Position numbers and translations under genes: made by a program. A DNA stretch of 64,000 nucleotides from Escherichia coli (GTDB taxonomy: Bacteria > Pseudomonadota > Gammaproteobacteria > Enterobacterales > Enterobacteriaceae), in NCBI RefSeq assembly GCF_041248615.1, contig NZ_CP158426.1; one strand, written 5' to 3'. The notes under the pieces are model-generated. The model worked only from the letters and a program-made list of their open reading frames with translations. It made no database searches and was not told the origin of the DNA. Shown piece after piece: positions 1 through 64,000 of the stretch. How positions within the stretch are numbered: position 1 is the stretch's first letter; each line of letters starts with the position of its first letter.

Positions 1-206
1 ATGCCATGCTGGATGACGATTCCACGTTGCAAAAAGCCCGTACGAAATTCCTTCAGGCTTACGAAGGCAACATGATGGTGCGTGGCGAAGGTGATGATAT
101 CTGGTATCAAAGGCTCTGGCGGCAATTAACACCAGAGACAATGGAGGCCATCGTTGAACAGTCGCAACGTTTCCTGTTACCGCTGTTTCGCTTTAATCAG
201 TCATGA
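1..206 (+). CDS. recC: RecBCD exonuclease V gamma subunit RecC, C-terminal fragment (5' end lies outside window)
   Basis: ORF ends ...LPLFRFNQS, reading frame open to window edge; sits immediately upstream of ptrA-recB-recD as in E. coli. Recognised from memory. Confidence 0.8.
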   Translation, partial: AMLDDDSTLQKARTKFLQAYEGNMMVRGEGDDIWYQRLWRQLTPETMEAIVEQSQRFLLPLFRFNQS

Positions 207-381
207 GTGCTGTATAAAAATTGCGCAATCTATCCGCTTACTTTATGATGCGCACCAGTCACGGACTGATGGTTATATAAACATAGGCTGACTCGTGCAG
301 CACAAGATTAAATTCTGGCAGATGATTTGCGTTAACGTGTTGAATCTGGACAGAAAATTAAGTTGATTATGAGGTCCGTGA

Positions 382-3270
382 ATGCCCCGCAGCACCTGGT
401 TCAAAGCATTATTGTTGTTAGTTGCCCTTTGGGCACCCTTAAGTCAGGCAGAAACGGGATGGCAGCCGATTCAGGAAACCATCCGTAAAAGTGATAAAGA
501 TAACCGCCAGTATCAGGCTATACGTCTGGATAACGGTATGGTGGTCTTGCTGGTTTCTGATCCGCAGGCAGTTAAATCGCTCTCGGCGCTGGTGGTGCCC
601 GTTGGGTCGCTGGAAGATCCCGAGGCGTACCAGGGGCTGGCACATTACCTTGAACATATGAGTCTGATGGGGTCGAAAAAGTACCCGCAGGCTGACAGTC
701 TGGCCGAATATCTCAAAATGCACGGCGGTAGTCACAATGCCAGCACTGCGCCGTATCGCACGGCTTTCTATCTGGAAGTTGAGAACGACGCCTTGCCTGG
801 TGCGGTAGACCGCCTGGCCGATGCTATTGCTGAACCTTTGCTCGACAAGAAATATGCCGAACGTGAGCGTAATGCGGTGAACGCTGAATTAACCATGGCG
901 CGTACGCGTGACGGGATGCGCATGGCACAGGTCAGCGCAGAAACCATTAACCCGGCACACCCCGGTTCAAAGTTTTCTGGTGGTAACCTCGAAACTTTAA
1001 GCGACAAACCTGGTAATCCGGTGCAGCAGGCGCTGAAAGATTTCCACGAGAAGTACTATTCCGCCAATTTGATGAAGGCGGTTATTTACAGTAATAAACC
1101 GCTGCCGGAGTTGGCAAAAATGGCGGCGGACACCTTTGGTCGCGTGCCGAACAAAGAGAGCAAAAAACCGGAAATCACCGTGCCGGTAGTCACCGACGCG
1201 CAAAAGGGCATTATCATTCATTACGTCCCTGCGCTGCCGCGTAAAGTGTTGCGCGTTGAGTTTCGCATCGATAACAACTCAGCGAAGTTCCGTAGTAAAA
1301 CCGATGAATTGATTACCTATCTGATTGGCAATCGCAGCCCAGGTACACTTTCTGACTGGCTGCAAAAGCAGGGATTAGTTGAGGGCATTAGCGCCAACTC
1401 CGATCCTATCGTCAACGGCAACAGCGGCGTATTAGCGATCTCTGCGTCTTTAACCGATAAAGGCCTGGCTAATCGCGATCAGGTTGTGGCGGCAATTTTT
1501 AGCTATCTCAATCTGTTACGTGAAAAAGGCATTGATAAACAATACTTCGATGAACTGGCGAATGTGCTGGATATCGACTTCCGTTATCCGTCGATCACCC
1601 GTGATATGGATTACGTCGAATGGCTGGCAGATACCATGATTCGCGTTCCTGTTGAGCATACGCTGGATGCAGTCAATATTGCCGATCGGTACGATGCTAA
1701 AGCAGTAAAGGAACGTCTGGCGATGATGACGCCGCAGAATGCGCGTATCTGGTATATCAGCCCGAAAGAGCCGCACAACAAAACGGCTTACTTTGTCGAT
1801 GCGCCGTATCAGGTCGATAAAATCAGCGCACAAACTTTCGCCGACTGGCAGAAAAAAGCCGCCGACATTGCGCTCTCTTTGCCAGAGCTTAACCCTTATA
1901 TTCCTGATGATTTCTCGCTGATTAAGTCAGAGAAGAAATACGACCATCCAGAGCTGATTGTTGATGAGTCGAATCTGCGCGTGGTGTATGCGCCAAGCCG
2001 TTATTTTGCCAGCGAGCCCAAAGCTGATGTCAGCCTGATTTTGCGTAATCCGAAAGCCATGGACAGCGCCCGCAATCAGGTGATGTTTGCGCTCAATGAT
2101 TATCTCGCAGGGCTGGCGCTTGATCAGTTAAGCAACCAGGCGTCGGTTGGTGGCATAAGTTTTTCCACCAACGCTAACAACGGCCTTATGGTTAATGCTA
2201 ATGGTTACACCCAGCGTCTGCCGCAGCTGTTCCAGGCATTGCTCGAGGGGTACTTTAGCTATACCGCTACGGAAGATCAGCTTGAGCAGGCGAAGTCCTG
2301 GTATAACCAGATGATGGATTCCGCAGAAAAGGGTAAAGCGTTTGAGCAGGCGATTATGCCCGCGCAGATGCTCTCGCAAGTGCCGTACTTCTCGCGAGAT
2401 GAACGGCGTAAAATTTTGCCCTCCATTACGTTGAAAGAGGTGCTGGCCTATCGCGACGCCTTAAAATCAGGGGCTCGACCAGAGTTTATGGTTATCGGCA
2501 ACATGACCGAGGCCCAGGCAACAACGCTGGCACGCGATGTGCAAAAACAGTTGGGCGCTGATGGTTCAGAGTGGTGTCGAAACAAAGATGTAGTGGTCGA
2601 TAAAAAACAATCCGTCATCTTTGAAAAAGCCGGTAACAGCACCGACTCCGCACTGGCAGCGGTATTTGTACCGACTGGCTACGATGAATACACCAGCTCA
2701 GCCTATAGCTCTCTGTTGGGGCAGATCGTACAGCCGTGGTTCTACAATCAGTTGCGTACCGAAGAACAATTGGGCTATGCCGTGTTTGCGTTTCCAATGA
2801 GCGTGGGGCGTCAGTGGGGCATGGGCTTCCTTTTGCAAAGCAATGATAAACAGCCTTCATTCTTGTGGGAGCGTTACAAGGCGTTTTTCCCAACCGCAGA
2901 GGCAAAATTGCGAGCGATGAAGCCAGATGAGTTTGCGCAAATCCAGCAGGCGGTAATTACCCAGATGCTGCAGGCACCGCAAACGCTCGGCGAAGAAGCA
3001 TCGAAGTTAAGTAAAGATTTCGATCGCGGCAATATGCGCTTCGATTCGCGTGATAAAATCGTGGCCCAGATAAAACTGCTGACGCCGCAAAAACTTGCTG
3101 ATTTCTTCCATCAGGCGGTGGTCGAGCCGCAAGGCATGGCTATTCTGTCGCAGATTTCCGGCAGCCAGAACGGGAAAGCCGAATATGTACACCCTGAAGG
3201 CTGGAAAGTGTGGGAGAACGTCAGCGCGTTGCAGCAAACAATGCCCCTGATGAGTGAAAAGAATGAGTGA
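382..3270 (+). CDS. ptrA: Protease III (pitrilysin), periplasmic M16 zinc metalloprotease
   Basis: 962 aa ORF with signal peptide and HxxEH inverted zinc motif (GLAHYLEHM); stop overlaps recB start. Confidence 0.95.
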   Translation: MPRSTWFKALLLLVALWAPLSQAETGWQPIQETIRKSDKDNRQYQAIRLDNGMVVLLVSDPQAVKSLSALVVPVGSLEDPEAYQGLAHYLEHMSLMGSKKYPQADSLAEYLKMHGGSHNASTAPYRTAFYLEVENDALPGAVDRLADAIAEPLLDKKYAERERNAVNAELTMARTRDGMRMAQVSAETINPAHPGSKFSGGNLETLSDKPGNPVQQALKDFHEKYYSANLMKAVIYSNKPLPELAKMAADTFGRVPNKESKKPEITVPVVTDAQKGIIIHYVPALPRKVLRVEFRIDNNSAKFRSKTDELITYLIGNRSPGTLSDWLQKQGLVEGISANSDPIVNGNSGVLAISASLTDKGLANRDQVVAAIFSYLNLLREKGIDKQYFDELANVLDIDFRYPSITRDMDYVEWLADTMIRVPVEHTLDAVNIADRYDAKAVKERLAMMTPQNARIWYISPKEPHNKTAYFVDAPYQVDKISAQTFADWQKKAADIALSLPELNPYIPDDFSLIKSEKKYDHPELIVDESNLRVVYAPSRYFASEPKADVSLILRNPKAMDSARNQVMFALNDYLAGLALDQLSNQASVGGISFSTNANNGLMVNANGYTQRLPQLFQALLEGYFSYTATEDQLEQAKSWYNQMMDSAEKGKAFEQAIMPAQMLSQVPYFSRDERRKILPSITLKEVLAYRDALKSGARPEFMVIGNMTEAQATTLARDVQKQLGADGSEWCRNKDVVVDKKQSVIFEKAGNSTDSALAAVFVPTGYDEYTSSAYSSLLGQIVQPWFYNQLRTEEQLGYAVFAFPMSVGRQWGMGFLLQSNDKQPSFLWERYKAFFPTAEAKLRAMKPDEFAQIQQAVITQMLQAPQTLGEEASKLSKDFDRGNMRFDSRDKIVAQIKLLTPQKLADFFHQAVVEPQGMAILSQISGSQNGKAEYVHPEGWKVWENVSALQQTMPLMSEKNE

Positions 3271-6200
3271 TGTCGACGAGACACTAGATCCTTTGCGCTT
3301 GCCCTTACAGGGTGAGCGCCTGATTGAAGCCTCTGCCGGCACAGGCAAAACCTTTACGATTGCGGCGCTCTATTTGCGCCTGTTACTTGGACTAGGCGGT
3401 TCCGCCGCCTTTCCCCGCCCGCTGACCGTTGAAGAACTGCTGGTGGTCACCTTTACCGAGGCTGCCACGGCAGAATTGCGCGGTCGTATCCGTAGCAATA
3501 TCCACGAGTTGCGCATCGCCTGTCTGCGTGAAACCACCGACAATCCACTGTACGAACGCCTGCTGGAAGAGATCGACGATAAAGCGCAAGCCGCGCAGTG
3601 GTTGTTGTTAGCCGAACGGCAGATGGATGAAGCGGCAGTCTTTACTATTCACGGCTTTTGCCAGCGCATGCTCAACCTGAATGCCTTTGAATCCGGCATG
3701 CTGTTTGAGCAGCAGCTGATTGAAGATGAGTCTCTGCTACGCTACCAGGCCTGCGCCGATTTCTGGCGTCGCCACTGCTACCCGCTGCCGCGTGAAATAG
3801 CCCAGGTCGTCTTTGAAACCTGGAAAGGGCCGCAGGCGTTGCTGCGCGATATTAATCGTTATCTGCAAGGCGAAGCGCCGGTTATCAAAGCACCGCCGCC
3901 CGATGATGAAACGCTGGCTTCCCGTCACGCGCAAATTGTGGCGCGTATTGATACGGTAAAACAGCAGTGGCGCGACGCAGTGGGTGAACTGGATGCGCTG
4001 ATCGAATCTTCTGGTATTGATCGACGCAAGTTTAACCGTAGCAATCAGGCTAAATGGATCGACAAGATCAGCGCCTGGGCAGAAGAAGAGACAAACAGTT
4101 ATCAGTTGCCGGAGTCGCTGGAAAAATTCTCCCAGCGTTTCTTAGAAGATCGCACGAAGGCCGGGGGGGAAACCCCGCGACATCCACTGTTTGAGGCGAT
4201 CGATCAACTGCTTGCAGAACCATTGTCGATCCGCGATCTGGTGATCACCCGCGCATTGGCTGAGATCCGCGAAACAGTAGCGCGTGAAAAACGCCGCCGT
4301 GGCGAATTGGGTTTTGATGACATGTTAAGTCGGCTCGATTCCGCGCTGCGTAGCGAAAGCGGTGAGGTGTTGGCAGCGGCGATCCGTACGCGATTCCCGG
4401 TGGCAATGATCGATGAATTTCAGGATACCGACCCCCAGCAGTACCGAATTTTTCGCCGTATCTGGCACCATCAGCCGGAAACCGCATTGTTGCTAATTGG
4501 CGACCCGAAGCAGGCCATATATGCATTCCGGGGTGCGGATATCTTCACTTATATGAAGGCGCGTAGCGAAGTTCACGCCCACTACACTTTAGACACCAAC
4601 TGGCGTTCCGCACCAGGAATGGTGAACAGCGTGAATAAGCTTTTCAGCCAGACTGATGACGCGTTCATGTTTCGCGAAATACCGTTTATTCCAGTGAAAT
4701 CAGCCGGGAAAAATCAGGCGTTACGTTTTGTATTTAAAGGTGAAACACAGCCTGCGATGAAAATGTGGCTGATGGAAGGCGAAAGCTGCGGCGTTGGCGA
4801 TTATCAAAGTACCATGGCGCAGGTATGTGCTGCGCAAATCCGCGACTGGCTACAAGCCGGACAGCGGGGCGAAGCGTTGCTGATGAACGGCGACGACGCG
4901 CGTCCGGTGCGTGCTTCGGACATCAGTGTGCTGGTGCGCAGCCGCCAGGAGGCCGCCCAGGTGCGCGATGCCTTAACGTTGCTGGAAATCCCTTCCGTTT
5001 ACCTTTCGAACCGCGACAGTGTTTTTGAAACTCTGGAAGCGCAGGAAATGCTTTGGTTGTTGCAGGCGGTGATGACGCCCGAACGTGAGAACACCCTGCG
5101 TAGTGCGCTGGCAACGTCAATGATGGGGCTGAACGCGCTGGATATCGAAACGCTGAACAATGACGAACATGCGTGGGATGTGGTAGTCGAAGAGTTCGAT
5201 GGTTATCGGCAAATCTGGCGCAAACGTGGCGTTATGCCGATGCTGCGGGCGCTGATGTCGGCGCGTAACATTGCTGAAAACTTGCTGGCAACGGCAGGCG
5301 GTGAGCGGCGTCTTACCGATATCTTGCATATCAGCGAACTGCTACAAGAAGCCGGAACGCAGCTGGAAAGTGAACATGCGCTGGTACGCTGGTTATCGCA
5401 ACATATCCTCGAGCCAGACAGTAATGCCTCCAGCCAACAAATGCGTCTCGAAAGTGATAAACATCTGGTGCAGATTGTCACGATCCACAAATCGAAAGGG
5501 CTGGAATATCCATTGGTCTGGCTGCCGTTTATCACCAATTTCCGCGTCCAGGAGCAGGCGTTTTATCACGATCGCCACTCGTTTGAGGCAGTTCTGGATC
5601 TTAATGCTGCGCCAGAAAGCGTCGACCTCGCGGAGGCCGAACGTCTGGCGGAAGATCTGCGTTTGCTTTACGTGGCGCTGACACGTTCGGTTTGGCATTG
5701 CAGTCTCGGCGTTGCACCGCTGGTGCGCCGTCGTGGCGATAAAAAAGGTGACACCGACGTCCACCAAAGTGCGCTCGGGCGTTTGCTGCAAAAAGGGGAA
5801 CCGCAAGATGCGGCAGGGCTTCGCACCTGTATTGAAGCGTTATGCGATGATGATATTGCCTGGCAAACGGCACAAACTGGTGATAACCAACCCTGGCAGG
5901 TTAATGATGTTTCTACAGCAGAGCTGAATGCGAAGACGTTACAACGATTGCCCGGCGATAACTGGCGCGTCACCAGCTACTCTGGTTTGCAACAGCGTGG
6001 TCACGGTATCGCCCAGGATTTGATGCCTCGGCTGGATGTCGATGCTGCAGGCGTTGCCAGCGTCGTTGAAGAACCGACGTTAACACCACATCAGTTTCCG
6101 CGCGGTGCGTCACCGGGGACGTTCTTGCACAGTTTGTTTGAAGACCTGGATTTTACCCAGCCGGTTGACCCGAACTGGGTGCGGGAAAAACTGGAACTCG

Positions 6201-6805
6201 GCGGCTTTGAATCGCAGTGGGAACCGGTATTGACCGAGTGGATCACGGCTGTCCTCCAGGCACCTCTCAATGAAACCGGCGTAAGCCTGAGTCAACTTTC
6301 CGCCCGCAATAAACAGGTGGAGATGGAGTTTTATCTGCCGATTAGTGAACCGCTTATCGCCAGTCAGCTTGATACGTTAATCCGCCAGTTTGACCCGCTA
6401 TCCGCAGGCTGCCCGCCGCTGGAGTTCATGCAGGTACGTGGCATGTTAAAAGGCTTTATCGACCTGGTGTTCCGCCACGAAGGGCGTTATTACCTGCTCG
6501 ACTATAAATCCAACTGGTTGGGTGAAGACAGTTCGGCTTACACCCAACAGGCTATGGCAGCGGCAATGCAGGCACACCGCTATGATCTGCAATATCAGCT
6601 TTATACCCTGGCGCTGCATCGTTATCTGCGCCATCGCATTGCTGATTACGACTATGAGCACCACTTTGGCGGCGTTATTTATCTGTTCCTGCGTGGCGTT
6701 GATAAAGAACATCCGCAACAGGGGATTTACACAACCCGACCCAACGCCGGGTTGATTGCCCTGATGGATGAGATGTTTGCCGGTATGACCCTGGAGGAGG
6801 CGTAA
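3263..6805 (+). CDS. recB: RecBCD helicase/nuclease subunit RecB
   Basis: 1180 aa from ATG at 3263 (MSDVDETLD...); Walker A GTGKT near N-terminus; the track ORF begins 9 nt earlier at a GTG. Overlaps ptrA stop by 8 nt. Confidence 0.95.
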
Positions 6806-8631
6806 TGAAATTGCAAAAGCAATTACTGGAAGCTGTGGAGCACAAACAGCTACGCCCGCTGGATGTGCAATTTGCCCTGACCGTGGCGGGAGATGAACAT
6901 CCTGCCGTCACCCTCGCGGCGGCACTGTTAAGTCATGATGCCGGAGAGGGACACGTTTGTTTGCCGCTTTCACGACTGGAAAATAACGAGGCGTCGCATC
7001 CGCTGTTGGCGACCTGTGTCAGTGAAATCGGTGAGCTACAAAATTGGGAAGAATGCTTGCTGGCTTCTCAAGCGGTCAGCAGGGGAGATGAACCCACGCC
7101 GATGATCCTCTGTGGCGATCGTCTTTATTTGAATCGCATGTGGTGTAACGAGCGCACAGTGGCACGCTTTTTCAACGAAGTGAATCATGCCATTGAGGTT
7201 GATGAAGCTCTACTGGCGCAAACCCTGGACAAACTTTTTCCAGTAAGCGATGAAATTAACTGGCAAAAAGTTGCGGCGGCAGTGGCGCTGACGCGGCGGA
7301 TCTCGGTGATTTCCGGCGGCCCTGGCACCGGTAAAACGACCACCGTAGCGAAGTTGCTGGCAGCGTTAATTCAAATGGCCGACGGCGAACGCTGCCGTAT
7401 CCGTCTGGCTGCACCAACGGGTAAAGCTGCCGCGCGCTTAACCGAATCTCTCGGCAAGGCTTTGCGACAGTTACCGCTGACCGATGAACAAAAGAAACGC
7501 ATTCCGGAAGATGCCAGCACTTTGCACCGATTGCTGGGCGCGCAGCCGGGTAGCCAGCGTTTACGTCATCATGCCGGTAACCCGCTGCATCTTGATGTGC
7601 TGGTGGTAGATGAAGCGTCAATGATCGATCTGCCTATGATGTCGAGACTGATCGACGCCTTGCCCGATCATGCGCGAGTGATCTTTCTCGGCGATCGTGA
7701 TCAACTGGCCTCGGTTGAGGCTGGGGCTGTGCTGGGCGATATCTGCGCTTATGCCAACGCGGGCTTTACCGCCGAGCGTGCCAGGCAGCTAAGCCGCCTG
7801 ACGGGGACTCACGTTCCGGCAGGAACCGGCACAGAAGCGGCATCTTTGCGCGACAGTCTCTGCCTGCTGCAAAAAAGCTATCGTTTCGGCAGCGATTCTG
7901 GCATTGGTCAGTTAGCTGCGGCGATCAACCGTGGTGATAAAACGGCAGTGAAAACCGTTTTTCAGCAGGATTTTACTGATATCGAAAAACGGCTTTTACA
8001 GAGCGGCGAAGATTATATTGCGATGCTTGAGGAAGCTCTTGCGGGTTACGGACGTTATCTGGATCTGCTGCAAGCGCGTGCCGAGCCGGATTTAATCATT
8101 CAGGCGTTCAATGAGTACCAGCTTTTGTGCGCCCTGCGGGAAGGGCCGTTTGGCGTGGCTGGACTGAATGAGCGAATTGAGCAGTTTATGCAACAGAAGC
8201 GCAAAATTCATCGTCATCCGCACTCTCGTTGGTACGAAGGTCGACCGGTGATGATTGCCCGTAATGACAGCGCGCTTGGGTTGTTTAATGGCGATATCGG
8301 TATTGCGCTGGATCGCGGGCAGGGGACGCGCGTCTGGTTTGCGATGCCGGACGGCAATATTAAGTCTGTGCAACCGAGTCGCTTGCCAGAGCACGAAACT
8401 ACGTGGGCGATGACGGTACATAAATCGCAGGGATCGGAGTTCGACCATGCGGCGTTGATTTTGCCGAGCCAACGCACGCCGGTAGTAACGCGAGAGCTGG
8501 TTTATACCGCGGTGACCCGCGCGCGTCGCCGTCTGTCGCTGTATGCCGATGAGCGCATATTAAGTGCGGCAATCGCCACTCGTACTGAGCGGCGCAGTGG
8601 TCTGGCGGCGTTGTTTAGTTCACGGGAATAA
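6805..8631 (+). CDS. recD: RecBCD helicase subunit RecD
   Basis: 608 aa; Walker [11 protein letters not shown]; ATG overlaps recB TAA by 1 nt (TAATG), consistent with translational coupling. Confidence 0.95.
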
Positions 8632-8640
8632 ACGTAATTG

Positions 8641-8681
8641 CCGGATGCGACGTACGAGTGTTACGCATGTCGCATCCGACG
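8641..8681. repeat. REP-like palindrome between convergent recD and argA (likely bidirectional terminator)
   Basis: ccggatgcgacg...cgtcgcatccgac inverted repeat seen directly in sequence. Confidence 0.6.
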
Positions 8682-8692
8682 ATTTTCATCGC

Positions 8693-10024
8693 TTACCCTA
8701 AATCCGCCATCAACACTTTGGATTTACGCTGGTAGTTGTACAACTGCTTTTTGCTCTCGGGCAGTAAATCAATATCCACTGGGGTAAATCCACGTTCCTG
8801 GAACCAGTGAATACTGCGCGTGGTCAGCACAAACAATTTGCTTAAGCCGCTCTGCTTCGCCTGAGCGGCAATGCGTTCCAGCAGAACTTCACCCCTTGAT
8901 GAACTGCGGTAATCCGGGTGAACTGCCACACAGGCCATTTCCCCAATCTTCTCTTCCGGGAACGGATAGAGCGCGGCGCAGGCAATAGTCGTGTTATCGC
9001 GCTGAATAATGGTGAATTTGTCGATTTCCATCTCCAGCTGCTCGCGAGAACGGCGTACCAGAATACCTTGCTGCTCCAGTGGGCGAATCAACTCCAGAAT
9101 ACCGCCAATATCGTTGATTGTTGCGCGACGAATCTGCTCGGCGCTTTCCATCACAATCTGCGTACCGATACCGTCGCGTGAGAACAACTCTTGCAACAGC
9201 GCGCCATCTTCCTGATAACTGATTAAATGACAGCGACGCACGCCGCTGCGGCAGGCTTTCACTGCGCCACGCAAAAAGCGCACCGTACCGGAGTTGTAAT
9301 CGCCTTTCTCTTCCTGGGCTTCTACCCGCGCTTGCGCTTCGTTAGGGAAAAGTTCGGAGACAATATCACCGTCGTCATTAGTGACGCCCTGGGAAGAGCA
9401 AAAACCAATCATCTTTTCAGCTTTCAGTTTGATGGCCAGTTGAGTGGCAATCTCTTCCGAGGTCAGGTTAAAGCTCTCGCCAGTGACTGAAACAGCGACC
9501 GGCCCCATTAGCACTATTGCACCGCTGTCCAGTTGACGATGGATCGCGTCTTCATCAATCCGCCGGATACGCCCGCTATGGCAGTAATCCACGCCGTCAT
9601 CGACGCCCAGCGGCTGGGCAATAATAAAATTGCCACTGACGACGTTGATATGCGCGCCCTGCAGCGGCGTGTTATTGAGACTCATCGACAGGCGAGCAGT
9701 AATATCCAGTTGCAATGTTCCCGCAGCCTGCTTCACCAGTTCCAGTGTTTTGGCGTCGGTCACACGTATATTCTTGTGATACAGCGGTTCGTGGTGATGC
9801 GCAGCCAGATTTGCGTCGATCTGCGGACGTGCGCCATAGACCACCACCAGACGGATGCCGAGGCTGTGCAACAACCCGATATCATTAACGATACTGGAGA
9901 AATTCTCATGCTCAATGGCTTCACCGCCGAGCATGATGACAAACGTTTTTCCCCGGTGGGTATTGATATAGGGAACCGAATGGCGGAATCCCTCGACCAA
10001 CTCGGTTTTACGTTCCTTTACCAC
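8693..10024 (-). CDS. argA: N-acetylglutamate synthase
   Basis: 443 aa from GTG at 10024 ([13 protein letters not shown]...) with AAGAGG ribosome-binding site upstream; the track ORF extends 22 codons further upstream. C-terminal GNAT domain. Confidence 0.9.
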
Positions 10025-10255
10025 GGCACACCTCTTTGCATGATTATTCGAAATTAGTGTATTTTTATTCTGTTTTTTCGCAGGGTGCAAGTGTAAATTT
10101 TATGCGAGAGCGACTTTTTTATCAGTAATGCCGTGAATATAAAAAGAATGTTTACCGTTTATTAGATGACAGATTATGCGTCTTTCGCTAAAGTTTCCGG
10201 TCAAATTAGTCGTTTACTTGTTACACAGCTTAGATTTCTTTTGCTCGGGAGAGGC

Positions 10256-11509
10256 ATGTCAGGATCCAACACTGCAATCAGCCGTCGTCGTTTACTGCAA
10301 GGCGCGGGTGCCATGTGGCTATTGAGCGTAAGTCAGGTCAGTCTGGCTGCGGTCAGCCAGGTCGTGGCGGTGCGCGTCTGGCCTGCGTCCAGCTACACCC
10401 GCGTGACGGTGGAATCAAATCGTCAGCTGAAATATAAGCAGTTCGCGTTGAGTAACCCTGAACGCGTGGTGGTGGATATCGAAGATGTAAACCTGAACTC
10501 GGTACTCAAGGGGATGGCGGCACAAATTCGTGCAGACGACCCGTTCATCAAGTCGGCGCGCGTCGGGCAATTTGACCCGCAAACCGTACGGATGGTTTTT
10601 GAATTAAAGCAAAACGTAAAACCGCAGCTGTTTGCCCTTGCGCCGGTCGCCGGGTTTAAAGAGCGTCTGGTGATGGACCTCTATCCGGCCAATGCACAGG
10701 ATATGCAGGACCCGCTGCTGGCGCTGCTGGAGGATTACAACAAAGGCGACCTCGAAAAGCAGGTGCCGCCAGCGCAAAGTGGTCCACAACCGGGTAAAGC
10801 AGGGCGCGATCGTCCGATTGTCATTATGCTTGACCCTGGCCACGGTGGCGAAGACTCCGGTGCGGTGGGGAAATACAAAACGCGCGAAAAAGATGTGGTA
10901 TTGCAAATAGCTCGCCGTTTGCGCTCTCTGATCGAGAAAGAGGGCAATATGAAGGTGTACATGACGCGCAATGAAGACATCTTCATTCCATTGCAAGTGC
11001 GCGTAGCAAAAGCCCAGAAACAGCGTGCTGACCTGTTTGTCTCTATCCATGCCGACGCCTTTACCAGTCGTCAGCCGAGCGGTTCCTCTGTGTTTGCGCT
11101 CTCAACCAAAGGTGCAACCAGTACTGCGGCAAAATATCTGGCACAAACCCAGAACGCCTCGGACTTGATTGGTGGCGTGAGCAAAAGCGGTGACCGCTAT
11201 GTCGACCACACCATGTTCGATATGGTACAGTCGCTGACCATTGCCGACAGCCTGAAGTTTGGTAAAGCGGTACTGAATAAGCTCGGTAAAATCAACAAGC
11301 TGCATAAAAATCAAGTTGAACAGGCCGGGTTTGCCGTACTAAAGGCACCAGATATTCCCTCCATTCTGGTCGAAACGGCGTTTATCAGTAACGTTGAGGA
11401 AGAGCGTAAACTGAAAACGGCGACTTTCCAGCAGGAAGTTGCGGAGTCTATTCTTGCGGGGATTAAAGCGTATTTTGCCGATGGGGCGACGCTGGCGAGA
11501 AGGGGATGA
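10256..11509 (+). CDS. amiC: N-acetylmuramoyl-L-alanine amidase AmiC (Tat-exported)
   Basis: Start set at [23 protein letters not shown], which carries a twin-arginine signal; 417 aa; the track ORF has a 30-codon upstream extension. Confidence 0.9.
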
Positions 11510-11510
11510 T

Positions 11511-11540
11511 AAAAAGGCGCTGAATGGCGCTTTTTTATGG
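11511..11540 (+). terminator. Putative intrinsic terminator downstream of amiC
   Basis: aaaaaggcgc-tgaatg-gcgctttttt hairpin followed by T-run. Confidence 0.5.
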
Positions 11541-11551
11541 GAGGCCAGAAA

Positions 11552-11576
11552 CAAAAAAACACCCGTTAGGGTGTTC
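11552..11576 (-). terminator. Putative intrinsic terminator of the tRNA-fMet operon
   Basis: On the minus strand: acaccc-taac-gggtgt hairpin followed by TTTTTTTG, directly 3' of the last tRNA. Confidence 0.55.
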
Positions 11577-11582
11577 AATAAT

Positions 11583-11659
<77 letters not shown>

Positions 11660-11692
11660 TCACCGTACTGCTTTTACTTCATCAAATTTGAT

Positions 11693-11769
<77 letters not shown>

Positions 11770-11802
11770 TCACCGTACTGCTTTACTTCATCAAATTTTA
11801 AT

Positions 11803-11879
<77 letters not shown>

Positions 11880-12087
11880 TCCGTGGATGCGCACTATACT
11901 CCGCTCGCGTTTTCATGCAACCTTTTTTTTACCCCGATCACGGATTTGGCATGATTTTGAACAAAAACAAATCACTAAAGCCTATTTTTTGTGCAAAATT
12001 TGCGTCAGGGAGAGGCTGCTCATTTCATTAAACGCGGCGGTTTGTTATCTTCGTTGCGCCTTATTTTTTAACCTGAAGAAGAGAACA

Positions 12088-13185
12088 ATGAAAGGACGTT
12101 GGGTAAAGTACCTTCTTATGGGCACGGTTGTGGCAATGCTTGCCGCCTGCTCTTCCAAACCAACCGATCGCGGACAGCAATATAAAGACGGGAAATTTAC
12201 CCAGCCTTTCTCTCTGGTGAACCAGCCAGATGCCGTTGGCGCGCCGATTAACGCCGGTGATTTTGCCGAGCAAATTAACCATATCCGTAATTCGTCACCG
12301 CGTCTGTATGGCAACCAGAGTAATGTTTATAACGCGGTGCAAGAGTGGCTGCGCGCAGGCGGTGATACCCGCAATATGCGCCAGTTCGGCATTGATGCCT
12401 GGCAGATGGAAGGTGCCGACAACTATGGTAACGTGCAGTTTACCGGTTATTACACGCCGGTAATTCAGGCGCGCCATACCCGCCAGGGCGAGTTCCAGTA
12501 TCCTATTTACCGTATGCCGCCAAAACGTGGTCGTCTGCCGTCTCGTGCGGAGATCTACGCGGGGGCATTGAGTGATAAATATATTCTCGCTTACAGTAAC
12601 TCCCTGATGGATAACTTCATTATGGATGTGCAGGGTAGTGGGTATATCGACTTTGGTGATGGCAGTCCGCTTAACTTTTTCAGCTATGCAGGGAAAAACG
12701 GTCATGCCTATCGCAGCATTGGTAAGGTGCTGATCGACCGTGGCGAAGTGAAAAAAGAAGATATGTCGATGCAGGCGATTCGTCACTGGGGCGAAACACA
12801 CAGTGAAGCCGAGGTTCGCGAGCTGCTGGAACAGAACCCGTCTTTCGTCTTCTTTAAACCGCAATCTTTTGCTCCGGTGAAAGGGGCAAGTGCGGTGCCG
12901 CTGGTTGGTCGCGCGTCAGTTGCCTCTGATCGTTCCATTATTCCGCCAGGTACTACCTTGCTGGCAGAAGTGCCGTTGCTGGATAATAACGGCAAATTTA
13001 ATGGTCAGTACGAACTGCGTCTGATGGTGGCGCTGGATGTCGGTGGTGCAATCAAAGGCCAACACTTCGATATCTATCAAGGGATCGGGCCGGAAGCCGG
13101 ACACCGCGCAGGTTGGTACAACCACTATGGACGTGTCTGGGTGCTGAAAACCGCCCCGGGCGCAGGTAACGTCTTTAGCGGCTGA
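12088..13185 (+). CDS. mltA: Membrane-bound lytic murein transglycosylase A (lipoprotein)
   Basis: 365 aa from MKGRWVKYLLMGTVVAMLAACSS (lipobox LAAC); the track ORF has a spurious N-terminal extension running into the tRNA genes. Confidence 0.9.
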   Translation: MKGRWVKYLLMGTVVAMLAACSSKPTDRGQQYKDGKFTQPFSLVNQPDAVGAPINAGDFAEQINHIRNSSPRLYGNQSNVYNAVQEWLRAGGDTRNMRQFGIDAWQMEGADNYGNVQFTGYYTPVIQARHTRQGEFQYPIYRMPPKRGRLPSRAEIYAGALSDKYILAYSNSLMDNFIMDVQGSGYIDFGDGSPLNFFSYAGKNGHAYRSIGKVLIDRGEVKKEDMSMQAIRHWGETHSEAEVRELLEQNPSFVFFKPQSFAPVKGASAVPLVGRASVASDRSIIPPGTTLLAEVPLLDNNGKFNGQYELRLMVALDVGGAIKGQHFDIYQGIGPEAGHRAGWYNHYGRVWVLKTAPGAGNVFSG

Positions 13186-13273
13186 TGTGATATTCTGTAT
13201 GCCGTTTTTACGGATATGACAGGGTGAGGGGTAACCTCACATCCTGATTATTGACTAAGTGCGCGTTGTTCAT

Positions 13274-13371
13274 GCCGGATGCGGCGTGAACGCCTTATCC
13301 GGCCTACAAATCATGCAAATCCAAAATATTGCAGGAGTTATGTAGGCCTGATAAGCGTAGCGCATCAGGCA
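13274..13371. repeat. BIME: two REP elements in inverted orientation
   Basis: gccggatgcggcgtgaacgccttatccggcctaca (13274-13307) and tgtaggcctgataagcgtagcgcatcaggca (13341-13371) match the REP consensus. Confidence 0.8.
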
Positions 13372-13423
13372 TTTATGCGTTTAGGGTGAGGGATAACCTC
13401 GCCCTTTTTAATTCTGAGGTGCT

Positions 13424-14230
13424 ATGTCTGTGGTAATTAGTGATGCATGGCGTCAGCGTTTTGGTGGCACAGCGCGTCTGTATGGTGAAAAAGCGTTGCA
13501 ACTGTTTGCTGACGCGCATATTTGTGTGGTTGGTATCGGTGGTGTCGGTTCCTGGGCGGCGGAAGCGCTGGCGCGCACGGGGATTGGCGCAATCACGCTT
13601 ATCGATATGGATGATGTGTGCGTCACCAATACCAATCGGCAAATTCATGCCCTGCGCGATAACGTTGGGCTGGCAAAAGCGGAAGTTATGGTGGAGCGTA
13701 TTCGCCAGATTAACCCGGAGTGCCGTGTAACGGTGGTGGATGATTTCGTGACGCCGGATAACGTAGCGCAGTATATGAGCGTGGGTTATTCGTACGTGAT
13801 TGATGCCATTGATAGTGTACGGCCCAAAGCGGCGCTGATTGCTTATTGTCGGCGCAATAAAATCCCACTGGTCACAACCGGTGGCGCGGGTGGGCAGATT
13901 GATCCGACGCAGATTCAGGTTACCGATCTGGCGAAAACGATTCAGGACCCGCTGGCGGCGAAGTTGCGCGAGCGCCTGAAAAGCGATTTTGGCGTAGTGA
14001 AAAACAGTAAAGGTAAGCTCGGCGTGGATTGCGTGTTTTCTACTGAAGCGCTGGTGTACCCGCAGTCAGACGGTACGGTGTGTGCGATGAAAGCCACGGC
14101 AGAAGGGCCGAAGCGGATGGATTGTGCATCTGGATTTGGCGCGGCAACGATGGTGACCGCCACCTTTGGGTTTGTTGCGGTTTCTCATGCGCTGAAGAAG
14201 ATGATGGCGAAAGCGGCGCGTCAGGGTTAA
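13424..14230 (+). CDS. tcdA: tRNA threonylcarbamoyladenosine dehydratase (E1-like, CsdL)
   Basis: 268 aa; ThiF/MoeB-type nucleotide-binding motif VVGIGGVGSWAAEALARTG. Confidence 0.9.
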   Translation: MSVVISDAWRQRFGGTARLYGEKALQLFADAHICVVGIGGVGSWAAEALARTGIGAITLIDMDDVCVTNTNRQIHALRDNVGLAKAEVMVERIRQINPECRVTVVDDFVTPDNVAQYMSVGYSYVIDAIDSVRPKAALIAYCRRNKIPLVTTGGAGGQIDPTQIQVTDLAKTIQDPLAAKLRERLKSDFGVVKNSKGKLGVDCVFSTEALVYPQSDGTVCAMKATAEGPKRMDCASGFGAATMVTATFGFVAVSHALKKMMAKAARQG

Positions 14231-14238
14231 ACAATCAG

Positions 14239-14270
14239 GTCGGATGAGACGCGAACGTCTTATCCGACCC
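14239..14270. repeat. REP-like palindrome between tcdA and csdE
   Basis: ggtcggatgagacgcgaacgtcttatccgacc inverted repeat. Confidence 0.6.
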
Positions 14271-14280
14271 GGTTCTGTGC

Positions 14281-14724
14281 TTAAACCTGCTTCGTCGCAG
14301 CGATAATCGCCTCGCTTAACGCATTTAACCCCTGGCTGCGTGAGGCGCTAAGCTGCGCACGTAATCCCAGCTCATCAAACAATGCCAGTGGTGACTGTGC
14401 CTGCAACTCGGCGGCGGTTTTCCCCTCAACGGCAGTCAACAACACCGCCAGCAGGCCGCGCACAATGCGCCCTTCGCTGTCGCCAAAGAAATGCATTTTG
14501 CCGTTTTCAGCCACTGTATATCCCAGCCAGACGCGGTTTTCGCATCCGGCAATCTCTTTAGCCTGCGCTTTTAACTCGTCTGGCAATGCCGGAAGCTGTT
14601 TCCCCAGCATGATCAACTGGCGATATTTATCTTCCCATTGCGTCAACGGTGCGAAGGTATTGCGTAACGTTTCTGCGGTTACGGTTGTGCCGAACGGATG
14701 TCCGGCGAATTGCGGGTTTGTCAT
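14281..14724 (-). CDS. csdE: Sulfur acceptor protein CsdE (SufE-like)
   Basis: 147 aa; start overlaps csdA stop by 1 nt. Confidence 0.9.
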
Positions 14725-15929
14725 TAATCCACCAATAATTCCAGCGCGCGGTCAACGGCATTCACCAGCGCATCCACATCACTCTTTGTATTATATGGCG
14801 CAAAAGAGGCGCGCAGTGTGCCGGTTACGCCTAATTCTGCCAGTAGCGGCTGAGCGCAATGCTGCCCGGCCCGCAGGGCAATACCGTACTCCGCCAGCAG
14901 CGTCACCATATCGCTATGATGAACGCCAGCAAAATCAAAGGCCAGCAGGCTGGAATCCTGGCAGCGGAATGAACGAAAGCCGGGACGTTTCGCCAGCGCA
15001 TCTTCCGCCAGCGTTGCTAAGCTACGGCTCCAGCTTTCGGCCTGGTTGATATCGTAATCTGCCAGCCATTCCAGCGCCGCGCTTAATCCTATGACACCAG
15101 CGACATTTGGCGTTCCAGCTTCCAGTTTCCACGGCGCAGATTGAGTCGTGAAGCCGTCAAAACTCACTTCGTGAACCATTTTGCCGCCGCCCAGCCAGGG
15201 CGACATCGCCTCCAGCAGTTCTGATTTACCATACAGCACGCCGATACCTGTCGGGCCATACAGTTTGTGACCTGAAAAAGCATAGAAATCAATATCCAGT
15301 TGCTGAACATCCGCGGGGAAATGCACTGCCCCCTGAGCACCATCAACCATCACCACCATCCCGGCTGAATGAGCAAAGGTAATCGCTCGCGCCAGATCCG
15401 GACAACCGCCAGTAACGTTCGACATCTGACCCAACGCCAGAATCCGACTACGGGGAGTAATCAGTTCTGGCAACAAATCGACATCCGGCAGTCGCTGCGC
15501 ATTAAGCGGCAATTTCACCACTTTGGCTCCAGTTTGTTGGGCGACCATCAGCCAGGGGACGAGGTTGGCGTGGTGTTCTGCCACGCTGACAATAATCTCA
15601 TCGCCCGGTTGCAGACGCGGACGCGCATAGCATTGTGCCACCATGTTGATGGATTCAGTGGTGCCGCGCGTCCAGACGATAGTTTTATCATCCGGTGCAT
15701 TCAGTAATTGCGCCACTTTCTCTCGTGCAGCTTCATAACGCGCGGTCAGGCGTTGGGCTTCGGCAAACTGGCTGCGATGGACGTTTCCGGCGCTCAGACT
15801 GTAAAACTGTTGGGTGGCTTCAACCACGGCTTCAGGTTTAAGCGCGGTCGCGGCGCTGTCGAGATAGACGCCCGCATCCTGTAGTGCGGGAAACTGGGCG
15901 CGAAACTGCGCGGGATTAAAAACGTTCAT
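14724..15929 (-). CDS. csdA: Cysteine sulfinate desulfinase / cysteine desulfurase CsdA
   Basis: 401 aa from [16 protein letters not shown]; class V aminotransferase features ([10 protein letters not shown]); the track ORF has a 12-codon upstream extension. Confidence 0.9.
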
Positions 15930-16117
15930 GGTACTCCTCGGCTTGATGCACCGATCGTGACGCAAAATTCACTTTGATACAAGGAGAGTGCTAACCATCA
16001 GAATTATCTGGATATCCTGGCGAAGCCGCGTAAGTAACATATGCTGAATAGTGTTAGGCGTTAATTTTAGCCTGTTAATCAATACTATTAAGATTTATTA
16101 ATCGCTTTAAGGAGAAG

Positions 16118-16348
16118 ATGATGAAAAAGACTGCCGCAATTATTTCTGCCTGTATGCTGACTTTTGCCCTGAGCGCCTGTTCCGGTTCGAACTATGTGAT
16201 GCACACCAATGACGGACGTACCATCGTCTCTGACGGCAAACCACAGACTGATAACGATACCGGTATGATTTCGTATAAAGACGCTAATGGCAACAAACAG
16301 CAGATCAACCGTACTGACGTGAAAGAGATGGTCGAACTGGATCAGTAA
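16118..16348 (+). CDS. ygdI: Small lipoprotein YgdI (DUF903)
   Basis: 76 aa, lipobox LSAC, AAGGAG ribosome-binding site; tandem ATG ATG so the start could be 16118 or 16121. Confidence 0.8.
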
Positions 16349-16364
16349 TTCGCGATCGCAAGGT

Positions 16365-16570
16365 AAAAAAAAGCACCGCAATTAGGCGGTGCTACATTAA
16401 TCACTATGGACAGACAGGGTAAATGTACAGGAAGTGAAAAAAGGTAGCTTTGCTACCATGGTCTGAATCGCAGACCAATTGCAAACACAACAACACAACA
16501 TCACAACCGTAAGCCAAAAGTTCACCAGAACACGCATTCCGATAAAACTTTTCGTTCCGGCTCAGGAAGT
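16365..16570 (-). ncRNA. gcvB: GcvB small regulatory RNA
   Basis: Minus strand reads ACTTCCTGAGCCGGAACGAAAAGTTTTATCGG...GTTGTGATGTTGTGTTGTTGTGTTTGCAATTGG...GCACCGCCTAATTGCGGTGCTTTTTTTT, including the G/U-rich R1 region and intrinsic terminator; divergent from gcvA as expected. Confidence 0.9.
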
Positions 16571-16698
16571 GCCGCCACTATAGGTATTTGCTGGTAGAAG
16601 CTCAACGGACAATTTATAATGGCTCAGATTAAAAAAACTAATAGGTTACATAGTGTGATCTAATTGTTAAATTCATTTAACATCAAAGTTTAATAGCC

Positions 16699-17616
16699 AT
16701 GTCTAAACGATTACCACCGCTAAATGCCTTACGAGTTTTTGATGCCGCAGCACGCCATTTAAGTTTCACTCGCGCAGCAGAAGAGCTTTTTGTGACCCAA
16801 GCCGCAGTAAGTCATCAAATCAAGTCTCTTGAGGATTTTTTGGGGCTAAAACTGTTCCGCCGCCGTAATCGTTCACTCCTGCTGACCGAGGAAGGGCAAA
16901 GCTATTTCCTCGATATCAAAGAGATATTTTCGCAATTAACCGAAGCGACGCGTAAACTCCAGGCCCGTAGCGCCAAGGGGGCGTTGACGGTCAGTTTACT
17001 CCCCAGTTTCGCCATTCATTGGTTGGTTCCGCGACTTTCCAGCTTTAATTCAGCTTATCCGGGAATTGACGTTCGAATCCAGGCGGTTGATCGTCAGGAA
17101 GATAAGCTGGCGGATGATGTTGATGTGGCGATATTTTATGGTCGGGGCAACTGGCCGGGGCTACGGGTGGAAAAACTGTACGCCGAATATTTATTGCCGG
17201 TGTGTTCGCCGCTACTGCTGACTGGCGAAAAACCCTTGAAGACACCGGAAGATCTGGCTAAACATACGTTATTACATGATGCTTCGCGCCGTGACTGGCA
17301 GACATATACCCGACAGTTGGGGTTAAATCATATCAACGTTCAGCAAGGGCCAATTTTTAGCCATAGCGCCATGGTGCTGCAAGCGGCTATCCACGGGCAG
17401 GGAGTGGCGCTGGCAAATAACGTGATGGCGCAATCTGAAATCGAGGCCGGACGTCTTGTTTGCCCGTTTAATGATGTTCTGGTCAGTAAAAATGCTTTTT
17501 ATCTGGTTTGTCATGACAGTCAGGCAGAACTGGGTAAAATAGCCGCCTTTCGCCAATGGATCCTGGCGAAAGCCGCTGCTGAACAAGAAAAATTCCGCTT
17601 TCGTTATGAACAATAA
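16699..17616 (+). CDS. gcvA: LysR-family regulator of the glycine cleavage system
   Basis: 305 aa; N-terminal helix-turn-helix typical of LysR regulators. Confidence 0.95.
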   Translation: MSKRLPPLNALRVFDAAARHLSFTRAAEELFVTQAAVSHQIKSLEDFLGLKLFRRRNRSLLLTEEGQSYFLDIKEIFSQLTEATRKLQARSAKGALTVSLLPSFAIHWLVPRLSSFNSAYPGIDVRIQAVDRQEDKLADDVDVAIFYGRGNWPGLRVEKLYAEYLLPVCSPLLLTGEKPLKTPEDLAKHTLLHDASRRDWQTYTRQLGLNHINVQQGPIFSHSAMVLQAAIHGQGVALANNVMAQSEIEAGRLVCPFNDVLVSKNAFYLVCHDSQAELGKIAAFRQWILAKAAAEQEKFRFRYEQ

Positions 17617-17634
17617 TTTACGTAGGGTACGACC

Positions 17635-18030
17635 ATGACCAGCCGTTTTATGCTGATTTTCGCCGCCATTAGCGGCTTCATTTTTGTGGCTCTGGGCGCT
17701 TTTGGCGCGCATGTGTTAAGTAAAACCATGGGGGCCGTTGAGATGGGCTGGATCCAGACCGGCCTCGAATACCAGGCGTTTCATACGCTGGCGATCTTAG
17801 GTCTGGCGGTGGCAATGCAGCGTCGCATCAGTATCTGGTTTTACTGGAGTAGCGTTTTCCTCGCGTTAGGCACGGTGTTGTTCAGCGGCAGCCTTTATTG
17901 CCTGGCGCTGTCCCATCTGCGTTTGTGGGCGTTTGTCACTCCGGTTGGCGGCGTGAGCTTCCTCGCGGGCTGGGCGTTAATGTTAGTTGGTGCTATCCGT
18001 TTAAAGCGCAAGGGCGTAAGTCATGAATAA
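17635..18030 (+). CDS. ygdD: DUF423 inner-membrane protein
   Basis: 131 aa hydrophobic ORF; overlaps rlmM start by 8 nt. Confidence 0.85.
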
Positions 18031-19123
18031 GGTTGTATTGCTGTGCCGTCCGGGCTTTGAAAAAGAGTGCGCCGCAGAAATTACCGATAAAGCCGGCCAG
18101 CGGGAAATTTTCGGTTTTGCCCGCGTGAAAGAGAATGCGGGTTATGTCATTTATGAATGTTATCAACCTGATGATGGCGATAAGTTAATCCGTGAGCTGC
18201 CGTTCAGTTCATTAATTTTTGCCCGCCAGTGGTTTGTGGTGGGGGAACTCCTGCAGCATTTGCCGCCAGAAGATCGTATTACCCCCATTGTCGGCATGTT
18301 ACAGGGCGTAGTAGAGAAGGGCGGTGAACTGCGTGTTGAAGTTGCCGATACCAACGAAAGCAAAGAGTTACTGAAATTCTGCCGTAAATTTACTGTTCCG
18401 CTACGCGCTGCCTTGCGCGATGCCGGGGTGCTGGCGAACTATGAAACGCCGAAGCGTCCGGTTGTGCATGTATTCTTTATTGCACCAGGCTGCTGCTATA
18501 CCGGTTACTCATACAGCAACAATAATTCGCCGTTCTATATGGGCATTCCGCGCCTGAAATTTCCGGCAGATGCGCCGAGTCGTTCCACGCTCAAACTGGA
18601 AGAGGCATTTCATGTGTTTATTCCTGCGGATGAGTGGGATGAACGCCTGGCGAACGGGATGTGGGCGGTGGATTTAGGCGCTTGCCCTGGCGGCTGGACC
18701 TACCAACTGGTGAAGCGCAACATGTGGGTTTATTCCGTCGACAACGGCCCGATGGCGCAAAGTCTGATGGATACCGGACAGGTGACGTGGCTGCGGGAAG
18801 ACGGTTTCAAATTCCGTCCGACGCGCAGCAATATCTCCTGGATGGTATGCGATATGGTTGAAAAACCGGCGAAAGTTGCGGCATTGATGGCGCAGTGGCT
18901 GGTTAATGGCTGGTGCCGTGAAACCATTTTCAACCTCAAACTGCCGATGAAAAAACGCTACGAAGAAGTGTCACACAATCTGGCGTATATTCAGGCACAG
19001 CTTGATGAACATGGCATAAATGCTCAGATTCAGGCGCGGCAGTTGTATCACGATCGCGAAGAAGTGACGGTGCACGTCCGCCGCATCTGGGCTGCGGTGG
19101 GTGGTCGTCGCGACGAGCGATAA
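18023..19123 (+). CDS. rlmM: 23S rRNA (cytidine2498-2'-O)-methyltransferase
   Basis: 366 aa, recognised from translation and synteny. Confidence 0.9.
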
Positions 19124-19166
19124 CAGGCAAGGCCGGGGCGTCGTCTCCGGCCTGCTACCCTTTCCG

Positions 19167-19898
19167 TCAGGCTGTTACCAAAGAAGTTGCAACCTGGCGC
19201 TCATCAGAAATAATGTGCGTTACCTCATCCAGATGCCCGATGCGGGCTTCCCCTGAACGATTAAATTTACTTTTATCAATCAATAACAACGATTGCGCGG
19301 CACGTTTTAATAGCATCGATTTGTAATCAGCGTTGATCGCATTGGAGTCCCACAGTGCGCCGCTGCTATCGATCCCTTCACAAGAAAAAATAAACAGATC
19401 GATTTCCAGCGATTTAAGTTGGGAAATCAGCGAGGGATTGACGTAACAGCCATATTTGCGCTCAAGTGTGCCGCCGGAACTGATCAGTTGAATGCGTTCG
19501 CGTTTACCGAGTTCATGGCAAATCGGATGGCTATTGGTGAAGACCTGAATGTTGATGTCAGGCAACTGGCGTGCCAGATACCAGCAAGTTGAACTGGCGT
19601 CTAAGGCTATCACCATCCCTTCTTCAATCCACGCGAGCGCCTCGCGCGCGATATCTGCTTTATGCGCATAATGGCTTTTCAGCCTGATGTGAAAGGGATC
19701 GCCACTGTCTTGATTTTGACGGTGGATATATTTAGCGCGTCCATGATTGCGCAGAATTTTACCCTGCGTCTGTAATTCATTGAGATCGCGACGAATGGTT
19801 TCTTTACTGACCTTTAGCTGTTCAGAGAGAGCTTCCGTGGTCAGGCTGGTATGGTTCAGCAGCAGGTCGACTATCGCTTGCTGGCGTGCCGCTTTCAT
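19167..19898 (-). CDS. fucR: DeoR-family activator of the fucose regulon
   Basis: 243 aa from MKAARQQAIVDLL; the track ORF has 3 extra N-terminal codons. Confidence 0.9.
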   Translation of the reverse strand: MKAARQQAIVDLLLNHTSLTTEALSEQLKVSKETIRRDLNELQTQGKILRNHGRAKYIHRQNQDSGDPFHIRLKSHYAHKADIAREALAWIEEGMVIALDASSTCWYLARQLPDINIQVFTNSHPICHELGKRERIQLISSGGTLERKYGCYVNPSLISQLKSLEIDLFIFSCEGIDSSGALWDSNAINADYKSMLLKRAAQSLLLIDKSKFNRSGEARIGHLDEVTHIISDERQVATSLVTA

Positions 19899-19955
19899 AT
19901 TTTTCACCCCATCATTCGATAACCGCCCGCGTCATGCGGGCGTACCGGTATGAGA

Positions 19956-20378
19956 TTACGGTGTTACCCCTTTTTTTAAAAGAATATTCCCGTACTTCGC
20001 TCGTTCGCCTGTGATAACGATCGCAAAGGCTTTTTGCGCCCGTTCATAAAACGCAAAACGATTGATGCGGATGATGTCAGGACACGGGGCTTGTAGTGAA
20101 AGCGCATTACGGTAACGTCGTTCTACTTCAGGATCGAGAGTGTCACCTTCTACCGCCGCCATCATCACCAGCGGCGGTGCATAACTGTCCAGTTCAAATA
20201 ACGGGATAATCGCCTGGAGCAAGTCGCTCACCAACAGGCCATCAGCGCGGATCACCTGCGGTCCCATCGAATGGGCGGGAAAGTGAGCATCGGAAAAAAT
20301 AATTTCATCTCCATGTCCCATCTCTGCCAGCACTTTCAATAGTTCGGGAGAAATTAACGGCGAAATTGTTTTCAGCAT
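19956..20378 (-). CDS. fucU: L-fucose mutarotase
   Basis: 140 aa, RbsD/FucU family. Confidence 0.9.
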
Positions 20379-20379
20379 T

Positions 20380-21798
20380 TCACACTTCCTCTATAAATTC
20401 AGGTTCAGTTTGCGGGTAGAAATAACGGTACTGATAATGAATCTGTGCGCGGGCTTCTTCCGGGCTGTTAAATTCCCCTACGCCATACCAACCGAACAGC
20501 GCAGCTCCTGCGACGGTCGTTTCGGCGTCGTCGAGAACTTTTACCGGAATATCAAGCATATTGGCTTTAATCTGATTCCACAATGTGTTGCGACTTCCTC
20601 CACCGACTAACAATAATTCAGAGGCCTTAAAGTGCCCGATTTTTTCCAGCATCTGTAGATTGCGCTGTAATTGCGCAGTTAACCCTTCCAGCGCCGCGCG
20701 ATAGAAATGCCCCCGCGTGGTATTAAGCGTCACTCCTTGCCAGCCAGCGTTCTGACACGACAATAAATCACACTGCATTTTTACGCCATCCGCGCCAGGC
20801 GCGATCAGACGAGCTTCTTCAATCAACATTTGCCAGGGTGTTTCAGCCGTCCAGAACAGTTTTCTCACCCATTCCAGCACGCCGGATGCCAGCCATTGCA
20901 TACCTGGGTTATACAACCCTGCCTGGCTATCCAGTTCGCAGGTGGAACCGGCGTACTGACTTAACAGCGAAGTATCAACCTGGGCGCTGCGAACCATTAA
21001 AATTTCCCATGTACCGGAAGAGAGCACGGGTTCATTTTGTTCAGCACCAGCGCCAAAAAGGGCGAACTGGGTATCGTGACCTGCGGAAATCACCGGTATG
21101 CCAACGGGTAAGCCGAGCATTGCTGCGGCGCTGTTCTGTAGCGTACCAATCTGTTCACCCGCTTCCACCAGACGAGGGAAGAGTCGGCGTGGAATACCGG
21201 TGGCTTGTAAAATTTGCGGACTGAAATCGCGTTGCTGGATATCCAGCATCTGGCTGGTTCCGGCCATCGTGATATCAGTAGTGAATTCGCCGGTTAAACG
21301 GTGGTTAATCAGCGACGAAATAAAGAGCCAGGCGTGCGCGCGTTCCAGCAGTTGTGGATGATTTTCTTTCAACCACACCAACTTATATAACGTATTGAAA
21401 CTAAAGGCTCCGACGCCAGAAATAGCCTGCAACCGCTGTGCGGAGATTAACCGTTCAATATTGTCCATAACCGCTGCTGTTCGCGGACATTTCCAGCTAA
21501 TAATCGGATAGAGCAGATTGCCTTGCTTATCTACCAGAGCGCCATCCACACCAAAGGTGGTGACGGCGATACCGCGGATGTGGCATTCAGTCAGTTCACT
21601 ATTGATTTGCCGACAGCAATCAGCAAAGCGTTGCAAAATGGCGTCTAAAGACCACTGGTGCCAGGTGTTGTTTTCCATCGCGATATCGCTGGCATTAGGC
21701 GTTGAGGCGCGGGCAACAATTTTGCCCTGCCGATTAACCGCGATGGCCCTGACATTGGTCGCGCCACAGTCGAGTACCAGGATAACTTCTTGTTTCAT
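20380..21798 (-). CDS. fucK: L-fuculokinase
   Basis: FGGY kinase. Start set at [16 protein letters not shown], which has a GCAGGAG ribosome-binding site; an in-frame upstream start at 21828 (482 aa) is also possible. Confidence 0.85.
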
Positions 21799-21906
21799 AA
21801 TCGCTCCTGCAATATAGCCGGATAACATTGCTTATCCGGCTAACCACTCTTGCTTGTTCAGGCCCGGTAGCCGGAGCGACCGGGCATCACATCAGGGAGT
21901 AATGTA

Positions 21907-23682
21907 TTAACGCTTGTACAACGGACCGTAGTTCTGGCAAGCGCGGTAATCCTGGCCTTCAATATCCATGCCGTGCGCAGCCCAGGCAGAAGGACGATAC
22001 ACTTTGGTCTCTTCAACGTTGTGCATACATACCGGGATACGCAGCATGGAGGCGAGAGTGATAAAGTCTGCGCCAACGTGGCCGATGGTCAGAACCCCAT
22101 GGTTAGCGCCCCAGTTCGCCATTACCGAGTACACATCCGTAAACGGCCCTTTACCGGTGAGGCGCGGTGCAAACCAGGTGGTTGGCCAGGTTGAGTTGGT
22201 GCGTTTGTTGAGGATGTCATGCACATCCTTCGGCAATTCCACGCTCCAGCCTTCCGCGATTTGCAGTACCGGTCCCAGGCCTTTGATGATGTTGACACGA
22301 GTCATGGTGAACGGGACGCCGCCTTCGGTAAGGAAGCGGGAAGAGTAACCGCCGCCACGGAAGTATTCGTGGATCGCCGGGCACCATTCGGTAGCGGCGA
22401 GGCAAGCGTCAGCCTCTTGCTGAGAGATTTCCCAGTGTGGCTTCATCGTCGGGTTACCTTCGCTGTCGCGTTGTTTACAGGAACCGTCCAGCGCAGCAGA
22501 ACCGGAGTTGATCAAATGGATGATGCCGTGTTCTGCCAGTCCATCCAGTTTATGCCCCGTTACACGCTCAATTGCTTCTGGTGACCAGTAGGTACGCACA
22601 TCGGCAAATACCTGAGCGGTGCCGGTGAGCTGGTGACCCATTAGCATTGCCACGCCGTTAAGACTGTCGTTTTCGGTCGCCACGACAAAGGGTTCGCGCA
22701 CGCCATTCCAGTCAAATGAACTGTTGAGGATCGCTTCGGCGGTGTCACCATTGGGATATTGATCGGTCCAGTGACGTTGCCCCTGGAAGCCCGCAGCGAT
22801 GGCGTTGTAGCCAAGTGATTCTTCCACGCGACCAATATCGGCCAGTTTGCTGTTGCCTTGCATCATGTCGCGGATACACATCGCCATCAGTAAACTTTCT
22901 CTCAGAACTGCGCGGCTTTGCTCGGCATTGCGTTGATACTGTTTGTTATTTTCATCTTCGCCATAGCGGAAGTTTTTATCTGCCCAGGCCAGCGCCATTT
23001 CCAGTTCGGCTTCGTCGTAAATCTTCTGATCGATACGGCGACGCAGTTCGGTCATATCCACCGCCTGGACTTTCATTCCCAGCCAGGATTCAAAGAAGTT
23101 GTGATCAACAATGGAACCGGCGATACCCATCGAAACGCCGCCCAGCGACAGATAGCTTTTACCTTTCATGCTGGCGACTGCTAAACCGGCGCGGGCAAAG
23201 CGCAGCAGTTTTTCTTCAACATCAGCAGGAATCGATGTGTCATCGGCATCCTGAACGTCATGACCGTAAATGGAGAATGCCGGGATGCCTTTCTGGCTGT
23301 GAGCTGCCAAAGCCGCAGCCAGGTAAACAGCGCCGGGGCGTTCAGTGCCGTTAAAGCCCCAAATGGCTTTCGGGCGGGTTGGATCCATGTCGATAGTTTC
23401 ACTGCCATAGCACCAGCAAGGCGTTACCGTAATGGTGAGGCCTACATTCTGACTGCTGAATTTTTCTTCGCAAGCAGCGGCTTCAGCCATACCCGCGATA
23501 CAGGTATCGGAAATGACACACTCGACGGCAGCTCCGCAGGCATGGCGCAGTTTCTCGGTCAGCAGTGCAGCCGTGGCTTTCGCCATATTCATTGTTTGTT
23601 CTTCAAGCGACTCACGAACACCCATGCGACGACCGTCAATAACCGGGCGGATACCAATTTTCGGTAAGCTGATTTTTTTCAT
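21907..23682 (-). CDS. fucI: L-fucose isomerase
   Basis: 591 aa, recognised from translation. Confidence 0.95.
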
Positions 23683-23714
23683 TACAGATTCCTCACTTTA
23701 TTCGGAAAATATGT

Positions 23715-25031
23715 TCAGTTAGTTGCCGTTTGAGAACGGAAACGGGCAAAGATAAAGATGACCGCGAAGCAGAGTGCGGGGATCAGTTCAGCAGTGGGGA
23801 TGTTGCCCGCAGCGTCACTGACAAACCCCATGACCGGAGTGACAATACCGCCGCCAATAATGGTCATAACGATGAAGGACGAACCGTATTTGGTGTCCTG
23901 GCCGAGATTCTTAATGCCCAGCGAGAAGATTGTTGGGTACTGAATCGACATAAAGGCACTGCATAATGTCAGGGCTATTAAGCCCACATGACCGCCAGCG
24001 AAGGCTGAGATCAGGCACAGTGCCATAGCGATTAATGCGTAGGCTGCCAGGACTTTGTGTGGTGCGAAGCGACTGATGAGCCAGGTACCGGTGAAACGAC
24101 CAATAAAGAAGCACACCATGGTTCCGGTTAAATAGTTAGCGGCAAAGCCTGCGGTCATACCTGGAATTTCTTCTACAGCGTAGCGAATCAAATAGCTCCA
24201 GCAGGCCGTTTGCGCGCCGACATAGCAGAATTGCGCTAATACCGCCCAGCGCCAGTGACGAATACGCGCCAGACGAGAAAGCGATGCGGAGAACGATCCT
24301 TGTTTGGCGTCACTGTGATTATCACTCTGCAATGCCGGGAATTTCGTCAGCATGATCAGCAGGGCGACCAGTAACACGATAGCCACGATGATCATATAAG
24401 GTGTCTGTACCGATAATACCAGGCTGTGTTTATACGCACTCAATTGCTCTGGAGACATTTTATCGAGAACGTCTTGCGATTGATGTGGCACGTTAGACAA
24501 AATAAGACTTTGTCCAAAGACAACCGCGATAATTGCGCCAAACGAGTTAAATGTTTGCGCAAGATTTAAGCGGAAGTGACCACTGCTTTCCGGCCCTAAT
24601 ACCGTAACAAAAGGGTTTGCGGCAGTTTCCAGACAACCTAATCCGGCTGCAATAATAAATAGGCCAACTAAAAATAAGGTGTAGTTCATTATTTCTGCAG
24701 CGGGCCAGAATAATGCAGCGCCCAAGGCATATAAAAATAATCCGGTAATAATCCCTGCTTTATAACTGAGTTTTTTCATCAATATCCCAGCAGGGATTGG
24801 GATAATGAAATAACCAAAGTAAAAGGCCGATTGGATCAGGCCAGCCTGGAAATTTGTCAGCGTAAAAGCCTGCTGGAATTGAGGTAATAAAATGTCGTTA
24901 AGGTTATTGGCTACCGCCCAAAGAAAAAACAGTGAGCACAGCAGCGCGAATGGAATAATGTAACTTCTGCTTTGCCCTGCATCTTTATCTACCGCACGGT
25001 AACTCTGCGTTTGTATTGATGTGTTTCCCAT
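23715..25031 (-). CDS. fucP: L-fucose:H+ symporter (MFS)
   Basis: 438 aa polytopic membrane protein. Confidence 0.95.
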   Translation of the reverse strand: MGNTSIQTQSYRAVDKDAGQSRSYIIPFALLCSLFFLWAVANNLNDILLPQFQQAFTLTNFQAGLIQSAFYFGYFIIPIPAGILMKKLSYKAGIITGLFLYALGAALFWPAAEIMNYTLFLVGLFIIAAGLGCLETAANPFVTVLGPESSGHFRLNLAQTFNSFGAIIAVVFGQSLILSNVPHQSQDVLDKMSPEQLSAYKHSLVLSVQTPYMIIVAIVLLVALLIMLTKFPALQSDNHSDAKQGSFSASLSRLARIRHWRWAVLAQFCYVGAQTACWSYLIRYAVEEIPGMTAGFAANYLTGTMVCFFIGRFTGTWLISRFAPHKVLAAYALIAMALCLISAFAGGHVGLIALTLCSAFMSIQYPTIFSLGIKNLGQDTKYGSSFIVMTIIGGGIVTPVMGFVSDAAGNIPTAELIPALCFAVIFIFARFRSQTATN

Positions 25032-25577
25032 AGCATCCTCTTAGGTTCAGAAGCTTAAGCACGTAATCGGTTATGTTTTCAAAAGTGCAAAACCAGCGAG
25101 TTCGGGCTTCATATCAGTGAATATTTGCCTGTCAGAAATGAACTCATGGATTCATTTTCAAATAAAAAACGCTCTGTAATATGACGGCGGTCACACTTAT
25201 TAGCTGGGAGGTGACTTTATGTGACTACCATCACTTTAATAATCGAAATTTCATGCCCGTTTCAGAAAATAAATCATAAAAAACACAAACCCGATGACCG
25301 TATTAATTGTTTGTGCCGAAAACGGGCATTTCTGGCGAGGGGGAATGGAAAAATGACCGTTTTGATAAATATTTTTAAGAGCGGTCATTTTCAATAGGGT
25401 TATAAAAAGAGAACTTGCAGTTATTTACTATGATTAGTTGAACCAGGTCACAAAATATAAGCTTGTGAATTTCTTTCTGGTTAATCAGGAAGAAGATGGT
25501 GGGTAATTAAACGGCTAATTCAATAGTGTGAAAGGAACAACATTATTGCCCTGTTTTGAATCAGAGAGAGGTAGCTA
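25032..25577. promoter_or_regulatory. Divergent fucPIKUR / fucAO control region
   Basis: 546-bp AT-rich intergenic region between divergently transcribed operons; specific FucR/CRP sites not resolved by eye. Confidence 0.5.
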
Positions 25578-26225
25578 ATGGAACGAAATAAACTTGCTCG
25601 TCAGATTATTGACACTTGCCTGGAAATGACCCGCCTGGGACTGAACCAGGGGACAGCGGGTAACGTCAGTGTACGTTATCAGGATGGGATGCTGATTACG
25701 CCTACAGGTATTCCATATGAAAAACTGACGGAGTCGCATATTGTCTTTATTGATGGCAACGGTAAACATGAGGAAGGAAAGCTCCCCTCAAGCGAATGGC
25801 GTTTCCATATGGCGGCCTATCAAAGCAGACCGGATGCCAACGCGGTTGTTCACAATCATGCCGTTCATTGCACAGCAGTTTCCATTCTTAACCGACCGAT
25901 CCCCGCTATTCACTACATGATTGCGGCGGCTGGCGGTAATTCTATTCCTTGCGCGCCTTATGCGACCTTTGGAACACGCGAACTTTCTGAACATGTTGCG
26001 CTGGCTCTCAAAAATCGTAAGGCAACTTTGTTACAACATCATGGGCTTATCGCTTGTGAGGTGAATCTGGAAAAAGCGTTATGGCTGGCGCATGAAGTTG
26101 AAGTGCTGGCGCAACTTTACCTGACGACCCTGGCGATTACGGACCCGGTGCCAGTGCTGAGCGATGAAGAGATTGCCGTAGTGCTGGAGAAATTCAAAAC
26201 CTATGGGTTACGGATTGAAGAGTAA
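25578..26225 (+). CDS. fucA: L-fuculose-1-phosphate aldolase
   Basis: 215 aa class II aldolase. Confidence 0.95.
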   Translation: MERNKLARQIIDTCLEMTRLGLNQGTAGNVSVRYQDGMLITPTGIPYEKLTESHIVFIDGNGKHEEGKLPSSEWRFHMAAYQSRPDANAVVHNHAVHCTAVSILNRPIPAIHYMIAAAGGNSIPCAPYATFGTRELSEHVALALKNRKATLLQHHGLIACEVNLEKALWLAHEVEVLAQLYLTTLAITDPVPVLSDEEIAVVLEKFKTYGLRIEE

Positions 26226-26249
26226 TTTCGTAAAGCAACAAGGAGAAGG

Positions 26250-27401
26250 ATGATGGCTAACAGAATGATTCTGAACGAAACGGCATGGTTTGGTCGGGGT
26301 GCTGTTGGGGCTTTAACCGATGAGGTGAAACGCCGTGGTTATCAGAAGGCGCTGATCGTCACCGATAAAACGCTGGTGCAATGCGGCGTGGTGGCGAAAG
26401 TGACCGATAAGATGGATGCTGCAGGGCTGGCATGGGCGATTTACGACGGCGTAGTGCCCAACCCAACAATTACTGTCGTCAAAGAAGGGCTCGGTGTATT
26501 CCAGAATAGCGGCGCGGATTACCTGATCGCTATTGGTGGTGGTTCTCCACAGGATACTTGTAAAGCGATTGGCATTATCAGCAACAACCCGGAGTTTGCC
26601 GATGTGCGTAGCCTGGAAGGGCTTTCCCCGACCAATAAACCCAGTGTACCGATTCTGGCAATCCCCACCACAGCAGGCACTGCGGCAGAAGTGACCATTA
26701 ACTACGTGATCACTGACGAAGAGAAACGGCGCAAGTTTGTTTGCGTTGATCCGCATGATATCCCGCAGGTGGCGTTTATTGACGCTGACATGATGGATGG
26801 TATGCCTCCAGCGCTGAAAGCTGCGACGGGTGTCGATGCGCTCACTCATGCTATTGAGGGGTATATTACCCGTGGCGCGTGGGCGCTAACCGATGCACTG
26901 CACATTAAAGCGATTGAAATCATTGCTGGGGCGCTGCGAGGATCGGTTGCTGGTGATAAGGATGCCGGAGAAGAAATGGCGCTCGGGCAGTATGTTGCGG
27001 GTATGGGCTTCTCGAATGTTGGGTTAGGGTTGGTGCATGGTATGGCGCATCCACTGGGCGCGTTTTATAACACTCCACACGGTGTTGCGAACGCCATCCT
27101 GTTACCGCATGTCATGCGCTATAACGCTGACTTTACCGGTGAGAAGTACCGCGATATCGCGCGCGTTATGGGCGTGAAAGTGGAAGGTATGAGCCTGGAA
27201 GAGGCGCGTAATGCCGCTGTTGAAGCGGTGTTTGCTCTCAACCGTGATGTCGGTATTCCGCCACATTTGCGTGATGTTGGGGTACGCAAGGAAGACATTC
27301 CGGCACTGGCGCAGGCGGCACTGGATGATGTTTGTACCGGTGGCAACCCGCGTGAAGCAACGCTTGAGGATATTGTAGAGCTTTACCATACCGCCTGGTA
27401 A
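26250..27401 (+). CDS. fucO: L-1,2-propanediol oxidoreductase (lactaldehyde reductase), iron-dependent alcohol dehydrogenase
   Basis: 382/383 aa (tandem ATG ATG at 26250/26253); AGGAG ribosome-binding site. Confidence 0.95.
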   Translation: MMANRMILNETAWFGRGAVGALTDEVKRRGYQKALIVTDKTLVQCGVVAKVTDKMDAAGLAWAIYDGVVPNPTITVVKEGLGVFQNSGADYLIAIGGGSPQDTCKAIGIISNNPEFADVRSLEGLSPTNKPSVPILAIPTTAGTAAEVTINYVITDEEKRRKFVCVDPHDIPQVAFIDADMMDGMPPALKAATGVDALTHAIEGYITRGAWALTDALHIKAIEIIAGALRGSVAGDKDAGEEMALGQYVAGMGFSNVGLGLVHGMAHPLGAFYNTPHGVANAILLPHVMRYNADFTGEKYRDIARVMGVKVEGMSLEEARNAAVEAVFALNRDVGIPPHLRDVGVRKEDIPALAQAALDDVCTGGNPREATLEDIVELYHTAW

Positions 27402-27419
27402 ATGCGCTGATGTGATAAT

Positions 27420-27505
27420 GCCGGATGCGACGCTAGCCGCGTCTTATCCGGCATATAAGTGCATTAAATTCAATGTGCTGATAATCGTTTGCATCCGGCA
27501 CGTCG
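27420..27505. repeat. REP element plus partial REP between fucO and xni
   Basis: gccggatgcgacgctagccgcgtcttatccggcat, then a partial copy ...tttgcatccggca. Confidence 0.7.
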
Positions 27506-29739
<2,234 letters not shown>

Positions 29740-29796
29740 AGGAAATACATCGCGTTAAAACGGAGGAAGCGCCGCCCGAAAGCGGCGCGAAAGGAC

Positions 29797-31086
29797 TTAG
29801 CTGAACAGAGAGTAGAAGATTGCGGAGATTGCAATCAGACCCATCACGACAACGAATACGTTGCTGATGTGACCGCTGTACTTACGCATTGCCGGTACTT
29901 TCTGAATTGCGTACATCGGCATCAGGAACAGGATCATCGCGATGATTGGGCCGCCCAGGGTTTCAATCATACCCAGGATGCTCGGGTTCAGGGTGGCAAC
30001 AATCCAGGTCGTTACCAGCATGAACAGCGCAGTGATACGGTTCAGCTTGTTGATTTCGATAGACTTACCTTTACCACGCAGAGATTTAATCACCATACCG
30101 TTGAAGCCTTCACGTGCGCCCAGGTAGTGGCCGAGGAAGGATTTGGTGATAGCGATAATCGCGATAATCGGTGCCATCCACGCGATAACCGGTGCGTTAA
30201 AGTGGTTAGCCAGGTAAGACAGAATCGAGATGTTCTGCTCTTTAGCCGCAGCCAGGTCTGCCGGAGTCAGGCTCAGTACGCAGCTGAAGACGAAGAACAT
30301 TACGGTCAGCACCATCATGATGTGTGCGAATGCAAGGATCTTCGAACATTTCTGTTCTGCCATATCGCCGTACTCTTCACGCTTCGCAACGGCGAAAGAA
30401 GAGATGATCGGAGAGTGGTTGAACGAGAACACCATTACCGGAATTGCCAGCCACAGGGTCATCCACAGACCGTTTCCGGTTGCAGATGCAGTGTCCAGAG
30501 ACAGCGTTTCCAGTGCTGCGCCGTTCCACTGCGGGATCAGGTACAGAGCCAGCAGCATCAGTACGCCAACAAACGGGAATACCAGAATACTCATCGCTTT
30601 AACGATCATCTGCTCACCGAAGCGAACGATGGTCATCATACCCACGATCAGGATCAGCGACAGAATCGCACGCGGCGGTGGCGTCATACCCAGCTGGTGA
30701 GACATGAAGCTTTCAACTGTATTGGTGATTGCCACGCTATAAACCAGCAGGATCGGGTAGATAGCGAAGAAGTAGAGCAGGGTAATCAGTTTACCTGCGC
30801 CAATACCAAAGTGTTCTTCTACAACCTCGGTGATGTCTTCGCCCGGGTTTTTACCAGACAGTACGAAGCGAGTCAGACCGCGGTGAGCAAAAAATGTCAT
30901 CGGGAACGCAAGGATAGCCATGATGATCAGCGGGATCATACCGCCAACACCGGCGTTGATTGGCAGGAACAGCACGCCCGCGCCGATTGCCGTGCCGTAA
31001 AGGCCCAGCATCCACATGGTGTCTGTCTTGCGCCAGGCACTACGAGAGTCTTTCGACGCAATCGTGCTGGTTTGAGTCGTTTCCAT
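29797..31086 (-). CDS. sdaC: Serine:H+ symporter
   Basis: 429 aa polytopic membrane protein, HAAAP family. Confidence 0.95.
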
Positions 31087-31641
31087 CTATTTCTCCTGGA
31101 GGAATGCAAATAATTCAGCTTTTAGCCAGTTCAGCCCGGGAAGGTGCCTGACCGTAAAAATGAAATCTGTCTATCGGCGATGGCTTAATCATTTACCGCC
31201 GTAATAATTTGAGGGCGGAAAGATACACACAAGTTATGTATCTATCAGTGATCTTGATCCCAAATACAATAATCTACTTGGAAGATAGATTATCCCAACG
31301 CTTTACTCTGTAAATCAAAAGTAAAAGAGAATTTAAGGGCAATATTTGCCCATTAAACGACATCTGACTTCTTCCGGGGCGCGCAATATATGTAGGTTGA
31401 ACTGAAAAAATCAATACTTTTAGTTAATCATGGCGATAATTTCTTTTTCATAGCGATAAAATGTGGTTTATGAAAATAGGGAAACGTTTGCGTTACAACA
31501 TAAATTGTATGACATATTAACTGTAATGATATTTATCGCGTGAGGGTGGTAAGAAACATTCATATAACAAATGAAATAAATTGATGGGTATGTGACCAAA
31601 AACGAGAAAACCCGGCAACAAACGTCACCGGGGGAGGGAGA

Positions 31642-33006
31642 TTACGTGCAGATTTCGTAGCAAGGGATGTAGGCTGAGCCTGGCAACTTCATACGATGCT
31701 GGGCAACAAAACCCTGTAGCAGGTCATCCATACGACGCATAATCTCTTTATCGCCGTTGATTTTATAAGGACCAAACTCTTCAATGGCGCGAATACCGAC
31801 TTCTTTTACGTTACCCGCCACAATACCGGAGAACGCACGGCGCAGGTCGGCAGCCAGCACTTCAACGGGTTGATCCGGGTAAAGCTTCAGATTAGCCATA
31901 TTCTCGTGAGACGGCTCAAACGGCATTTGCAAATCTGGCGCAATGCGCATTGACCAGTTAAAGCTGTAGGCATCGCCTGTGTCGCGGCGATTTTCTTTCA
32001 CCAGCGGCATCGATTTTTTCATCTGACGAGCGACTTCAGCGGCGTCATCAATGATGATGCGGTAATGGCGGCGCGCGTTTTCACCCAACGTATGCACGAC
32101 AAACTCGTCCAGTACGCGGAAGTAGTCGGCGCTCTCTTTCGGGCCGGTGAGGATCAATGGTAAAACCTGATCTTTGTTGGCCGGGTTCATTAAAATTCCC
32201 AGCAAATACAGCAACTCTTCTGCCGTACCCACACCGCCAGGGAAGATAATGATACCGTGAGCGATACGGACAAACGCTTCCAGACGTTTTTCGATATCCG
32301 GCATGATGATCAATTCGTTGACCAGCGGGTTAGGCGGTTCAGCGGCGATAATCGACGGCTCTGTCATACCAATAAAACGACTGTCTTTGTAACGCTGCTG
32401 TGCGTGTCCGACCGCAGCGCCTTTCATCGGCGCTTCCATCGCTCCCGGACCACAGCCGGTGCAGATATTCAGCTCACGCAGGCCCAGCTGATTCCCGACG
32501 CGACGGGCATACAAATACTCGTTTTCGTTAATTGAGTGCCCGCCCCAGCAGACCACCATATTTGGCGCTTCACCAACATGCAGCGCGCGAGCGTTACGCA
32601 AGATGGAAAAGACCAGGTTAGTGATGTGGACGGAGTTGTCGAGATTCAGGTTGGGAAAACGAACAGTATTATGGATTTGCCCGTAAACGAAGAGAATGTC
32701 GCGCAGAACCGCGAACAAGTTGGCCTGCAAAGCGCGAATAATTCGCCCATCGACAAAAGCCTCTTCCGGGGGATTAATCAGTTCCAGCTTTACGCCGCGT
32801 TCACGGCGCAAGACGTTAATATCGAAATTTTCAAAACGAGACAGCAATTCTTTGCTGTTATCGGTCAAACTACCGGAGTTCAGTACGGCAAGTGAACAGT
32901 TGCGAAACAGTTGATAGAGGTCGCTGCTGGCGGTGCGTTTAAGCATATCCACTTCCAGCTGCGACAACATATCCATGGAGCCAAGCGGGCTAATATGTGT
33001 AATCAA
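31642..33006 (-). CDS. ppnN: Pyrimidine/purine nucleotide 5'-monophosphate nucleosidase (LOG family)
   Basis: 454 aa (formerly ygdH). Confidence 0.9.
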
Positions 33007-33117
33007 GAAAAACTCCTTATGGGACGAATATCGTCATTCCCTTTGATTACAATAGCCCTGCCTGATGACCTTTCACAACCTTCTGCGTGAATCCAGCACG
33101 CAAAATTGAGAAAAAAT

Positions 33118-33966
33118 TTATTGCCGAACCAGTCTTGTGGTCGATGGGACAAAATCGCTATTACTGCGCCACGGGTTAATGTCCAGACCGCCACGACGGG
33201 TATAACGTGCGTAAACGCTCAATTTCTCTGGCTGGCAGAAGCGTAACAGGTCATTAAAGATGCGTTCCACGCACTGTTCGTGGAACTCGTTGTGATGACG
33301 GAAAGAAACCAGGTAACGCAGCAGTTTTTCTCTGTCAATTTGGCGTCCACGATACTGAATTTGGATCGATCCCCAATCTGGTTGATGGGTGATCAGGCAA
33401 TTTGATTTCAGCAGGTGGCTGACGAGCGTCTCTTCTACTACTTTTTCGCCACTGGTGGCATTCTCCAGATAGTCAGTAGTGAATTCATAGTTATCGATAG
33501 TGATATCCTGGTCATCAATGCAAGTGCCATTGAAATGACCTATCGGTTGGCCTTCCAGATCATCAAGACGATATAACGCCACGCTAACCTTACCCTGAGC
33601 GCAAGTGCTTAAGTCGCGCTCCAGCGTCTGGCGCACCTCATCCCAGTTATTAAAACGCGTCTGGTTAAAACTGTTGAGATAGAGCTTAAAACTCTTCGAC
33701 TCAATCAGATTTGCGCTGGTGTAATCAAGTGCAACATGACCGACGGCGACCTGCGGCAAACCTTTCGCATTCAGCCAGGAAAGTTCATACAGCGTCCAGA
33801 TATCCGTACCGTGAAAAGGCAGGTTATCCGCTTTCAGACCCAGCGGATCGCGATTCAGACTACGTGGAACGCCTTGCAGTAGGCTGGCGTCATAGGTATC
33901 CCGGTAATCGGTTGATTTTCCAAGAGTCAGGCCCGCAAGTGCCTGATGGTTTGCATAAGAAGACAT
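33118..33966 (-). CDS. queF: NADPH-dependent 7-cyano-7-deazaguanine reductase
   Basis: 282 aa, two-domain QueF type. Confidence 0.9.
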
Positions 33967-34033
33967 GTTTCACCGTCATAAACCAGATAAACTAAACGAC
34001 AAGTGTATCTGGTTTAAGTGAAGAGAGAAATTA

Positions 34034-34579
34034 GTGGACGATTTGACCGCACAAGCCCTGAAAGATTTTACTGCACGCTACTGCGATGCGTGGAATGAAG
34101 AGCATAAAAGCTGGCCGTTGAGTGAGGAACTGTACGGCGTTCCTTCACCGTGCATTATTTCAACCACCGAAGACGCCGTATACTGGCAACCCCAGCCGTT
34201 TACCGGGGAACAAAATGTAAACGCGGTTGAACGCGCTTTTGATATTGTGATACAACCCACAATTCATACCTTTTATACGACTCAGTTTGCCGGGGATATG
34301 CACGCGCAGTTTGGCGATATTAAACTGACATTGCTGCAAACCTGGAGTGAAGACGACTTCCGTCGGGTGCAGGAAAATCTGATTGGTCATCTGGTGACTC
34401 AGAAAAGGCTAAAACTGCCGCCCACGCTATTTATCGCGACGCTGGAAGAAGAGTTAGAGGTGATCTCGGTGTGTAATCTCTCCGGTGAAGTGTGCAAAGA
34501 GACGCTGGGAACACGTAAACGGACGCATTTAGCCTCAAATCTTGCGGAATTCCTTAATCAACTTAAGCCTCTTCTGTAA
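34034..34579 (+). CDS. syd: SecY-interacting protein Syd
   Basis: 181 aa. Confidence 0.9.
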
Positions 34580-34789
34580 TCCAAATACCCCATCTGGTTG
34601 TGAGAGATCTCTTACAGACTCTGTAGGAGATCGCCAGGAAATAAGCGAATACTTAAAAAAATAAGAATCGTTATTTTCATTTAAAATCAATATATTGCTT
34701 GTCAATTCTTAACTTTCATATGAAATTTTCCTTAAGGCATTGTCTGTAAGCGCCTTGTAAGACTTCGCGAAAAAGACGATTCTATCTTC

Positions 34790-35155
34790 GTCGACAGGGA
34801 GTCAGACAACGAAGTGAACATCAGGATGATGACACTTCTGAAGGACACACCAGGATGGTGTTTCAGGGAAAGGCTTCTGGATGAAGCGAAGAGGATGACG
34901 CAGGACGCGTTAAAGGACACCTCCAGGATGGAGAATGAGAACCGGTCAGGATGATTCGGTGGGTCAGGAAGGCCAGGGACACTTCAGGATGAAGTATCAC
35001 ATCGGGGTGGTGTGAGCAGGAAGCAATAGTTCAGGATGAACGATTGGCCGCAAGGCCAGAGGAAAAGTTGTCAAGGATGAGCAGGGAGCAACAAAAGTAG
35101 CTGGAATGCTGCGAAACGAACCGGGAGCACTGTGAATACAGTGCTCCCTTTTTTT
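34790..35155 (+). ncRNA. csrB: CsrB small RNA (CsrA-sequestering)
   Basis: Begins GTCGACAGGGAGTCAGACAACGAAGTGAACATCAGGATGATG; about 17-18 CAGGA(U/A)G / AGGA motifs seen; ends in the GGGAGCACTGTGAATACAGTGCTCCCTTTTTTT terminator; lies between syd and yqcC. Confidence 0.9.
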
Positions 35156-35200
35156 ATTCCTGCTATCCTTCGCGGCAGTTTTTCTTATTGAGGTTGCTTT

Positions 35201-35530
35201 ATGACCACTCATGACCGCGTTCGTCTCCAGCTGCAGGCGCTTGAAGCATTACTGCGTGAACATCAGCACTGGCAAAACGATGAACCCCAGCCGCATCAAT
35301 TTAACAGTACCCAACCGTTCTTTATGGACACCATGGAACCACTGGAGTGGTTGCAGTGGGTGCTGATCCCGCGAATGCACGATTTGTTAGATAACAACCA
35401 GCCGTTACCGGGCGCTTTTGCCGTCGCACCCTATTATGAAATGGCGCTGGCGACGGACCACCCGCAACGCGCGCTTATTCTGGCTGAGCTGGAAAAACTG
35501 GATGCTCTTTTTGCGGATGATGCGAGCTAA
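35201..35530 (+). CDS. yqcC: DUF446 protein YqcC
   Basis: 109 aa; stop overlaps truC start. Confidence 0.85.
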   Translation: MTTHDRVRLQLQALEALLREHQHWQNDEPQPHQFNSTQPFFMDTMEPLEWLQWVLIPRMHDLLDNNQPLPGAFAVAPYYEMALATDHPQRALILAELEKLDALFADDAS

Positions 35531-36312
35531 TGCTGGAAATACTCTATCAGGATGAATGGCTGGTTGCGGTAAATAAACCCTCCGGCTGGCTGGTTCACCG
35601 CAGCTGGCTGGATCGCGACGAGAAAGTAGTGGTCATGCAAACCGTGCGTGACCAGATAGGCCAGCATGTGTTTACTGCTCATCGTCTGGACCGACCAACT
35701 TCTGGTGTGTTGTTGATGGGATTATCCAGCGAGGCCGGACGGCTGCTGGCACAACAGTTTGAACAGCACCAAATCCAGAAACGTTACCATGCGATTGTGC
35801 GCGGCTGGTTGATGGAAGAAGCAGTTCTGGATTATCCACTGGTGGAAGAACTGGACAAAATCGCTGATAAATTTGCCCGCGAAGATAAAGGCCCACAGCC
35901 AGCAGTGACGCATTATCGCGGTCTGGCGACCGTAGAAATGCCGGTAGCGACCGGACGTTACCCGACCACGCGCTACGGCCTGGTGGAACTGGAGCCGAAA
36001 ACCGGACGTAAGCACCAGCTCCGTCGCCATCTTGCCCATTTGCGCCACCCGATTATTGGCGACAGCAAACATGGTGATTTACGCCAGAATCGCAGCGGTG
36101 CTGAACATTTTGGCCTTCAGCGGTTAATGCTGCATGCCAGTCAGTTGTCATTGACGCATCCTTTTACTGGCGAGCCGCTGACTATTCACGCGGGCCTGGA
36201 CGACACCTGGATGCAGGCGTTATCACAATTTGGCTGGCGGGGTCTGCTTCCTGAAAATGAAAGGGTTGAGTTCAGTGCGCCATCGGGTCAGGATGGAGAG
36301 ATAAGTTCCTAA
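35530..36312 (+). CDS. truC: tRNA pseudouridine65 synthase
   Basis: 260 aa, RluA-family motif HRLDRPTSG. Confidence 0.9.
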
Positions 36313-36329
36313 TCCAGGGAGAAAACGGT

Positions 36330-36779
36330 ATGGCGGAAATTGGTATTTTTGTCGGCACTATGTACGGAAATTCGCTGTTAGTGGCGGAAGAAGCGGAAGC
36401 AATTCTGACCGCGCAGGGCCACAAAGCAACGGTATTTGAAGATCCTGAATTAAGCGACTGGCTGCCCTATCAGGATAAGTATGTTCTGGTGGTTACGTCC
36501 ACGACCGGGCAGGGCGACCTTCCTGATAGCATTGTGCCGCTCTTTCAGGGAATCAAAGATACCCTGGGCTTCCAGCCGAATCTGCGTTATGGCGTGATTG
36601 CGCTCGGCGACAGTAGTTATGTGAATTTCTGCAATGGCGGCAAACAGTTCGATGCCTTGTTGCAGGAACAGAGCGCTCAGCGGGTTGGCGAAATGCTGTT
36701 GATTGACGCCAGTGAGAACCCGGAACCGGAAACGGAATCAAATCCGTGGGTCGAACATTGGGGCACGCTGTTGTCCTGA
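36330..36779 (+). CDS. yqcA: Flavodoxin-like protein YqcA
   Basis: 149 aa, short-chain flavodoxin fold. Confidence 0.85.
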
Positions 36780-37213
36780 TATGTTCAGCGAGCGGTAAAT
36801 GCCGTTTTAGCGGTGCTGAATCGAATCTTTTCAGGCAAATGCCAGTAAAAACTGCTTCATAGCGCGGATTTTTACTGGCGTTTGCCTGGAGTCAAGCGAT
36901 CCATTTCATACTCTTCTTTATTTCTTCGTTTTAACCCTTCCTTTCTTGTTCTTGTTTTCATTTCCGTGAAGTGGATTCCACCGTCCAGGGCTAATGCCAA
37001 AATCGGGCCTCATTGAACGCATTAATGTTGTGTTGTTGCACGGTGAGCCGCTATGGCGCGCTTTTTATACTGCTATTGCCAGATATAAACACGCGCCGTA
37101 TTCGGCGAACGACCTATAAAAACGGCAAAAAACACCCTACGTCACCTCTGATTTCCTGGCGATGTCGCAGTCCAGAGTGAGCGTGGCTAACGCGAATTTT
37201 CAGGAGTGCAACA

Positions 37214-38566
37214 ATGAGTTCTTTAAGTCAGGCTGCGAGCAGTGTGGAAAAACGCACAAATGCTCGTTACTGGATAGTGGTGATGTTGTTTATCGTCACA
37301 TCCTTCAACTACGGCGACCGCGCTACGCTCTCTATCGCCGGTTCGGAAATGGCCAAAGATATCGGCCTTGATCCTGTGGGAATGGGCTATGTGTTCTCTG
37401 CCTTCTCATGGGCTTATGTTATCGGGCAGATCCCTGGTGGTTGGTTGCTGGATCGTTTTGGTTCAAAACGCGTCTACTTCTGGTCGATCTTTATCTGGTC
37501 GATGTTTACCTTGCTGCAAGGCTTCGTCGATATCTTTAGTGGATTCGGCATTATCGTTGCCCTGTTTACTCTGCGCTTCCTGGTCGGGCTTGCTGAAGCG
37601 CCATCTTTCCCCGGCAACAGTCGCATTGTTGCGGCCTGGTTTCCGGCGCAGGAAAGGGGAACGGCGGTGTCGATTTTTAACTCCGCTCAATACTTCGCAA
37701 CGGTGATCTTCGCGCCGATTATGGGCTGGCTGACGCATGAAGTGGGCTGGTCACACGTCTTCTTCTTTATGGGCGGTCTGGGGATTGTCATCAGCTTTAT
37801 CTGGTTGAAAGTCATCCACGAGCCAAATCAACATCCGGGGGTAAATCAGAAAGAGCTGGAGTACATCGCCGCGGGTGGCGCGCTGATCAATATGGATCAG
37901 CAAAACACCAAAGTTAAAGTGCCGTTCAGCGTGAAGTGGGGGCAGATCAAACAGTTGCTCGGGTCACGGATGATGATCGGCGTTTATATCGGTCAGTACT
38001 GTATCAACGCCCTGACTTACTTTTTCATTACCTGGTTTCCGGTTTATCTGGTGCAGGCGCGTGGGATGTCGATTCTGAAAGCGGGCTTTGTGGCTTCCGT
38101 TCCGGCGGTTTGCGGTTTTATCGGCGGTGTGCTGGGTGGGATTATTTCCGACTGGCTGATGCGCCGCACGGGATCGCTGAACATTGCGCGTAAAACACCG
38201 ATCGTAATGGGCATGTTGCTGTCGATGGTGATGGTGTTCTGCAACTACGTCAACGTTGAGTGGATGATCATCGGCTTTATGGCGCTGGCCTTCTTCGGTA
38301 AGGGCATCGGGGCGCTGGGTTGGGCAGTAATGGCAGATACCGCGCCAAAAGAGATCAGCGGTCTTTCCGGTGGCCTGTTCAACATGTTCGGTAACATTTC
38401 TGGCATCGTCACGCCAATCGCAATTGGTTATATCGTTGGCACGACTGGCTCCTTTAATGGGGCGCTGATTTATGTTGGTGTTCATGCCTTAATCGCGGTA
38501 CTGAGCTACCTGGTGCTGGTGGGCGATATCAAGCGTATCGAGCTGAAACCTGTCGCGGGGCAATAA
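37214..38566 (+). CDS. gudP: Probable D-glucarate/galactarate MFS transporter
   Basis: 450 aa, 12-TM MFS. Confidence 0.9.
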
Positions 38567-38567
38567 G

Positions 38568-39908
38568 ATGACGACACAATCCAGTCCTGTTATTACTGAT
38601 ATGAAAGTCATTCCGGTCGCCGGGCACGATAGCATGTTGCTTAATATTGGTGGGGCGCATAACGCATATTTCACTCGCAATATTGTGGTACTCACCGATA
38701 ACGCCGGGCATACCGGCATTGGTGAAGCGCCAGGCGGAGAGGTGATTTATCAGACACTGGTCGATGCTATTCCGATGGTGTTGGGCCAGGAAGTTGCGCG
38801 CCTGAATAAAGTGGTTCAGCAGGTGCATAAAGGTAATCAGGCAGCCGATTTTGATACCTTCGGCAAAGGTGCCTGGACTTTTGAATTGCGCGTTAATGCC
38901 GTGGCGGCGCTGGAAGCCGCCTTGCTTGACCTGCTAGGTAAGGCGCTGAATGTTCCGGTCTGCGAACTGTTGGGGCCAGGCAAGCAACGCGAGGCTATTA
39001 CCGTCCTCGGTTATCTGTTTTATATCGGTGATCGGACCAAAACCGATCTTCCTTATCTGGAAAATACGCCGGGCAACCATGAGTGGTATCAATTGCGGCA
39101 TCAGAAAGCGATGAACAGCGACGCCGTTGTGCGTCTGGCGGAAGCCTCACAGGATCGCTATGGCTTTAAAGATTTCAAACTTAAGGGCGGCGTGTTACCT
39201 GGCGAGCAAGAAATCGACACTGTTCGTGCATTGAAGAAACGCTTCCCGGATGCGCGGATTACCGTTGATCCCAACGGTGCATGGCTGCTTGATGAAGCCA
39301 TTTCTCTGTGCAAAGGGCTGAATGATGTTCTTACCTATGCCGAAGATCCATGCGGAGCAGAACAGGGGTTCTCCGGACGTGAAGTGATGGCGGAGTTTCG
39401 GCGGGCGACCGGCTTGCCCGTCGCGACTAATATGATCGCCACCAACTGGCGCGAAATGGGCCATGCGGTGATGCTCAATGCGGTAGATATTCCACTTGCC
39501 GATCCGCACTTCTGGACGCTTTCCGGTGCAGTCCGCGTGGCGCAGCTTTGCGACGACTGGGGGCTGACCTGGGGCTGCCATTCCAACAACCATTTCGATA
39601 TCTCTCTGGCGATGTTTACCCATGTGGGCGCGGCGGCACCGGGTAATCCTACCGCTATCGATACCCACTGGATTTGGCAGGAGGGCGATTGTCGCCTGAC
39701 CCAAAATCCGCTGGAGATTAAAAACGGAAAAATTGCCGTTCCTGATGCGCCCGGTCTGGGCGTGGAACTGGACTGGGAACAGGTACAAAAGGCACATGAG
39801 GCCTATAAACGTCTGCCTGGCGGTGCGCGTAACGACGCGGGCCCGATGCAGTACCTGATCCCCGGCTGGACCTTTGACCGTAAACGTCCCGTTTTCGGCC
39901 GTCATTGA
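38568..39908 (+). CDS. gudX: Glucarate dehydratase-related protein (enolase superfamily)
   Basis: 446 aa paralogue of GudD. Confidence 0.9.
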
Positions 39909-39928
39909 TTTTGAAAAAGGACATAAAT

Positions 39929-41269
39929 ATGAGTTCTCAATTTACGACGCCTGTTGTTACTGAAATGCAGGTCATCCCGGTGGCGGGCCATGACAGTATG
40001 CTGATGAATCTGAGTGGTGCACACGCACCGTTCTTCACGCGTAATATTGTGATTATCAAAGATAATTCTGGTCACACTGGCGTAGGGGAAATTCCCGGCG
40101 GCGAGAAAATCCGTAAAACGCTGGAAGATGCGATTCCGCTGGTGGTGGGTAAAACGCTGGGTGAATACAAAAACGTTCTGACGCTGGTGCGTAATACATT
40201 TGCCGATCGTGATGCCGGTGGGCGCGGTTTGCAGACATTTGATTTGCGTACCACTATTCATGTAGTTACCGGGATAGAAGCGGCAATGCTGGATCTGCTG
40301 GGGCAGCATCTGGGGGTTAACGTGGCATCGCTGCTGGGCGATGGTCAACAGCGTAGCGAAGTCGAAATGCTCGGTTATCTGTTCTTCGTCGGTAATCGCA
40401 AAGCCACACCGCTGCCGTATCAAAGCCAGCCGGATGATAAATGTGACTGGTATCGCCTGCGTCACGAAGAAGCGATGACGCCGGATGCGGTGGTGCGCCT
40501 GGCGGAAGCGGCATATGAAAAATATGGCTTCAACGATTTCAAACTGAAGGGCGGTGTACTGGCCGGGGAAGAAGAAGCCGAATCTATTGTGGCACTGGCG
40601 CAACGCTTCCCACAGGCGCGTATTACCCTCGATCCTAACGGTGCCTGGTCGCTGAACGAAGCGATTAAAATCGGTAAATACCTGAAAGGTTCGCTGGCTT
40701 ATGCAGAAGATCCGTGTGGTGCGGAGCAAGGTTTCTCCGGGCGTGAAGTGATGGCAGAGTTCCGTCGCGCGACTGGCCTGCCGACCGCAACCAATATGAT
40801 CGCCACCGACTGGCGGCAGATGGGCCATACGCTCTCGTTACAATCCGTTGATATCCCGCTGGCGGATCCGCATTTCTGGACGATGCAAGGTTCGGTACGT
40901 GTGGCGCAAATGTGCCATGAATTTGGCCTGACCTGGGGTTCACACTCTAACAACCACTTCGATATTTCCCTGGCGATGTTTACCCATGTAGCCGCTGCTG
41001 CACCGGGTAAAATTACTGCTATTGATACGCACTGGATCTGGCAGGAAGGCAATCAGCGTCTGACCAAAGAACCGTTTGAGATCAAAGGCGGGCTGGTACA
41101 GGTGCCGCAAAAACCAGGATTGGGCGTAGAAATCGATATGGATCAGGTGATGAAAGCCCACGAGCTGTATCAGAAACATGGGCTTGGTGCGCGTGACGAT
41201 GCGATGGGAATGCAGTACCTGATTCCTGGCTGGACGTTTGATAACAAGCGCCCGTGCATGGTGCGTTAA
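39929..41269 (+). CDS. gudD: D-glucarate dehydratase
   Basis: 446 aa from [23 protein letters not shown]; the track ORF has an 8-codon upstream extension. Confidence 0.9.
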
Positions 41270-41283
41270 GACAGAAAACCAAA

Positions 41284-41310
41284 ACCGGCTCTTTCAGGAG
41301 CCGGTTTGAG
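41284..41310 (+). terminator. Putative terminator after gudD
   Basis: accggctc-tttcagg-agccggt hairpin followed by TTG. Confidence 0.5.
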
Positions 41311-41343
41311 ATTACTGACGAAGTGGCTTACGGGGACGGTTTT

Positions 41344-41444
41344 CCCCTCGCCCTTTCAAGGAGAGGACCGGGGTGAGGGTAATCATTCGCACTTGCGTTG
41401 GCCTGTTCCCCTCACCCTAACCCTCTCCCCGGAGGGGCGAGGGG
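41344..41444. repeat. GC-rich imperfect palindromic intergenic element (unclassified)
   Basis: cccctcgccc (41344-53) pairs perfectly with gggcgagggg (41435-44); inner ggggtgaggg pairs with cccctcaccc. Confidence 0.6.
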
Positions 41445-41508
41445 ACTGTCTGTGCTGCTCCCAGCATTGGCATTGGACGGAACCTATTTTGACTCGACAA
41501 AACGTCCA

Positions 41509-44265
41509 TTACCCGAGAATTTTGCTGGCTTCGCGCGCTACATTATCCATCTCGTCCAACAGTTCCAGCAGCTCCGGCTCCAAATCTTCTTCTTTAGTAC
41601 CGCTACGTAGCTGTTGTTCGATCAGTTGGCAGAGATTCTTCATACGCGGCACACCGCTATAGCCGCAACTGCCATGCAGTTTATGAATCAAATCAACCAG
41701 GCCTTCCGGGTTTTCTCCAACCAGCTGTTCCTCAACTTTGTTGCGAACTTCAGGCAGGAAATCGAGTAACATTTGCAGCATATCGCGCGCTAAATCGGTT
41801 TTTCCTGCTGCCTGGCGTAGTGCCAGTTGCCAGTCGAGGGTCGCATTCGGGTTCACCACAATTTCGTTGACTTCGGGCGTCACGACGCGAGAGGAAATAC
41901 CGCTGCCAGGCTTGTAGCGCAACAACAAATTATGCAATCGCTCTTCTTCAATCGGTTTCGCCAGATAATCGCTCATCCCTGCGCCAAGCAGCTTCTCTTT
42001 TTGCCCGGCCATTGCATGCGCCGTTACCGCGATAACTGGCGTTTGTTGCTGATGGGGGAGCTGGTGGATGAGTTCGCAGGCCCGAATGCCGTCCATGTCC
42101 GGCATTTGAATATCCATTAAGATCAAATCGAACGGCATCTGTTTCGCCCGTTCAACCGCCTGATGCCCGCTATCGCAAAGTTCCACATGTTGCACCATAT
42201 CTTCCAGCAATGCGCCGATAAGTTTCAGGTTAGCGGGGTTGTCATCAACCGCCATGACTGTCATTGCCAGCTTACTTTCATCGGTTACAGGCAAAAGCGT
42301 GTTTTGTTTGTGATGACAAAATTCCGTCAGGGCAGGTAACAGGCGCGTAGGTGTTAATGGTTTCAGCAGACACGCGCCGATACCATCTTGCTTAAGTTTT
42401 TCAGCATTGACTTGTGCATGGCAAGGAAGTGCCAGCATCAGAAAATCGGTCATCGATACCGCTTTCGCTAATCGCTCATGTTGCATTGTTAGCGGCTCGC
42501 GGAAGGTCACCGCAATGCCTAATAACATCATGTCGTAATGCGCGGGAGGCAGCGCGGAGAATGTTGGGCTATAAACCACTTCCAGCGGCGTTTCACTTAA
42601 AATATCCAGCGTGCATTGCGCTGCTGCGGAGTTTGGTTCGACATAGGCCAGGCGCTTGCCGGCGAGGCACTGGGTGGATGGCCCTTCGATAATAATGTTC
42701 GGATTCAGATCGAGATTAATGTGGAACCAGAAAGTTGAACCGCGATTCGGCTGGCTATGGAACGAAATATCGCCGCCCATTTCATTAACCAGTTTTTGTG
42801 TAATCACCAGCCCCAGCCCGGTGCCACCATGACGGCGGGAAATACTGGCATCAGCCTGTCGGAAGGCCTGGAATAAGCGCGATTGATCGCGTTCAGGAAT
42901 ACCAATGCCGGTATCCCGAATCTGCACTTCAATCTGCACTTTGGTATTACTCAGCGCACGTTTTTCTACCAGAATATCAATGTTGCCATTCTCGGTGAAT
43001 TTAATTGCATTCCCTACCAGGTTAGTGATGATTTGCTGTAATCGCAGTGGGTCGCCAATTACGTTATCGGGCACGTCGCTCTTAATATTGAGCGTCAGTT
43101 CCAGCCCTTTATCGTGAGAAGAATGTGCCAGCAGGGTAACGACTTCATCCAGCGTGCTGCGTAGTGGGAATGGAATACTTTCCAGAATCAGCTTACCCGC
43201 TTCCAGTTTCGAGAAGTCGAGAACATCATTAATAATTGCCAGCAAATTATTTGCCGAACGTTCAATCGTATTCAGGTGATCGCGCTGCGTTGGTGTTAAT
43301 TCTGTTTTCAGCGTCAGGCGAGTAAAGCCAATAACACCATTCAGTGGTGTACGCAGCTCGTGTGACATATTTGCCAGAAACTCGGATTTAATACGCGCCG
43401 CTTCCTGGGCGCGCTTTTTCGCCAGATCCAACTCAACGTTCTGAATTTCCATCTGCTCCAGCGTTTCACGCAGATCGGACGTCGCCTGGTCGATATTGTG
43501 CTGCATCTCTTCGTGATAAGCAGCCAGCGACATTGCCATCGAGTTGATACCGTTTTTCAGCATATCCAGCTCGCCGAGCATAAATCCTTCCACCCGGCTG
43601 TCGAGTTGCCCGCGACGGATGCGGTCGACGGTATTCACCATATTGCGAATCGGACCGGTTACATCGCGCATTAAGCGCCAGCCAAAAATAAGCGCAATAC
43701 CGATACAAAACAGCATCATCACGCTGGAAATAAAGATCTCTTTATATTGCTGCAAGCGAACCGATTTAAGATCCAGCTCAAGCGCAATATATCCCAACAT
43801 ATTTTGACTATTTTTGGCATCGCTACTGGGCGATTCGTCGGGGGAGTAACTCTCAGAAATAATCGGTGTGCGGAGGATCATAATATCGCCGTCACGAGTG
43901 ACAGTGAGCTGGCGAGGAAACGGCACGTTGCTGCCGAGCTGCATTGATGAGGGATCAAGATGAAAATTGGAGGTGACAAAGAGTCGGTTATTTTCATCAT
44001 AAACCGAAATCGCGCGAACAATATCGGAATGGCGACGATGCAGTACGCTTATTAACTGACCGATAGATTCGCGATTTTGCAGGCTCATGCCATATTCAGT
44101 AGAAACTGCAAGCGGCTCAATAATGCTGGCTCCGGCATCTTCCAGTTGACGCTGCAAATCGTTATAGCGATGCACAACGAAAAAGATACTCAGCAATAAA
44201 CCAATAAGGACGGTCGGTGCCAGGATCAGAATCATCATGCGTGCGCGCAGGCTGTAGTTGGTCAT
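41509..44265 (-). CDS. barA: Hybrid sensor histidine kinase BarA (partner of UvrY)
   Basis: 918 aa with HAMP, HisKA/HATPase, receiver and HPt domains. Confidence 0.95.
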
Positions 44266-44321
44266 GGAGTTCCGTTATGGGACAATTAAGGTCACACTGT
44301 TAAATTGAGAAAGTCTCGCCA

Positions 44322-45623
44322 ATGGCGCAATTCTACTCTGCAAAACGACGCACGACGACGCGTCAGATCATAACTGTTTCAGTCAACGACCTCGACTCTT
44401 TTGGTCAGGGCGTGGCACGACATAACGGCAAAGCGTTATTTATTCCTGGATTATTGCCACAGGAAAACGCGGAAGTTACTGTTACTGAAGATAAAAAACA
44501 ATACGCCCGCGCTAAAGTCGTGCGCCGGTTAAGCGATAGCCCGGAACGCGAAACGCCACGCTGCCCTCATTTTGGCGTATGCGGCGGCTGTCAGCAACAA
44601 CACGCCAGCGTGGATTTACAGCAGCGAAGCAAAAGTGCGGCACTCGCCCGATTAATGAAACACGAAGTCTCTGAAGTGATCGCCGATGTTCCCTGGGGCT
44701 ATCGCCGTCGCGCGCGTTTAAGTCTGAACTACTTACCGAAAACACAGCAACTTCAGATGGGGTTTCGCAAAGCGGGCTCCAGTGACATTGTCGACGTTAA
44801 ACAATGCCCCATTTTAGTGCCCCAACTTGAAGCATTGCTGCCCAAAGTCAGGGCATGCCTGGACAGCTTACAAGCTATGCGCCATCTTGGTCATGTTGAA
44901 CTGGTACAGGCAACCAGCGGCACGCTGATGATTTTGCGCCATACCGCACCGCTAAGTTCGGCTGATCGCGAAAAACTGGAACGCTTTTCGCATTCTGAAG
45001 GCCTGGATCTGTATCTCGCCCCCGATAGTGAGATACTCGAAACCGTCGCTGGTGAGATGCCCTGGTATGACTCAAACGGGTTGCGCTTAACTTTTAGCCC
45101 GCGCGATTTTATTCAGGTCAATGCGGGTGTGAACCAAAAAATGGTAGCGCGTGCGTTGGAATGGCTGGATGTGCAACCTGAAGATCGCGTACTGGATCTG
45201 TTCTGCGGTATGGGCAACTTTACACTGCCATTAGCGACACAAGCTGCCAGTGTGGTGGGTGTAGAAGGTGTTCCGGCGCTGGTGGAAAAAGGCCAGCAGA
45301 ATGCGCGTCTTAATGGCTTACACAATGTGACGTTTTATCACGAAAATCTTGAAGAAGATGTCACAAAGCAGCCGTGGGTGAAAAACGGCTTCGATAAAGT
45401 GTTGCTGGACCCGGCGCGAGCAGGTGCCGCAGGTGTTATGCAGCAAATTATAAAACTGGAACCTATTCGTATAGTTTATGTATCCTGTAACCCTGCAACG
45501 CTGGCTCGGGATAGCGAAGCGTTATTAAAAGCAGGATATACCATTGCGCGACTGGCGATGCTGGATATGTTCCCACACACGGGACATCTGGAATCGATGG
45601 TACTTTTCTCGCGCGTTAAATAG
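44322..45623 (+). CDS. rlmD: 23S rRNA (uracil1939-C5)-methyltransferase
   Basis: 433 aa, TRAM domain with [11 protein letters not shown] iron-sulfur motif. Confidence 0.9.
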
Positions 45624-45670
45624 TTACGATTTGCCGATTTCGGCAGGTCTGGTCCCTAAAGGAGAGGACG

Positions 45671-47905
45671 ATGGTTGCGGTAAGAAGTGCACATATCAAT
45701 AAGGCTGGTGAATTTGATCCGGAAAAATGGATCGCAAGTCTGGGTATTACCAGCCAGAAGTCGTGTGAGTGCTTAGCCGAAACCTGGGCGTATTGTCTGC
45801 AACAGACGCAGGGGCATCCGGATGCCAGTCTGTTATTGTGGCGTGGTGTTGAGATGGTGGAGATCCTCTCGACATTAAGTATGGACATTGACACGCTGCG
45901 GGCGGCGCTGCTGTTCCCTCTGGCGGATGCCAACGTAGTCAGCGAAGATGTGCTGCGTGAGAGCGTCGGTAAGTCGGTCGTTAACCTTATTCACGGCGTG
46001 CGTGATATGGCGGCGATCCGCCAGCTGAAAGCGACGCATACCGATTCTGTTTCCTCCGAACAGGTCGATAACGTTCGCCGGATGTTATTGGCGATGGTCG
46101 ATGATTTTCGCTGCGTGGTCATCAAACTGGCAGAGCGTATTGCTCATCTGCGCGAAGTAAAAGACGCGCCGGAAGATGAACGCGTACTGGCGGCAAAAGA
46201 GTGCACCAATATCTACGCGCCGTTGGCGAACCGTCTTGGGATTGGACAACTGAAATGGGAGCTGGAAGATTACTGCTTCCGTTATCTCCACCCGACCGAA
46301 TACAAACGCATCGCAAAACTGCTGCATGAACGCCGTCTCGACCGCGAACACTATATCGAAGAGTTTGTCGGCCATCTGCGCGCTGAGATGAAAGCTGAAG
46401 GCGTTAAAGCTGAAGTGTATGGTCGTCCGAAACACATCTACAGCATCTGGCGCAAAATGCAGAAAAAGAACCTCGCCTTCGATGAGCTGTTTGATGTGCG
46501 TGCGGTACGTATTGTCGCCGAGCGTTTACAGGATTGTTATGCCGCACTGGGGATAGTGCACACTCACTATCGCCACCTGCCGGATGAGTTTGACGATTAC
46601 GTCGCTAACCCGAAACCAAACGGTTATCAGTCTATTCATACCGTGGTTCTGGGACCAGGTGGCAAAACCGTTGAGATCCAAATCCGCACTAAACAGATGC
46701 ATGAAGATGCAGAGTTGGGTGTTGCTGCGCACTGGAAATATAAAGAGGGCGCGGCAGCTGGCGGCGCACGTTCGGGACATGAAGACCGGATTGCCTGGCT
46801 GCGTAAACTGATTGCGTGGCAGGAAGAGATGGCTGATTCCGGCGAAATGCTCGACGAAGTACGCAGCCAGGTATTTGACGACCGGGTGTATGTCTTTACG
46901 CCGAAAGGTGATGTCGTTGATTTGCCTGCGGGATCAACACCGCTGGACTTCGCTTACCACATCCACAGTGATGTCGGGCACCGCTGCATCGGGGCAAAAA
47001 TTGGCGGGCGCATTGTGCCGTTCACCTACCAGCTGCAGATGGGCGACCAGATTGAAATTATCACCCAGAAACAGCCGAACCCCAGCCGTGACTGGTTAAA
47101 CCCAAACCTCGGTTACGTCACAACCAGCCGTGGGCGTTCGAAAATTCACGCCTGGTTCCGTAAACAGGACCGTGACAAAAACATTCTGGCTGGGCGGCAA
47201 ATCCTTGACGACGAGCTGGAACATCTGGGGATCAGCCTGAAAGAAGCAGAAAAACATCTGCTGCCGCGTTACAACTTCAATGATGTCGACGAGTTGCTGG
47301 CGGCAATTGGTGGCGGGGATATCCGTCTCAATCAGATGGTGAACTTCCTGCAATCGCAATTTAATAAGCCGAGTGCCGAAGAGCAGGATGCCGCCGCGCT
47401 GAAGCAACTTCAGCAAAAAAGCTATACGCCGCAAAACCGCAGTAAAGATAACGGTCGTGTGGTGGTAGAAGGTGTCGGTAACCTGATGCACCACATCGCG
47501 CGCTGCTGCCAGCCGATTCCTGGAGATGAGATTGTCGGCTTCATTACCCAGGGGCGCGGTATTTCAGTGCATCGTGCAGACTGTGAGCAACTGGCGGAAC
47601 TGCGCTCCCATGCGCCAGAACGCATTGTTGACGCGGTATGGGGCGAGAGCTACTCCGCCGGATATTCGCTGGTGGTCCGGGTGATGGCCAATGATCGCAG
47701 TGGATTATTGCGTGATATCACGACCATTCTTGCCAACGAGAAGGTGAACGTGCTTGGCGTTGCCAGCCGTAGCGACACTAAACAGCAACTGGCGACTATC
47801 GACATGACCATTGAGATTTACAATCTGCAAGTGCTGGGCCGCGTGCTGGGTAAACTCAATCAGGTGCCGGATGTTATCGACGCGCGTCGGTTGCACGGGA
47901 GTTAG
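45671..47905 (+). CDS. relA: GTP pyrophosphokinase, (p)ppGpp synthetase I
   Basis: 744 aa. Confidence 0.95.
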   Translation: MVAVRSAHINKAGEFDPEKWIASLGITSQKSCECLAETWAYCLQQTQGHPDASLLLWRGVEMVEILSTLSMDIDTLRAALLFPLADANVVSEDVLRESVGKSVVNLIHGVRDMAAIRQLKATHTDSVSSEQVDNVRRMLLAMVDDFRCVVIKLAERIAHLREVKDAPEDERVLAAKECTNIYAPLANRLGIGQLKWELEDYCFRYLHPTEYKRIAKLLHERRLDREHYIEEFVGHLRAEMKAEGVKAEVYGRPKHIYSIWRKMQKKNLAFDELFDVRAVRIVAERLQDCYAALGIVHTHYRHLPDEFDDYVANPKPNGYQSIHTVVLGPGGKTVEIQIRTKQMHEDAELGVAAHWKYKEGAAAGGARSGHEDRIAWLRKLIAWQEEMADSGEMLDEVRSQVFDDRVYVFTPKGDVVDLPAGSTPLDFAYHIHSDVGHRCIGAKIGGRIVPFTYQLQMGDQIEIITQKQPNPSRDWLNPNLGYVTTSRGRSKIHAWFRKQDRDKNILAGRQILDDELEHLGISLKEAEKHLLPRYNFNDVDELLAAIGGGDIRLNQMVNFLQSQFNKPSAEEQDAAALKQLQQKSYTPQNRSKDNGRVVVEGVGNLMHHIARCCQPIPGDEIVGFITQGRGISVHRADCEQLAELRSHAPERIVDAVWGESYSAGYSLVVRVMANDRSGLLRDITTILANEKVNVLGVASRSDTKQQLATIDMTIEIYNLQVLGRVLGKLNQVPDVIDARRLHGS

Positions 47906-48000
47906 TCTTACATAGCTGGATATGGCGTCAGCCGTATCCAGCGATATCTTTTACTCGAAGGTATTACACCTGACGGACCCGCAATTTTCAGGACATTCTA

Positions 48001-48792
48001 ATGAATCAAATCGACCGTTTGCTCACCATCATGCAGCGCCTGCGCGATCCGGAAAACGGCTGCCCGTGGGATAAAGAGCAGACATTTGCCACCATTGCAC
48101 CTTACACCCTTGAAGAAACCTACGAAGTGCTGGACGCCATTGCCCGTGAAGATTTTGACGATCTGCGCGGTGAACTCGGCGATCTACTGTTCCAGGTGGT
48201 TTTTTACGCACAAATGGCTCAGGAAGAAGGGCGCTTTGACTTTAATGATATATGCGCCGCGATCAGCGATAAATTAGAACGTCGCCATCCGCATGTTTTT
48301 GCTGACAGTTCTGCCGAAAACAGTAGTGAAGTGCTTGCCCGTTGGGAGCAAATCAAAACCGAAGAGCGCGCGCAGAAAGCGCAGCATTCGGCGCTGGACG
48401 ATATTCCTCGTAGTTTACCGGCTTTAATGCGTGCGCAAAAAATCCAGAAACGTTGCGCCAACGTTGGTTTTGACTGGACGACGCTTGGTCCGGTAGTCGA
48501 TAAAGTCTACGAAGAGATCGACGAGGTGATGTACGAGGCACGGCAGGCTGTTATCGACCAGGCTAAACTGGAGGAGGAAATGGGCGACCTGCTGTTTGCC
48601 ACGGTCAATCTGGCTCGTCATTTAGGGACAAAAGCGGAAATCGCATTGCAAAAAGCGAACGAAAAATTCGAGCGTCGTTTTCGCGAAGTGGAGCGTATTG
48701 TTGCCGCGCGTGGACTGGAAATGACAGGTGTTGACCTCGAAACAATGGAAGAAGTCTGGCAACAGGTAAAACGGCAGGAAATTGATCTCTAA
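48001..48792 (+). CDS. mazG: Nucleoside triphosphate pyrophosphohydrolase MazG
   Basis: 263 aa from MNQIDRLLTIMQRLRDPENGCPWDKEQTF; starts 95 bp after the relA stop. Confidence 0.95.
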   Translation: MNQIDRLLTIMQRLRDPENGCPWDKEQTFATIAPYTLEETYEVLDAIAREDFDDLRGELGDLLFQVVFYAQMAQEEGRFDFNDICAAISDKLERRHPHVFADSSAENSSEVLARWEQIKTEERAQKAQHSALDDIPRSLPALMRAQKIQKRCANVGFDWTTLGPVVDKVYEEIDEVMYEARQAVIDQAKLEEEMGDLLFATVNLARHLGTKAEIALQKANEKFERRFREVERIVAARGLEMTGVDLETMEEVWQQVKRQEIDL

Positions 48793-49004
48793 GGGAATTA
48801 CGTGGTCAAGCGCGATTTGTGTCATTTTTTAAATGACAAGCGCTTGATTTGCGTCAAAAACATTTACCCCAAAGGGGCTATTTTCTCACTCCTGATTTCA
48901 ATAGTGCGCTGGCGAAGAGGAGGGATAATGAAAGTTTGTGGCACAGGTCATGTTCGGGTATACTGCTTTCCCGTCCTGGTTATTCCATCGTCTTTTCAAC
49001 CTAA

Positions 49005-50657
<1,653 letters not shown>

Positions 50658-50728
50658 GAAAAAAGTTAGAACGGCAACGCGTACCCTGGGTACGCGTTGT
50701 TTGTCTGGAGTTTCAGTTTAACTAGTGA

Positions 50729-52042
<1,314 letters not shown>

Positions 52043-52061
52043 GTCTGACTTTATCTGATTT

Positions 52062-52092
52062 AAAAATGCCAGCCTTCGGGCTGGCATTTTTT
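52062..52092. terminator. Bidirectional intrinsic terminator between eno and ygcG
   Basis: aaaaatgccagcc-ttcg-ggctggcatttttt: GC stem flanked by A-run and T-run. Confidence 0.75.
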
Positions 52093-52101
52093 ATGGTTGA
52101 G

Positions 52102-52974
52102 TTACCAGCGACCGGACGCGCCGCCACCGCCAGAAGAACCGCCCCCGCCGCTAAATCCGCCGCCACTTGAGCCGCCACCGGAACCGCTGTTGTCTGAATG
52201 ATAACTTCTACCAGATGCTTTTTTCTGAAGTACACATAAACAGGTAAAGACCATAATGGTGGTGAAAGTAAAAAAGAAGAAAAATACAGCAATGGAAAAA
52301 GTTTTATCGGAGAACAGGAATAAATCTAAAAGATAGATTGCTGAAATACAGACACTGCTTTTACATGCGCGACAAAAATTACTGCCTTGATGAAAAAACC
52401 AGAAAGGGAAGAACATCACTGCAAATACCCAAAAAATAGCAAAGTAATAATGATCACTGGAAGACGCTGATTCAATTTCTGAAGGATTAGCCGGATATTG
52501 GTGTTGTGAAGTGAGTTGGTTATTCAAAGCGTTTATAGCTAGCTCTAATCCCTGAGCTAATTTTTGTTGTTTAAATGCGGGTATCATGTTGCTACGGATG
52601 ATATCTCCAGCCAGAGCATCGGTTACCTTTTCTTCCAGCCCATAACCTACCTGGATGCGGACAGTACGATCCGACCAGGCAACAATGATCAGTATCCCAT
52701 CATTACGTTTGGCATCTCCTAAACGCCAATTGTCAAAAACCCGTGTAGCATATTTTTCAATTGTCTCGTCTTTGGTTGTGGGAACAATTAATACAGCAAT
52801 TTGCACTTGGGTATTATTGAAAATAGATTCTAACTTGTACGTCAGTTCTTTCTTTTCTTGTGAGTTTAAGCTACTCGTAAGATCCGTAACTTGTTGCTGT
52901 AATGATGGGACAATAGTTGGTTGGGCTGCAACAAAGGAACACACGAATGTGAATATTAGTATGAAATAGCGCAT
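52102..52974 (-). CDS. ygcG: TPM-domain membrane protein with glycine-rich C-terminal tail
   Basis: 290 aa from [19 protein letters not shown] (signal peptide); C-terminus [28 protein letters not shown]; the track ORF is 15 codons longer. Confidence 0.8.
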
Positions 52975-53267
52975 TATAAATGTCCCATTAAAGCTGGATA
53001 AATAAATTGACGGCGGCATCGGTAATTTGAGATTCGTTATAATTAAAAACGAACACAGAAAAAATAAGTATAATTTTGGTGAATGTTTTTGACATGATTA
53101 AATCCCTTTACTTTATTTATTTCTGACATAATACGTTACTCCCTTTTATTATTAACGATCTGTTTCTCATTTTTCTTTAAACCTGCCTGTAACAGAATGT
53201 TAATAAGACATGATTGTTGTGGCAGGATCTGCAATAATTAACAATTATCCACTTCACAGAGAATGCT

Positions 53268-53939
53268 ATGCAGTACCCGATTAACGAGATGTTCCAGACC
53301 CTGCAAGGTGAGGGTTACTTTACCGGCGTCCCCGCCATTTTTATTCGTTTACAGGGATGCCCGGTTGGCTGTGCCTGGTGCGACACCAAACACACCTGGG
53401 AAAAGCTTGAGGATCGGGAAGTCTCCCTTTTCAGCATTCTGGCGAAGACCAAAGAGAGTGATAAGTGGGGGGCGGCGAGCAGTGAAGACTTGCTGGCTGT
53501 CATTGGTCGCCAGGGATACACCGCGCGGCATGTGGTGATTACGGGTGGTGAGCCTTGCATTCATGATTTGCTGCCACTGACTGACCTGCTCGAAAAGAAC
53601 GGTTTTAGCTGCCAGATCGAAACCAGTGGTACTCATGAGGTACGCTGCACACCGAATACCTGGGTTACCGTATCGCCAAAGCTGAACATGCGCGGCGGCT
53701 ATGAAGTGTTGTCACAGGCACTGGAGCGAGCCAACGAAATCAAGCATCCAGTGGGACGCGTGCGTGATATTGAAGCACTGGATGAACTACTGGCAACACT
53801 GACCGATGATAAACCGCGAGTCATTGCGCTGCAGCCGATTAGCCAAAAGGAAGATGCTACTCGTTTATGTATCGATACGTGCATTGCGCGCAACTGGCGT
53901 TTGTCGATGCAAACACATAAATATTTAAATATTGCCTGA
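53268..53939 (+). CDS. queE: 7-carboxy-7-deazaguanine synthase (radical SAM)
   Basis: 223 aa with CPVGCAWCDT cysteine motif. Confidence 0.9.
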   Translation: MQYPINEMFQTLQGEGYFTGVPAIFIRLQGCPVGCAWCDTKHTWEKLEDREVSLFSILAKTKESDKWGAASSEDLLAVIGRQGYTARHVVITGGEPCIHDLLPLTDLLEKNGFSCQIETSGTHEVRCTPNTWVTVSPKLNMRGGYEVLSQALERANEIKHPVGRVRDIEALDELLATLTDDKPRVIALQPISQKEDATRLCIDTCIARNWRLSMQTHKYLNIA

Positions 53940-54129
53940 TTAAACATTTATAAGCGTTATAAATGGGTGGAACCTGTAAAGACTTCTACTCATTTATATT
54001 CTTTGTCGCCTCTAAAAAACCTCCATTTTGCCCATCCTGGACTAATCATTATCATTTTCTACAAATTCTGTGGCGTTAATTTTTCGTTGGAGTGAAAATT
54101 ATTACGTCGGAGTTTGGTGGATTTTAGTC

Positions 54130-54277
54130 GGTATAGAATTACTTTAAATATTTGGCTTTTCAATCAATGAATTAAGTGCTCTTTAACATAATGGATGTGT
54201 TGTTTGTGTGTTTCTGTTAAGTTGGTAGATTGTGACTGACTTAAAAAATCAATAATTAATAATAGGTTATGTTTAGT
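54130..54277 (+). promoter_or_regulatory. Putative CRISPR leader (AT-rich) abutting repeat 1
   Basis: AT-rich tract immediately 5' of the first repeat on the repeat-sense strand; no promoter elements were verified. Confidence 0.5.
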
Positions 54278-54672
54278 GAGTTCCCCGCGCCAGCGGGGAT
54301 AAACCGGCTGATGCGGTTCTATCACCACCACAAATTATGAGTTCCCCGCGCCAGCGGGGATAAACCGCAAATACGCGCGAGTGGCTAACCTGGAATCATG
54401 AGTTCCCCGCGCCAGCGGGGATAAACCGGCGCGGACGATAATCAGGGGCAGGCAGGGCACGAGTTCCCCGCGCCAGCGGGGATAAACCGGAAATCCAATA
54501 TTAACGTGGTGTTTTCAAAACGAGTTCCCCGCGCCAGCGGGGATAAACCGCGTTTAGCTCCGCAATGCTGGATATCACTGATGAGTTCCCCGCGTCAGCG
54601 GGGATAAACCGTATGGGAAACAGTAGCAACGGGCACACTGGCGGAGTTCCCCGCGCCAGCGGGGATAAACCA
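54278..54672 (+). CRISPR. Type I-E CRISPR array, 7 repeats and 6 spacers, no cas genes in window
   Basis: 29-bp repeat GAGTTCCCCGCGCCAGCGGGGATAAACCG at 54278, 54339, 54400, 54461, 54522, 54583 and 54644 with 32-bp spacers. Repeat 6 has C13T; the last repeat ends ...CCA instead of ...CCG. Corresponds to the ygcE-ygcF array of E. coli (established knowledge). Confidence 0.95.
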
Positions 54673-55126
54673 CCATATAACCCGTAATCTCTTTCTAAAG
54701 TTTTTATATTAGCAGTACTCGTAATAAGCAACATATCCACGTAACACCTCATGTTCAAAATAGCTCTCCATATATGAGAAGTTCACAATTATCGATACAA
54801 AAAATCAAATTTAATTAAAGTGTTAGTTGTATAATACTTAAATCATTAAGAAATTATCATATATTATTTTTTTAATATTGAATTGATGTTTGTTAGTTTT
54901 TTCTTTAGGATAATAGATTGTTTTTTAAGCTTATTATTCATTGATTAAGTAATAAATCTGGAAATTTGTCTTTGTTTTGAGGCTAATGAGTGGTTTTACA
55001 TAACCGTCTCTATAGACTGTTGATGAATAGTTCTTATGAATAAAGATATCCAGTTCATACTTTAAATGAAAATTGATAAAGTACGGTTTGCGTTGTCTTT
55101 TATTCTAAGGACATCGAGTGTAGTTA

Positions 55127-55265
55127 ATATTCCTTGTAACAACAGGGATAAACCGAACTAGTTAAAGTTTTTATTATGTTCCCTGCATCAGCGGGGATAA
55201 ACCGGACTTGTTATCATTTTTTAAGTTGTCGAACTTATGTTCCCCACGTCAGCGGGGATAACCAT
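55127..55265 (+). CRISPR. Degenerate CRISPR remnant: 3 decayed type I-E repeats with one intact-length 32-bp spacer
   Basis: atgttccctgcatcagcggggataaaccg (55176-55204) and atgttccccacgtcagcggggataacc (55237-55265) flank a 32-bp spacer; a further eroded repeat ...cagggataaaccg ends at 55155. Confidence 0.75.
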
Positions 55266-55310
55266 TCAGGTATGTTCAGGCCGGGCAGTTTCCCGCCCGG
55301 CCTTCCTCAC

Positions 55311-56789
55311 TTACGCATTCGACCAGCTCTGGATCGAATCCGCATTCCCCAATTCACCATGCATCACTTCATACGATTTTTTCAGGATCACATCAGTGTG
55401 CTTGGTTAGGTCTTTGAAAATGCCTTTATTCATCGCGTCGTAGCGTTTGGCGTTGCTCTCAACAGGCATAAAGATATCTTTCACGCGAACCATTTTGTCG
55501 ACAGCCGTTGCGTAATCCGGGTATAGCCCCAGACCTACCGCCGTATTAATCGCTGCCCCCAGACTTGCACAACCATTAATGGCGTTACGGCGTGCCGGAA
55601 GGTTGAACACGTCGGCAAAAATCTGCATAAACAGATCGCTGTTCGAACCGCCGCCAGTAATGATCACATGCTTTGCAAAGTGATTCATTTCATTACACAT
55701 ATTGTCGTAATTGTTCTTCAGCGTCAGCGCCACGCTTTCCAGTATCGAACGATATATCCATGCGTAATCCATGCTGGAATCAAAGCCGATCATAATCCCG
55801 CGTTTGTACGGTTCCCACGGATTGGTCAGCCAGTCCAGCACCGTCATCAGACCATTACAGCCAGGCGGCACACAAGACGCTTTTTTGTTGAGTAAATCTT
55901 CCGGTGAAAGATCCTGTGCTTTGGCATCCTGAATTAACGACTCGCCTAACATGTCGCGCAGCCAGCTCACTGTCCACATGCCTTTGCGGATACCGTAACC
56001 TTCATACAGCAATGTTTGCGGAATAGAAGACATAATCGGCCAGTACGCTACCGGATCTTTCGGCAGTGCTTTGCCGTTCATCATCAACGCGATGTAAGTG
56101 CCAAGAGAAATTACCGCAGTTTCATCATCCAGTAACCCGGCTCCCAGTGCTTCTACCGGTTTATCACTGGTGGTACAAACAACCGGCAGCCCAGCCGGGA
56201 AATGTGTCGCCAGCGCGGCTTGACGAGTGATATGCCCAAGAACAGTGCCCGGCATTTGCACATCAAACAGCATATGACGGGGGATATTAAACTTCTCCAT
56301 GACTGCGGCATCTTCACTCCATGCCCAGGTCTTATAATCCACCGGCCACTGACCAAAATAGTTGGCGATATTGTCTTTAAACTCGCCGGTTAAGCGATGC
56401 GTCAGATAACCCGAAAAAGAGGTGACATATGCCACGTCAGGATTCGTATGTTCGTAAGGGCGTGTAACGCGTGCATCCTGCCAGCTAATCAACGGCGCAG
56501 CTGGCGTGCCATCGGCTTTCAATAACGCACGGCAGCAACGGATGGATCCCAGACCAATACCGACAATATCTTCTTTATTTCCGGCAAACTGACTCATCAA
56601 ATCGTGACCGGCAAAGCATAATGATGCCCATAAATCGTCGTCAGGATGTTCTGCGGTATCGGCATCTGGCGTGTGCATCGGCTGCAATAAGCCTTTGCCT
56701 TCGCAAACCACATTACCTTCCAGATCGTACATCACCACTTTTGTGCTCTGACTTCCACCATCAATCCCTATGATGTATTTTTTCGACAT
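55311..56789 (-). CDS. ygcE: FGGY-family carbohydrate kinase, substrate unknown
   Basis: 492 aa. Confidence 0.85.
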   Translation of the reverse strand: MSKKYIIGIDGGSQSTKVVMYDLEGNVVCEGKGLLQPMHTPDADTAEHPDDDLWASLCFAGHDLMSQFAGNKEDIVGIGLGSIRCCRALLKADGTPAAPLISWQDARVTRPYEHTNPDVAYVTSFSGYLTHRLTGEFKDNIANYFGQWPVDYKTWAWSEDAAVMEKFNIPRHMLFDVQMPGTVLGHITRQAALATHFPAGLPVVCTTSDKPVEALGAGLLDDETAVISLGTYIALMMNGKALPKDPVAYWPIMSSIPQTLLYEGYGIRKGMWTVSWLRDMLGESLIQDAKAQDLSPEDLLNKKASCVPPGCNGLMTVLDWLTNPWEPYKRGIMIGFDSSMDYAWIYRSILESVALTLKNNYDNMCNEMNHFAKHVIITGGGSNSDLFMQIFADVFNLPARRNAINGCASLGAAINTAVGLGLYPDYATAVDKMVRVKDIFMPVESNAKRYDAMNKGIFKDLTKHTDVILKKSYEVMHGELGNADSIQSWSNA

Positions 56790-56815
56790 GATTTTTCTCC
56801 TGTAATTTTCTGGAC

Positions 56816-58093
56816 TTACTTGCTGCTAGCCATAGCAGGGGCGCTATCAGCAGTACGAATTTTTTGGAACAGCAAAAAGGTAAAGACGATCACCATGGCA
56901 AGCGCCGCCATGCCCATCAGCCACATATTGCGGTAGGCTTCTGCAGCGGGCAGGGTGTCTTGCCAGTAGCCGATAATCGGGTAAACGAAGACATCCGGCA
57001 GGAATCCAATCACCGAACAAATACCTACCGTGGTGCCCATAATGTAAGACGGTGTTCTCGCTTCGCCAGGGCAGGCCCAGTACAGCCCGCGTGAGGCGTA
57101 ACAGGTGAATCCCAGCAGTAAAATCAGGCCAATCCCCATCGCGACCGATTGCGGGTTAGAGTTCGTGACGAGCAGGGCAGTTAACGCCAGCAAGCCGAGT
57201 ACGGAAAGGATTTGGATCACGCGGGTAGGGGATTTCACTTTGCTGTAGGTGGTGATAATGCCACCAAGTGGGCCGCACAGTGCGCGGAAGATTTTGTTGA
57301 TCACAATCCCCATGTAGCTCGCCGCCACCAGCGACATGCCGTACATTTCGGTCAGATAGTTGGTGGAGTAACTCAGAATGGCGTAGATGGTGAAGACACC
57401 AAAAATCACCATGCTGCAATACCAGGTGGTGCTGATGCGCAAAACAGCCAGGATGTCGCTAAGCTGGAATGACTGTTTTTCTTCGTTATTGGTATTGCGC
57501 AGGTTGTTGTTATCGCTAACAAAAAACCAACACAAAATGCCCAGCAGAATGTAAACCACACTATAGATAATAATGACCGTTTTCAGGCTGGCGCTGTCAT
57601 CCGGTGCAAAGCGAGAAAAGACCCACATGGTAAACACCGCCAGCGACATTACACCGACGCCGCGCAGCCCTTCCATCCAGCCCATAATTTTCCCTTGCTC
57701 GCTATGATCGCCCAGCAACGAGGCGGCTTTAATCGACACCGACCACAGCATTAAAATCGTCGTTATCGCAAAGGCGACCTGAATACAGAGCATTACCCAC
57801 AGCGGTGGATATGTTGCCATTAACAGACCCAGTAATCCGGTAATGATCATCGCGGAAGTAATCATTTTGCGGTGTGAAAATTTATCGGCAATAACGCCGC
57901 TGGGGGCATAAAGAATAATAGCCGCAATACCAAAGGTACTCATTATTAAACCTATCTCGGTATTGCTGAATCCCATAAATTTCGCCATGGGAATTTGATA
58001 AATATAACGTAAATAAGCCAGGTCGAAACTAACGCCGCCGCTAAAACTAATTATCGCGAGGGTTATCCAACGGCGATATGAGTTGTGTTGCAT
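56816..58093 (-). CDS. yqcE: MFS transporter, substrate unknown
   Basis: 425 aa polytopic. Confidence 0.85.
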   Translation of the reverse strand: MQHNSYRRWITLAIISFSGGVSFDLAYLRYIYQIPMAKFMGFSNTEIGLIMSTFGIAAIILYAPSGVIADKFSHRKMITSAMIITGLLGLLMATYPPLWVMLCIQVAFAITTILMLWSVSIKAASLLGDHSEQGKIMGWMEGLRGVGVMSLAVFTMWVFSRFAPDDSASLKTVIIIYSVVYILLGILCWFFVSDNNNLRNTNNEEKQSFQLSDILAVLRISTTWYCSMVIFGVFTIYAILSYSTNYLTEMYGMSLVAASYMGIVINKIFRALCGPLGGIITTYSKVKSPTRVIQILSVLGLLALTALLVTNSNPQSVAMGIGLILLLGFTCYASRGLYWACPGEARTPSYIMGTTVGICSVIGFLPDVFVYPIIGYWQDTLPAAEAYRNMWLMGMAALAMVIVFTFLLFQKIRTADSAPAMASSK

Positions 58094-58412
58094 ATCGTAT
58101 TCCCATTTGTAATAGACAAAAAAAAGAGAAAAGTAAGCCGCCCTTTCAGGTGGATTACTTTTCTCAGGTCTCTAGTAATTGCAATAAGAAATAACATGGA
58201 AAGCAGTGGTGTTGTGTGAGAGTAATCACGCTTCTGCTTTTTAAAATTATTTGACAATTCGAATATCACACTGTGATTACGATCACATTAGCGATTATGC
58301 CCTTATGATAAAAATTATCTCCAGTTACCAGAGATAATGAGAAAGGTAACTTCCCTCTCGCGGGGGAAGTTACCTTTCTTTTTTTTTTGCCTTACGGAAA
58401 TTGGAGCTAACT

Positions 58413-59198
58413 ATGTCAATCGAATCTCTCAATGCGTTCTCAATGGATTTTTTCTCCCTGAAAGGTAAAACCGCAATTGTTACCGGCGGGAATAGCGGTT
58501 TAGGCCAGGCATTTGCCATGGCGCTGGCCAAAGCAGGCGCAAATATCTTTATTCCAAGCTTCGTTAAAGATAACGGCGAAACAAAGGAAATGATTGAAAA
58601 ACAGGGTGTTGAGGTGGACTTCATGCAGGTGGATATCACCGCAGAAGGCGCGCCGCAGAAGATAATCGTCGCCTGTTGCGAACGTTTCGGTACCGTCGAT
58701 ATTCTGATTAACAATGCCGGTATTTGTAAGCTGAATAAGGTGCTGGACTTCGGTCGTGCCGACTGGGACCCGATGATTGATGTGAACCTGACCGCCGCAT
58801 TCGAGTTAAGCTATGAAGCTGCAAAAATTATGATCCCGCAGAAAAGCGGTAAAATCATTAATATCTGTTCATTATTCTCTTACTTAGGTGGACAATGGTC
58901 ACCTGCATATTCTGCCACTAAACATGCTCTTGCCGGATTCACCAAAGCTTATTGTGATGAACTAGGTCAATATAATATTCAGGTAAATGGTATTGCCCCT
59001 GGCTATTATGCAACAGATATTACGCTGGCGACACGCAGTAATCCAGAAACTAATCAGCGCGTTCTTGATCATATTCCGGCAAACCGTTGGGGCGATACTC
59101 AGGATTTAATGGGCGCAGCCGTATTCCTCGCAAGTCCGGCTTCAAATTATGTTAACGGGCATTTATTAGTGGTCGATGGCGGTTATTTAGTGCGCTAA
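58413..59198 (+). CDS. ygcW: Short-chain dehydrogenase/reductase
   Basis: 261 aa from MSIESLNAF with GGAG ribosome-binding site; TGGNSGLG cofactor motif; the track ORF starts 4 codons earlier. Confidence 0.85.
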   Translation: MSIESLNAFSMDFFSLKGKTAIVTGGNSGLGQAFAMALAKAGANIFIPSFVKDNGETKEMIEKQGVEVDFMQVDITAEGAPQKIIVACCERFGTVDILINNAGICKLNKVLDFGRADWDPMIDVNLTAAFELSYEAAKIMIPQKSGKIINICSLFSYLGGQWSPAYSATKHALAGFTKAYCDELGQYNIQVNGIAPGYYATDITLATRSNPETNQRVLDHIPANRWGDTQDLMGAAVFLASPASNYVNGHLLVVDGGYLVR

Positions 59199-59267
59199 TC
59201 CATAACGGTGGTTTCTGTTTTCTCTTATTAATGATTATTCCATTTTTATTATCAGGAAGGAATTACT

Positions 59268-60722
59268 ATGTCTTTATCTCGCGCAGCGATTGTCGACCAG
59301 CTAAAGAAAATTGTTGGTGCAGATCGCGTAATTACCGATGAAACAGTATTAAAGAAGAACAGTATTGACCGTTTTCGCAAATTTCCGGATATTCATGGCA
59401 TTTATACTTTGCCGATTCCGGCAGCGGTCGTAAAACTCGGTTCCACAGAACAAGTATCCCGTGTGCTGAATTTTATGAATGCGCACAAAATTAACGGTGT
59501 GCCGCGTACCGGTGCTTCCGCTACCGAAGGTGGGCTGGAAACCGTTGTGGAAAACTCGGTGGTGCTCGACGGCTCTGCCATGAATCAAATCATTAATATT
59601 GATATTGAGAATATGCAGGCCACGGCGCAATGCGGAGTTCCGCTGGAAGTGCTGGAAAACGCGTTGCGTGAAAAAGGTTACACCACGGGGCATTCTCCGC
59701 AGTCAAAGCCGCTGGCGCAGATGGGCGGCCTGGTAGCAACCCGCAGTATCGGGCAGTTCTCCACACTCTACGGCGCAATCGAAGATATGGTCGTTGGTCT
59801 GGAAGCAGTATTGGCTGATGGCACCGTAACACGCATTAAAAACGTACCACGCCGCGCGGCAGGCCCGGACATTCGTCACATCATCATCGGCAACGAAGGT
59901 GCATTGTGCTATATCACTGAAGTAACTGTGAAAATCTTTAAGTTCACCCCGGAAAACAACCTCTTCTACGGCTATATCCTGGAAGACATGAAAACCGGCT
60001 TCAACATCCTGCGTGAAATCATGGTGGAAGGGTATCGTCCGTCGATCGCTCGTTTGTATGACGCTGAAGATGGCACCCAACACTTCACCCATTTTGCTGA
60101 CGGAAAATGCGTGCTGATCTTTATGGCTGAAGGTAACCCTCGCATTGCGAAGGCGACGGGCGAAGGGATTGCTGAAATCGTGGCACGTTACCCGCAATGC
60201 CAGCGAGTGGACAGCAAGCTGATCGAAACCTGGTTTAACAACCTGAACTGGGGACCGGATAAAGTAGCTGCCGAACGTGTGCAGATCCTCAAAACCGGCA
60301 ACATGGGCTTTACCACCGAAGTGTCCGGCTGCTGGAGCTGCATTCACGAAATCTACGAAAGCGTTATTAACCGTATTCGTACCGAGTTCCCGCACGCCGA
60401 CGACATCACCATGCTGGGCGGTCACTCCTCTCACAGCTACCAGAACGGCACCAACATGTACTTCGTTTACGACTACAACGTTGTTGACTGTAAGCCGGAA
60501 GAGGAAATCGACAAGTACCACAATCCGCTCAACAAAATCATCTGCGAAGAAACCATTCGCCTCGGCGGTTCGATGGTGCACCACCACGGTATTGGTAAAC
60601 ATCGCGTTCACTGGAGCAAACTGGAACACGGCAGCGCGTGGACGTTGCTGGAAGGTCTGAAAAAACAGTTCGATCCTAACGGCATTATGAATACGGGTAC
60701 TATCTATCCGATTGAAAAATAA
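59268..60722 (+). CDS. ygcU: FAD-linked oxidoreductase (GlcD / alkyl-DHAP-synthase-like)
   Basis: 484 aa. Confidence 0.85.
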   Translation: MSLSRAAIVDQLKKIVGADRVITDETVLKKNSIDRFRKFPDIHGIYTLPIPAAVVKLGSTEQVSRVLNFMNAHKINGVPRTGASATEGGLETVVENSVVLDGSAMNQIINIDIENMQATAQCGVPLEVLENALREKGYTTGHSPQSKPLAQMGGLVATRSIGQFSTLYGAIEDMVVGLEAVLADGTVTRIKNVPRRAAGPDIRHIIIGNEGALCYITEVTVKIFKFTPENNLFYGYILEDMKTGFNILREIMVEGYRPSIARLYDAEDGTQHFTHFADGKCVLIFMAEGNPRIAKATGEGIAEIVARYPQCQRVDSKLIETWFNNLNWGPDKVAAERVQILKTGNMGFTTEVSGCWSCIHEIYESVINRIRTEFPHADDITMLGGHSSHSYQNGTNMYFVYDYNVVDCKPEEEIDKYHNPLNKIICEETIRLGGSMVHHHGIGKHRVHWSKLEHGSAWTLLEGLKKQFDPNGIMNTGTIYPIEK

Positions 60723-60814
60723 TATGTCAGGCAGCGTTCCGCTATGAGGGGCGTTGCCTTTTCGGCTTCTCAGGCGAGAAGCCGTTCTTATTACCGGACA
60801 ATGAAGGGGTAAAG

Positions 60815-62152
60815 ATGAACACTTCACCGGTGCGAATGGATGATTTACCGCTTAACCGTTTTCACTGTCGAATTGCTGCGCTCACTTTCGGGGCGCACCT
60901 GACCGACGGTTATGTTCTCGGCGTCATTGGTTACGCCATTATTCAGCTTACACCCGCCATGCAACTGACGCCGTTTATGGCGGGAATGATTGGCGGCTCG
61001 GCGCTACTTGGCCTGTTTATCGGTAGCCTGGTTTTGGGGTGGATCTCCGACCATATTGGTCGGCAAAAAATCTTCACCTTCAGCTTTTTGCTGATTACGC
61101 TCGCTTCGTTCTTACAATTTTTTGCCACCACGCCAGAGCATCTTATTGGACTGCGCATTTTGATCGGCATTGGTCTGGGAGGCGATTACTCAGTAGGCCA
61201 CACCTTGCTGGCTGAATTTTCTCCGCGCCGCCATCGCGGTATTTTGCTGGGCGCATTCAGCGTGGTGTGGACCGTAGGCTATGTGCTGGCAAGTATTGCC
61301 GGACATCACTTTATTAGCGAAAGCCCGGAGGCCTGGCGCTGGCTGCTGGCATCGGCAGCTCTGCCCGCATTGTTGATTACGTTATTACGCTGGGGAACGC
61401 CAGAATCGCCACGCTGGCTACTGCGCCAGGGGCGTTTTGCAGAAGCTCACGCTATCGTGCATCGCTATTTTGGTCCCCATGTTTTACTGGGCGATGAAGT
61501 GGCAACGGCGACCCATAAACACATCAAAACCTTGTTCTCTTCGCGCTACTGGCGGCGCACGGCGTTTAACAGCGTCTTCTTTGTCTGCCTCGTAATCCCA
61601 TGGTTTGTGATTTATACCTGGCTGCCAACTATCGCCCAGACTATTGGTCTGGAAGATGCGCTGACAGCTAGCCTGATGCTTAATGCGTTGTTAATTGTGG
61701 GTGCGCTGCTGGGATTAGTTCTGACGCACCTGCTGGCACATCGCAAATTTTTGCTGGGAAGTTTTTTGTTGCTGGCGGCAACGCTGGTCGTGATGGCCTG
61801 TTTGCCTTCCGGCAGTTCATTAACGCTGCTGCTTTTTGTTCTCTTCAGCACCACCATTTCGGCAGTCAGTAATCTGGTGGGCATTTTGCCTGCGGAAAGT
61901 TTTCCTACTGACATTCGCTCGCTGGGCGTCGGTTTTGCCACCGCCATGAGTCGACTTGGCGCGGCGGTAAGTACGGGCCTGCTGCCGTGGGTGCTGGCGC
62001 AGTGGGGAATGCAAGTCACCTTAATGCTCCTGGCGGCAGTGTTGTTGGTTGGTTTTGTTGTGACCTGGCTATGGGCACCAGAAACCAAAGCACTCCCGCT
62101 GGTGGCGGCGGGAAATGTAGGAGGTGCGAATGAACATTCTGTTAGCGTTTAA
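60815..62152 (+). CDS. ygcS: MFS transporter (sugar-porter-like)
   Basis: 445 aa; 3' end overlaps ygcR. Confidence 0.85.
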   Translation: MNTSPVRMDDLPLNRFHCRIAALTFGAHLTDGYVLGVIGYAIIQLTPAMQLTPFMAGMIGGSALLGLFIGSLVLGWISDHIGRQKIFTFSFLLITLASFLQFFATTPEHLIGLRILIGIGLGGDYSVGHTLLAEFSPRRHRGILLGAFSVVWTVGYVLASIAGHHFISESPEAWRWLLASAALPALLITLLRWGTPESPRWLLRQGRFAEAHAIVHRYFGPHVLLGDEVATATHKHIKTLFSSRYWRRTAFNSVFFVCLVIPWFVIYTWLPTIAQTIGLEDALTASLMLNALLIVGALLGLVLTHLLAHRKFLLGSFLLLAATLVVMACLPSGSSLTLLLFVLFSTTISAVSNLVGILPAESFPTDIRSLGVGFATAMSRLGAAVSTGLLPWVLAQWGMQVTLMLLAAVLLVGFVVTWLWAPETKALPLVAAGNVGGANEHSVSV

Positions 62153-62909
62153 AGCCGAACCGGATGCCGGAATGCTGGCGGAAAAAGAGTGGCAGGCGGC
62201 GGCTCAGGGTAATAGCGGACCGGATGTTTCGCTTCTGCGAAGTTTACTCGGTGCTGATGAACAGGCTGCCGCCGCGCTGCTGTTGGCGCAGAGAAAAAAC
62301 GGTACGTCGATGTCCTTAACCGCGTTGAGCATGGGGGATGAACGGGCGTTGCACTGGCTGCGCTATCTCATGGCGCTTGGGTTTGAGGAAGCTGTATTGC
62401 TGGAGACGGCGGCAGATCTGCGCTTTGCGCCGGAATTTGTCGCTCGCCATATTGCCGAATGGCAGCGTCAGAATCCGCTGGATCTGATAATTACCGGCTG
62501 CCAAAGCAGCGAAGGGCAGAATGGGCAAACGCCATTTTTGCTGGCGGAAATGCTGGGCTGGCCCTGCTTCACCCAGGTGGAGCGTTTTACTCTCGACGCG
62601 CCGTTTATCACCCTCGAACAGCGTACTGAAAACGGGCTGCGCTGTTGCCGGGTTCGCTTGCCTGCGGTGATTGCCGTGCGTCAGTGCGGTGAAGTGGCCT
62701 TGCCAGTACCGGGAATGCGCCAGCGTATGGCGGCGGGGAAAGCAGAAATTATCCGTAAAACTGTTGCTGCCGAATCGCCAGCGATGCAGTGTCTGCAACT
62801 GGCAAGAGCAGAGCAACAACGCGGAGCGACGCTGATTGATGGGCAAACGGTAGCAGAAAAAGCGCAAAAGCTATGGCAGGACTATTTACGCCAAAGGATG
62901 CAGCCATGA
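62130..62909 (+). CDS. ygcR: Electron-transfer-flavoprotein beta-subunit-like protein
   Basis: 259 aa from MNILLAFKAEPD with GGAGGTG ribosome-binding site; overlaps ygcS by 23 nt. Confidence 0.8.
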   Translation: MNILLAFKAEPDAGMLAEKEWQAAAQGNSGPDVSLLRSLLGADEQAAAALLLAQRKNGTSMSLTALSMGDERALHWLRYLMALGFEEAVLLETAADLRFAPEFVARHIAEWQRQNPLDLIITGCQSSEGQNGQTPFLLAEMLGWPCFTQVERFTLDAPFITLEQRTENGLRCCRVRLPAVIAVRQCGEVALPVPGMRQRMAAGKAEIIRKTVAAESPAMQCLQLARAEQQRGATLIDGQTVAEKAQKLWQDYLRQRMQP

Positions 62910-63766
62910 ATATCGCAATTGTGACAATAAATCAGGAGAATGCCGCAATAGCGAGCTGGCTGGCAGAACAGGATTTCAGCGGTTGTACCCTGGCACACTG
63001 GCAGATTGAACCTCAGCCCGTAGTGGCGGAACAGGTGCTGGATGCGCTGGTGGAACAGTGGCAGCGAACGCCAGCGGACGTTGTTCTCTTTCCGCCGGGA
63101 ACGTTTGGCGATGAACTGTCGACCCGGCTGGCCTGGCGTTTACATGGTGCAAGCATCTGCCAGGTGACTTCGTTAGATATTCCAACTGTAAGCATGCGCA
63201 AATCCCACTGGGGAAATGCGCTAACGGCGACGCTGCAAACAGAAAAACGCCCGCTATGCCTTTCCCTTGCCCGCCAGGCGGGAGCACTGAAAAACGCCAC
63301 GTTGCCCTCTGGTATGCAGCAACTGAACATTGTCCCCGGCGCGCTTCCCGACTGGCTGGTTAGCACAGAGGATCTGAAAAATGTTACCCGTGACCCATTA
63401 GCTGAGGCCAGACGGGTGCTGGTGGTGGGGCAGGGCGGAGAGGCAGATAACCAGGAAATCGCTATGCTGGCAGAAAAGCTGGGAGCCGAAGTGGGCTACA
63501 GTCGGGCGCGAGTAATGAACGGTGGCGTTGATGCCGAAAAAGTGATTGGTATTTCCGGACATCTGCTGGCACCTGAGGTGTGTATTGTTGTTGGCGCTTC
63601 CGGCGCAGCAGCGTTAATGGCGGGCGTCCGCAATAGCAAGTTTGTGGTGGCGATTAATCATGACGCCAGCGCGGCGGTATTTTCACAGGCAGATGTTGGC
63701 GTGGTTGATGACTGGAAAGCGGTGCTGGAGGCACTGGTGACAAACATTCACGCAGATTGCCAATAA
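62906..63766 (+). CDS. ygcQ: Electron-transfer-flavoprotein alpha-subunit-like protein
   Basis: 286 aa from MNIAIVTINQ; ATGA overlap with ygcR stop. Confidence 0.8.
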   Translation: MNIAIVTINQENAAIASWLAEQDFSGCTLAHWQIEPQPVVAEQVLDALVEQWQRTPADVVLFPPGTFGDELSTRLAWRLHGASICQVTSLDIPTVSMRKSHWGNALTATLQTEKRPLCLSLARQAGALKNATLPSGMQQLNIVPGALPDWLVSTEDLKNVTRDPLAEARRVLVVGQGGEADNQEIAMLAEKLGAEVGYSRARVMNGGVDAEKVIGISGHLLAPEVCIVVGASGAAALMAGVRNSKFVVAINHDASAAVFSQADVGVVDDWKAVLEALVTNIHADCQ

Positions 63767-63810
63767 CGTGCAGCCGGATGATCCTGCCTACGGTTCTGGG
63801 CTGGGGACTT

Positions 63811-63880
63811 GTAGGCCTGATAAGACGCGTCAAGCGTCGCATCAGGCGCTGAATGTCGGATGTGGCGTGCAGCCTACAAA
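63811..63880. repeat. REP elements (BIME) downstream of ygcQ
   Basis: tgtaggcctgataagacgcgtcaagcgtcgcatcaggcg and gtcggatgtggcgtgcagcctaca. Confidence 0.75.
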
Positions 63881-64000
63881 TCACACAAATTCAATTCGTT
63901 ACGATTATCCCGACAAAGCAATTTTTTCGCTAGCGTCCAGACCCCGGTATTCGTGGTGGAAAGCGCCACGACACCTGCGTTAATCGCATTACGCGCATCT

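Follow-up and report, generated by a model that had tools for sequence, protein, structure and literature searches.

The relA-mazG locus of the Escherichia coli genome studied here carries, with a probability that we put at about 0.9, a natural mazEF-free allele, in which a 95-bp spacer with a REP-like hairpin core and a conserved mazG leader separates the two genes; this is the general Enterobacterales arrangement, and the K-12 state would be a derived one. All coordinates refer to the window, the whole stretch of 64,000 nucleotides that was analyzed. The mazEF-free allele is real, common, and ordinary, and it is already known from the literature (PMC7167474), where the relA-mazG pair of mazEF-free strains is called an "undisturbed bicistronic operon" (Fraikin et al. 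2020). The locus consists of the following features.

45671-47905, + strand: relA, which encodes a GTP diphosphokinase of 744 aa and comes first in the relA-mazG pair, from the ORF list; NCBIfam NF008124 equivalog with 1678 bits over residues 1-744, and annotated relA in identical records.
47906-48000, + strand: relA-mazG intercistronic spacer without mazEF, exactly 95 bp, from the sequence and from a negative tblastn for MazE and MazF.
48001-48792, + strand: mazG (nucleoside triphosphate pyrophosphohydrolase, 263 aa), from the ORF list; TIGR00444 with 419 bits and NF007113 with 370 bits, annotated mazG (WP_001071643.1).

The initial annotation had stated that mazEF is missing between the two genes, and this is borne out. 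A tblastn search with the K-12 MazE and MazF proteins returned no match at E ≤ 1e-3 in the whole 64-kb window, the interval itself included; the strain has no MazF toxin at the relA-mazG locus. The order relA-mazE-mazF-mazG given for K-12 was also right: in J53 and MG1655, an interval of 731 bp separates relA from mazG and holds mazE (249 bp, 82 aa) as well as mazF (336 bp, 111 aa). The sole ORF in the spacer, of 50 aa at 47922-48074, runs out of frame across the mazG start and matched no NCBIfam family, and it was treated as non-coding. The absence of an FRT or loxP-like scar likewise stood up in a search of the whole window for these 34-bp sites, which found none within 3 mismatches.

Aligned to K-12 (the chpA locus), the window has the same relA, the same mazG, and the same last ~34 bp of the mazG leader with its ribosome-binding site. 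Homology extends as far as the relA stop codon and is found again only over those last ~34 bp, within which CACCTGAC(G/A)GACCCGCAATTTTCAGGACA is kept in the window, K-12, and E. albertii. In place of the 731 bp that hold mazE, mazF, and their promoter region in K-12, a REP-like segment of ~60 bp is found in the window. It is unrelated to the K-12 interval: its 55-bp core, the first 55 bp of the spacer, gives a Smith-Waterman score of 11 against K-12, with shuffles at 9.8 ± 1.6. The mazEF promoter region, meaning the K-12 sequence just upstream of mazE, was not found 3' of relA in the alignment to K-12, the local score being that of chance. Against the Citrobacter gillenii spacer, which occupies the same position, the 55-bp core scores 17, with shuffles at 7.2 ± 1.2 (maximum 11), or ~8 sd above chance. 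Within the spacer, three elements can be told apart.

47915-47942, + strand: REP-like hairpin with a 12-bp stem and GTCA loop, GCTGGATATGGC-GTCA-GCCGTATCCAGC; a 28-nt extragenic palindrome, flagged as terminator-like by a consensus scan.
47943-47952, + strand: tail GATATCTTTT, a weak U-tract, called as a terminator-like tail in the scan and read from the sequence.
47967-48000, + strand: mazG leader, also present in mazEF-positive strains, last ~34 bp CACCTGACGGACCCGCAATTTTCAGGACA, with an AGGA Shine-Dalgarno sequence at 47990-47993, seven bases before the ATG.

A hairpin at 47915-47941 followed by a T-rich tract had been described earlier. The hairpin is real, with 12 pairs including one G-U, a 4-nt loop, and a folding energy of -23.3 kcal/mol (z = -6.4 vs dinucleotide shuffles), but its end was placed one base short of 47942. 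The tract contains only four consecutive T, beginning 6 nt past the stem, which argues against a strong intrinsic terminator. The Rfam scan of 47600-48300 found no RNA family at E ≤ 1, and the hairpin was thus ruled out as a curated RNA.

The hairpin agrees with the REP half-site GCCGGATAAGGCGT at 12 of 14 bases. The REP search used this 14-mer as a fixed query with mismatches, the consensus being based on the general REP pattern and on the canonical REP copies of the window; matches to it are enriched in the window (5 observed vs 0.47 expected), and the remaining ones are canonical REPs. Such canonical palindromes, for example TGCCGGATGCGGCGTGAACGCCTTATCCGGCCTAC, lie at 13272-13306, 14243-14272, and 27420-27452 and were the standard against which the junction hairpin was classed as REP-derived. 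REP elements are imperfect palindromes of about 30-35 nt. In the hairpin, the REP core GCCGGAT...ATCCGGC is changed to GCTGG / CCAGC, and the GTAG / CTAC tetranucleotide of the stem foot is not kept, the window having ATAG (47911-47914) where the locus L003 has GTAG and the Citrobacter copies have GTAGG. One pair in the stem is compensatory, U-A in the window vs C-G in L003 and Citrobacter gillenii (L011), so that the stem is retained. Because foot and core are mutated and the stem is kept, the hairpin appears to be REP-derived, resembling a decayed REP element and not an intact one.

REP elements in general protect the 3' end of upstream mRNA and attenuate read-through. The junction hairpin would act in the usual way of REP hairpins, shielding the relA mRNA upstream of it at its 3' end and attenuating read-through in part. 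A sigma-70 promoter scan of 47500-49100 gave no promoter-like site, leaving a separate mazG promoter without support. Because no such site lies nearby, and because relA-mazG has been described as bicistronic in mazEF-free strains (PMC7167474), we infer that the relA promoters would drive mazG by read-through, the two genes forming one bicistronic unit. In the K-12 state, the mazEF cassette of ~0.69 kb, with its own promoter, lies where the window has the REP-like segment.

To see how common the mazEF-free state is, a 295-bp junction probe was compared with 5426 complete RefSeq E. coli genomes, a genome being positive if at least 80% of the probe was covered in one piece. The contiguous relA-mazG junction is present in 1006 of the 5426 (18.5%), from wild and clinical sources, and in the rest the probe matched in two separate places. 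K-12-type mazEF DNA was found in 4419 genomes, on the chromosome every time. As 1006 and 4419 add up to 5425, which is the number of genomes having the locus, the two states appear to be mutually exclusive, and K-12-type mazEF appears, as judged from these DNA counts, not to sit elsewhere in mazEF-free genomes.

The window itself is 100% identical to NZ_LT599825.1 at 1120001-1184000, from the clinical isolate E. coli NRZ14408, with the relA coordinates offset by exactly 1,120,000; the provenance check that had been proposed thus leads to a clinical and not an engineered strain. Isolate 362 from a Madrid hospital, also a clinical isolate, shows complete or almost complete identity over 17 kb and is 100% identical in the junction region. 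Alignment of the junction to K-12 and to mazEF-negative genomes, as the initial annotation had advised, gave a core unlike K-12 and a spacer that is near-identical in mazEF-free strains: it differs from the window at 0 positions in ST2747, 2 in L004, and 4 in ABU 83972. The mazEF-free allele of ST131 and of ST73 / ABU 83972 has the gene order and 95-bp spacer of the window, and both lack mazEF; in ABU 83972 the first 63 bp, hairpin included, are the same as in the window. The coding flanks of the window, however, are ~5% off the common ABU 83972-type version and represent a sub-variant found at ≥ 99% in 7 of the 5426 genomes. The other ~1000 genomes with the junction match at roughly 97-98% identity. 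Of the earlier options, a cassette replacement had been ranked below a scarless deletion or a haplotype naturally free of mazEF; this preference is supported by these data, and strongly so for the natural haplotype, given the frequency among complete genomes, the clinical source, and the adjacency of relA and mazG at 79 Enterobacterales loci described below.

Among named strains, O25b:H4-ST131 and ABU 83972 are mazEF-free, and IHE3034 and E2348/69 bear mazEF. We take all four to belong to phylogroup B2, in which case B2 would be polymorphic for mazEF. IHE3034, presumably of the same sequence type as UTI89 (ST95), has an intact mazEF at its relA-mazG locus. UTI89 has been given as a mazEF-free example (Fraikin et al. 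2020, PMC7167474). That E. coli strains differ in whether they carry mazEF is also stated there, with Fiedoruk et al. 2015 cited for how unevenly TA systems are spread over the strains.

The arrangement extends beyond E. coli. A MazG-based scan of species-representative genomes yielded 80 loci, from Escherichia, Citrobacter, Salmonella, Klebsiella, Enterobacter, Kosakonia, Pantoea, Erwinia, Pectobacterium, Serratia, and others. In 79 of the 80, relA ends upstream of mazG with 34-1785 bp between the two; the gap is at most 175 bp in 63, and MazE and MazF had no match at any of the Enterobacterales species-representative loci scanned. Direct adjacency of relA and mazG is thus the general arrangement in the Enterobacterales and probably the ancestral one, and the K-12 state would therefore be derived. 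The spacers of Citrobacter, Klebsiella, and Salmonella contain REP-type palindromes, GTAGGCCGGATAAGGCG...CGCCATCCGGC, that start right after the relA stop codon. The window hairpin aligns with them at the same position and with the same palindrome core, GC(C/T)GGATA(A/T)GGCG...ATCC(G/A)GC. Unlike those REPs, the window copy is without the canonical GTAG foot and GCCGG core, and it consists of one palindrome only, whereas two are present in several spacers of Citrobacter and Klebsiella. Because REPs are dispersed repeats, the likeness to the Citrobacter REP could reflect an independent REP insertion at the same spot instead of orthology.

Other cassettes occupy the same site in some genera. In Superficieibacter sp. 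1612_C1 (L018:2066-3000), a parDE-type pair takes the place of mazEF, a 95-aa ORF matching ParD (TIGR02606, E 9e-25) and a 98-aa ORF matching ParE_toxin (PF05016, E 1.5e-11). A 1.8-kb insert lies between relA and mazG in Buttiauxella agrestis ATCC 33320 (L042:1210-2994) and encodes an Hcp/TssD protein (TIGR03344, E 3e-56) followed by ORFs of 261 and 109 aa. Neither of these two ORFs matched a family; by position alone, they might encode a putative type VI effector and its immunity protein. In Superficieibacter electus (L016:2051-3000), a 110-aa ORF at the site is, by eye, similar to the Buttiauxella 109-aa ORF. parDE at the relA-mazG site is also on record for Salmonella (Fraikin et al. 2020, PMC7167474). 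One speculative reading, which we consider rather unlikely, is that the palindrome 3' of relA marks a recurrent integration hot spot, at which E. coli received mazEF, Superficieibacter (and, according to the literature, Salmonella) parDE, and Buttiauxella a three-gene cassette headed by Hcp, and from which such cassettes may also be purged again by homologous recombination through the conserved relA and mazG flanks; the window would then be an empty site. If true, the hot spot would offer a palindrome-targeted insertion route for promoter-plus-TA cassettes. TA systems have been described as horizontally transferred cassettes of a promoter plus TA genes (Ramisetty et al. 2016, PMC5120126, where the point is taken from Ramisetty and Santhosh 2016, as far as that work is reported there), and the mechanism of their movement has been stated to be unknown (PMC7167474). 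The presence of different cassettes at one intergenic site across genera gives a modest clue to the site choice of TA cassettes.

E. albertii gives some depth to the history of mazEF at this locus. The type strain NBRC 107761 (L005:2740-3000) is likewise without intact mazE and mazF between relA and mazG, and its spacer is 261 bp long. Its first ~45 bp correspond to sequence from just upstream of mazE (AAATTTGTTCGTGTCTACAAGTAGATTGA vs AAATTTGCTCGTATCTACAATGTAGATTGA in K-12) and its last part to sequence from downstream of mazF (AACTCACTTCTGTTCTGGTCACAGG), with REPs between the two remnants; the window has neither remnant. From these alignments, the locus of the type strain is a decayed mazEF locus. 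This suggests either a long history of mazEF at the relA-mazG site in the genus or its exchange between species, and mazEF may predate the split of E. coli and E. albertii. Because it may do so, the mazEF-free allele within E. coli could be a secondary re-acquisition and not an unbroken ancestral state.

How the natural mazEF-free allele came to be in this lineage can be considered from the variation around the junction. We compared the window site by site with cS51a, PKF4, K-12, ABU 83972, and IHE3034, and one further feature emerged.

47680-48201, + strand: SNP stretch around the junction, with 12 window-only SNPs in 47680-47860 and 5 in 48099-48201 (six strains aligned).

One possible route, to which we give some but limited credence, is that homologous recombination with a divergent Escherichia donor lacking mazEF brought in a short tract, running from the 3' end of relA through the REP spacer into the 5' end of mazG, and that a resident mazEF allele was thereby replaced. 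Such an event would be natural and scarless and differs from the reading of a natural mazEF-free allele only in route. It is in keeping with the clustering of the window-unique SNPs on both sides of the spacer, outside of which lineage-specific SNPs are common to the window and the mazEF-positive cS51a on both sides, for example at 47569-47587 and 48252-48279. Sliding identity to K-12, ABU 83972, and IHE3034 falls to 92-95% only at ~47300-48450. This 1151-bp stretch is matched at ≥ 99% in 7 genomes only, compared with 296 genomes for the upstream 25 kb, which is itself ~98.2% identical to K-12. The strain cS51a is 99.1% identical over the 25 kb upstream of the locus and has mazEF together with a MazG protein identical to that of the window; therefore, the allele has switched within the lineage, in one direction or the other. 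A similar picture is seen between the B2-type strains ABU 83972, without mazEF, and IHE3034, with it, which differ almost only within ~1 kb of the indel. On the aligned sites, this mosaic bears the mark of alleles having been exchanged through homologous recombination in conserved flanks. However, cS51a could equally have gained mazEF along with consensus flanks, and no donor emerged, identity in the tract being only 90-94% for L003, L004, and E. albertii. The tract carriers ST2747, O169:H41, MEW, and isolate 362 are 99-100% identical to the window over several kb around the tract, which fits vertical inheritance of a larger haplotype, and because these carriers are also close relatives over that distance, the switch in the window lineage may have been either a gain or a loss.

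An in-place natural deletion of mazEF in an ancestor, by slippage or illegitimate recombination, would make the 95 bp the remains of a K-12-type interval, and we hold this to be very improbable. E. albertii NBRC 107761 does show that in-place decay of mazEF happens at the locus, but what survives there, namely the segment that directly precedes mazE in K-12 (AAATTTGCTCGTATCTACAATGTAGATTGA) and the segment ACTCACTTCTATTCTGGTCAC from downstream, is not in the window spacer, which argues against such a deletion; so does the 55-bp core, which is at chance against the K-12 interval and far above it against the Citrobacter gillenii spacer. A scarless laboratory ΔmazEF deletion or a collapse of the locus in assembly has practically no probability left, since nothing speaks for either beyond the bare absence of mazEF and the population data refute both, with the spacer identical in the independently sequenced ST2747, the junction intact in isolate 362 and in ~1000 more genomes, a clinical isolate as the source, no FRT or loxP site, and spacer sequence that is absent from K-12 and therefore not derivable from it by deletion.

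Two other observations were made in the window. Downstream of queE lies a CRISPR array (54278-54672) with 7 repeats of GAGTTCCCCGCGCCAGCGGGGATAAACCG at a 61-bp period, which we take to be the E. coli type I-E CRISPR repeat. The array was missed by Tandem Repeats Finder and detected by a general repeat search; in the identical isolate 362 the annotation also gives a CRISPR there, and the length of the array varies among related strains. Downstream of eno, a cluster of TPM-domain and LemA genes is present in ABU 83972 (L084:16298-19854) and IHE3034 (L085:16758-20335), where K-12 and the window lineage (window ~52100-53900) have ygcG and yqcG only, yqcG being frameshifted in isolate 362. The TPM/LemA cluster is a second presence/absence polymorphism near the relA-mazG locus.

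Taken together, our results confirm the status of mazEF as an accessory insertion that does not belong integrally to the relA operon. This is of relevance to old claims that tie MazF to the stringent response, although the point has already been made in the TA field. For work that takes K-12 as its reference, mazEF should be expected to be missing from ~18.5% of complete E. coli genomes, including those of ST131 and ABU 83972. In such mazEF-free strains, mazG probably depends on relA-driven transcription.

What the first reader, a model, noticed from the sequence alone, without database searches (positions are those of the whole stretch)
54278..54672. Orphan type I-E CRISPR array (6 spacers) with no cas genes anywhere in the 64 kb window
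Seven copies of the canonical E. coli type I-E repeat separated by six 32-bp spacers lie between queE (ygcF) and ygcE. The AT-rich leader-like side faces queE, so transcription would be on the plus strand. No Cas ORF exists in the window, so any activity depends on a distant cas operon. Spacer content is strain-specific and records past phage or plasmid encounters. Spacers read from the plus strand: gctgatgcggttctatcaccaccacaaattat; caaatacgcgcgagtggctaacctggaatcat; gcgcggacgataatcaggggcaggcagggcac; gaaatccaatattaacgtggtgttttcaaaac; cgtttagctccgcaatgctggatatcactgat; tatgggaaacagtagcaacgggcacactggcg.
Basis: partly seen in the sequence, partly recalled or inferred. Interest (0 to 1): 0.6.

Follow-up and report, generated by a model that had tools for sequence, protein, structure and literature searches.

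The report
Ordinary E. coli CRISPR-II array, not orphan
This is the well-known second CRISPR array that most E. coli carry between queE (ygcF) and ygcE. It looks orphan only because the window ends 7.7 kb before the strain's complete type I-E cas operon, so it is ordinary.

Summary
The array is real. Seven 29-nt repeats with six 32-nt spacers lie at 54278-54672 on the + strand, exactly as described; chance predicts none.

The window is E. coli NRZ14408 chromosome NZ_LT599825.1, positions 1120001-1184000. RefSeq already annotates this feature as "CRISPR".

The array is orthologous, flank for flank, to the K-12 CRISPR-II (CRISPR2.3) locus between ygcE and ygcF/queE. The last 100 nt of the leader are 93% identical.

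"Orphan" is a window-edge artefact. The same chromosome has an unbroken cas3-casA-casB-cas7-cas5-cas6e-cas1-cas2 operon starting 17.0 kb past the array, followed by a second array. All eight proteins are full length and score above the type I-E family cut-offs. The literature describes exactly this split layout (PMC3903273, PMC10910852).

No protospacer was found in phage, plasmid, IMG/VR or complete E. coli genome collections. The only lead is a weak 25-26/32 match of spacer 6 to a conjugative-plasmid gene.

S1-S4 occur in 2 of 5,426 complete genomes, S6 in 4 and S5 in 324.

Verdict: already known, low interest.

The parts
53268..53939 (+). queE (ygcF), the conserved flank on the leader side
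   Evidence: RefSeq annotation of NZ_LT599825.1 at 1173268-1173939. K-12 has the same neighbour.
53940..54277 (+). AT-rich leader of CRISPR2.3. The conserved core is 54178-54277.
   Evidence: GC is 0.32-0.36 here, against about 0.5 in the flanking genes. The last 100 nt are 93% identical to the K-12 CRISPR-II leader and 83% identical to this strain's own CRISPR2.1 leader, including an exact AGTTGGTAGATTGT block.
54236..54263 (+). Sigma-70-like promoter candidate, CTGACT-16 nt-AATAAT (weak)
   Evidence: Consensus scan, 9 of 12 matches. The number of such sites in the region is not above the shuffle expectation (4 found, 4.7 expected). The presence of a promoter rests on the literature for leader 2.3 (PMC3903273), not on this scan.
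54247..54259 (+). IHF-consensus-like site AATCAATAATTAA, 19-31 nt upstream of repeat 1
   Evidence: One mismatch to WATCAANNNNTTR. Its role in spacer integration is inferred from work on K-12 (my own knowledge) and was not tested.
54278..54672 (+). CRISPR2.3 array: 7 repeats of 29 nt and 6 spacers of 32 nt, 61-nt period
   Evidence: RefSeq annotates it as a 'CRISPR' direct_repeat at 1174277-1174672. The repeat RNA folds into a 7-bp hairpin at -15.1 kcal/mol, z = -3.6.
54307..54338 (+). Spacer S1 (nearest the leader, newest): GCTGATGCGGTTCTATCACCACCACAAATTAT
   Evidence: Found only in NRZ14408 and isolate 362 among 5,426 complete genomes, and in one metagenome contig that carries the same array. 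No protospacer found.
54368..54399 (+). Spacer S2: CAAATACGCGCGAGTGGCTAACCTGGAATCAT
   Evidence: No protospacer found.
54429..54460 (+). Spacer S3: GCGCGGACGATAATCAGGGGCAGGCAGGGCAC. The nearest relatives carry one extra spacer after it.
   Evidence: Isolate 362 and contig OASQ01002221 carry an additional repeat-spacer unit (AGGTATATGAAATTGAAGAAAGCTGCCCCATC) between S3 and S4.
54490..54521 (+). Spacer S4: GAAATCCAATATTAACGTGGTGTTTTCAAAAC
   Evidence: No protospacer found.
54551..54582 (+). Spacer S5: CGTTTAGCTCCGCAATGCTGGATATCACTGAT, an old and widely shared spacer
   Evidence: Present in the CRISPR arrays of 324 of 5,426 complete genomes: 25 exact, the rest mostly 31/32. In many strains it is the last spacer.
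54583..54611 (+). Repeat 6, a variant with a C>T change in the loop (GCGTCAGC)
   Evidence: The fold is unchanged at -15.1 kcal/mol. All repeats of this genome's CRISPR2.1 array carry the same loop variant.
54612..54643 (+). Spacer S6 (furthest from the leader, oldest): TATGGGAAACAGTAGCAACGGGCACACTGGCG
   Evidence: Found in the arrays of 4 of 5,426 genomes. It has a weak 25-26/32 match to a 95-aa DUF6943 gene of MOBP/MPF_T conjugative plasmids.
54644..54672 (+). Terminal repeat, which ends ...ACCA
   Evidence: K-12 has an identical terminal repeat.
54673..55126 (+). 0.45-kb AT-rich separator between CRISPR2.3 and CRISPR2.2
   Evidence: GC is 0.23-0.33. It is orthologous in K-12 and six other strains, with 13% variable columns. 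The literature describes it as a 0.5-kb AT-rich sequence (PMC3903273, PMC10910852).
55127..55265 (+). CRISPR2.2 remnant: three degenerate repeats (55127-55155, 55176-55204, 55237-55265) with two frozen spacers of 20 and 32 nt
55311..56789 (-). ygcE, the conserved flank on the trailer side

Best explanation
This is the CRISPR2.3 array of the CRISPR-II locus of the native E. coli type I-E CRISPR-Cas system. It is a second memory bank that uses the cas operon of the CRISPR-I locus, 17 kb away on the same chromosome.

Shown here:
- A seven-repeat, six-spacer array sits in the transcribed orientation behind a conserved AT-rich leader.
- The chromosome carries an intact eight-gene cas operon of the common E. 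coli variant called cas-E1, plus a second array (CRISPR2.1). The CRISPR2.1 repeats differ from those of the window array at only 2 of 29 positions, outside the stem and the 8-nt 5' handle.

Inferred from work on K-12 and not tested here:
- A promoter in the leader drives a + strand pre-crRNA.
- Cas6e binds each repeat hairpin and cuts at its 3' base. This yields 61-nt crRNAs: AUAAACCG, then the 32-nt spacer, then a 21-nt hairpin handle.
- Cascade (CasA-E) uses these crRNAs to find PAM-flanked (AAG/AWG) protospacers in double-stranded DNA, and Cas3 degrades the target.
- Cas1-Cas2 with IHF would insert new spacers at the leader-repeat 1 junction.
- Expression is probably low unless H-NS repression is relieved.

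Array history (inferred): S5-S6 is an old trailer module, S1-S4 are specific to this lineage, and one internal unit has been lost in this strain.
For: - Array anatomy.
- Source and existing annotation: the window is 100% identical to NZ_LT599825.1 at 1120001-1184000, and the feature is already annotated as CRISPR.
- Synteny: queE-array-ygcE-yqcE-ygcW...cysJIH-cas3...cas2-CRISPR-iap is the same gene order as in K-12 MG1655.
- Orthology: the leader, terminal repeat, separator and CRISPR2.2 remnant all align base for base with K-12. The leader core is 93% identical.
- Repeat: identical to the K-12 CRISPR-I repeat. The hairpin is predicted at -15.1 kcal/mol.
- Cas proteins: Cas3 (899 aa), CasA, CasB, Cas7e, Cas5e, Cas6e, Cas1e and Cas2e all match the type I-E NCBIfam models end to end and above the curated cut-offs. 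None carries a pseudogene flag.
- Second array: CRISPR2.1 follows cas2 with 11 full repeats, GTGTTCCCCGCGTCAGCGGGGATAAACCG.
- Literature: the I-E system is split between CRISPR-I (iap-cysH, with cas) and CRISPR-II (ygcE-ygcF). Leader 2.3 carries a promoter and is conserved whichever cas variant a strain has (PMC3903273). CRISPR1 and CRISPR2 are about 20 kb apart and only CRISPR1 has adjacent cas genes (PMC10910852). The K-12 CRISPR-II array is routinely used to measure new spacer acquisition (PMC11879090).
- Spacer sharing follows the expected polarity: leader-proximal spacers are rare and trailer spacers are shared.
Against: - No expression, processing, interference or adaptation data exist for this strain.
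- None of the six spacers has a convincing protospacer.
- The nearest relatives share S1, so there is no sign of acquisition since they diverged.
- This strain's Cas proteins are the cas-E1 variant: CasA is 21% and Cas6e 27% identical to K-12. K-12 mechanistic details, including H-NS control, are therefore extrapolated.
- The promoter-like site in the leader is no better than chance by the simple scan.
Confidence: 0.95

Rival explanations
1. It is a true orphan array: the genome has no cognate cas genes, so the array is an inert leftover.
For: No cas gene lies inside the 64-kb window. The literature notes that some E. coli lineages keep CRISPR-II while lacking cas-E genes (PMC3903273).
Against: The source chromosome has a complete, unflagged cas3-casABCDE-cas1-cas2 operon at 1191717-1200278, 17.0 kb from the array. 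All eight products are full length and above the family cut-offs.
Confidence: 0.01
2. The array and the cas genes are intact, but the system is effectively dormant in this lineage. It would be silenced transcriptionally, as in K-12, with no recent acquisition and no living targets. The array would then persist as a slowly eroding, near-neutral heirloom rather than as working immunity.
For: No protospacer was found for any spacer in INPHARED phages, PLSDB plasmids, IMG/VR or 5,426 complete E. coli genomes including their prophages and plasmids. The only change relative to the nearest relatives is the loss of an internal spacer; no new leader-end spacer has been gained. [quoted passage not shown]
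Against: All eight cas ORFs remain intact, which is not expected under long neutrality. S1-S4 are rare, so they were acquired within a narrow lineage. PMC10910852 reports that many 'unknown' E. coli spacers find targets once more bacterial genomes and prophages are searched. Silencing has been shown for the K-12 cas-E2 variant, not for cas-E1.
Confidence: 0.3
3. It is not a CRISPR array but another kind of interspersed repeat (REP/BIME-like), or a chance pattern.
For: Tandem Repeats Finder and Rfam report nothing here.
Against: The 61-nt period is strict, the spacers are unique and all 32 nt long, and the repeat is identical to the K-12 type I-E repeat. The locus is orthologous to K-12 CRISPR-II and annotated as CRISPR by RefSeq, and shuffles predict 0 matches.
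Confidence: 0

Closest known systems
E. coli K-12 MG1655 CRISPR-II array (CRISPR2.3, between ygcE and ygcF/queE)
   Same: The chromosomal position and flanking genes are the same. The leader core is 93% identical. The repeat family, the terminal ...ACCA repeat, the 0.45-kb AT-rich separator and the CRISPR2.2 remnant all match. Even the numbers match: 7 repeats and 6 spacers.
   Different: None of the six spacers is shared. Most K-12 repeats start GTG rather than GAG. The partner cas operon here is the common cas-E1 variant, whereas K-12 has cas-E2; CasA is 21% and Cas6e 27% identical (PMC3903273).
CRISPR-I / CRISPR2.1 array of the same genome (cas2-iap interval)
   Same: It belongs to the same repeat family, with 27 of 29 positions identical and the same stem and 8-nt handle. 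The period is 61 nt, the orientation relative to the cas operon is the same, and the leader is homologous at 83%.
   Different: It lies directly beside cas2, has 11 full repeats plus a decayed terminal one, carries different spacers, and has the GTG...GTCA repeat variant throughout.
Genuine orphan CRISPR-II arrays in E. coli lineages that lack cas-E genes
   Same: The locus and the leader are the same (PMC3903273 says leader 2.3 is similar in strains lacking cas-E).
   Different: This genome keeps a full cas-E1 operon, so the array is not orphan.

Membership tests
CRISPR array (generic) | At least three near-identical direct repeats of 23-50 nt, separated by unique spacers of constant length | tested here: met
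   Seven 29-nt repeats with at most 1 mismatch and six different 32-nt spacers at a 61-nt period. Zero matches are expected by chance.
CRISPR array (generic) | An AT-rich leader on one side and a degenerate repeat at the far end | tested here: met
   GC is 0.32-0.36 upstream. The last repeat ends ACCA.
Type I-E (E. coli 'type 2') repeat family | 29-nt repeat GAGTTCCCCGCGCCAGCGGGGATAAACCG, with a 7-bp GC stem, a tetraloop and an ATAAACCG 5' handle | tested here: met
   It is identical to the K-12 CRISPR-I repeat read. The fold is -15.1 kcal/mol with the expected stem.
E. coli CRISPR-II locus (CRISPR2.3) | Located between ygcE and ygcF (queE) | tested here: met
   Annotation of the source record and of K-12. 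Definition taken from PMC3903273 and PMC10910852.
E. coli CRISPR-II locus (CRISPR2.3) | Conserved leader 2.3 | tested here: met
   93 of 100 positions are identical to the K-12 leader 2.3. Full alignment.
E. coli CRISPR-II locus (CRISPR2.3) | A companion CRISPR2.2 array about 0.5 kb away across an AT-rich stretch | tested here: met
   Three degenerate repeats at 55127-55265, 454 nt after the array, orthologous in 8 strains.
Orphan CRISPR array | No cognate cas genes in the genome | tested here: not met
   A complete type I-E operon lies at NZ_LT599825.1 1191717-1200278, and all 8 proteins score above the NCBIfam cut-offs.
Functional type I-E CRISPR-Cas system | Full set of cas3, cse1, cse2, cas7, cas5, cas6e, cas1 and cas2 with intact reading frames | tested here: met
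Functional type I-E CRISPR-Cas system | Spacers match protospacers in mobile elements next to an AAG/AWG PAM | tested here: not met
   No match in the phage, IMG/VR, plasmid or E. coli genome collections. The exception is S6, at 25-26/32 to a plasmid gene with PAM GGA or AGG. This reflects database coverage, so it does not exclude function.
Functional type I-E CRISPR-Cas system | Pre-crRNA is transcribed and processed, and interference and adaptation are demonstrable | not testable with these tools
   This needs RNA-seq or northern blots and transformation or plaque assays in NRZ14408.

The most novel reading that the evidence does not exclude
The neighbouring CRISPR2.2 'fossil' (55127-55265) may not be junk. 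Its three decayed repeats still fold into the Cas6e-type hairpin, one of them through two compensatory double substitutions. Its 32-nt spacer is identical in 4,048 of the 4,062 genomes that carry it. The block is about four times less variable than the DNA on either side. It could therefore be a conserved, Cas6e-processed RNA with a fixed guide and a non-immune role, or a structural anchor for the locus. The main array itself offers no novel reading.
Probability: 0.05. Interest if true: 0.45.

Novelty: already known. Interest (0 to 1): 0.07.

Why it matters
It matters little beyond bookkeeping. It is a reminder that a CRISPR array seen in a fixed window should not be called orphan until the rest of the replicon has been checked. 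In E. coli the second type I-E array always sits about 17-25 kb from its cas operon. For strain typing, S1-S4 mark a narrow lineage: NRZ14408 (named in the record title), isolate 362 from Madrid, and one metagenome contig.

Tried and rejected
- Tandem Repeats Finder found no array. This is expected, because the spacers differ and the copies fall below its similarity threshold.
- Rfam gave no CRISPR repeat family hit at gathering or at E<=1. The only hit was a chance-level sX8 match.
- All six spacers against INPHARED phages: no match even at E<=10.
- All six spacers against PLSDB plasmids. One hit was the array itself in a chromosome mislabelled as a plasmid. The others were S6 matches of 25-26/32 in a 95-aa gene (Pfam DUF6943, E = 4e-4; no PHROG) of Erwinia, E. 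coli, Klebsiella and Serratia conjugative plasmids.
- I did not accept that S6 match as the protospacer, because the PAM is GGA or AGG and there are 6-7 mismatches. The in-frame peptide similarity (VWETVATGTLA against VWEPVATGSLS, my own reading of the sequence) suggests the true source may be a homologous gene.
- Exact IMG/VR scans of S1-S6, with N at every sixth position, found nothing. The S6 scan used a looser 28-nt pattern with extra N positions.
- Genome-contig scans for S6 and S4 found nothing.
- The metagenome scan for S1 found only the same array in a related strain.
- The spacers have no second, near-matching (self-target) copy in the 95 kb of source genome held. No non-CRISPR hit appeared in 5,426 E. 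coli genomes.
- The sigma-70 scan of the leader is not above chance, so I rely on the literature for the promoter.
- The CRISPR2.2 spacers have no meaningful phage, plasmid or second chromosomal match.

Full report
**Observation.** The sequence at 54278-54672 holds seven copies of GAGTTCCCCGCGCCAGCGGGGATAAACCG on the + strand at a strict 61-nt period. Five copies are exact. Repeat 6 has one C>T change, and repeat 7 ends ACCA instead of ACCG. Dinucleotide-preserving shuffles of the window give 0.00 matches at up to three mismatches, against 7 observed. As RNA, the repeat folds into a 7-bp GC-rich hairpin with a tetraloop (-15.1 kcal/mol, z = -3.6). The repeat 6 change lies in the loop and leaves the fold unchanged. 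Tandem Repeats Finder and Rfam report nothing here. This reflects how those tools and libraries work, not a problem with the array.

**Where the window comes from.** A 1.4-kb query around the array is 100% identical to E. coli NRZ14408 chromosome NZ_LT599825.1, with window 54000 equal to record position 1174000. The window is therefore record 1120001-1184000 in + orientation. RefSeq already annotates positions 1174277-1174672 as "CRISPR", with queE upstream (window 53268-53939, +) and ygcE downstream (55311-56789, -). The rest of the window runs from recC through ptrA-recBD, the fuc operon, csrB, barA, relA, pyrG and eno to ygcP, and it contains no cas gene.

**Why "orphan" is wrong.**
- Continuing along the same chromosome, the gene order is ygcE-yqcE-ygcW-ygcU-ygcS-ygcR-ygcQ-ygcP-ygcO-ygcN-queD-cysJIH, then a hok/gef gene.
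- Next come cas3, casA, casB, cas7e, cas5e, cas6e, cas1e and cas2e at record 1191717-1200278. A second CRISPR array follows at 1200375-1201013, and then iap.
- cas3 starts 17.0 kb after the end of the array and 7.7 kb beyond the window edge.
- None of the eight genes carries a pseudogene flag. Translated directly from the DNA, all eight match the type I-E NCBIfam models essentially end to end and above the curated cut-offs.
- The second array has 11 full repeats, GTGTTCCCCGCGTCAGCGGGGATAAACCG. These differ from the window repeat at two positions, outside the stem and the ATAAACCG handle.

**Comparison with the known system.**
- K-12 MG1655 has the same gene order from iap to pyrG.
- Its ygcE-queE intergenic region aligns base for base with window 53940-55310. 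The alignment covers the leader, the array position, the terminal ACCA repeat, a 0.45-kb AT-rich stretch, three degenerate repeats and the ygcE terminator hairpin.
- The last 100 nt of the leader are 93% identical to K-12's. They are 83% identical to this strain's own CRISPR2.1 leader, with an exact AGTTGGTAGATTGT block.
- Almendros et al. (PMC3903273) state that the E. coli I-E system is split between CRISPR-I (iap-cysH, with the eight cas-E genes and CRISPR2.1) and CRISPR-II (ygcE-ygcF, with CRISPR2.3 and CRISPR2.2 separated by 0.5 kb). They also state that both the 2.1 and 2.3 leaders carry promoters, and that leader 2.3 is conserved whichever cas variant is present.
- PMC10910852 says the two arrays are about 20 kb apart and that only CRISPR1 has adjacent cas genes.
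- PMC11879090 measures spacer acquisition at the K-12 CRISPR-II array.
- The feature is therefore a textbook member of a described locus.

**The cas variant.** The K-12-specific NCBIfam models for Cas3 and CasA fall below their cut-offs. CasA is 21% and Cas6e 27% identical to the K-12 proteins. NRZ14408 therefore carries the variant that PMC3903273 calls cas-E1, which is the common one; K-12 has the rarer cas-E2. PMC3737337 reports a CWT (AWG) acquisition motif for the non-K-12 variant. K-12 mechanistic detail is an extrapolation for this strain.

**Likely mechanism.** What the sequence shows is the repeat orientation (the 5' handle sequence lies at the 3' end of each repeat), the leader on the queE side, the altered repeat at the far end, an intact cas operon, and compatible repeats in both arrays. 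The following steps are inferred from K-12 work:
- A leader promoter transcribes the + strand.
- Cas6e cuts after each hairpin to give 61-nt crRNAs.
- Cascade and Cas3 carry out PAM-dependent DNA interference.
- Cas1-Cas2 with IHF integrates new spacers at the leader-repeat 1 junction.
- H-NS limits expression.

An IHF-consensus-like site (AATCAATAATTAA, one mismatch) lies 19-31 nt upstream of repeat 1. A weak sigma-70-like site lies at 54236-54263, but such sites are no more frequent in this region than in shuffles.

**Spacer content: distribution among strains.**
- Among 5,426 complete E. coli genomes, S1-S4 occur only in NRZ14408 and isolate 362 (NZ_OW967178.1).
- S6 occurs in two further arrays, at 31/32 and 30/32.
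- S5 occurs in 324 genomes.
- Every listed hit lies under a CRISPR annotation on a chromosome, and no hit lies on a plasmid.
- Isolate 362 and a metagenome contig (OASQ01002221) carry the same array with one extra unit between S3 and S4. Because new spacers enter at the leader end, this is best read as an internal deletion in NRZ14408.
- Strain 135 shares the trailer S5-repeat(GTCA)-S6.
- Strain O139:H1 P15-25 ends at S5 with a hybrid GTCA...ACCA repeat. That is what recombination between repeats 6 and 7 would leave after deleting S6.
- S5-S6 is therefore an old trailer module, and S1-S4 are lineage-specific.

**Spacer content: targets.**
- There is no match in INPHARED phages at E<=10.
- Exact scans of IMG/VR with every sixth base free found nothing for any spacer.
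- GTDB representative genomes gave nothing for S6 or S4.
- The spacers have no second, near-matching copy in the 95 kb of source genome held.
- The only lead is S6 at 25-26/32 to a 95-aa DUF6943 gene in 35-54 kb MOBP/MPF_T conjugative plasmids of Erwinia, E. coli, Klebsiella and Serratia. The seed positions are intact, but the PAM is GGA or AGG. This suggests a homologous source and proves nothing.
- The lack of targets agrees with published experience for E. coli (PMC3903273, PMC10910852).

**Side observation.** The three degenerate repeats at 55127-55265 (CRISPR2.2) still fold into the hairpin. The first does so through two compensatory double changes. Across eight strains, this 139-nt block has 2.9% variable columns, against 13% in the AT-rich separator and 15.6% in the ygcE 3' flank (Fisher p = 2.6e-4 against the separator). 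Its 32-nt spacer is identical in 4,048 of the 4,062 genomes that have it. It has no meaningful second chromosomal, phage or plasmid match. This may reflect constraint, but it rests on eight strains that are not independent samples.

**Verdict.** The feature is already known and already annotated, and interest is low.

Noticed in passing
window 55127-55265 (+): This is the CRISPR2.2 remnant: three degenerate repeats that keep the hairpin (the first through two compensatory double substitutions) and two frozen spacers of 20 and 32 nt. The block has 2.9% variable columns in 8 strains, against 13-16% in the flanking non-coding DNA. The 32-nt spacer is 100% identical in 4,048 of the 4,062 complete E. 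coli genomes that carry it and has no meaningful other match.
   Followed up: partly
window 47906-48000 (between relA and mazG): The mazE-mazF toxin-antitoxin pair that sits between relA and mazG in K-12 is absent here. relA ends at 47905 and mazG starts at 48001, leaving a 95-nt gap, whereas K-12 has a 731-nt interval holding mazEF.
   Followed up: partly
window 52988-53129 (-): The small ORF at the position of K-12 yqcG (cell envelope stress response protein) is annotated as a frameshifted pseudogene in this strain.
   Followed up: no
window 54460/54461 (between S3 and repeat 4): The nearest relatives (isolate 362, NZ_OW967178.1; metagenome contig OASQ01002221) carry one extra repeat-spacer unit here (spacer AGGTATATGAAATTGAAGAAAGCTGCCCCATC). 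NRZ14408 has probably lost an internal unit by repeat-repeat recombination.
   Followed up: yes
L010 640-672 (O139:H1 P15-25) compared with window 54583-54672: In strains whose array ends at S5, the last repeat is a hybrid: it has the GTCA loop of repeat 6 and the ACCA end of repeat 7. This is the footprint expected if S6 was deleted by recombination between repeats 6 and 7.
   Followed up: partly
L001 26370-26522 (record 1191370-1191522, outside the window): A Hok/Gef family toxin gene lies in the cysH-cas3 intergenic region, just upstream of cas3. K-12 has sokX at the equivalent spot.
   Followed up: no
L004 2799-3086 / L003 2799-3086: A 95-aa DUF6943 protein is conserved in small MOBP/MPF_T conjugative plasmids of Erwinia, E. 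coli, Klebsiella and Serratia. It is the only sequence resembling any spacer (S6, 25-26/32).
   Followed up: partly
window 11583-11879 (-), 16365-16570 (-), 34799-35158 (+): Three tandem tRNA-Met genes and the GcvB and CsrB small RNAs are present. These are ordinary E. coli features.
   Followed up: no
PLSDB records NZ_CP134663.1, NZ_OL790696.1, NZ_CP141089.1: These 4.8-4.9 Mb E. coli 'plasmid' records are evidently chromosomes mislabelled as plasmids. They carry the chromosomal CRISPR-II locus and produce false plasmid hits for spacers.
   Followed up: no

Follow-up and report, generated by a model that had tools for sequence, protein, structure and literature searches.

Very probably, the T at position 13 of repeat 6 in the CRISPR2.3 array of the window (the whole 64,000-nt stretch of Escherichia coli DNA that was analysed) is a neutral C→T change that arose in place at a recurrently variable loop site, and its sharing with the degenerate repeats of the neighbouring fossil array, CRISPR2.2, is the coincidence of a common allele. 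The history we propose would begin with a single C→T transition in the unpaired tetraloop of an old, trailer-proximal repeat, which would then have been passed down with the two oldest spacers in one strain group. Within this repeat family the same loop change has arisen or gone to fixation repeatedly, and it fills the CRISPR2.1 array of the same genome. Repeats with T or C at position 13 are referred to below as T13 and C13, and other variants likewise.

The stretch is 100% identical to the record of E. coli NRZ14408 (NZ_LT599825.1), and the locus is the well-described E. coli CRISPR-II. The CRISPR2.x nomenclature used here is reportedly that of Díez-Villaseñor et al. 2010. The order of elements is queE, leader, CRISPR2.3, a gap of ∼0.5 kb, the fossil CRISPR2.2 and ygcE, with the following features:

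53937–53939: stop codon of queE, which precedes the leader
53940–54277, + strand: leader of CRISPR2.3, AT-rich, from the queE stop codon to the first repeat
54278–54672, + strand: CRISPR2.3, seven 29-nt repeats alternating with six 32-nt spacers
54551–54643, + strand: anchor module, consisting of spacer 5 (CGTTTAGC…), repeat 6 and spacer 6 (TATGGGAAAC…)
54583–54611, + strand: repeat 6, GAGTTCCCCGCGTCAGCGGGGATAAACCG, with C→T at position 13 (54595), loop GCCA→GTCA
54673–55126, + strand: inter-array stretch, 454 nt, AT-rich, GC 0.26
55127–55155, + strand: CRISPR2.2 repeat 1, the most decayed, ATATTCCTTGTAACAACAGGGATAAACCG, A at position 13
55176–55204, + strand: CRISPR2.2 repeat 2, ATGTTCCCTGCATCAGCGGGGATAAACCG, ATCA loop, T13 at 55188
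55237–55265, + strand: CRISPR2.2 repeat 3, ATGTTCCCCACGTCAGCGGGGATAACCAT, GTCA loop, T13 at 55249
55311–56789, − strand: ygcE (FGGY-family carbohydrate kinase), from the annotation of the identical record NZ_LT599825.1

The array at 54278–54672 has the 61-nt period and six different 32-nt spacers of a type I-E array, and RefSeq annotates it as CRISPR in NZ_LT599825.1. The repeat core matched the window nine times at up to two mismatches, where 0.01 matches were expected, and the CRISPR repeats are thus far beyond chance. Six of the seven CRISPR2.3 repeats read GAGTTCCCCGCGCCAGCGGGGATAAACC(G/A) with a GCCA loop, and the last of the array, repeat 7, ends in A (…AAACCA). The preliminary description had reported a change of the repeat 6 loop from GCCA to GTCA, and we confirm it: the T at 54595 is the second base of the tetraloop, and the rest of the repeat is perfect. 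A sequencing error was rejected as the source of this T, as it is present in five independent assemblies.

The leader has a GC content of 0.31 as against 0.51 for the whole window, queE is annotated directly upstream of it in the identical record and in relatives, and leader 2.3 has been described before (PMC3903273, PMC3737337). The window resembles the published E. coli CRISPR-II (PMC3903273, PMC3737337, PMC4489801) in its position between queE (ygcF) and ygcE, its AT-rich leader, its 29-nt type-2 repeats and 32-nt spacers, a terminal repeat ending in A, and a 0.5-kb gap followed by three decayed repeats with two invariable spacers. It differs only in spacer content and in the T of repeat 6, both strain-group markers, while the structure is the same. 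The flanking gene that defines CRISPR-II, ygcE, has its stop codon at 55311–55313. K-12 has the same layout as the window, including a conserved 454-nt inter-array stretch; its CRISPR2.3 spacers are entirely different and none of its CRISPR2.3 repeats is T13. Outside the window, ∼17 to 26 kb downstream in NZ_LT599825.1, cas3, casA, casB, cas7e, cas5e, cas6e, cas1e and cas2e are annotated as intact. The CRISPR2.1 array of NRZ14408 lies ∼25 kb from the array of the window (L002, 26376–27014) and adjoins the intact type I-E cas operon.

Several searches of the locus gave negative results. Comparison of leader 2.3 with the inter-array stretch by BLAST revealed no significant similarity, and the idea that this stretch is a decayed copy of the leader was rejected, the best E-value being only 0.07. 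Promoter and terminator scans of the locus returned matches no commoner than in shuffled sequence, and an Rfam scan of 53800–55500 gave only a chance-level match (sX8, 20 bits against a gathering score of 50). For the six spacers (54307–54643), megablast found no near-exact protospacer match in phage and plasmid collections; the matches to the array in these collections comprised repeats only, in chromosomal records that had been mis-filed there.

CRISPR2.2 consists of three degenerate type-2 repeats (55127, 55176 and 55237), ∼0.5 kb downstream of CRISPR2.3, in agreement with its published description as three repeats and two invariable spacers (PMC4489801). The preliminary description had counted two degenerate repeats and placed the T in both. 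The T stands at 55188 and 55249 as described, but the repeats are three, and the one at 55127–55155 carries A13. The CRISPR2.2 spacer GACTTGTTATCATTTTTTAAGTTGTCGAACTT is identical in K-12 and five other strains, and repeat 2 does not vary among the E. coli loci fetched, K-12 included. In K-12, repeats 1 and 2 of CRISPR2.2 and the complete spacer between its last two repeats are identical to those of the window or one base off, and its third repeat differs from that of the window by one base. Both of the better-preserved CRISPR2.2 repeats of K-12 are T13, and the T of CRISPR2.2 is fixed in every E. coli locus examined. Degenerate terminal 'anchor' repeats of CRISPR arrays have been discussed before (Almendros et al. 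2014, PMC3903273), and the CRISPR2.2 repeats and the A-ending repeat 7, which are conserved in every E. coli locus fetched, resemble them as decayed trailer-end units. Repeat 6 is unlike these anchor repeats, as it has one loop change in an otherwise perfect repeat.

The distribution of spacers among strains dates the T of repeat 6 relative to its neighbours. All four other strains examined that share spacer 5 (L009–L012) carry T13 in repeat 6, and three of them retain spacer 6. The leader-proximal spacers are wholly different among these strains and the strain of the window. As the T is shared despite differing newer spacers, it predates the divergence of these strains and was passed down as part of the anchor module. 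The older repeat 7 is C13 and is identical in the E. coli CRISPR2.3 arrays fetched (K-12, GF54 and L009–L011), with the exception of an ETEC hybrid, indicating that the T of repeat 6 is derived and arose in place rather than being a relic. In swine ETEC and O139:H1 strains, spacer 6 is absent and the array ends in a hybrid terminal repeat with both T13 and the terminal A, which reads as the footprint of recombination between repeats 6 and 7. This hybrid was observed in E. coli O139:H1 P15-25 (L012, 1533–1561) and in ∼22 swine ETEC genomes.

To count T13 repeats within E. coli, we used a 30-nt megablast query that needed an exact 28-nt word, so that only T-carrying repeats were reported; repeats in the fetched loci were located by a Hamming-distance scan. 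The exact T13 repeat with a GAG 5′ end was present in 230 of 5426 complete E. coli genomes (971 copies, median 4 and maximum 35 per genome) and the exact T13 repeat with a GTG 5′ end in 1476 of 5426 (3243 copies), although clonal descent confounds such counts, as in the case of the stem variant T17 described below. In CRISPR2.1 of NRZ14408, T13 is found in 11/11 repeats, all of the GTG type. The single T13 variant of the window is hence the standard repeat of CRISPR2.1 in the same genome. In five loci of other strains (L003, L004, L005, L008 and L044), between 3 and 33 consecutive T13 units lie at the leader end, and their spacers are unique. In type I-E adaptation, new repeats are copied from the leader-proximal repeat, and these runs therefore show that T13 repeats acted as templates in many spacer acquisitions. 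T13 runs adjoin cas operons of both cas6e classes (651 bp and 600 bp), and co-adaptation of T13 with one cas-E variant was rejected on this ground.

Published tables also list T13 repeats from E. coli, Serratia and Salmonella. In one paper the repeat consensus of E. coli is given as CGGTTTATCCCCGCTGACGCGGGGAACWC, the reverse complement of which is the T13 form (PMC3737337). T13 has further been given as a repeat type with a folding energy equal to that of the GCCA form (PMC12299204), and as the trailer-end repeat of Salmonella Enteritidis CRISPR1 (PMC9576496). Repeat 6 is exactly the T13 enterobacterial type I-E repeat GWGTTCCCCGCGTCAGCGGGGATAAACCG with W = A; this repeat makes up whole arrays elsewhere, whereas in CRISPR2.3 of the window it is a lone copy among C13 repeats.

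In addition to runs, T13 occurs as isolated repeats, defined as those with C13 repeats on both flanks and unrelated spacers around them; E. coli offers at least eight such contexts. Those in CRISPR2.1 include one event common to two strains (L007 and L041), two separate sites in L037, and further occurrences in L039 and L040; in CRISPR2.3, an isolated T13 repeat was found in another strain with unrelated spacers (L038). In E. coli LR-46 (L040, 2367–2395), the terminal CRISPR2.1 repeat GTGTTCCCCGCATCAGCGGGGATAAACCG also has an ATCA loop, as does the CRISPR2.2 repeat at 55176 of the window, and the double loop change thus recurs as well. The same CRISPR2.1 array also holds a G13 variant. In a divergent Escherichia (L019, ∼88% identical), T13 is present in two leader-proximal CRISPR2.3 repeats. 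Moreover, CRISPR-I arrays from E. coli, E. albertii, Escherichia sp. and Salmonella close with a T13 repeat.

When one genome per species was scanned, the exact T13 core turned up at 24 loci in ∼20 other Enterobacterales species, including members of Citrobacter, Enterobacter, Erwinia, Pectobacterium, Pantoea, Leminorella, Atlantibacter, Serratia, Samsonia and Raoultella, in addition to Salmonella diarizonae. In these species T13 is mostly a single copy amid GCCA repeats, with few runs or whole arrays; arrays composed wholly of T13 are found in NRZ14408, Citrobacter sedlakii and Serratia inhibens. Across species, the isolated T13 events have a mean relative array position of 0.80 (P = 2 × 10−5 compared with uniform placement), and this bias towards the old end fits in-place mutation that builds up in older repeats. 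Most isolated T13 repeats elsewhere have a C13 neighbour on the trailer side. We also observed an enterobacterial-type I-E array with T13 in 20/30 repeats on a 4.5-kb contig labelled as a Bacillota MAG (L034, JAEWTL010000035.1); the Bacillota label is probably a binning error.

The repeat has the palindromic core of type I-E, predicted to fold into a 7-bp stem with a tetraloop, and the predicted fold of the T13 RNA is that of the consensus, at −15.1 kcal/mol for both. The preliminary description had supposed that a loop change should spare the stem and may be tolerated. This view holds, as fold and energy are predicted to be unchanged and long T13 runs adjoin intact cas operons. Recognition by Cas6e is directed at the stem and its base and not at the loop, and together with the natural T13 arrays this suggests that T13 would be neutral for processing and adaptation. 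The hairpin does not need the loop base, which is presumably also unread by Cas6e and the Cas1–Cas2 integrase, so that its change would be effectively neutral. The natural arrays thus point, if indirectly, to acceptance of a GUCA loop by the integrase and by both Cas6e variants of E. coli. No direct Cas6e assay of loop mutants was found in the literature searched; in vitro, Cascade loading and target binding have been reported to proceed without most of the 3′ hairpin handle (PMC4288178).

To see where this repeat family varies, variant events were scored against each array's own consensus in 20 arrays with 489 repeats. Position 13 had 23 variant events, a number that is inflated since the loci were gathered with a T13-specific pattern; the unbiased parts of the cross-species spectrum are position 14 and the surplus T13 events only. 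Position 14, which was not selected for, had eight variant events, six of them C→T, and the counts at individual stem positions ranged from 0 to 3. No other internal position in this repeat family varies as much as position 13, and a shared T is thus not improbable. Within E. coli, the loop variant T14 (with a GAG 5′ end) reached 129 copies in 40 genomes, at most 12 in any one of them. For the stem variants T9, T11 and T17, present in 3, 31 and 366 genomes, respectively, every genome had a single copy. Loop variants thus form runs (up to 35 copies for T13 and up to 12 for T14), whereas stem variants were never propagated. The stem variant T17 (GAGTTCCCCGCGCCAGTGGGGATAAACCG), a G·U wobble with exactly one copy in each of its 366 genomes, probably goes back to one old event that spread with a successful clone.

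Loop cytosines may deaminate faster, as they would be unpaired when the palindrome folds in single-stranded DNA, and such deamination would explain the C→T excess at positions 13 and 14 and G→A at position 12. It is possible, if rather doubtful, that the loop cytosines of I-E repeats (13, 14 and the C opposite G12) are true mutational hot spots, deaminated when the palindrome folds during transcription or replication. If so, identical variants would recur and accumulate with repeat age, might mislead CRISPR typing and array phylogenies, and the T of repeat 6 would be one instance of that process.

An alternative to mutation in place is that the ancestral repeat 6 received its T from a T13 repeat of CRISPR2.1, through short-patch gene conversion or ectopic recombination. 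Donors would be at hand, as CRISPR2.1 is T13-rich in three of four carriers (NRZ14408, 11/11; strain 135, 13/15; AF39, 35/39), recombination among E. coli CRISPR arrays is documented (PMC3903273), and the swine ETEC strains show one such event, between repeats 6 and 7. However, O139:H1 carries the T13 repeat 6, yet has T13 only in the terminal repeat of its CRISPR2.1. The CRISPR2.1 repeats of NRZ14408 and strain 135 are moreover of the GTG type whereas repeat 6 has GAG, so that any conversion tract would have covered fewer than 11 nt on that side, sparing position 2 as well as both spacers. With the site demonstrably variable, a point mutation accounts for the T more simply, and we consider conversion unlikely.

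Repeat 6 might instead survive from an ancestral array of T13 type, in which case the upstream C13 repeats would be a later type that followed a change of the leader-proximal repeat. T13 repeats do cluster at the old ends of arrays, and they terminate the CRISPR-I arrays of E. coli, E. albertii, Escherichia sp. and Salmonella. Nonetheless, the still older terminal repeat 7 is C13 and, the ETEC hybrid aside, identical in the fetched E. coli CRISPR2.3 arrays, and isolated T13 repeats elsewhere are mostly flanked by C13 on the trailer side, as fits mutation in place, which makes a relic very improbable.

The preliminary description had taken the shared T to mean that CRISPR2.3 and the degenerate repeats exchanged repeats or descend from a common variant repeat. 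It had also named T13 being common and independently recurrent across unrelated arrays as what would speak against a specific relationship, and this is what the comparison across E. coli arrays revealed, with T13 in the 230 and 1476 of 5426 genomes given above. Specific kinship would call for a shared base that is rare elsewhere and for other derived bases in common. T13 is not rare, and repeat 6 shares no second derived base with the CRISPR2.2 repeats, from which it differs at positions 1 and 2 and elsewhere. Repeat 6 has a GAG 5′ end and lies between C13 repeats, whereas the T13 repeats of CRISPR2.2 have the ATG 5′ end, and ATG-T13 is also the terminal repeat of the E. albertii CRISPR-I array. 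The T of repeat 6 and the T of CRISPR2.2 thus differ in age, strain distribution and sequence background. Although all three T13 repeats lie within 700 nt, an exchange or a private common ancestor of repeat 6 and CRISPR2.2 is scarcely credible, given that T13 is common and recurrent, that the CRISPR2.2 T is present even in K-12, whose CRISPR2.3 is without T13, that the T of repeat 6 is confined to a strain group with one spacer module, that repeat 6 is farther from the CRISPR2.2 repeats, by 1 to 2 differences, than are the GTG-T13 and ATG-T13 types, and that the remaining CRISPR2.2 repeat (55127) has A13 and the intervening repeat 7 has C13.

The locus, the fossil array and the T13 form of the repeat are already known from the literature, and the T of repeat 6 is an ordinary polymorphism of small biological weight that appears neutral. 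Because the site varies recurrently, one loop base shared between CRISPR repeats says little about how their arrays are related and is unfit for use alone. The real historical signal lies in spacer content and in repeat signatures that span several sites, such as the GAG, GTG or ATG 5′ end.

The fossil array itself has several further peculiarities. CRISPR2.2 repeat 1 keeps a 7-bp hairpin through double changes (C9→T with G18→A and C11→T with G16→A), with a predicted energy of −7.9 kcal/mol. Only 20 nt separate it from the next repeat, and 55127–55172 is 76% identical to 55176–55221, the 'spacer' included, suggesting that repeats 1 and 2 may be an old tandem duplication of a repeat–spacer unit and not two acquisitions. 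The interval that separates CRISPR2.2 from the ygcE stop codon contains a GC-rich inverted repeat (55278–55303, AGGCCGGGC … GCCCGGCCT, 8-nt loop), which the terminator scan did not call because it is without a T run. In CRISPR2.2 repeat 3, G→A at 55246 (repeat position 10) breaks one stem pair; K-12 and strain GF54 have G at this position, and the A is specific to the strain group of the window. In strain 135 (L010, 2185–2213), the last CRISPR2.2 repeat also has C14→T, giving a GTTA loop. The fossil CRISPR2.2 is still decaying, at rates that differ between strains.

Follow-up and report, generated by a model that had tools for sequence, protein, structure and literature searches.

The closest described system is CRISPR2.2 of Escherichia coli, which is named in passages of PMC4489801, PMC3903273 and PMC10910852, all of which cite Diez-Villasenor 2010. 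It consists of three degenerate cluster-2 repeats and two invariable spacers (PMC4489801, PMC3903273, PMC3737337), and is carried by K-12, O157:H7 and BL21 (PMC3737337). The CRISPR-II arrays are described as "separated by 0.5 kb", with leaders that adjoin only CRISPR2.1 and CRISPR2.3 (PMC3903273), and a "0.5-kb AT-rich sequence" is said to split the CRISPR2 array (PMC10910852).

The eroded repeats analysed here are this published CRISPR2.2, and the feature was thus already known. They lie in a window of 64 kb, which is the whole stretch of DNA that was analysed; annotation was taken from the chromosome of E. coli NRZ14408 (NZ_LT599825.1, positions 1120001-1184000), which is 100% identical to it. 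The locus agrees with the published element in its site between ygcE and queE (ygcF), approximately 0.5 kb past CRISPR2.3 and adjoining the 3' end of ygcE, in having three repeats and two invariable spacers that are common to strains, and in its sequence, which over 139 bp shares 98.6% identity with that of K-12. It differs in two substitutions that are private to the window, one at R1 position 13 (A/C, the single difference from the R1 of K-12) and the other G10A in R3, and in its rare allele of the AT-rich tract, which is found with at least 99% identity in only 11 genomes. The sequence of spacer S2 was not found quoted in the searchable literature. We consider CRISPR2.2 to be, very probably, the frozen tail of the ygcE-queE CRISPR locus, without a demonstrable leader, and not an array that is dying. 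The features are listed in Table 1, and we use the term relic for R1-S1-R2-S2-R3 and the term tract for the AT-rich sequence that precedes it. The "CRISPR" annotation of RefSeq covers the 7-repeat array alone and omits CRISPR2.2, which annotation pipelines overlook.

Table 1. Features of the CRISPR-II locus between queE and ygcE (window positions)
Feature	Positions	Strand	Description
queE (ygcF)	53269-53940	+	Upstream flank of the CRISPR-II locus; RefSeq annotation NZ_LT599825.1
leader2.3 of active CRISPR2.3	53941-54277	+	337 bp, 31% GC; conserved
CRISPR2.3 array	54278-54672	+	7 repeats, 6 spacers of 32 nt; last repeat ends ...AAACCA
AT-rich tract	54673-55126		454 bp, 26% GC vs 51% for the window
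Better-conserved tract block	55020-55085		Holds inverted repeat TATGAA-N13-TTCATA
R1 (CRISPR2.2)	55127-55155	+	ATATTCCTTGTAACAACAGGGATAAACCG, 19/29 vs consensus
S1 spacer (CRISPR2.2)	55156-55175	+	20 nt, short; invariant across sampled genomes
R2 (CRISPR2.2)	55176-55204	+	ATGTTCCCTGCATCAGCGGGGATAAACCG, 24/29 vs consensus; 3' handle intact
S2 spacer (CRISPR2.2)	55205-55236	+	32 nt, GACTTGTTATCATTTTTTAAGTTGTCGAACTT; the oldest, fixed spacer of the locus
R3 (CRISPR2.2)	55237-55265	+	ATGTTCCCCACGTCAGCGGGGATAACCAT, 22/29 vs consensus; ends ...GGGGATAACCAT; terminal repeat of the whole CRISPR-II locus
GC-rich hairpin, putative terminator between convergent units	55279-55302		GGCCGGGC-N8-GCCCGGCC, just past the ygcE stop codon
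ygcE (FGGY-family kinase)	55311-56789	-	Downstream flank

The relic also resembles two other kinds of CRISPR remnant to different degrees. R3 has the degenerate 3' end that is typical of leader-distal terminal repeats (PMC2886076), and S2, which is common to nearly all strains, corresponds to the conserved spacers of trailer ends, since shared spacers are leader-distal (PMC3903273). Unlike ordinary trailer ends, however, this tail is severed by a 454-bp non-repeat tract, one of its internal repeats (R1) is very degenerate, and one of its spacers is only 20 nt long. Like the orphan CRISPR4.1-2 of cas I-F-negative E. coli, CRISPR2.2 is very short, fixed in content and species-wide (PMC5359238, PMC4489801), but it shares its locus with an active array of the same type and, in this strain, is accompanied by a complete cas I-E operon (cas3-casABCDE-cas1-cas2), which begins, together with the CRISPR2.1 array, approximately 16 kb past the window.

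Beyond the 7-repeat array and the tract, three degenerate type I-E repeats are separated by spacers of 20 and 32 nt. When the repeats are set in frame with the 29-nt consensus GAGTTCCCCGCGCCAGCGGGGATAAACCG, their starts lie 49 nt (R1 to R2) and 61 nt (R2 to R3) apart, and only the latter distance is the 61-nt unit (29 + 32). R2 carries the changes G1A, A2T, C9T, G12A and C13T, of which G12A and C13T alter the loop, and R3 carries G1A, A2T, G10A and C13T in addition to its degenerate 3' end. For R1, support comes from its position, its hairpin and its intact 3' end (AGGGATAAACCG) and handle (AUAAACCG). The locus thus contains at least two direct repeats of approximately 29 nt that match the consensus of type I-E (cluster 2) arrays, and CRISPR2.2 does not show the strain-variable spacer content of a CRISPR array with leader-end acquisition. 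The preliminary description of this DNA had reported three eroded repeats and an AT-rich stretch after the main array, both of which are present, and its proposal that a cluster of degenerate type I-E repeats and spacers lies between ygcE and ygcF (queE), apart from the main array, is supported. The spacer that it gave as exactly 32 bp does have this length, but the string quoted was 34 nt long, and its last AT constitutes positions 1-2 of R3. The 20-nt spacer is a second one, added here to that account.

The preliminary description had itself considered that similarity to the type I-E repeat might be confined by chance to the GGGGATAAACC core. R1 taken alone scores no higher (19/29) than the best two random 29-mers from the rest of the window. 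For the cluster as a whole, a chance origin is ruled out: the best 29-mer outside the CRISPR locus scores 19/29 on both strands of the 64-kb window (128 kb), and R2 (24/29) and R3 (22/29) are far beyond chance because no other 29-mer in the window exceeds this value. The search pattern, with up to 3 mismatches allowed, gave 0 matches in 100 shuffles, and the 61-nt spacing, the hairpins, the CRISPR-II location and the contiguity with the array in merged variants (such as EC-1639, described below) concur.

The mutations C9T and G10A, which had been described as lying in the hairpin stem and probably impairing Cas6e processing, both exist, C9T in R2 and G10A in R3, but their predicted effects are unequal. 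With C9T the stem keeps all its 7 bp, one of them as a G·U pair; the pair-breaking change is G10A. The predicted folding energies are -15.1 kcal/mol for the consensus, -12.1 for R2, -15.1 for the usual R3, -9.7 for the R3 of the window and -7.9 for R1. A 7-bp stem with a 4-nt loop is predicted for the consensus, R1, R2 and the usual R3, and one pair is lost in the R3 of the window. In R1, the hairpin architecture survives through two paired changes, C9U/G18A and C11U/G16A, and through C8U, which leaves a G·U pair. The minimum-energy fold of positions 55120-55268 includes all three hairpins. Folding therefore upholds a loss of hairpin integrity for the R3 of the window and finds the stems of R1 and R2 intact, so that impaired processing would apply, at most, to R3 of this strain.

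Cas6e cleaves at the 3' base of the stem, and is available in this strain, as the complete cas3-cas2e operon lies further on. With the AUAAACCG 5' handles of R1 and R2 and the hairpins of R1, R2 and the usual R3, Cas6e in cas-positive cells could, judging from the predicted folds, excise a normal 61-nt S2 crRNA in most strains. In the strain of the window, G10A weakens the predicted R3 hairpin and would impair the cut at the 3' end of this crRNA. The substitution is absent from 11 other aligned E. coli loci and is private to the lineage of the window strain.

Some three quarters of E. coli genomes carry the relic with hardly any change. With coverage of at least 80%, tract and relic occur together in 4123 of 5426 complete genomes, each time at a single site in the chromosome. 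S2 is 100% identical in 4048/4062 genomes and has no second site, plasmids included, while 3650/4151 match the window with at least 99% identity over the 110 nt from R1 to S2. The junction of tract, R1 and S1 (80 nt) is contiguous in 4121/4134 genomes, and the one exception that was inspected at the tract/R1 junction is an IS1 insertion. By contrast, CRISPR2.3 varies in length from 335 to 1493 bp across the loci compared. Among 12 genomes chosen from along the identity ranking, there are segregating sites at 2 of the 110 bp from R1 to S2, compared with 65 of 454 bp in the tract and 70 in the last 500 bp of ygcE. (Locus L003, from strain HH97, was excluded because its assembly is of poor quality, with runs of C.) The contiguous junction and the fixed spacers mean that the relic has gained no spacer anywhere in the collection. 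Comparison with the ygcE-ygcF regions of relatives, which had been suggested as a way of finding a longer array, thus shows that the repeat-spacer structure is kept across strains and that no spacers have been added beside the tract. A search for protospacers of S1-R2-S2 among 50,697 phage and 72,556 plasmid records, likewise suggested, returned only repeat matches, mislabelled chromosomes and noise with E > 0.01.

The preliminary description had also read the tract as the relic's own leader and the whole as an array in the process of decay. That CRISPR2.2 is, or once was, an independent array, now decaying neutrally behind its own leader, is very unlikely. In favour of this reading, the tract is AT-rich and non-coding (longest ORF 31 aa), as leader2.1 and leader2.3 are, lies immediately 5' of R1 on the transcribed strand, and shares the motif TAGATTGT with both leaders. 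Unlike them, it has no profile homology, conserved leader-repeat junction, promoter-like match or polarised insertion at the adjoining repeat in the genome comparison. E. albertii, E. whittamii and the E69 lineage share leader2.3 at 91-93% identity, and the literature assigns a leader to the CRISPR2.3 position (PMC3903273, PMC3737337) and none to the tract. A leader2.3 profile built for nhmmer from the sequences of E. coli, E. albertii and the E69 lineage detects the strain's leader2.1 (E = 0.005) and gives no match to the window, K-12 or E69 alleles of the tract at E <=10. No sigma-70-like site was identified by a consensus scan of the tract's + strand.

Smith-Waterman alignment argues for a relationship between leader and tract: positions 183-324 of leader2.3 align with 150-282 of the tract (window allele) with a score beaten by just 2 of 1000 dinucleotide shuffles (p ~0.002). 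The similarity fades, however, to p ~0.04-0.07 for the K-12 allele and to p > 0.25 for the E69 allele (two scoring schemes), whereas true homology would predict the reverse. A leader ending with the aligned segment would stop approximately 160 bp short of R1, with no vestigial repeats or 61-nt periodicity between; type I-E integration needs the repeat-proximal 40-60 bp of the leader. The polarity is also wrong, since the supposed leader adjoins R1, the most degenerate repeat, and in real arrays the degenerate repeat is the leader-distal one. The uninterrupted tract/R1 junction shows that no spacer was added there. The last ~100 bp of the tract are better conserved than the remainder (11/100 vs 97/345 differences between K-12 and the E69 lineage, p = 3e-4), a point in favour of this reading. 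Against it, the relic itself diverges approximately 7x more slowly than neutral sites, and is thus not decaying neutrally.

Other origins for parts of this region were also considered. The tract was rejected as a leader paralogue, given the negative nhmmer search and the allele-specific Smith-Waterman signal, and as a decayed array: its best repeat match is 12/29, which is equalled in 92% of shuffles, its R1-like matches are no better than those in shuffles, and lag-61 autocorrelation is absent. Homologues of the tract were found neither in the window nor in the strain's cas/CRISPR2.1 region beyond E ~0.15, nor on plasmids besides mislabelled E. coli chromosomes. S1 as a decayed duplicate of S2 is not significant (p ~0.06-0.11). 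A 31-aa ORF at 55066-55161 that runs into R1 was rejected because it has no Shine-Dalgarno sequence, its changes in E69 are mostly non-synonymous, and its C-terminus differs. An Rfam search of 53900-55400 gave only a sub-threshold chance match to sX8 inside the main array.

The substitution pattern in the relic is the opposite of ongoing erosion. Between K-12 and the window, CRISPR2.2 differs at 2/139 positions, the tract at 40/454 (Fisher p = 0.002) and four-fold sites of ygcE at 32/222 (p = 1e-5). Against the E69 lineage, a species-level outgroup, K-12 differs at 3/90 positions of the relic, 108/445 of the tract (p = 6e-7) and 64/218 four-fold sites (p = 4e-8), so that divergence in R1-S2 is approximately 7x below that of the tract or of ygcE four-fold sites even at this distance. 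R1 is identical in K-12 and the E69 lineage (29/29), and S2 agrees at 30/32 positions in the latter. When K-12 is compared with the E69 lineage, the block at 55020-55085 shows 1-2 differences in 40 columns, against 10-19 elsewhere in the tract, and it has 3 changes between two E69-like sequences. The number of independent lineages behind these rate tests is small, namely one outgroup lineage and a few deep haplotypes of E. coli, and the region is unusually polymorphic in this species. The claim that the array is in the process of decay is at odds with these values and with the near-identity of S2 and R1-S2 across genomes.

This conservation is not predicted for a purely inert fossil and, together with the Smith-Waterman similarity of the window allele, is what speaks against a frozen tail. 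Purifying selection could account for it, by keeping a functional relic in the form of a conserved S2 crRNA whose target is non-immune or as yet unknown, a small RNA that acts independently of Cas, or a structured insulator between the convergent transcripts of CRISPR2.3 and ygcE, although we regard this as quite unlikely. Beyond the substitution deficits, none of the 15 differences between two E69-like sequences falls within the 131 bp of relic and hairpin; as both flanks are divergent within 100 bp, a recent recombination patch would have to match the relic exactly. Pairing is preserved by all five stem changes in R1, and neither R1 nor R2 has lost its 5' handle. Taken by itself, however, the compensatory pattern in R1 does not reach significance (estimated p ~0.14-0.2), and palindrome-templated mutation could yield it. 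Individual units are dispensable, as S1-R2 is missing in E69 and in loci L099 and L100, R2-S2 in E8 and others, and all of them in B2 strains. No protospacer of S1 or S2 occurs in the phage or plasmid records or elsewhere in the 5426 E. coli genomes, no Rfam family matches, and the relic is equally intact in strains that are said to lack cas genes, such as BL21 (PMC3737337). A related proposal, that CRISPR2.2, perhaps together with the 55020-55085 block, is selectively maintained, for instance as a fixed, species-wide S2 crRNA or a Cas-independent structured RNA from a domesticated repeat-spacer tail, is likewise unlikely.

The history of the locus is consistent with the frozen-tail reading. 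In Citrobacter, Enterobacter, Klebsiella and other genera, no CRISPR was found between queE and ygcE, which are convergent and approximately 40 bp apart, and the locus is therefore an Escherichia acquisition. The 55279-55302 hairpin is conserved across Escherichia, and a similar one occurs in Citrobacter; the terminator scan missed it because it has no T-run. In E. albertii, E. whittamii and the B2 strain HM670, leader2.3 is followed by one to three repeats and a terminal ...GGGGATAACCAT repeat at the ygcE hairpin, and the tract is absent. Since the same repeat ends these tract-less loci, R3 is the ancestral, degenerate terminal repeat of the locus, and S2 is its oldest spacer.

The tract is carried by E69, an Escherichia that is divergent at species level and was deposited under the name "E. 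coli E69"; its ygcE is frameshift-free and 93% (DNA) and 98.6% (protein) identical to that of the window. Its tract is 76% identical, with 27 gap columns in addition to the differences given above relative to K-12, and the neutral benchmark is a divergence of 29% at ygcE four-fold sites. This near-neutral divergence shows that the tract is older than E. coli. The absence of the tract from B2 is probably a secondary loss; for E. albertii, E. whittamii and B2 taken together, the tract may have been missing from the start or have been readily lost later, and it may either have been inserted into a spacer position of an older array or be as old as the array.

Several variants differ from the common arrangement in the tail. 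E8 and others have R1-S1-R3, which is exactly one 61-bp unit shorter. R1-S2-R3 is found in E69, in a related metagenome contig and in an ordinary E. coli metagenome contig. In EC-1639, leader-R-S-R(canonical)-S2-R3 without the tract represents the merged form published as "CRISPR2.2-3". These variants all arise by repeat-repeat recombination.

The locus as a whole can thus be described as follows. The tract occupies exactly one spacer position, and separates R1-S1-R2-S2-R3 from leader2.3 and CRISPR2.3, which are the only part of the locus that is still turning over. No spacers have been added beside the tract in approximately 4100 genomes, and the relic changes solely by occasional repeat recombination, which deletes units or the whole tract, the latter giving the "CRISPR2.2-3" form. 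As the frozen tail of the locus, the relic would have no integration-competent leader-repeat junction and would be ignored by Cas1-Cas2. Any transcription of CRISPR2.2 would be read-through from the leader2.3 promoter, which is reportedly repressed by H-NS in K-12.

As it stands, CRISPR2.2 belongs to the textbook picture of the E. coli CRISPR-II locus, and matters little. Because it is essentially static across the species and beyond, it is a poor model for how CRISPR loci die. Its variants show the tail of the locus to be reshaped by repeat-repeat recombination and not by point-mutational erosion. The relic has a marked deficit of substitutions relative to its flanks, and the 55020-55085 block likewise evolves slowly. 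Selective maintenance, if true, would explain the approximately 7x slower divergence, also between Escherichia species, as well as the compensation in the R1 hairpin, and a selectively maintained orphan spacer would then be a modestly interesting case of CRISPR domestication.

Within the relic CRISPR2.2 locus (degenerate repeats R1, R2 and R3 with spacers S1 and S2), the R1-S1-R2-S2 segment has accumulated approximately 7-fold fewer substitutions than either the adjoining AT-rich tract or the four-fold degenerate sites of ygcE, a shortfall that shows in comparisons inside E. coli as well as in those with a species-level outgroup. The outgroup, CP089930.1, is labelled “E. coli E69” but is a divergent Escherichia lineage at the species level, with ygcE DNA 93% identical and the 3' end of queE about 90% identical to those of the window; a metagenome contig, Ga0209547_100011, is related to it. 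The E69 locus contains leader2.3 (the stretch upstream of the CRISPR2.3 array), three repeats, a tract of 76% identity, and an R1-S2-R3 relic.

The region from the tract through ygcE is unusually polymorphic. The tract allele of the window is matched at ≥99% identity in only 11 of 5426 genomes, most genomes being 90–95% identical to it, and 14% of ygcE four-fold sites differ between the window strain and K-12.

When K-12 is compared with the E69 lineage, one block of about 60 nt within the tract, which includes an inverted repeat, shows just 1–2 differences in every 40 columns, as against 10–19 for the remainder of the tract. Constraint on this block is uncertain because a second E69-like contig has three changes there.

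Features of the CRISPR-II locus and neighboring DNA (window coordinates unless stated)
Feature	Position	Description
yqcG	52988-53129	small gene; annotated frameshifted pseudogene in window strain
Hairpin	53958-53998	strong, stem ~15 bp; -17 kcal/mol, z = -4.0; immediately 3' of queE stop codon
CRISPR2.3 variant repeat	54583-54611	C13T
Polymorphic region	54673-56789	tract through ygcE
Conserved block	55020-55085	~60 nt, in AT tract
Inverted repeat	inside 55020-55085	TATGAA-N13-TTCATA
R1-S1-R2-S2	55127-55236	slowly substituted
Hok/Gef family toxin gene	L015 (larger chromosomal region) 15371-15523; NZ_LT599825.1 1191370-1191522	outside window; between cysH and cas3 in window strain

On the queE side, the hairpin is probably the queE terminator, and it falls within the stretch called leader2.3. 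The small gene yqcG is annotated in other strains as a cell envelope stress response protein. In the array itself, one CRISPR2.3 repeat carries a loop variant (GCGTCAGC) that is fixed in the CRISPR2.1 repeats of the window strain and in R2 and R3.

“E. coli” SCPM-O-B-8794 has a 141-bp spacer between queE and ygcE without any repeats. In Escherichia sp. MOD1-EC7003, a short array with a truncated terminal repeat is preceded by unrelated, coding-looking DNA rather than by leader2.3. Strains 2013C-3181 and ZYB62 have a truncated ygcE fused to queD, representing a deletion of approximately 10 kb that adjoins the relic, and ZYB62 also has an IS26 insertion inside S2. The deletion in these two strains agrees with the queD-to-CRISPR2.2-3 deletion published for O156:H8 (PMC5359238).

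Follow-up and report, generated by a model that had tools for sequence, protein, structure and literature searches.

Organisation of the ygc locus

Within the window, i.e. the entire stretch of 64,000 nucleotides which was analysed, the segment 55311-64000 is 100% identical to positions 1175311-1184000 of the E. coli NRZ14408 chromosome (NZ_LT599825.1), and the gene names used here are those of the RefSeq annotation. The segment harbours seven RefSeq genes which are all open in the six-frame list of reading frames, so that ygcE, yqcE, ygcW, ygcU, ygcS, ygcR and ygcQ are present and intact, as the initial annotation had it. A search against NCBIfam agrees on the family of each of the seven genes, with every score lying below the curated equivalog cut-off. 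The following features are found:

54277-54672: CRISPR array, 640 nt from ygcE (RefSeq annotation)
55311-56789, minus strand: ygcE, FGGY-family kinase, 492 aa (RefSeq)
56816-58093, minus strand: yqcE, MFS transporter of 425 aa, encoded first in the leftward yqcE-ygcE operon (RefSeq, NCBIfam)
58413-59198, plus strand: ygcW, SDR resembling KduD and gluconate 5-dehydrogenase, 261 aa (RefSeq, NCBIfam, PDB relatives)
59268-60722, plus strand: ygcU, VAO/PCMH-type flavoenzyme, FAD-binding oxidoreductase, 484 aa (RefSeq, PDB relatives)
60763-60784, plus strand: G+C-rich hairpin between ygcU and ygcS, devoid of a U-tract (terminator-like scan)
60815-62152, plus strand: ygcS, MFS transporter, 445 aa (RefSeq, NCBIfam)
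62130-62909, plus strand: ygcR, ETF beta subunit, 259 aa (RefSeq, NCBIfam)
62906-63766, plus strand: ygcQ, ETF alpha subunit, 286 aa (RefSeq, NCBIfam)
63790-63870, no strand assigned: palindromic element of REP/BIME-like type, lying between the convergent genes ygcQ and ygcP (sequence)
63874-64000, minus strand: 3' end of ygcP, GlpP-family antiterminator (PF04309), the remainder lying beyond the window (RefSeq)
Beyond the window, after ygcP, minus strand: ygcO (FixX-like) and ygcN (FixC-like) (RefSeq, family matches)

As the initial annotation had it, the cluster is compact and looks catabolic, combining transporters and a kinase with an SDR, a flavoenzyme and its own dedicated ETF, and it runs, as expected, past the window end, where ygcP, ygcO and ygcN come next. 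The gene overlaps noted before are likewise real, as read from the start and stop codons: ygcR has its ATG at 62130, behind a GGAGG, and overlaps ygcS by 23 nt, up to the last base of the ygcS stop (62150-62152), while ygcR and ygcQ have the ATGA at 62906-62909 (4 nt) in common. The YgcP regulator, the YgcNO ETF-quinone module and two leader terminators had, however, escaped the initial annotation. The palindromic element at 63790-63870 yields a weak naRNA4 match (30.9 bits, under the gathering score of 59.5). The hairpin at 60763-60784, which is not matched by the covariance model R1 described below, may have a role in processing or stability.

Searching full-text literature by gene names and key-term combinations retrieved no substrate assignment for the cluster, in line with the initial annotation, and a 2022 review lists YgcRQ as being of unknown function (PMC9329746). 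While the gene cluster itself is already known, the two leader RNAs were previously unannotated.

A common CRP site and two leader RNAs

The intergenic region between the divergent genes yqcE and ygcW contains three elements:

58118-58185, minus strand: yqcE leader RNA, ending 24 nt before the yqcE ATG (R1 covariance model, fold)
58273-58288, no strand assigned: CRP site TGTGATTACGATCACA, common to the two divergent promoters (read from sequence)
58318-58388, plus strand: ygcW leader RNA, ending 24 nt before the ygcW ATG (R1 covariance model, terminator scan)

The CRP site, which sits between the two leaders, is conserved and of high affinity. Exactly this site is listed for ygcW/yqcE by CRP ChIP-seq in ETEC (PMC4287617), Footprint-seq gives a Kd of ~1.7 nM (PMC12871828), and the yqcE-ygcE operon is reported to be Crp-activated (PMC8085971). 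The site had earlier been predicted by PhyloScan. If it is centred at -41.5, the ygcW transcript would start at ~58322, right at box A of the leader.

Each of the divergent operons possesses one conserved leader of ~70 nt, situated in the sense strand between the CRP-dependent promoter and the start codon and made up of an antiterminator box followed by a purine-rich loop and a strong terminator. In the yqcE leader (R1 72.8 bits, E 3e-13; fold z = -4.2), box A (AAUUACU AGAG) is followed by a purine-rich spacer, the terminator GAGAAAAGUAAUCC...GGCUUACUUUUCUC and U8; its nascent antiterminator hairpin amounts to -1.4 kcal/mol versus -20.7 kcal/mol for the terminator. The ygcW leader (R1 74.5 bits, E 1.3e-13; fold -42.9 kcal/mol, z = -6.05) shows box A (AGUUACC AGAG), a spacer, a terminator of 19 pairs, 8 of them G-C according to the terminator scan (GAGAAAGGUAACUUCCCUC...GGGGGAAGUUACCUUUCUU), and U10, with -6.2 kcal/mol for the antiterminator hairpin and -31.8 kcal/mol for the terminator. 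These two are the only full-length R1 matches in the 64-kb window, where two further weak matches fall on the opposite strands of these terminator palindromes. Rfam contains no family matching the leaders.

The antiterminator helix is paired to 96.1%, with compensatory changes at five of its seven pairs, and the lower stem of the terminator to 99.4%. None of 500 shuffles reached the observed pairing or covariation, a statistic which overstates independence since the aligned sequences are phylogenetically related and were first gathered by regular expression. As judged from the alignment, this covariation supports the proposed fold. The antiterminator hairpins alone (-1.4 to -8.4 kcal/mol) are weak compared to the terminators (-20 to -32 kcal/mol), which suggests that a protein is needed. 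As to whether the genes are co-expressed, a question left by the initial annotation, the single CRP site bound in vivo and in vitro and the same leader element on both divergent operons make co-regulation plausible.

YgcP and the leaders

The nearest PDB relative of YgcP is Listeria GlpP (3kts, E 1e-27) and, on sequence grounds, YgcP is homologous to a protein which senses glycerol-3-phosphate. With ~55-60% identity between E. coli and Bacillota it constitutes a subfamily of its own. Leader and regulator co-occur: an R1 match is present in all 59 loci with a YgcP match, 58 of them strong and one (L082) of 31 bits only, and exactly two leaders are found in each of the 36 enteric loci searched with R1. 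Leader-anchored metagenome matches lie, in five of five cases, in ygc-type clusters or beside a ygcP homologue. Desulfobacula-type loci, in which a GntR regulator takes the place of YgcP, gave no R1 match; in one locus (L034) the leaders are present while ygcP is not detectable.

GlpP is documented to act at 5'-UTR terminators (PMC9604022; PMC10573289). The ygc system resembles the Bacillus subtilis glp regulon, with GlpP antitermination at the glpD, glpFK and glpTQ leaders, in its PF04309 regulator, in target operons with intrinsic terminators in their 5'-UTRs, in a weak hairpin, situated upstream and with its loop rich in purines, which overlaps the 5' arm of the terminator, and in a kinase of the glycerol-kinase superfamily which presumably produces a phosphorylated inducer. 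In Priestia and Lysinibacillus, leaders adjoining canonical glpP-glpFK-glpD show the same succession of box, purine-rich loop and box'. Unlike the glp regulon, however, the ygc enzymes are an SDR, an AGPS-like flavoenzyme and an ETF instead of GlpD, control in E. coli is combined with CRP, and the leaders form a distinct, tightly conserved sequence family (R1 46-84 bits versus 12-17 bits for canonical glpD leaders). YgcP, we infer, binds these leaders in response to a ligand which is probably not glycerol-3-phosphate itself.

Both hairpins are perfect intrinsic terminators and partly palindromic, scoring on the opposite strand too, as would be expected if they did not respond to YgcP and were either plain insulating terminators of a divergent intergenic region or a protein-free metabolite riboswitch. 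We consider this very improbable. Their location between promoter and start codon in the sense strand of each operon, the covariation of box A with the terminator 5' arm, the tracking of ygcP across phyla and the resemblance to canonical GlpP-controlled leaders all speak against it, while the ~30 nt preceding the terminator are too small and loop-dominated for a typical aptamer, and the missing Rfam match likewise disfavours a riboswitch.

Conservation and genomic neighbourhoods

The comparison of genome neighbourhoods which had been proposed along with the initial annotation was carried out and reveals a syntenic core: YgcW, YgcU, YgcE and YgcP travel together in four phyla, namely in Enterobacterales, Bacillota, Desulfobacterota and Actinomycetota. 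Across other-phyla loci YgcW retains 63-82% identity, and YgcU is 65-76% identical across phyla. A minimal operon, ygcW-ygcE-ygcU-BCCT, is found in Halobacillus, and in Sporomusa, Dethiosulfatibacter and Clostridia/Bacillota MAGs the leader is located directly upstream of BCCT and MTTB genes. The presence of BCCT transporter and MTTB methyltransferase genes behind the leader outside enterics points to a quaternary-ammonium substrate there; in Bacillota, Desulfobacterota, SAR324 and Photobacterium, the substituent X of the compound considered below probably bears a quaternary ammonium group. Enteric clusters use MFS instead of BCCT transporters, so their substrate may differ. Neighbours in several lineages include aldo-keto reductases resembling methylglyoxal or L-glyceraldehyde-3-phosphate reductases, as well as aldehyde dehydrogenases, glycerol dehydrogenase and formaldehyde-activating enzyme. 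In anaerobes the same operon encodes a second oxidase of true GlcD type (FADox2) with its own ETF, and in anaerobic relatives an EtfA carrying a ferredoxin domain.

Disruption of the genes in most strains would have spoken against the initial annotation. Most strains, however, have kept the region: at least 80% of the region is present in one place in 5060 of 5426 complete E. coli genomes (93%). In the remaining ~7% it is lost or disrupted, with IS1 insertions or deletions in, e.g., strain PSJ-07. This loss, the default-off terminators on both operons, the lack of any phenotype or substrate in the literature searched and the quick divergence of the ETF/FixCX module (55-78% identity between E. 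coli and Citrobacter versus 93-97% for the core) would be consistent with a cryptic or decaying remnant, inherited mostly intact, deprived of a gut substrate and effectively never expressed. We nevertheless regard such a remnant as improbable. The 93-97% identity of YgcW, YgcU and YgcP between E. coli and Citrobacter or Klebsiella, the covarying structure kept in both leaders, the open reading frames in 93% of genomes and the CRP site fit purifying selection on a working system. The fast-diverging module could be peripheral or under relaxed constraint.

This module is, besides fixABCX (carnitine) and ydiQRST, the third such ETF set in E. coli (PMC9329746). YgcR and YgcQ belong to the FixA and FixB families, YgcN and YgcO to the FixC and FixX families (378 and 83 bits). 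In contrast to the two other modules, no ygc score reaches its equivalog cut-off, the dehydrogenase partner belongs to the VAO-type flavoenzymes rather than being of acyl-CoA type, and the FixCX genes reside in a separate convergent ygcNOP unit without a leader.

Kinase, dehydrogenase and transporters

By sequence relationship, YgcE is a member of the glycerol-kinase superfamily: its NCBIfam matches (xylulokinase, AI-2 kinase, glycerol kinase) are all far under cut-off, and LsrK and glycerol kinases are its nearest PDB relatives. We propose that it phosphorylates a free primary hydroxyl group of the substrate. YgcW scores 348.7 bits with the KduD model of NCBIfam, slightly below the cut-off of 369, and in the PDB 2-deoxy-D-gluconate 3-dehydrogenase and gluconate 5-dehydrogenase come closest to it. 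Both searches place it nearest to SDRs which oxidise a carbinol adjacent to a terminal CH2OH; the proposed reaction is, correspondingly, the oxidation of a secondary alcohol adjoining a terminal CH2OH(P). YqcE gives weak NCBIfam matches to the D-galactonate/ACS and PgtP families, and a 58%-identical homologue in Photobacterium is encoded downstream of the same leader. In NCBIfam, YgcS shows kinship with the NiaP, aromatic-acid, sugar-porter and organic-cation families; it has been called a NiaP homologue, and its overexpression led to more NMN from nicotinamide (PMC8601175).

The flavoenzyme YgcU

YgcU had been labelled a GlcD-like oxidase. This is misleading inasmuch as its nearest solved relatives are alkyl-DHAP synthases (AGPS/ADPS; PDB 4bby, 2uuu), with which it has the fold in common. 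In the PDB sequence search AGPS 4bby ranks best (E 4.8e-40), glycolate oxidase following at 9e-26, and AGPS is also the top Foldseek match (E 4e-27), obtained with a YgcU model of moderate quality only (pLDDT 67). Aligned residue by residue with the mutant entries R419H and Y578F, Arg262, Tyr398 and His438-His440 of YgcU correspond to the catalytic Arg419, Tyr578 and His615-His617 of AGPS, and these YgcU residues are invariant across its alignment (A1). The three histidines occupy the position of the G/S-E-H-G motif of GlcD, D-LDH and the co-encoded FADox2. Some databases name YgcU homologues "alkyldihydroxyacetonephosphate synthase".

A generic sugar, polyol or hydroxy-acid pathway, in which YgcU would be of GlcD/D-lactate dehydrogenase type and pass electrons to the ETF as in LctD-LctBC or D-2-hydroxyglutarate dehydrogenase-ETF, appears possible but doubtful. 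YgcU does contain the domains FAD_binding_4 and FAD-oxidase_C, its best NCBIfam match is GlcD (E 5e-42), and LctD, D-LDH and D2HGDH are among its PDB matches. Moreover, a VAO-family flavoenzyme beside etfB and etfA is also found in the ETF-using D-lactate/D-2-hydroxyacid dehydrogenases (Acetobacterium LctBCD, PDB 7qh2; D2HGDH-ETF), the ETF genes follow later in the ygcU operon, and anaerobe operons hold a true GlcD-type oxidase with its own ETF. Yet the GlcD score of 144 bits is far from the cut-off of 568, AGPS is the better relative in both sequence and fold, and YgcU exhibits HHH in place of the GEHG motif. In contrast to the anaerobic relatives with their second, GEHG-containing oxidase, the E. 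coli cluster holds the AGPS-like enzyme only. Finally, a generic pathway offers no explanation for the GlpP-type regulator, the enzyme of the glycerol-kinase family or the association with BCCT and MTTB genes.

With AGPS as the closest solved relative, and homologues named accordingly, YgcU might conversely be a genuine alkyl-DHAP synthase in a cluster for ether lipid biosynthesis, which we find hardly credible. The N-terminal extension of AGPS, roughly 150-200 residues, is absent from YgcU (484 aa versus 584-658 aa; alignments begin at AGPS residues 138-215), and importers, kinase, CRP activation and ETF are a catabolic signature. E. coli, moreover, is not known to synthesise ether lipids. 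The likeness to AGPS rather suggests a C1-substituted DHAP derivative as substrate of YgcU. Apart from its missing N-terminal domain and its catabolic context, YgcU would differ from the redox-neutral AGPS in its link to an ETF, implying net redox turnover, and in a leaving group which is presumably small and polar instead of a fatty acyl chain. Conserved catalytic residues are no proof of AGPS-type chemistry, and YgcU could instead dehydrogenate a phosphorylated polyol in the ordinary way.

Proposed regulon and pathway

The substrate class "sugar, polyol or hydroxy-acid" of the initial annotation is too broad: GlpP homologue, glycerol-kinase-family enzyme and AGPS-like enzyme point to a C1-substituted glycerol or DHAP derivative. 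The reading we favour, to which we assign about an even chance of being correct, is that of a regulon, subject to two layers of control, for the catabolism of a glycerol-like compound substituted at C1, X-CH2-CHOH-CH2OH. CRP-cAMP would switch on the two divergent promoters from their common site. In the transcripts yqcE-ygcE and ygcW-ygcU-ygcS-ygcR-ygcQ the leader would fold by default into the strong intrinsic terminator. YgcP loaded with a phosphorylated pathway intermediate would stabilise the weak upstream hairpin, in which box A pairs with the terminator 5' arm around the purine-rich AGAG...GAGAAAAG loop, enabling read-through by RNA polymerase.

The compound would be imported by YqcE and/or YgcS and phosphorylated by YgcE at its free primary hydroxyl, giving a glycerol-3-phosphate analogue as the inducer. 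Oxidation at C2 by YgcW would yield X-CH2-CO-CH2-OP, a C1-substituted DHAP, from which the AGPS-type Tyr/His-His-His/Arg machinery of YgcU would form a flavin-N5 adduct under expulsion of X. This would leave either DHAP or a two-electron-oxidised keto-aldehyde phosphate, the latter in analogy to nitroalkane oxidase. In the oxidative variant, the reduced flavin would deliver its electrons via the ETF YgcRQ and YgcN/YgcO to quinone.

A similar logic, an FGGY kinase followed by flavin-dependent oxidation of a polyol phosphate, underlies polyol-phosphate routes such as the erythritol pathway of Brucella, in which EryA is the kinase and EryB the FAD dehydrogenase. EryB, however, is GlpD-like rather than VAO/AGPS-like, and that pathway features neither GlpP-type RNA control nor ETF genes nor a BCCT link. 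In nitroalkane oxidase, after addition of a carbanion to flavin N5 and loss of the leaving group, attack by water releases a carbonyl compound and reduced flavin. Its fold is unrelated (acyl-CoA dehydrogenase-like), rendering it a mechanistic analogy only. A non-redox AGPS-type exchange would need no ETF; we infer the oxidative variant by this analogy, under which an AGPS-like enzyme could come to depend on an ETF.

The ygc cluster and its retention in E. coli

The interval 55311-64000 harbours a seven-gene cluster whose RefSeq coordinates are exactly those implied by the initial annotation, all seven genes being open in the ORF list. Their products belong, in gene order from ygcE to ygcQ, to the NCBIfam families of FGGY kinases, MFS transporters, KduD-like SDRs, FAD-linked oxidases, MFS transporters, ETF-beta and ETF-alpha proteins. 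The proposed overlaps of ygcS with ygcR (23 nt) and of ygcR with ygcQ (ATGA) are present in the sequence, and GGAGG is found upstream of the ygcR ATG. As anticipated, the cluster continues past the window end, where RefSeq lists the convergent genes ygcP, ygcO and ygcN. Since intervals, ORFs, overlaps and continuation check out, the initial description is confirmed at gene level with respect to genes, coordinates and overlaps. The genes and adjoining elements are:

54277-54672: type I-E CRISPR array between queE and ygcE, 640 nt from ygcE
ygcE, yqcE: minus strand (RefSeq)
ygcW, ygcU, ygcS, ygcR, ygcQ: plus strand (RefSeq)
60763-60784: G+C-rich 9-bp hairpin without U-tract in the ygcU/ygcS spacer, within the rightward operon
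63790-63870: REP/BIME-like palindromic element in the convergent ygcQ/ygcP spacer
ygcP: GlpP-like antiterminator gene, whose 3' end takes up the final 127 bases of the window
ygcO: FixX-like ferredoxin, beyond the window
ygcN: FixC-like flavoprotein, beyond the window

That the genes might be disrupted in most strains is at odds with the retention of the region in 5060 of 5426 complete E. coli genomes. In strain NRZ14408, NZ_LT599825.1 1120001-1184000 is identical to the window, the cluster interval corresponding to 1175311-1184000 (100% identity). Genomes without the retained region include IS1-mediated deletions, e.g. that of strain PSJ-07, whose CRISPR array is longer and has IS1 copies on its flanks.

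Several observations concern the surroundings of the cluster. A second CRISPR array and the cas genes are located beyond cysH, outside the window. The Rfam matches of the window are all sub-threshold, namely naRNA4 on the REP element (30.9 bits vs a gathering score of 59.5) and a spurious snoRNA. At 45671-48792 (2361-5482 of the extended E. coli locus L001) the RefSeq annotation of this strain places relA and then mazG, about 95 nt apart; the mazE-mazF toxin-antitoxin pair, which occupies this position in K-12, is seemingly absent between them. Beside ygcG, at 52988-53129, a small frameshifted hypothetical-protein pseudogene is annotated, and the PSJ-07 gene at the equivalent position, named yqcG, is likewise marked as frameshifted.

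The initial statement that these genes lack an assigned substrate agrees with the literature. A full-text search on the ygc gene names (in pairs, for ygcN, ygcO, ygcP and ygcQ, and each alone) returned regulon and promoter catalogues, CRISPR-typing studies and papers on YgcS and ygcU, with no substrate among them. YgcRQ is of unknown function according to a 2022 review (PMC9329746); YgcS is described as a NiaP homologue whose overexpression raised the NMN yield in an engineering paper (PMC8601175); ygcU was tested in D-serine signalling with a negative outcome, and ygcE is used as a landmark by CRISPR-typing papers. A “YgcO” mentioned in a PTS-Ntr review was discarded as a typing error for YcgO. 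None of the NCBIfam equivalog models gives a specific name to any of the ten ygc proteins, all scores remaining below cut-off. As no function was found, the ygc genes rank among the “known unknowns”; the cluster is already annotated and recognised as uncharacterised and is no discovery in itself.

Two leader RNAs flanking a CRP site

The 319-nt yqcE/ygcW intergenic region contains the following elements:

TGTGATTACGATCACA: perfect CRP site
58339-58380 plus U10, plus strand: ygcW leader terminator, 19 bp, fold z = -6.05
~58165-58126 plus U8, minus strand: yqcE leader terminator, from the predicted fold

The CRP site is bound in ETEC according to ChIP-seq (PMC4287617) and in vitro with a Kd of ~1.7 nM (PMC12871828), and yqcE-ygcE has been reported to be Crp-activated (PMC8085971). 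Both intrinsic terminators are placed between the CRP site/promoter region and the respective start codon. The two leaders share the element GAGAAA(G/A)GUAA...UUAC(C/U)UUUCU, which also occurs upstream of ygcW homologues in other genera. It is preceded by a 5' element, box A, of the sequence (A/G)GUUAC(Y)AGAG, which is complementary to GUAAC of the terminator 5' arm. In an alignment of 40 leader sequences the helix formed by box A and the 5' arm is 96.1% paired with compensatory changes at five of its seven pairs (e.g. GUUAC/GUAAC, AUUAC/GUAAU and GUCGC/GCGAC), while pairing of the terminator base amounts to 99.4%. None of 500 shuffles attained the pairing or covariation seen in this antiterminator helix.

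A covariance model built for this leader family, R1, yields full-length matches in the 64-kb window at the two leaders only (74.5 and 72.8 bits), its other two, weak matches falling on the opposite strands of these terminator palindromes. Exactly two matches are present in each of the enteric loci searched (36/36), and non-enteric loci encoding YgcP contain one to three each. All 59 loci with a YgcP match also have an R1 match, which is weak in one case. Desulfobacula-type loci, in which a GntR regulator takes the place of YgcP, gave no R1 match, and upstream of ygcN neither a leader nor a terminator was found. The locus of Serratia microhaemolytica carries both leaders (77.9 and 69.9 bits); no ygcP homologue was detected between ygcQ and ygcO in this 21-kb stretch. 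Within E. coli the leader is found in 5063 of 5426 genomes, where it lacks annotation, and Rfam 15 gave no match with E <= 1 in the yqcE/ygcW intergenic region. A metagenome scan with the exact leader pattern returned five loci, too few for a regulon census, all of which are ygc-type clusters or adjoin a ygcP homologue. A further conserved hairpin, GGAAAGCAG...CUUCUGCUUU, is located at 58199-58243 between the CRP site and the yqcE leader box A and may belong to an extended yqcE 5' UTR.

Relation to GlpP-dependent antitermination

YgcP, named glycerol-3-phosphate responsive antiterminator in RefSeq, matches Listeria GlpP (PDB 3kts) over residues 11-184 with an E-value of 1e-27, and PF04309 (G3P_antiterm) is recognised in the homologues of two further loci (L002 and L005). 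In B. subtilis, GlpP together with glycerol-3-phosphate overrides terminators in the 5' UTRs of glpD, glpFK and glpTQ (PMC9604022, PMC10573289). We compared the ygc leaders with those of canonical glpP-glpF-glpK-glpD loci from Priestia megaterium and Lysinibacillus; in the Listeria glpP locus (L086) glpFK and glpD are not adjacent. Like the ygc leaders, the Priestia and Lysinibacillus glp leaders consist of a 4-5-nt box, a purine-rich loop (GGAGA...GAGAGA or AGGA...GGAA) and a complementary box in the terminator 5' arm, and two glpD leaders are matched weakly by R1 (17 and 13 bits).

In the ygc and glp leaders alike, the nascent antiterminator hairpins amount to -1.4 to -8.4 kcal/mol compared to -20 to -37 kcal/mol for the terminators. 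A weak antiterminator hairpin facing a strong terminator is the signature of a protein-requiring attenuator; that the leaders act as plain terminators or as a protein-free riboswitch is highly improbable. On the basis of leader architecture, likeness to the glp leaders and co-occurrence with ygcP, we attribute both E. coli leaders to YgcP. While architecture and co-occurrence are directly observed, we infer that YgcP binds the leaders and that its ligand is a glycerol-3-phosphate analogue. Control by CRP combined with YgcP-dependent attenuation at two conserved leaders is, in our judgement, the probable mode of regulation.

A core conserved across phyla with exchanged transporters

YgcU homologues of 65-76% identity occur in Bacillota, Desulfobacterota, SAR324, Photobacterium and Saccharopolyspora. 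A tblastn-based synteny table of 85 loci reveals that YgcW, YgcU and YgcE travel together, usually along with YgcP. Most enterics, as well as the anaerobes, possess the ETF pair, which neither the Erwinia/Pantoea type nor halophilic bacilli encode; FixCX (YgcNO) is restricted to enterics. The enteric transporters are of the MFS type (YqcE, YgcS). Of the 38 non-enteric loci, 14 encode a transporter of the betaine/choline/carnitine family (BCCT); many of the 24 without one are short contigs. The minimal unit, found in Halobacillus halophilus, consists of ygcP divergent from ygcW-ygcE-ygcU-BCCT, and a seven-gene operon of Alkalihalobacillus consists, in this order, of genes for an aspartase-like lyase, a betaine-aldehyde-dehydrogenase-like ALDH, a Zn-ADH and BCCT, followed by ygcW, ygcE and ygcU. 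Several anaerobic versions are adjoined by MTTB-family methyltransferases, corrinoid proteins and pterin methyltransferases. Further neighbours comprise aldo-keto reductases resembling methylglyoxal or L-glyceraldehyde-3-phosphate reductases, aldehyde dehydrogenases, formaldehyde-activating enzyme, glycerol dehydrogenase and a SurE-like phosphatase.

BCCT genes of Bacillota directly follow the leader in four loci (six leader copies), as does an MTTB gene in one further locus, which places these genes in the same regulon. It is rather likely that the substrate of the non-enteric versions carries a quaternary ammonium group. A literature search retrieved no paper in which BCCT occurs alongside FGGY, or alongside ETF, kinase and SDR, and mixed terms returned papers on methylamine or glycine-betaine methyltransferases only.

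Operons of Photobacterium and Clostridia (L005 13187-16591; L064 13246-16793; L069) encode an extra GlcD/LctD-type oxidase with GEHG or SEHG motif, accompanied by its own EtfB and a ferredoxin-bearing EtfA; this LctBCD-like module is missing from E. coli. Two loci assigned to a “Planctomycetota MAG” (L006) and to “Chryseobacterium sp.” (L029) contain ygcU genes 99% and 88% identical to that of E. coli, the latter locus displaying the full enteric gene order; both contigs probably stem from enterobacterial contamination of the assemblies concerned.

Kinase, dehydrogenase and electron-transfer proteins

Compared with the equivalog models for xylulo-, glycerol-, ribulo-, fuculo-, rhamnulo-, glucono- and AI-2 kinases, YgcE reaches a best NCBIfam score of 141.6 bits, the cut-offs ranging from 380 to 912; its nearest relatives of solved structure are LsrK and GlpK. 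Within Enterobacterales (loci L034-L050) two divergent types of YgcE (55311-56789 in the window) occupy the same position: that of E. coli, Citrobacter and Cedecea is 79-92% identical to E. coli YgcE and that of Serratia, Rahnella and Erwinia 43-50%, the neighbouring YqcE and YgcW holding 69-86%. The nearest relatives of YgcW are SDRs which oxidise a carbinol adjacent to a terminal CH2OH. All four parts of a FixABCX-type system are present (EtfB, EtfA, FixC-like and FixX-like), assigned at family level with scores below the equivalog cut-offs.

YgcR/YgcQ (62130-63766) and YgcO/YgcN (L001 21195-22717) of E. coli are 55-78% identical to their Citrobacter and Klebsiella counterparts, compared to 93-97% for YgcW, YgcU and YgcP of the same loci. 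By this measure of sequence identity, the core evolves far more slowly than the electron-transfer module. The fast evolution of ETF and FixCX would be in keeping with the cluster being a cryptic remnant, yet the strong conservation of YgcW, YgcU and YgcP as well as the conserved, covarying leaders render this quite improbable.

The active site of YgcU

The best PDB sequence matches of YgcU are mammalian and Dictyostelium alkyl-DHAP synthases (AGPS; E-values of 5e-40 and 2e-38), with glycolate oxidase, LctD, D-LDH and D2HGDH well behind. A residue-level alignment, anchored by the deposited R419H and Y578F mutant entries, equates AGPS Arg419, Tyr578 and His615-His616-His617 with R262, Y398 and H438-440 of YgcU. 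These residues are invariant among 11 YgcU homologues from four phyla (sources: Enterobacterales, Sporomusa, Alkalihalobacillus, Desulfobacula and Photobacterium). Where YgcU carries HHHG, glycolate oxidase has GEHG, and the second oxidase encoded along with the YgcU homologue in anaerobes (FADox2) has GEHG or SEHG. PF01565 and PF02913, found in YgcU homologues, indicate the two-domain fold of VAO/PCMH flavoproteins. In a Foldseek search with an AlphaFold model of YgcU the top 32 hits are all AGPS chains (E-values down to 4e-27, TM ~0.52); as this model, derived from the 11-sequence alignment, is of moderate quality (pLDDT 67), the fold match serves as support for the sequence result only.

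The initial designation of YgcU as “GlcD-like” does not hold, as TIGR00387 scores 144.3 bits vs a cut-off of 567.9 and the (G/S)EHG motif is missing. A generic GlcD-type dehydrogenase, as originally envisaged, would account for the ETF but leave the HHH active site, the GlpP-type regulator and the link to BCCT and MTTB unexplained, and we consider it rather unlikely. Judged by the established mechanism of AGPS, the active site of YgcU speaks for a substrate of the DHAP type carrying a C1 substituent.

With 484 residues YgcU is shorter than AGPS (584-658), and the alignments start at AGPS residues 138-215; lacking the N-terminal extension, YgcU is no AGPS orthologue. AGPS possesses this domain, acts on long-chain acyl/alkyl substrates and serves ether-lipid biosynthesis, whereas YgcU occurs in a catabolic context (importers, CRP control, ETF). 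Ether-lipid biosynthesis by YgcU was rejected on account of the missing domain and the catabolic gene context, and is extremely improbable.

A putative pathway and its significance

One scheme, each step of which is inferred, can unite a glycerol-3-phosphate sensor homologue, a member of the glycerol kinase superfamily, an SDR, an AGPS-like flavoenzyme and an ETF with its quinone oxidoreductase. A compound X-CH2-CHOH-CH2OH, X being the C1 substituent, would be imported and phosphorylated by YgcE to a glycerol-3-phosphate analogue serving as inducer of YgcP. YgcW would oxidise the phosphorylated compound to X-CH2-CO-CH2-OP, from which YgcU would remove X via a flavin-N5 adduct. If the exchange with water proceeded strictly as in AGPS, DHAP would be formed with no redox reaction; the dedicated ETF rather suggests an outcome as in nitroalkane oxidase, i.e. 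a keto-aldehyde phosphate and reduced flavin, whose electrons would pass via YgcRQ and YgcNO to quinone. The aldo-keto reductases and aldehyde dehydrogenases neighbouring the core elsewhere would fit the processing of such a keto-aldehyde phosphate. As a whole, we put this chemical model forward tentatively, the chances being slightly against it.

Extended across several phyla, the core of YgcW, YgcU, YgcE and YgcP would represent an unrecognised catabolic pathway, in which an AGPS-like enzyme strips a C1 substituent from a DHAP derivative with electrons passing to an ETF, under control of a new GlpP-type leader family. The substrate used by marine, halophilic and anaerobic bacteria would then be a quaternary-ammonium glyceryl compound, while E. 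coli would perform the same chemistry on a substituted glycerol of the gut. We regard this comprehensive reading as conceivable but doubtful. If it applies, YgcU would perform “ether-lipid chemistry in reverse” on an ether-, ammonium- or otherwise-linked substituent. Examples of suitable compounds would be the deacylated betaine-lipid head groups glyceryl-trimethylhomoserine or glyceryl-carboxyhydroxymethylcholine, and the freed betaine or alcohol would feed the MTTB methyltransferases or the ADH, BADH and aspartase-like enzymes. Glycerophosphocholine appears an unlikely substrate as it is already cleaved by simple phosphodiesterases.

The initial proposal of “a sugar, polyol or hydroxy-acid” as substrate is upheld insofar as the cluster looks catabolic, but it is too broad: the set of GlpP-like regulator, kinase and AGPS-like enzyme points to C1-substituted glycerols or DHAP derivatives, to which the candidates are narrowed. 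What is added here is a testable model comprising leader control by CRP and YgcP, an AGPS-like catalytic core and a multi-phylum regulon with BCCT and MTTB partners outside the enterics; we rate it as GlpP-type antitermination over a catabolic operon with an unprecedented set of enzymes.

Present in ~93% of complete genomes, the ygc genes form one of the larger “y-ome” blocks of E. coli that lack an assigned function, and YgcRQ is the third, unassigned ETF system of this organism. The conserved leader RNA defined here has neither a RefSeq annotation nor a matching Rfam family. A shared CRP site with two YgcP-dependent attenuators would make the cluster one of the rare enterobacterial instances of GlpP-type protein-mediated antitermination. 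If an AGPS-like enzyme cleaves compounds of the proposed kind, this would put an unusual flavin mechanism to a new catabolic use. Via the BCCT/MTTB connection, the pathway could provide a new route of quaternary-amine turnover in marine and anoxic habitats, with possible release of trimethylamine or methyl groups.
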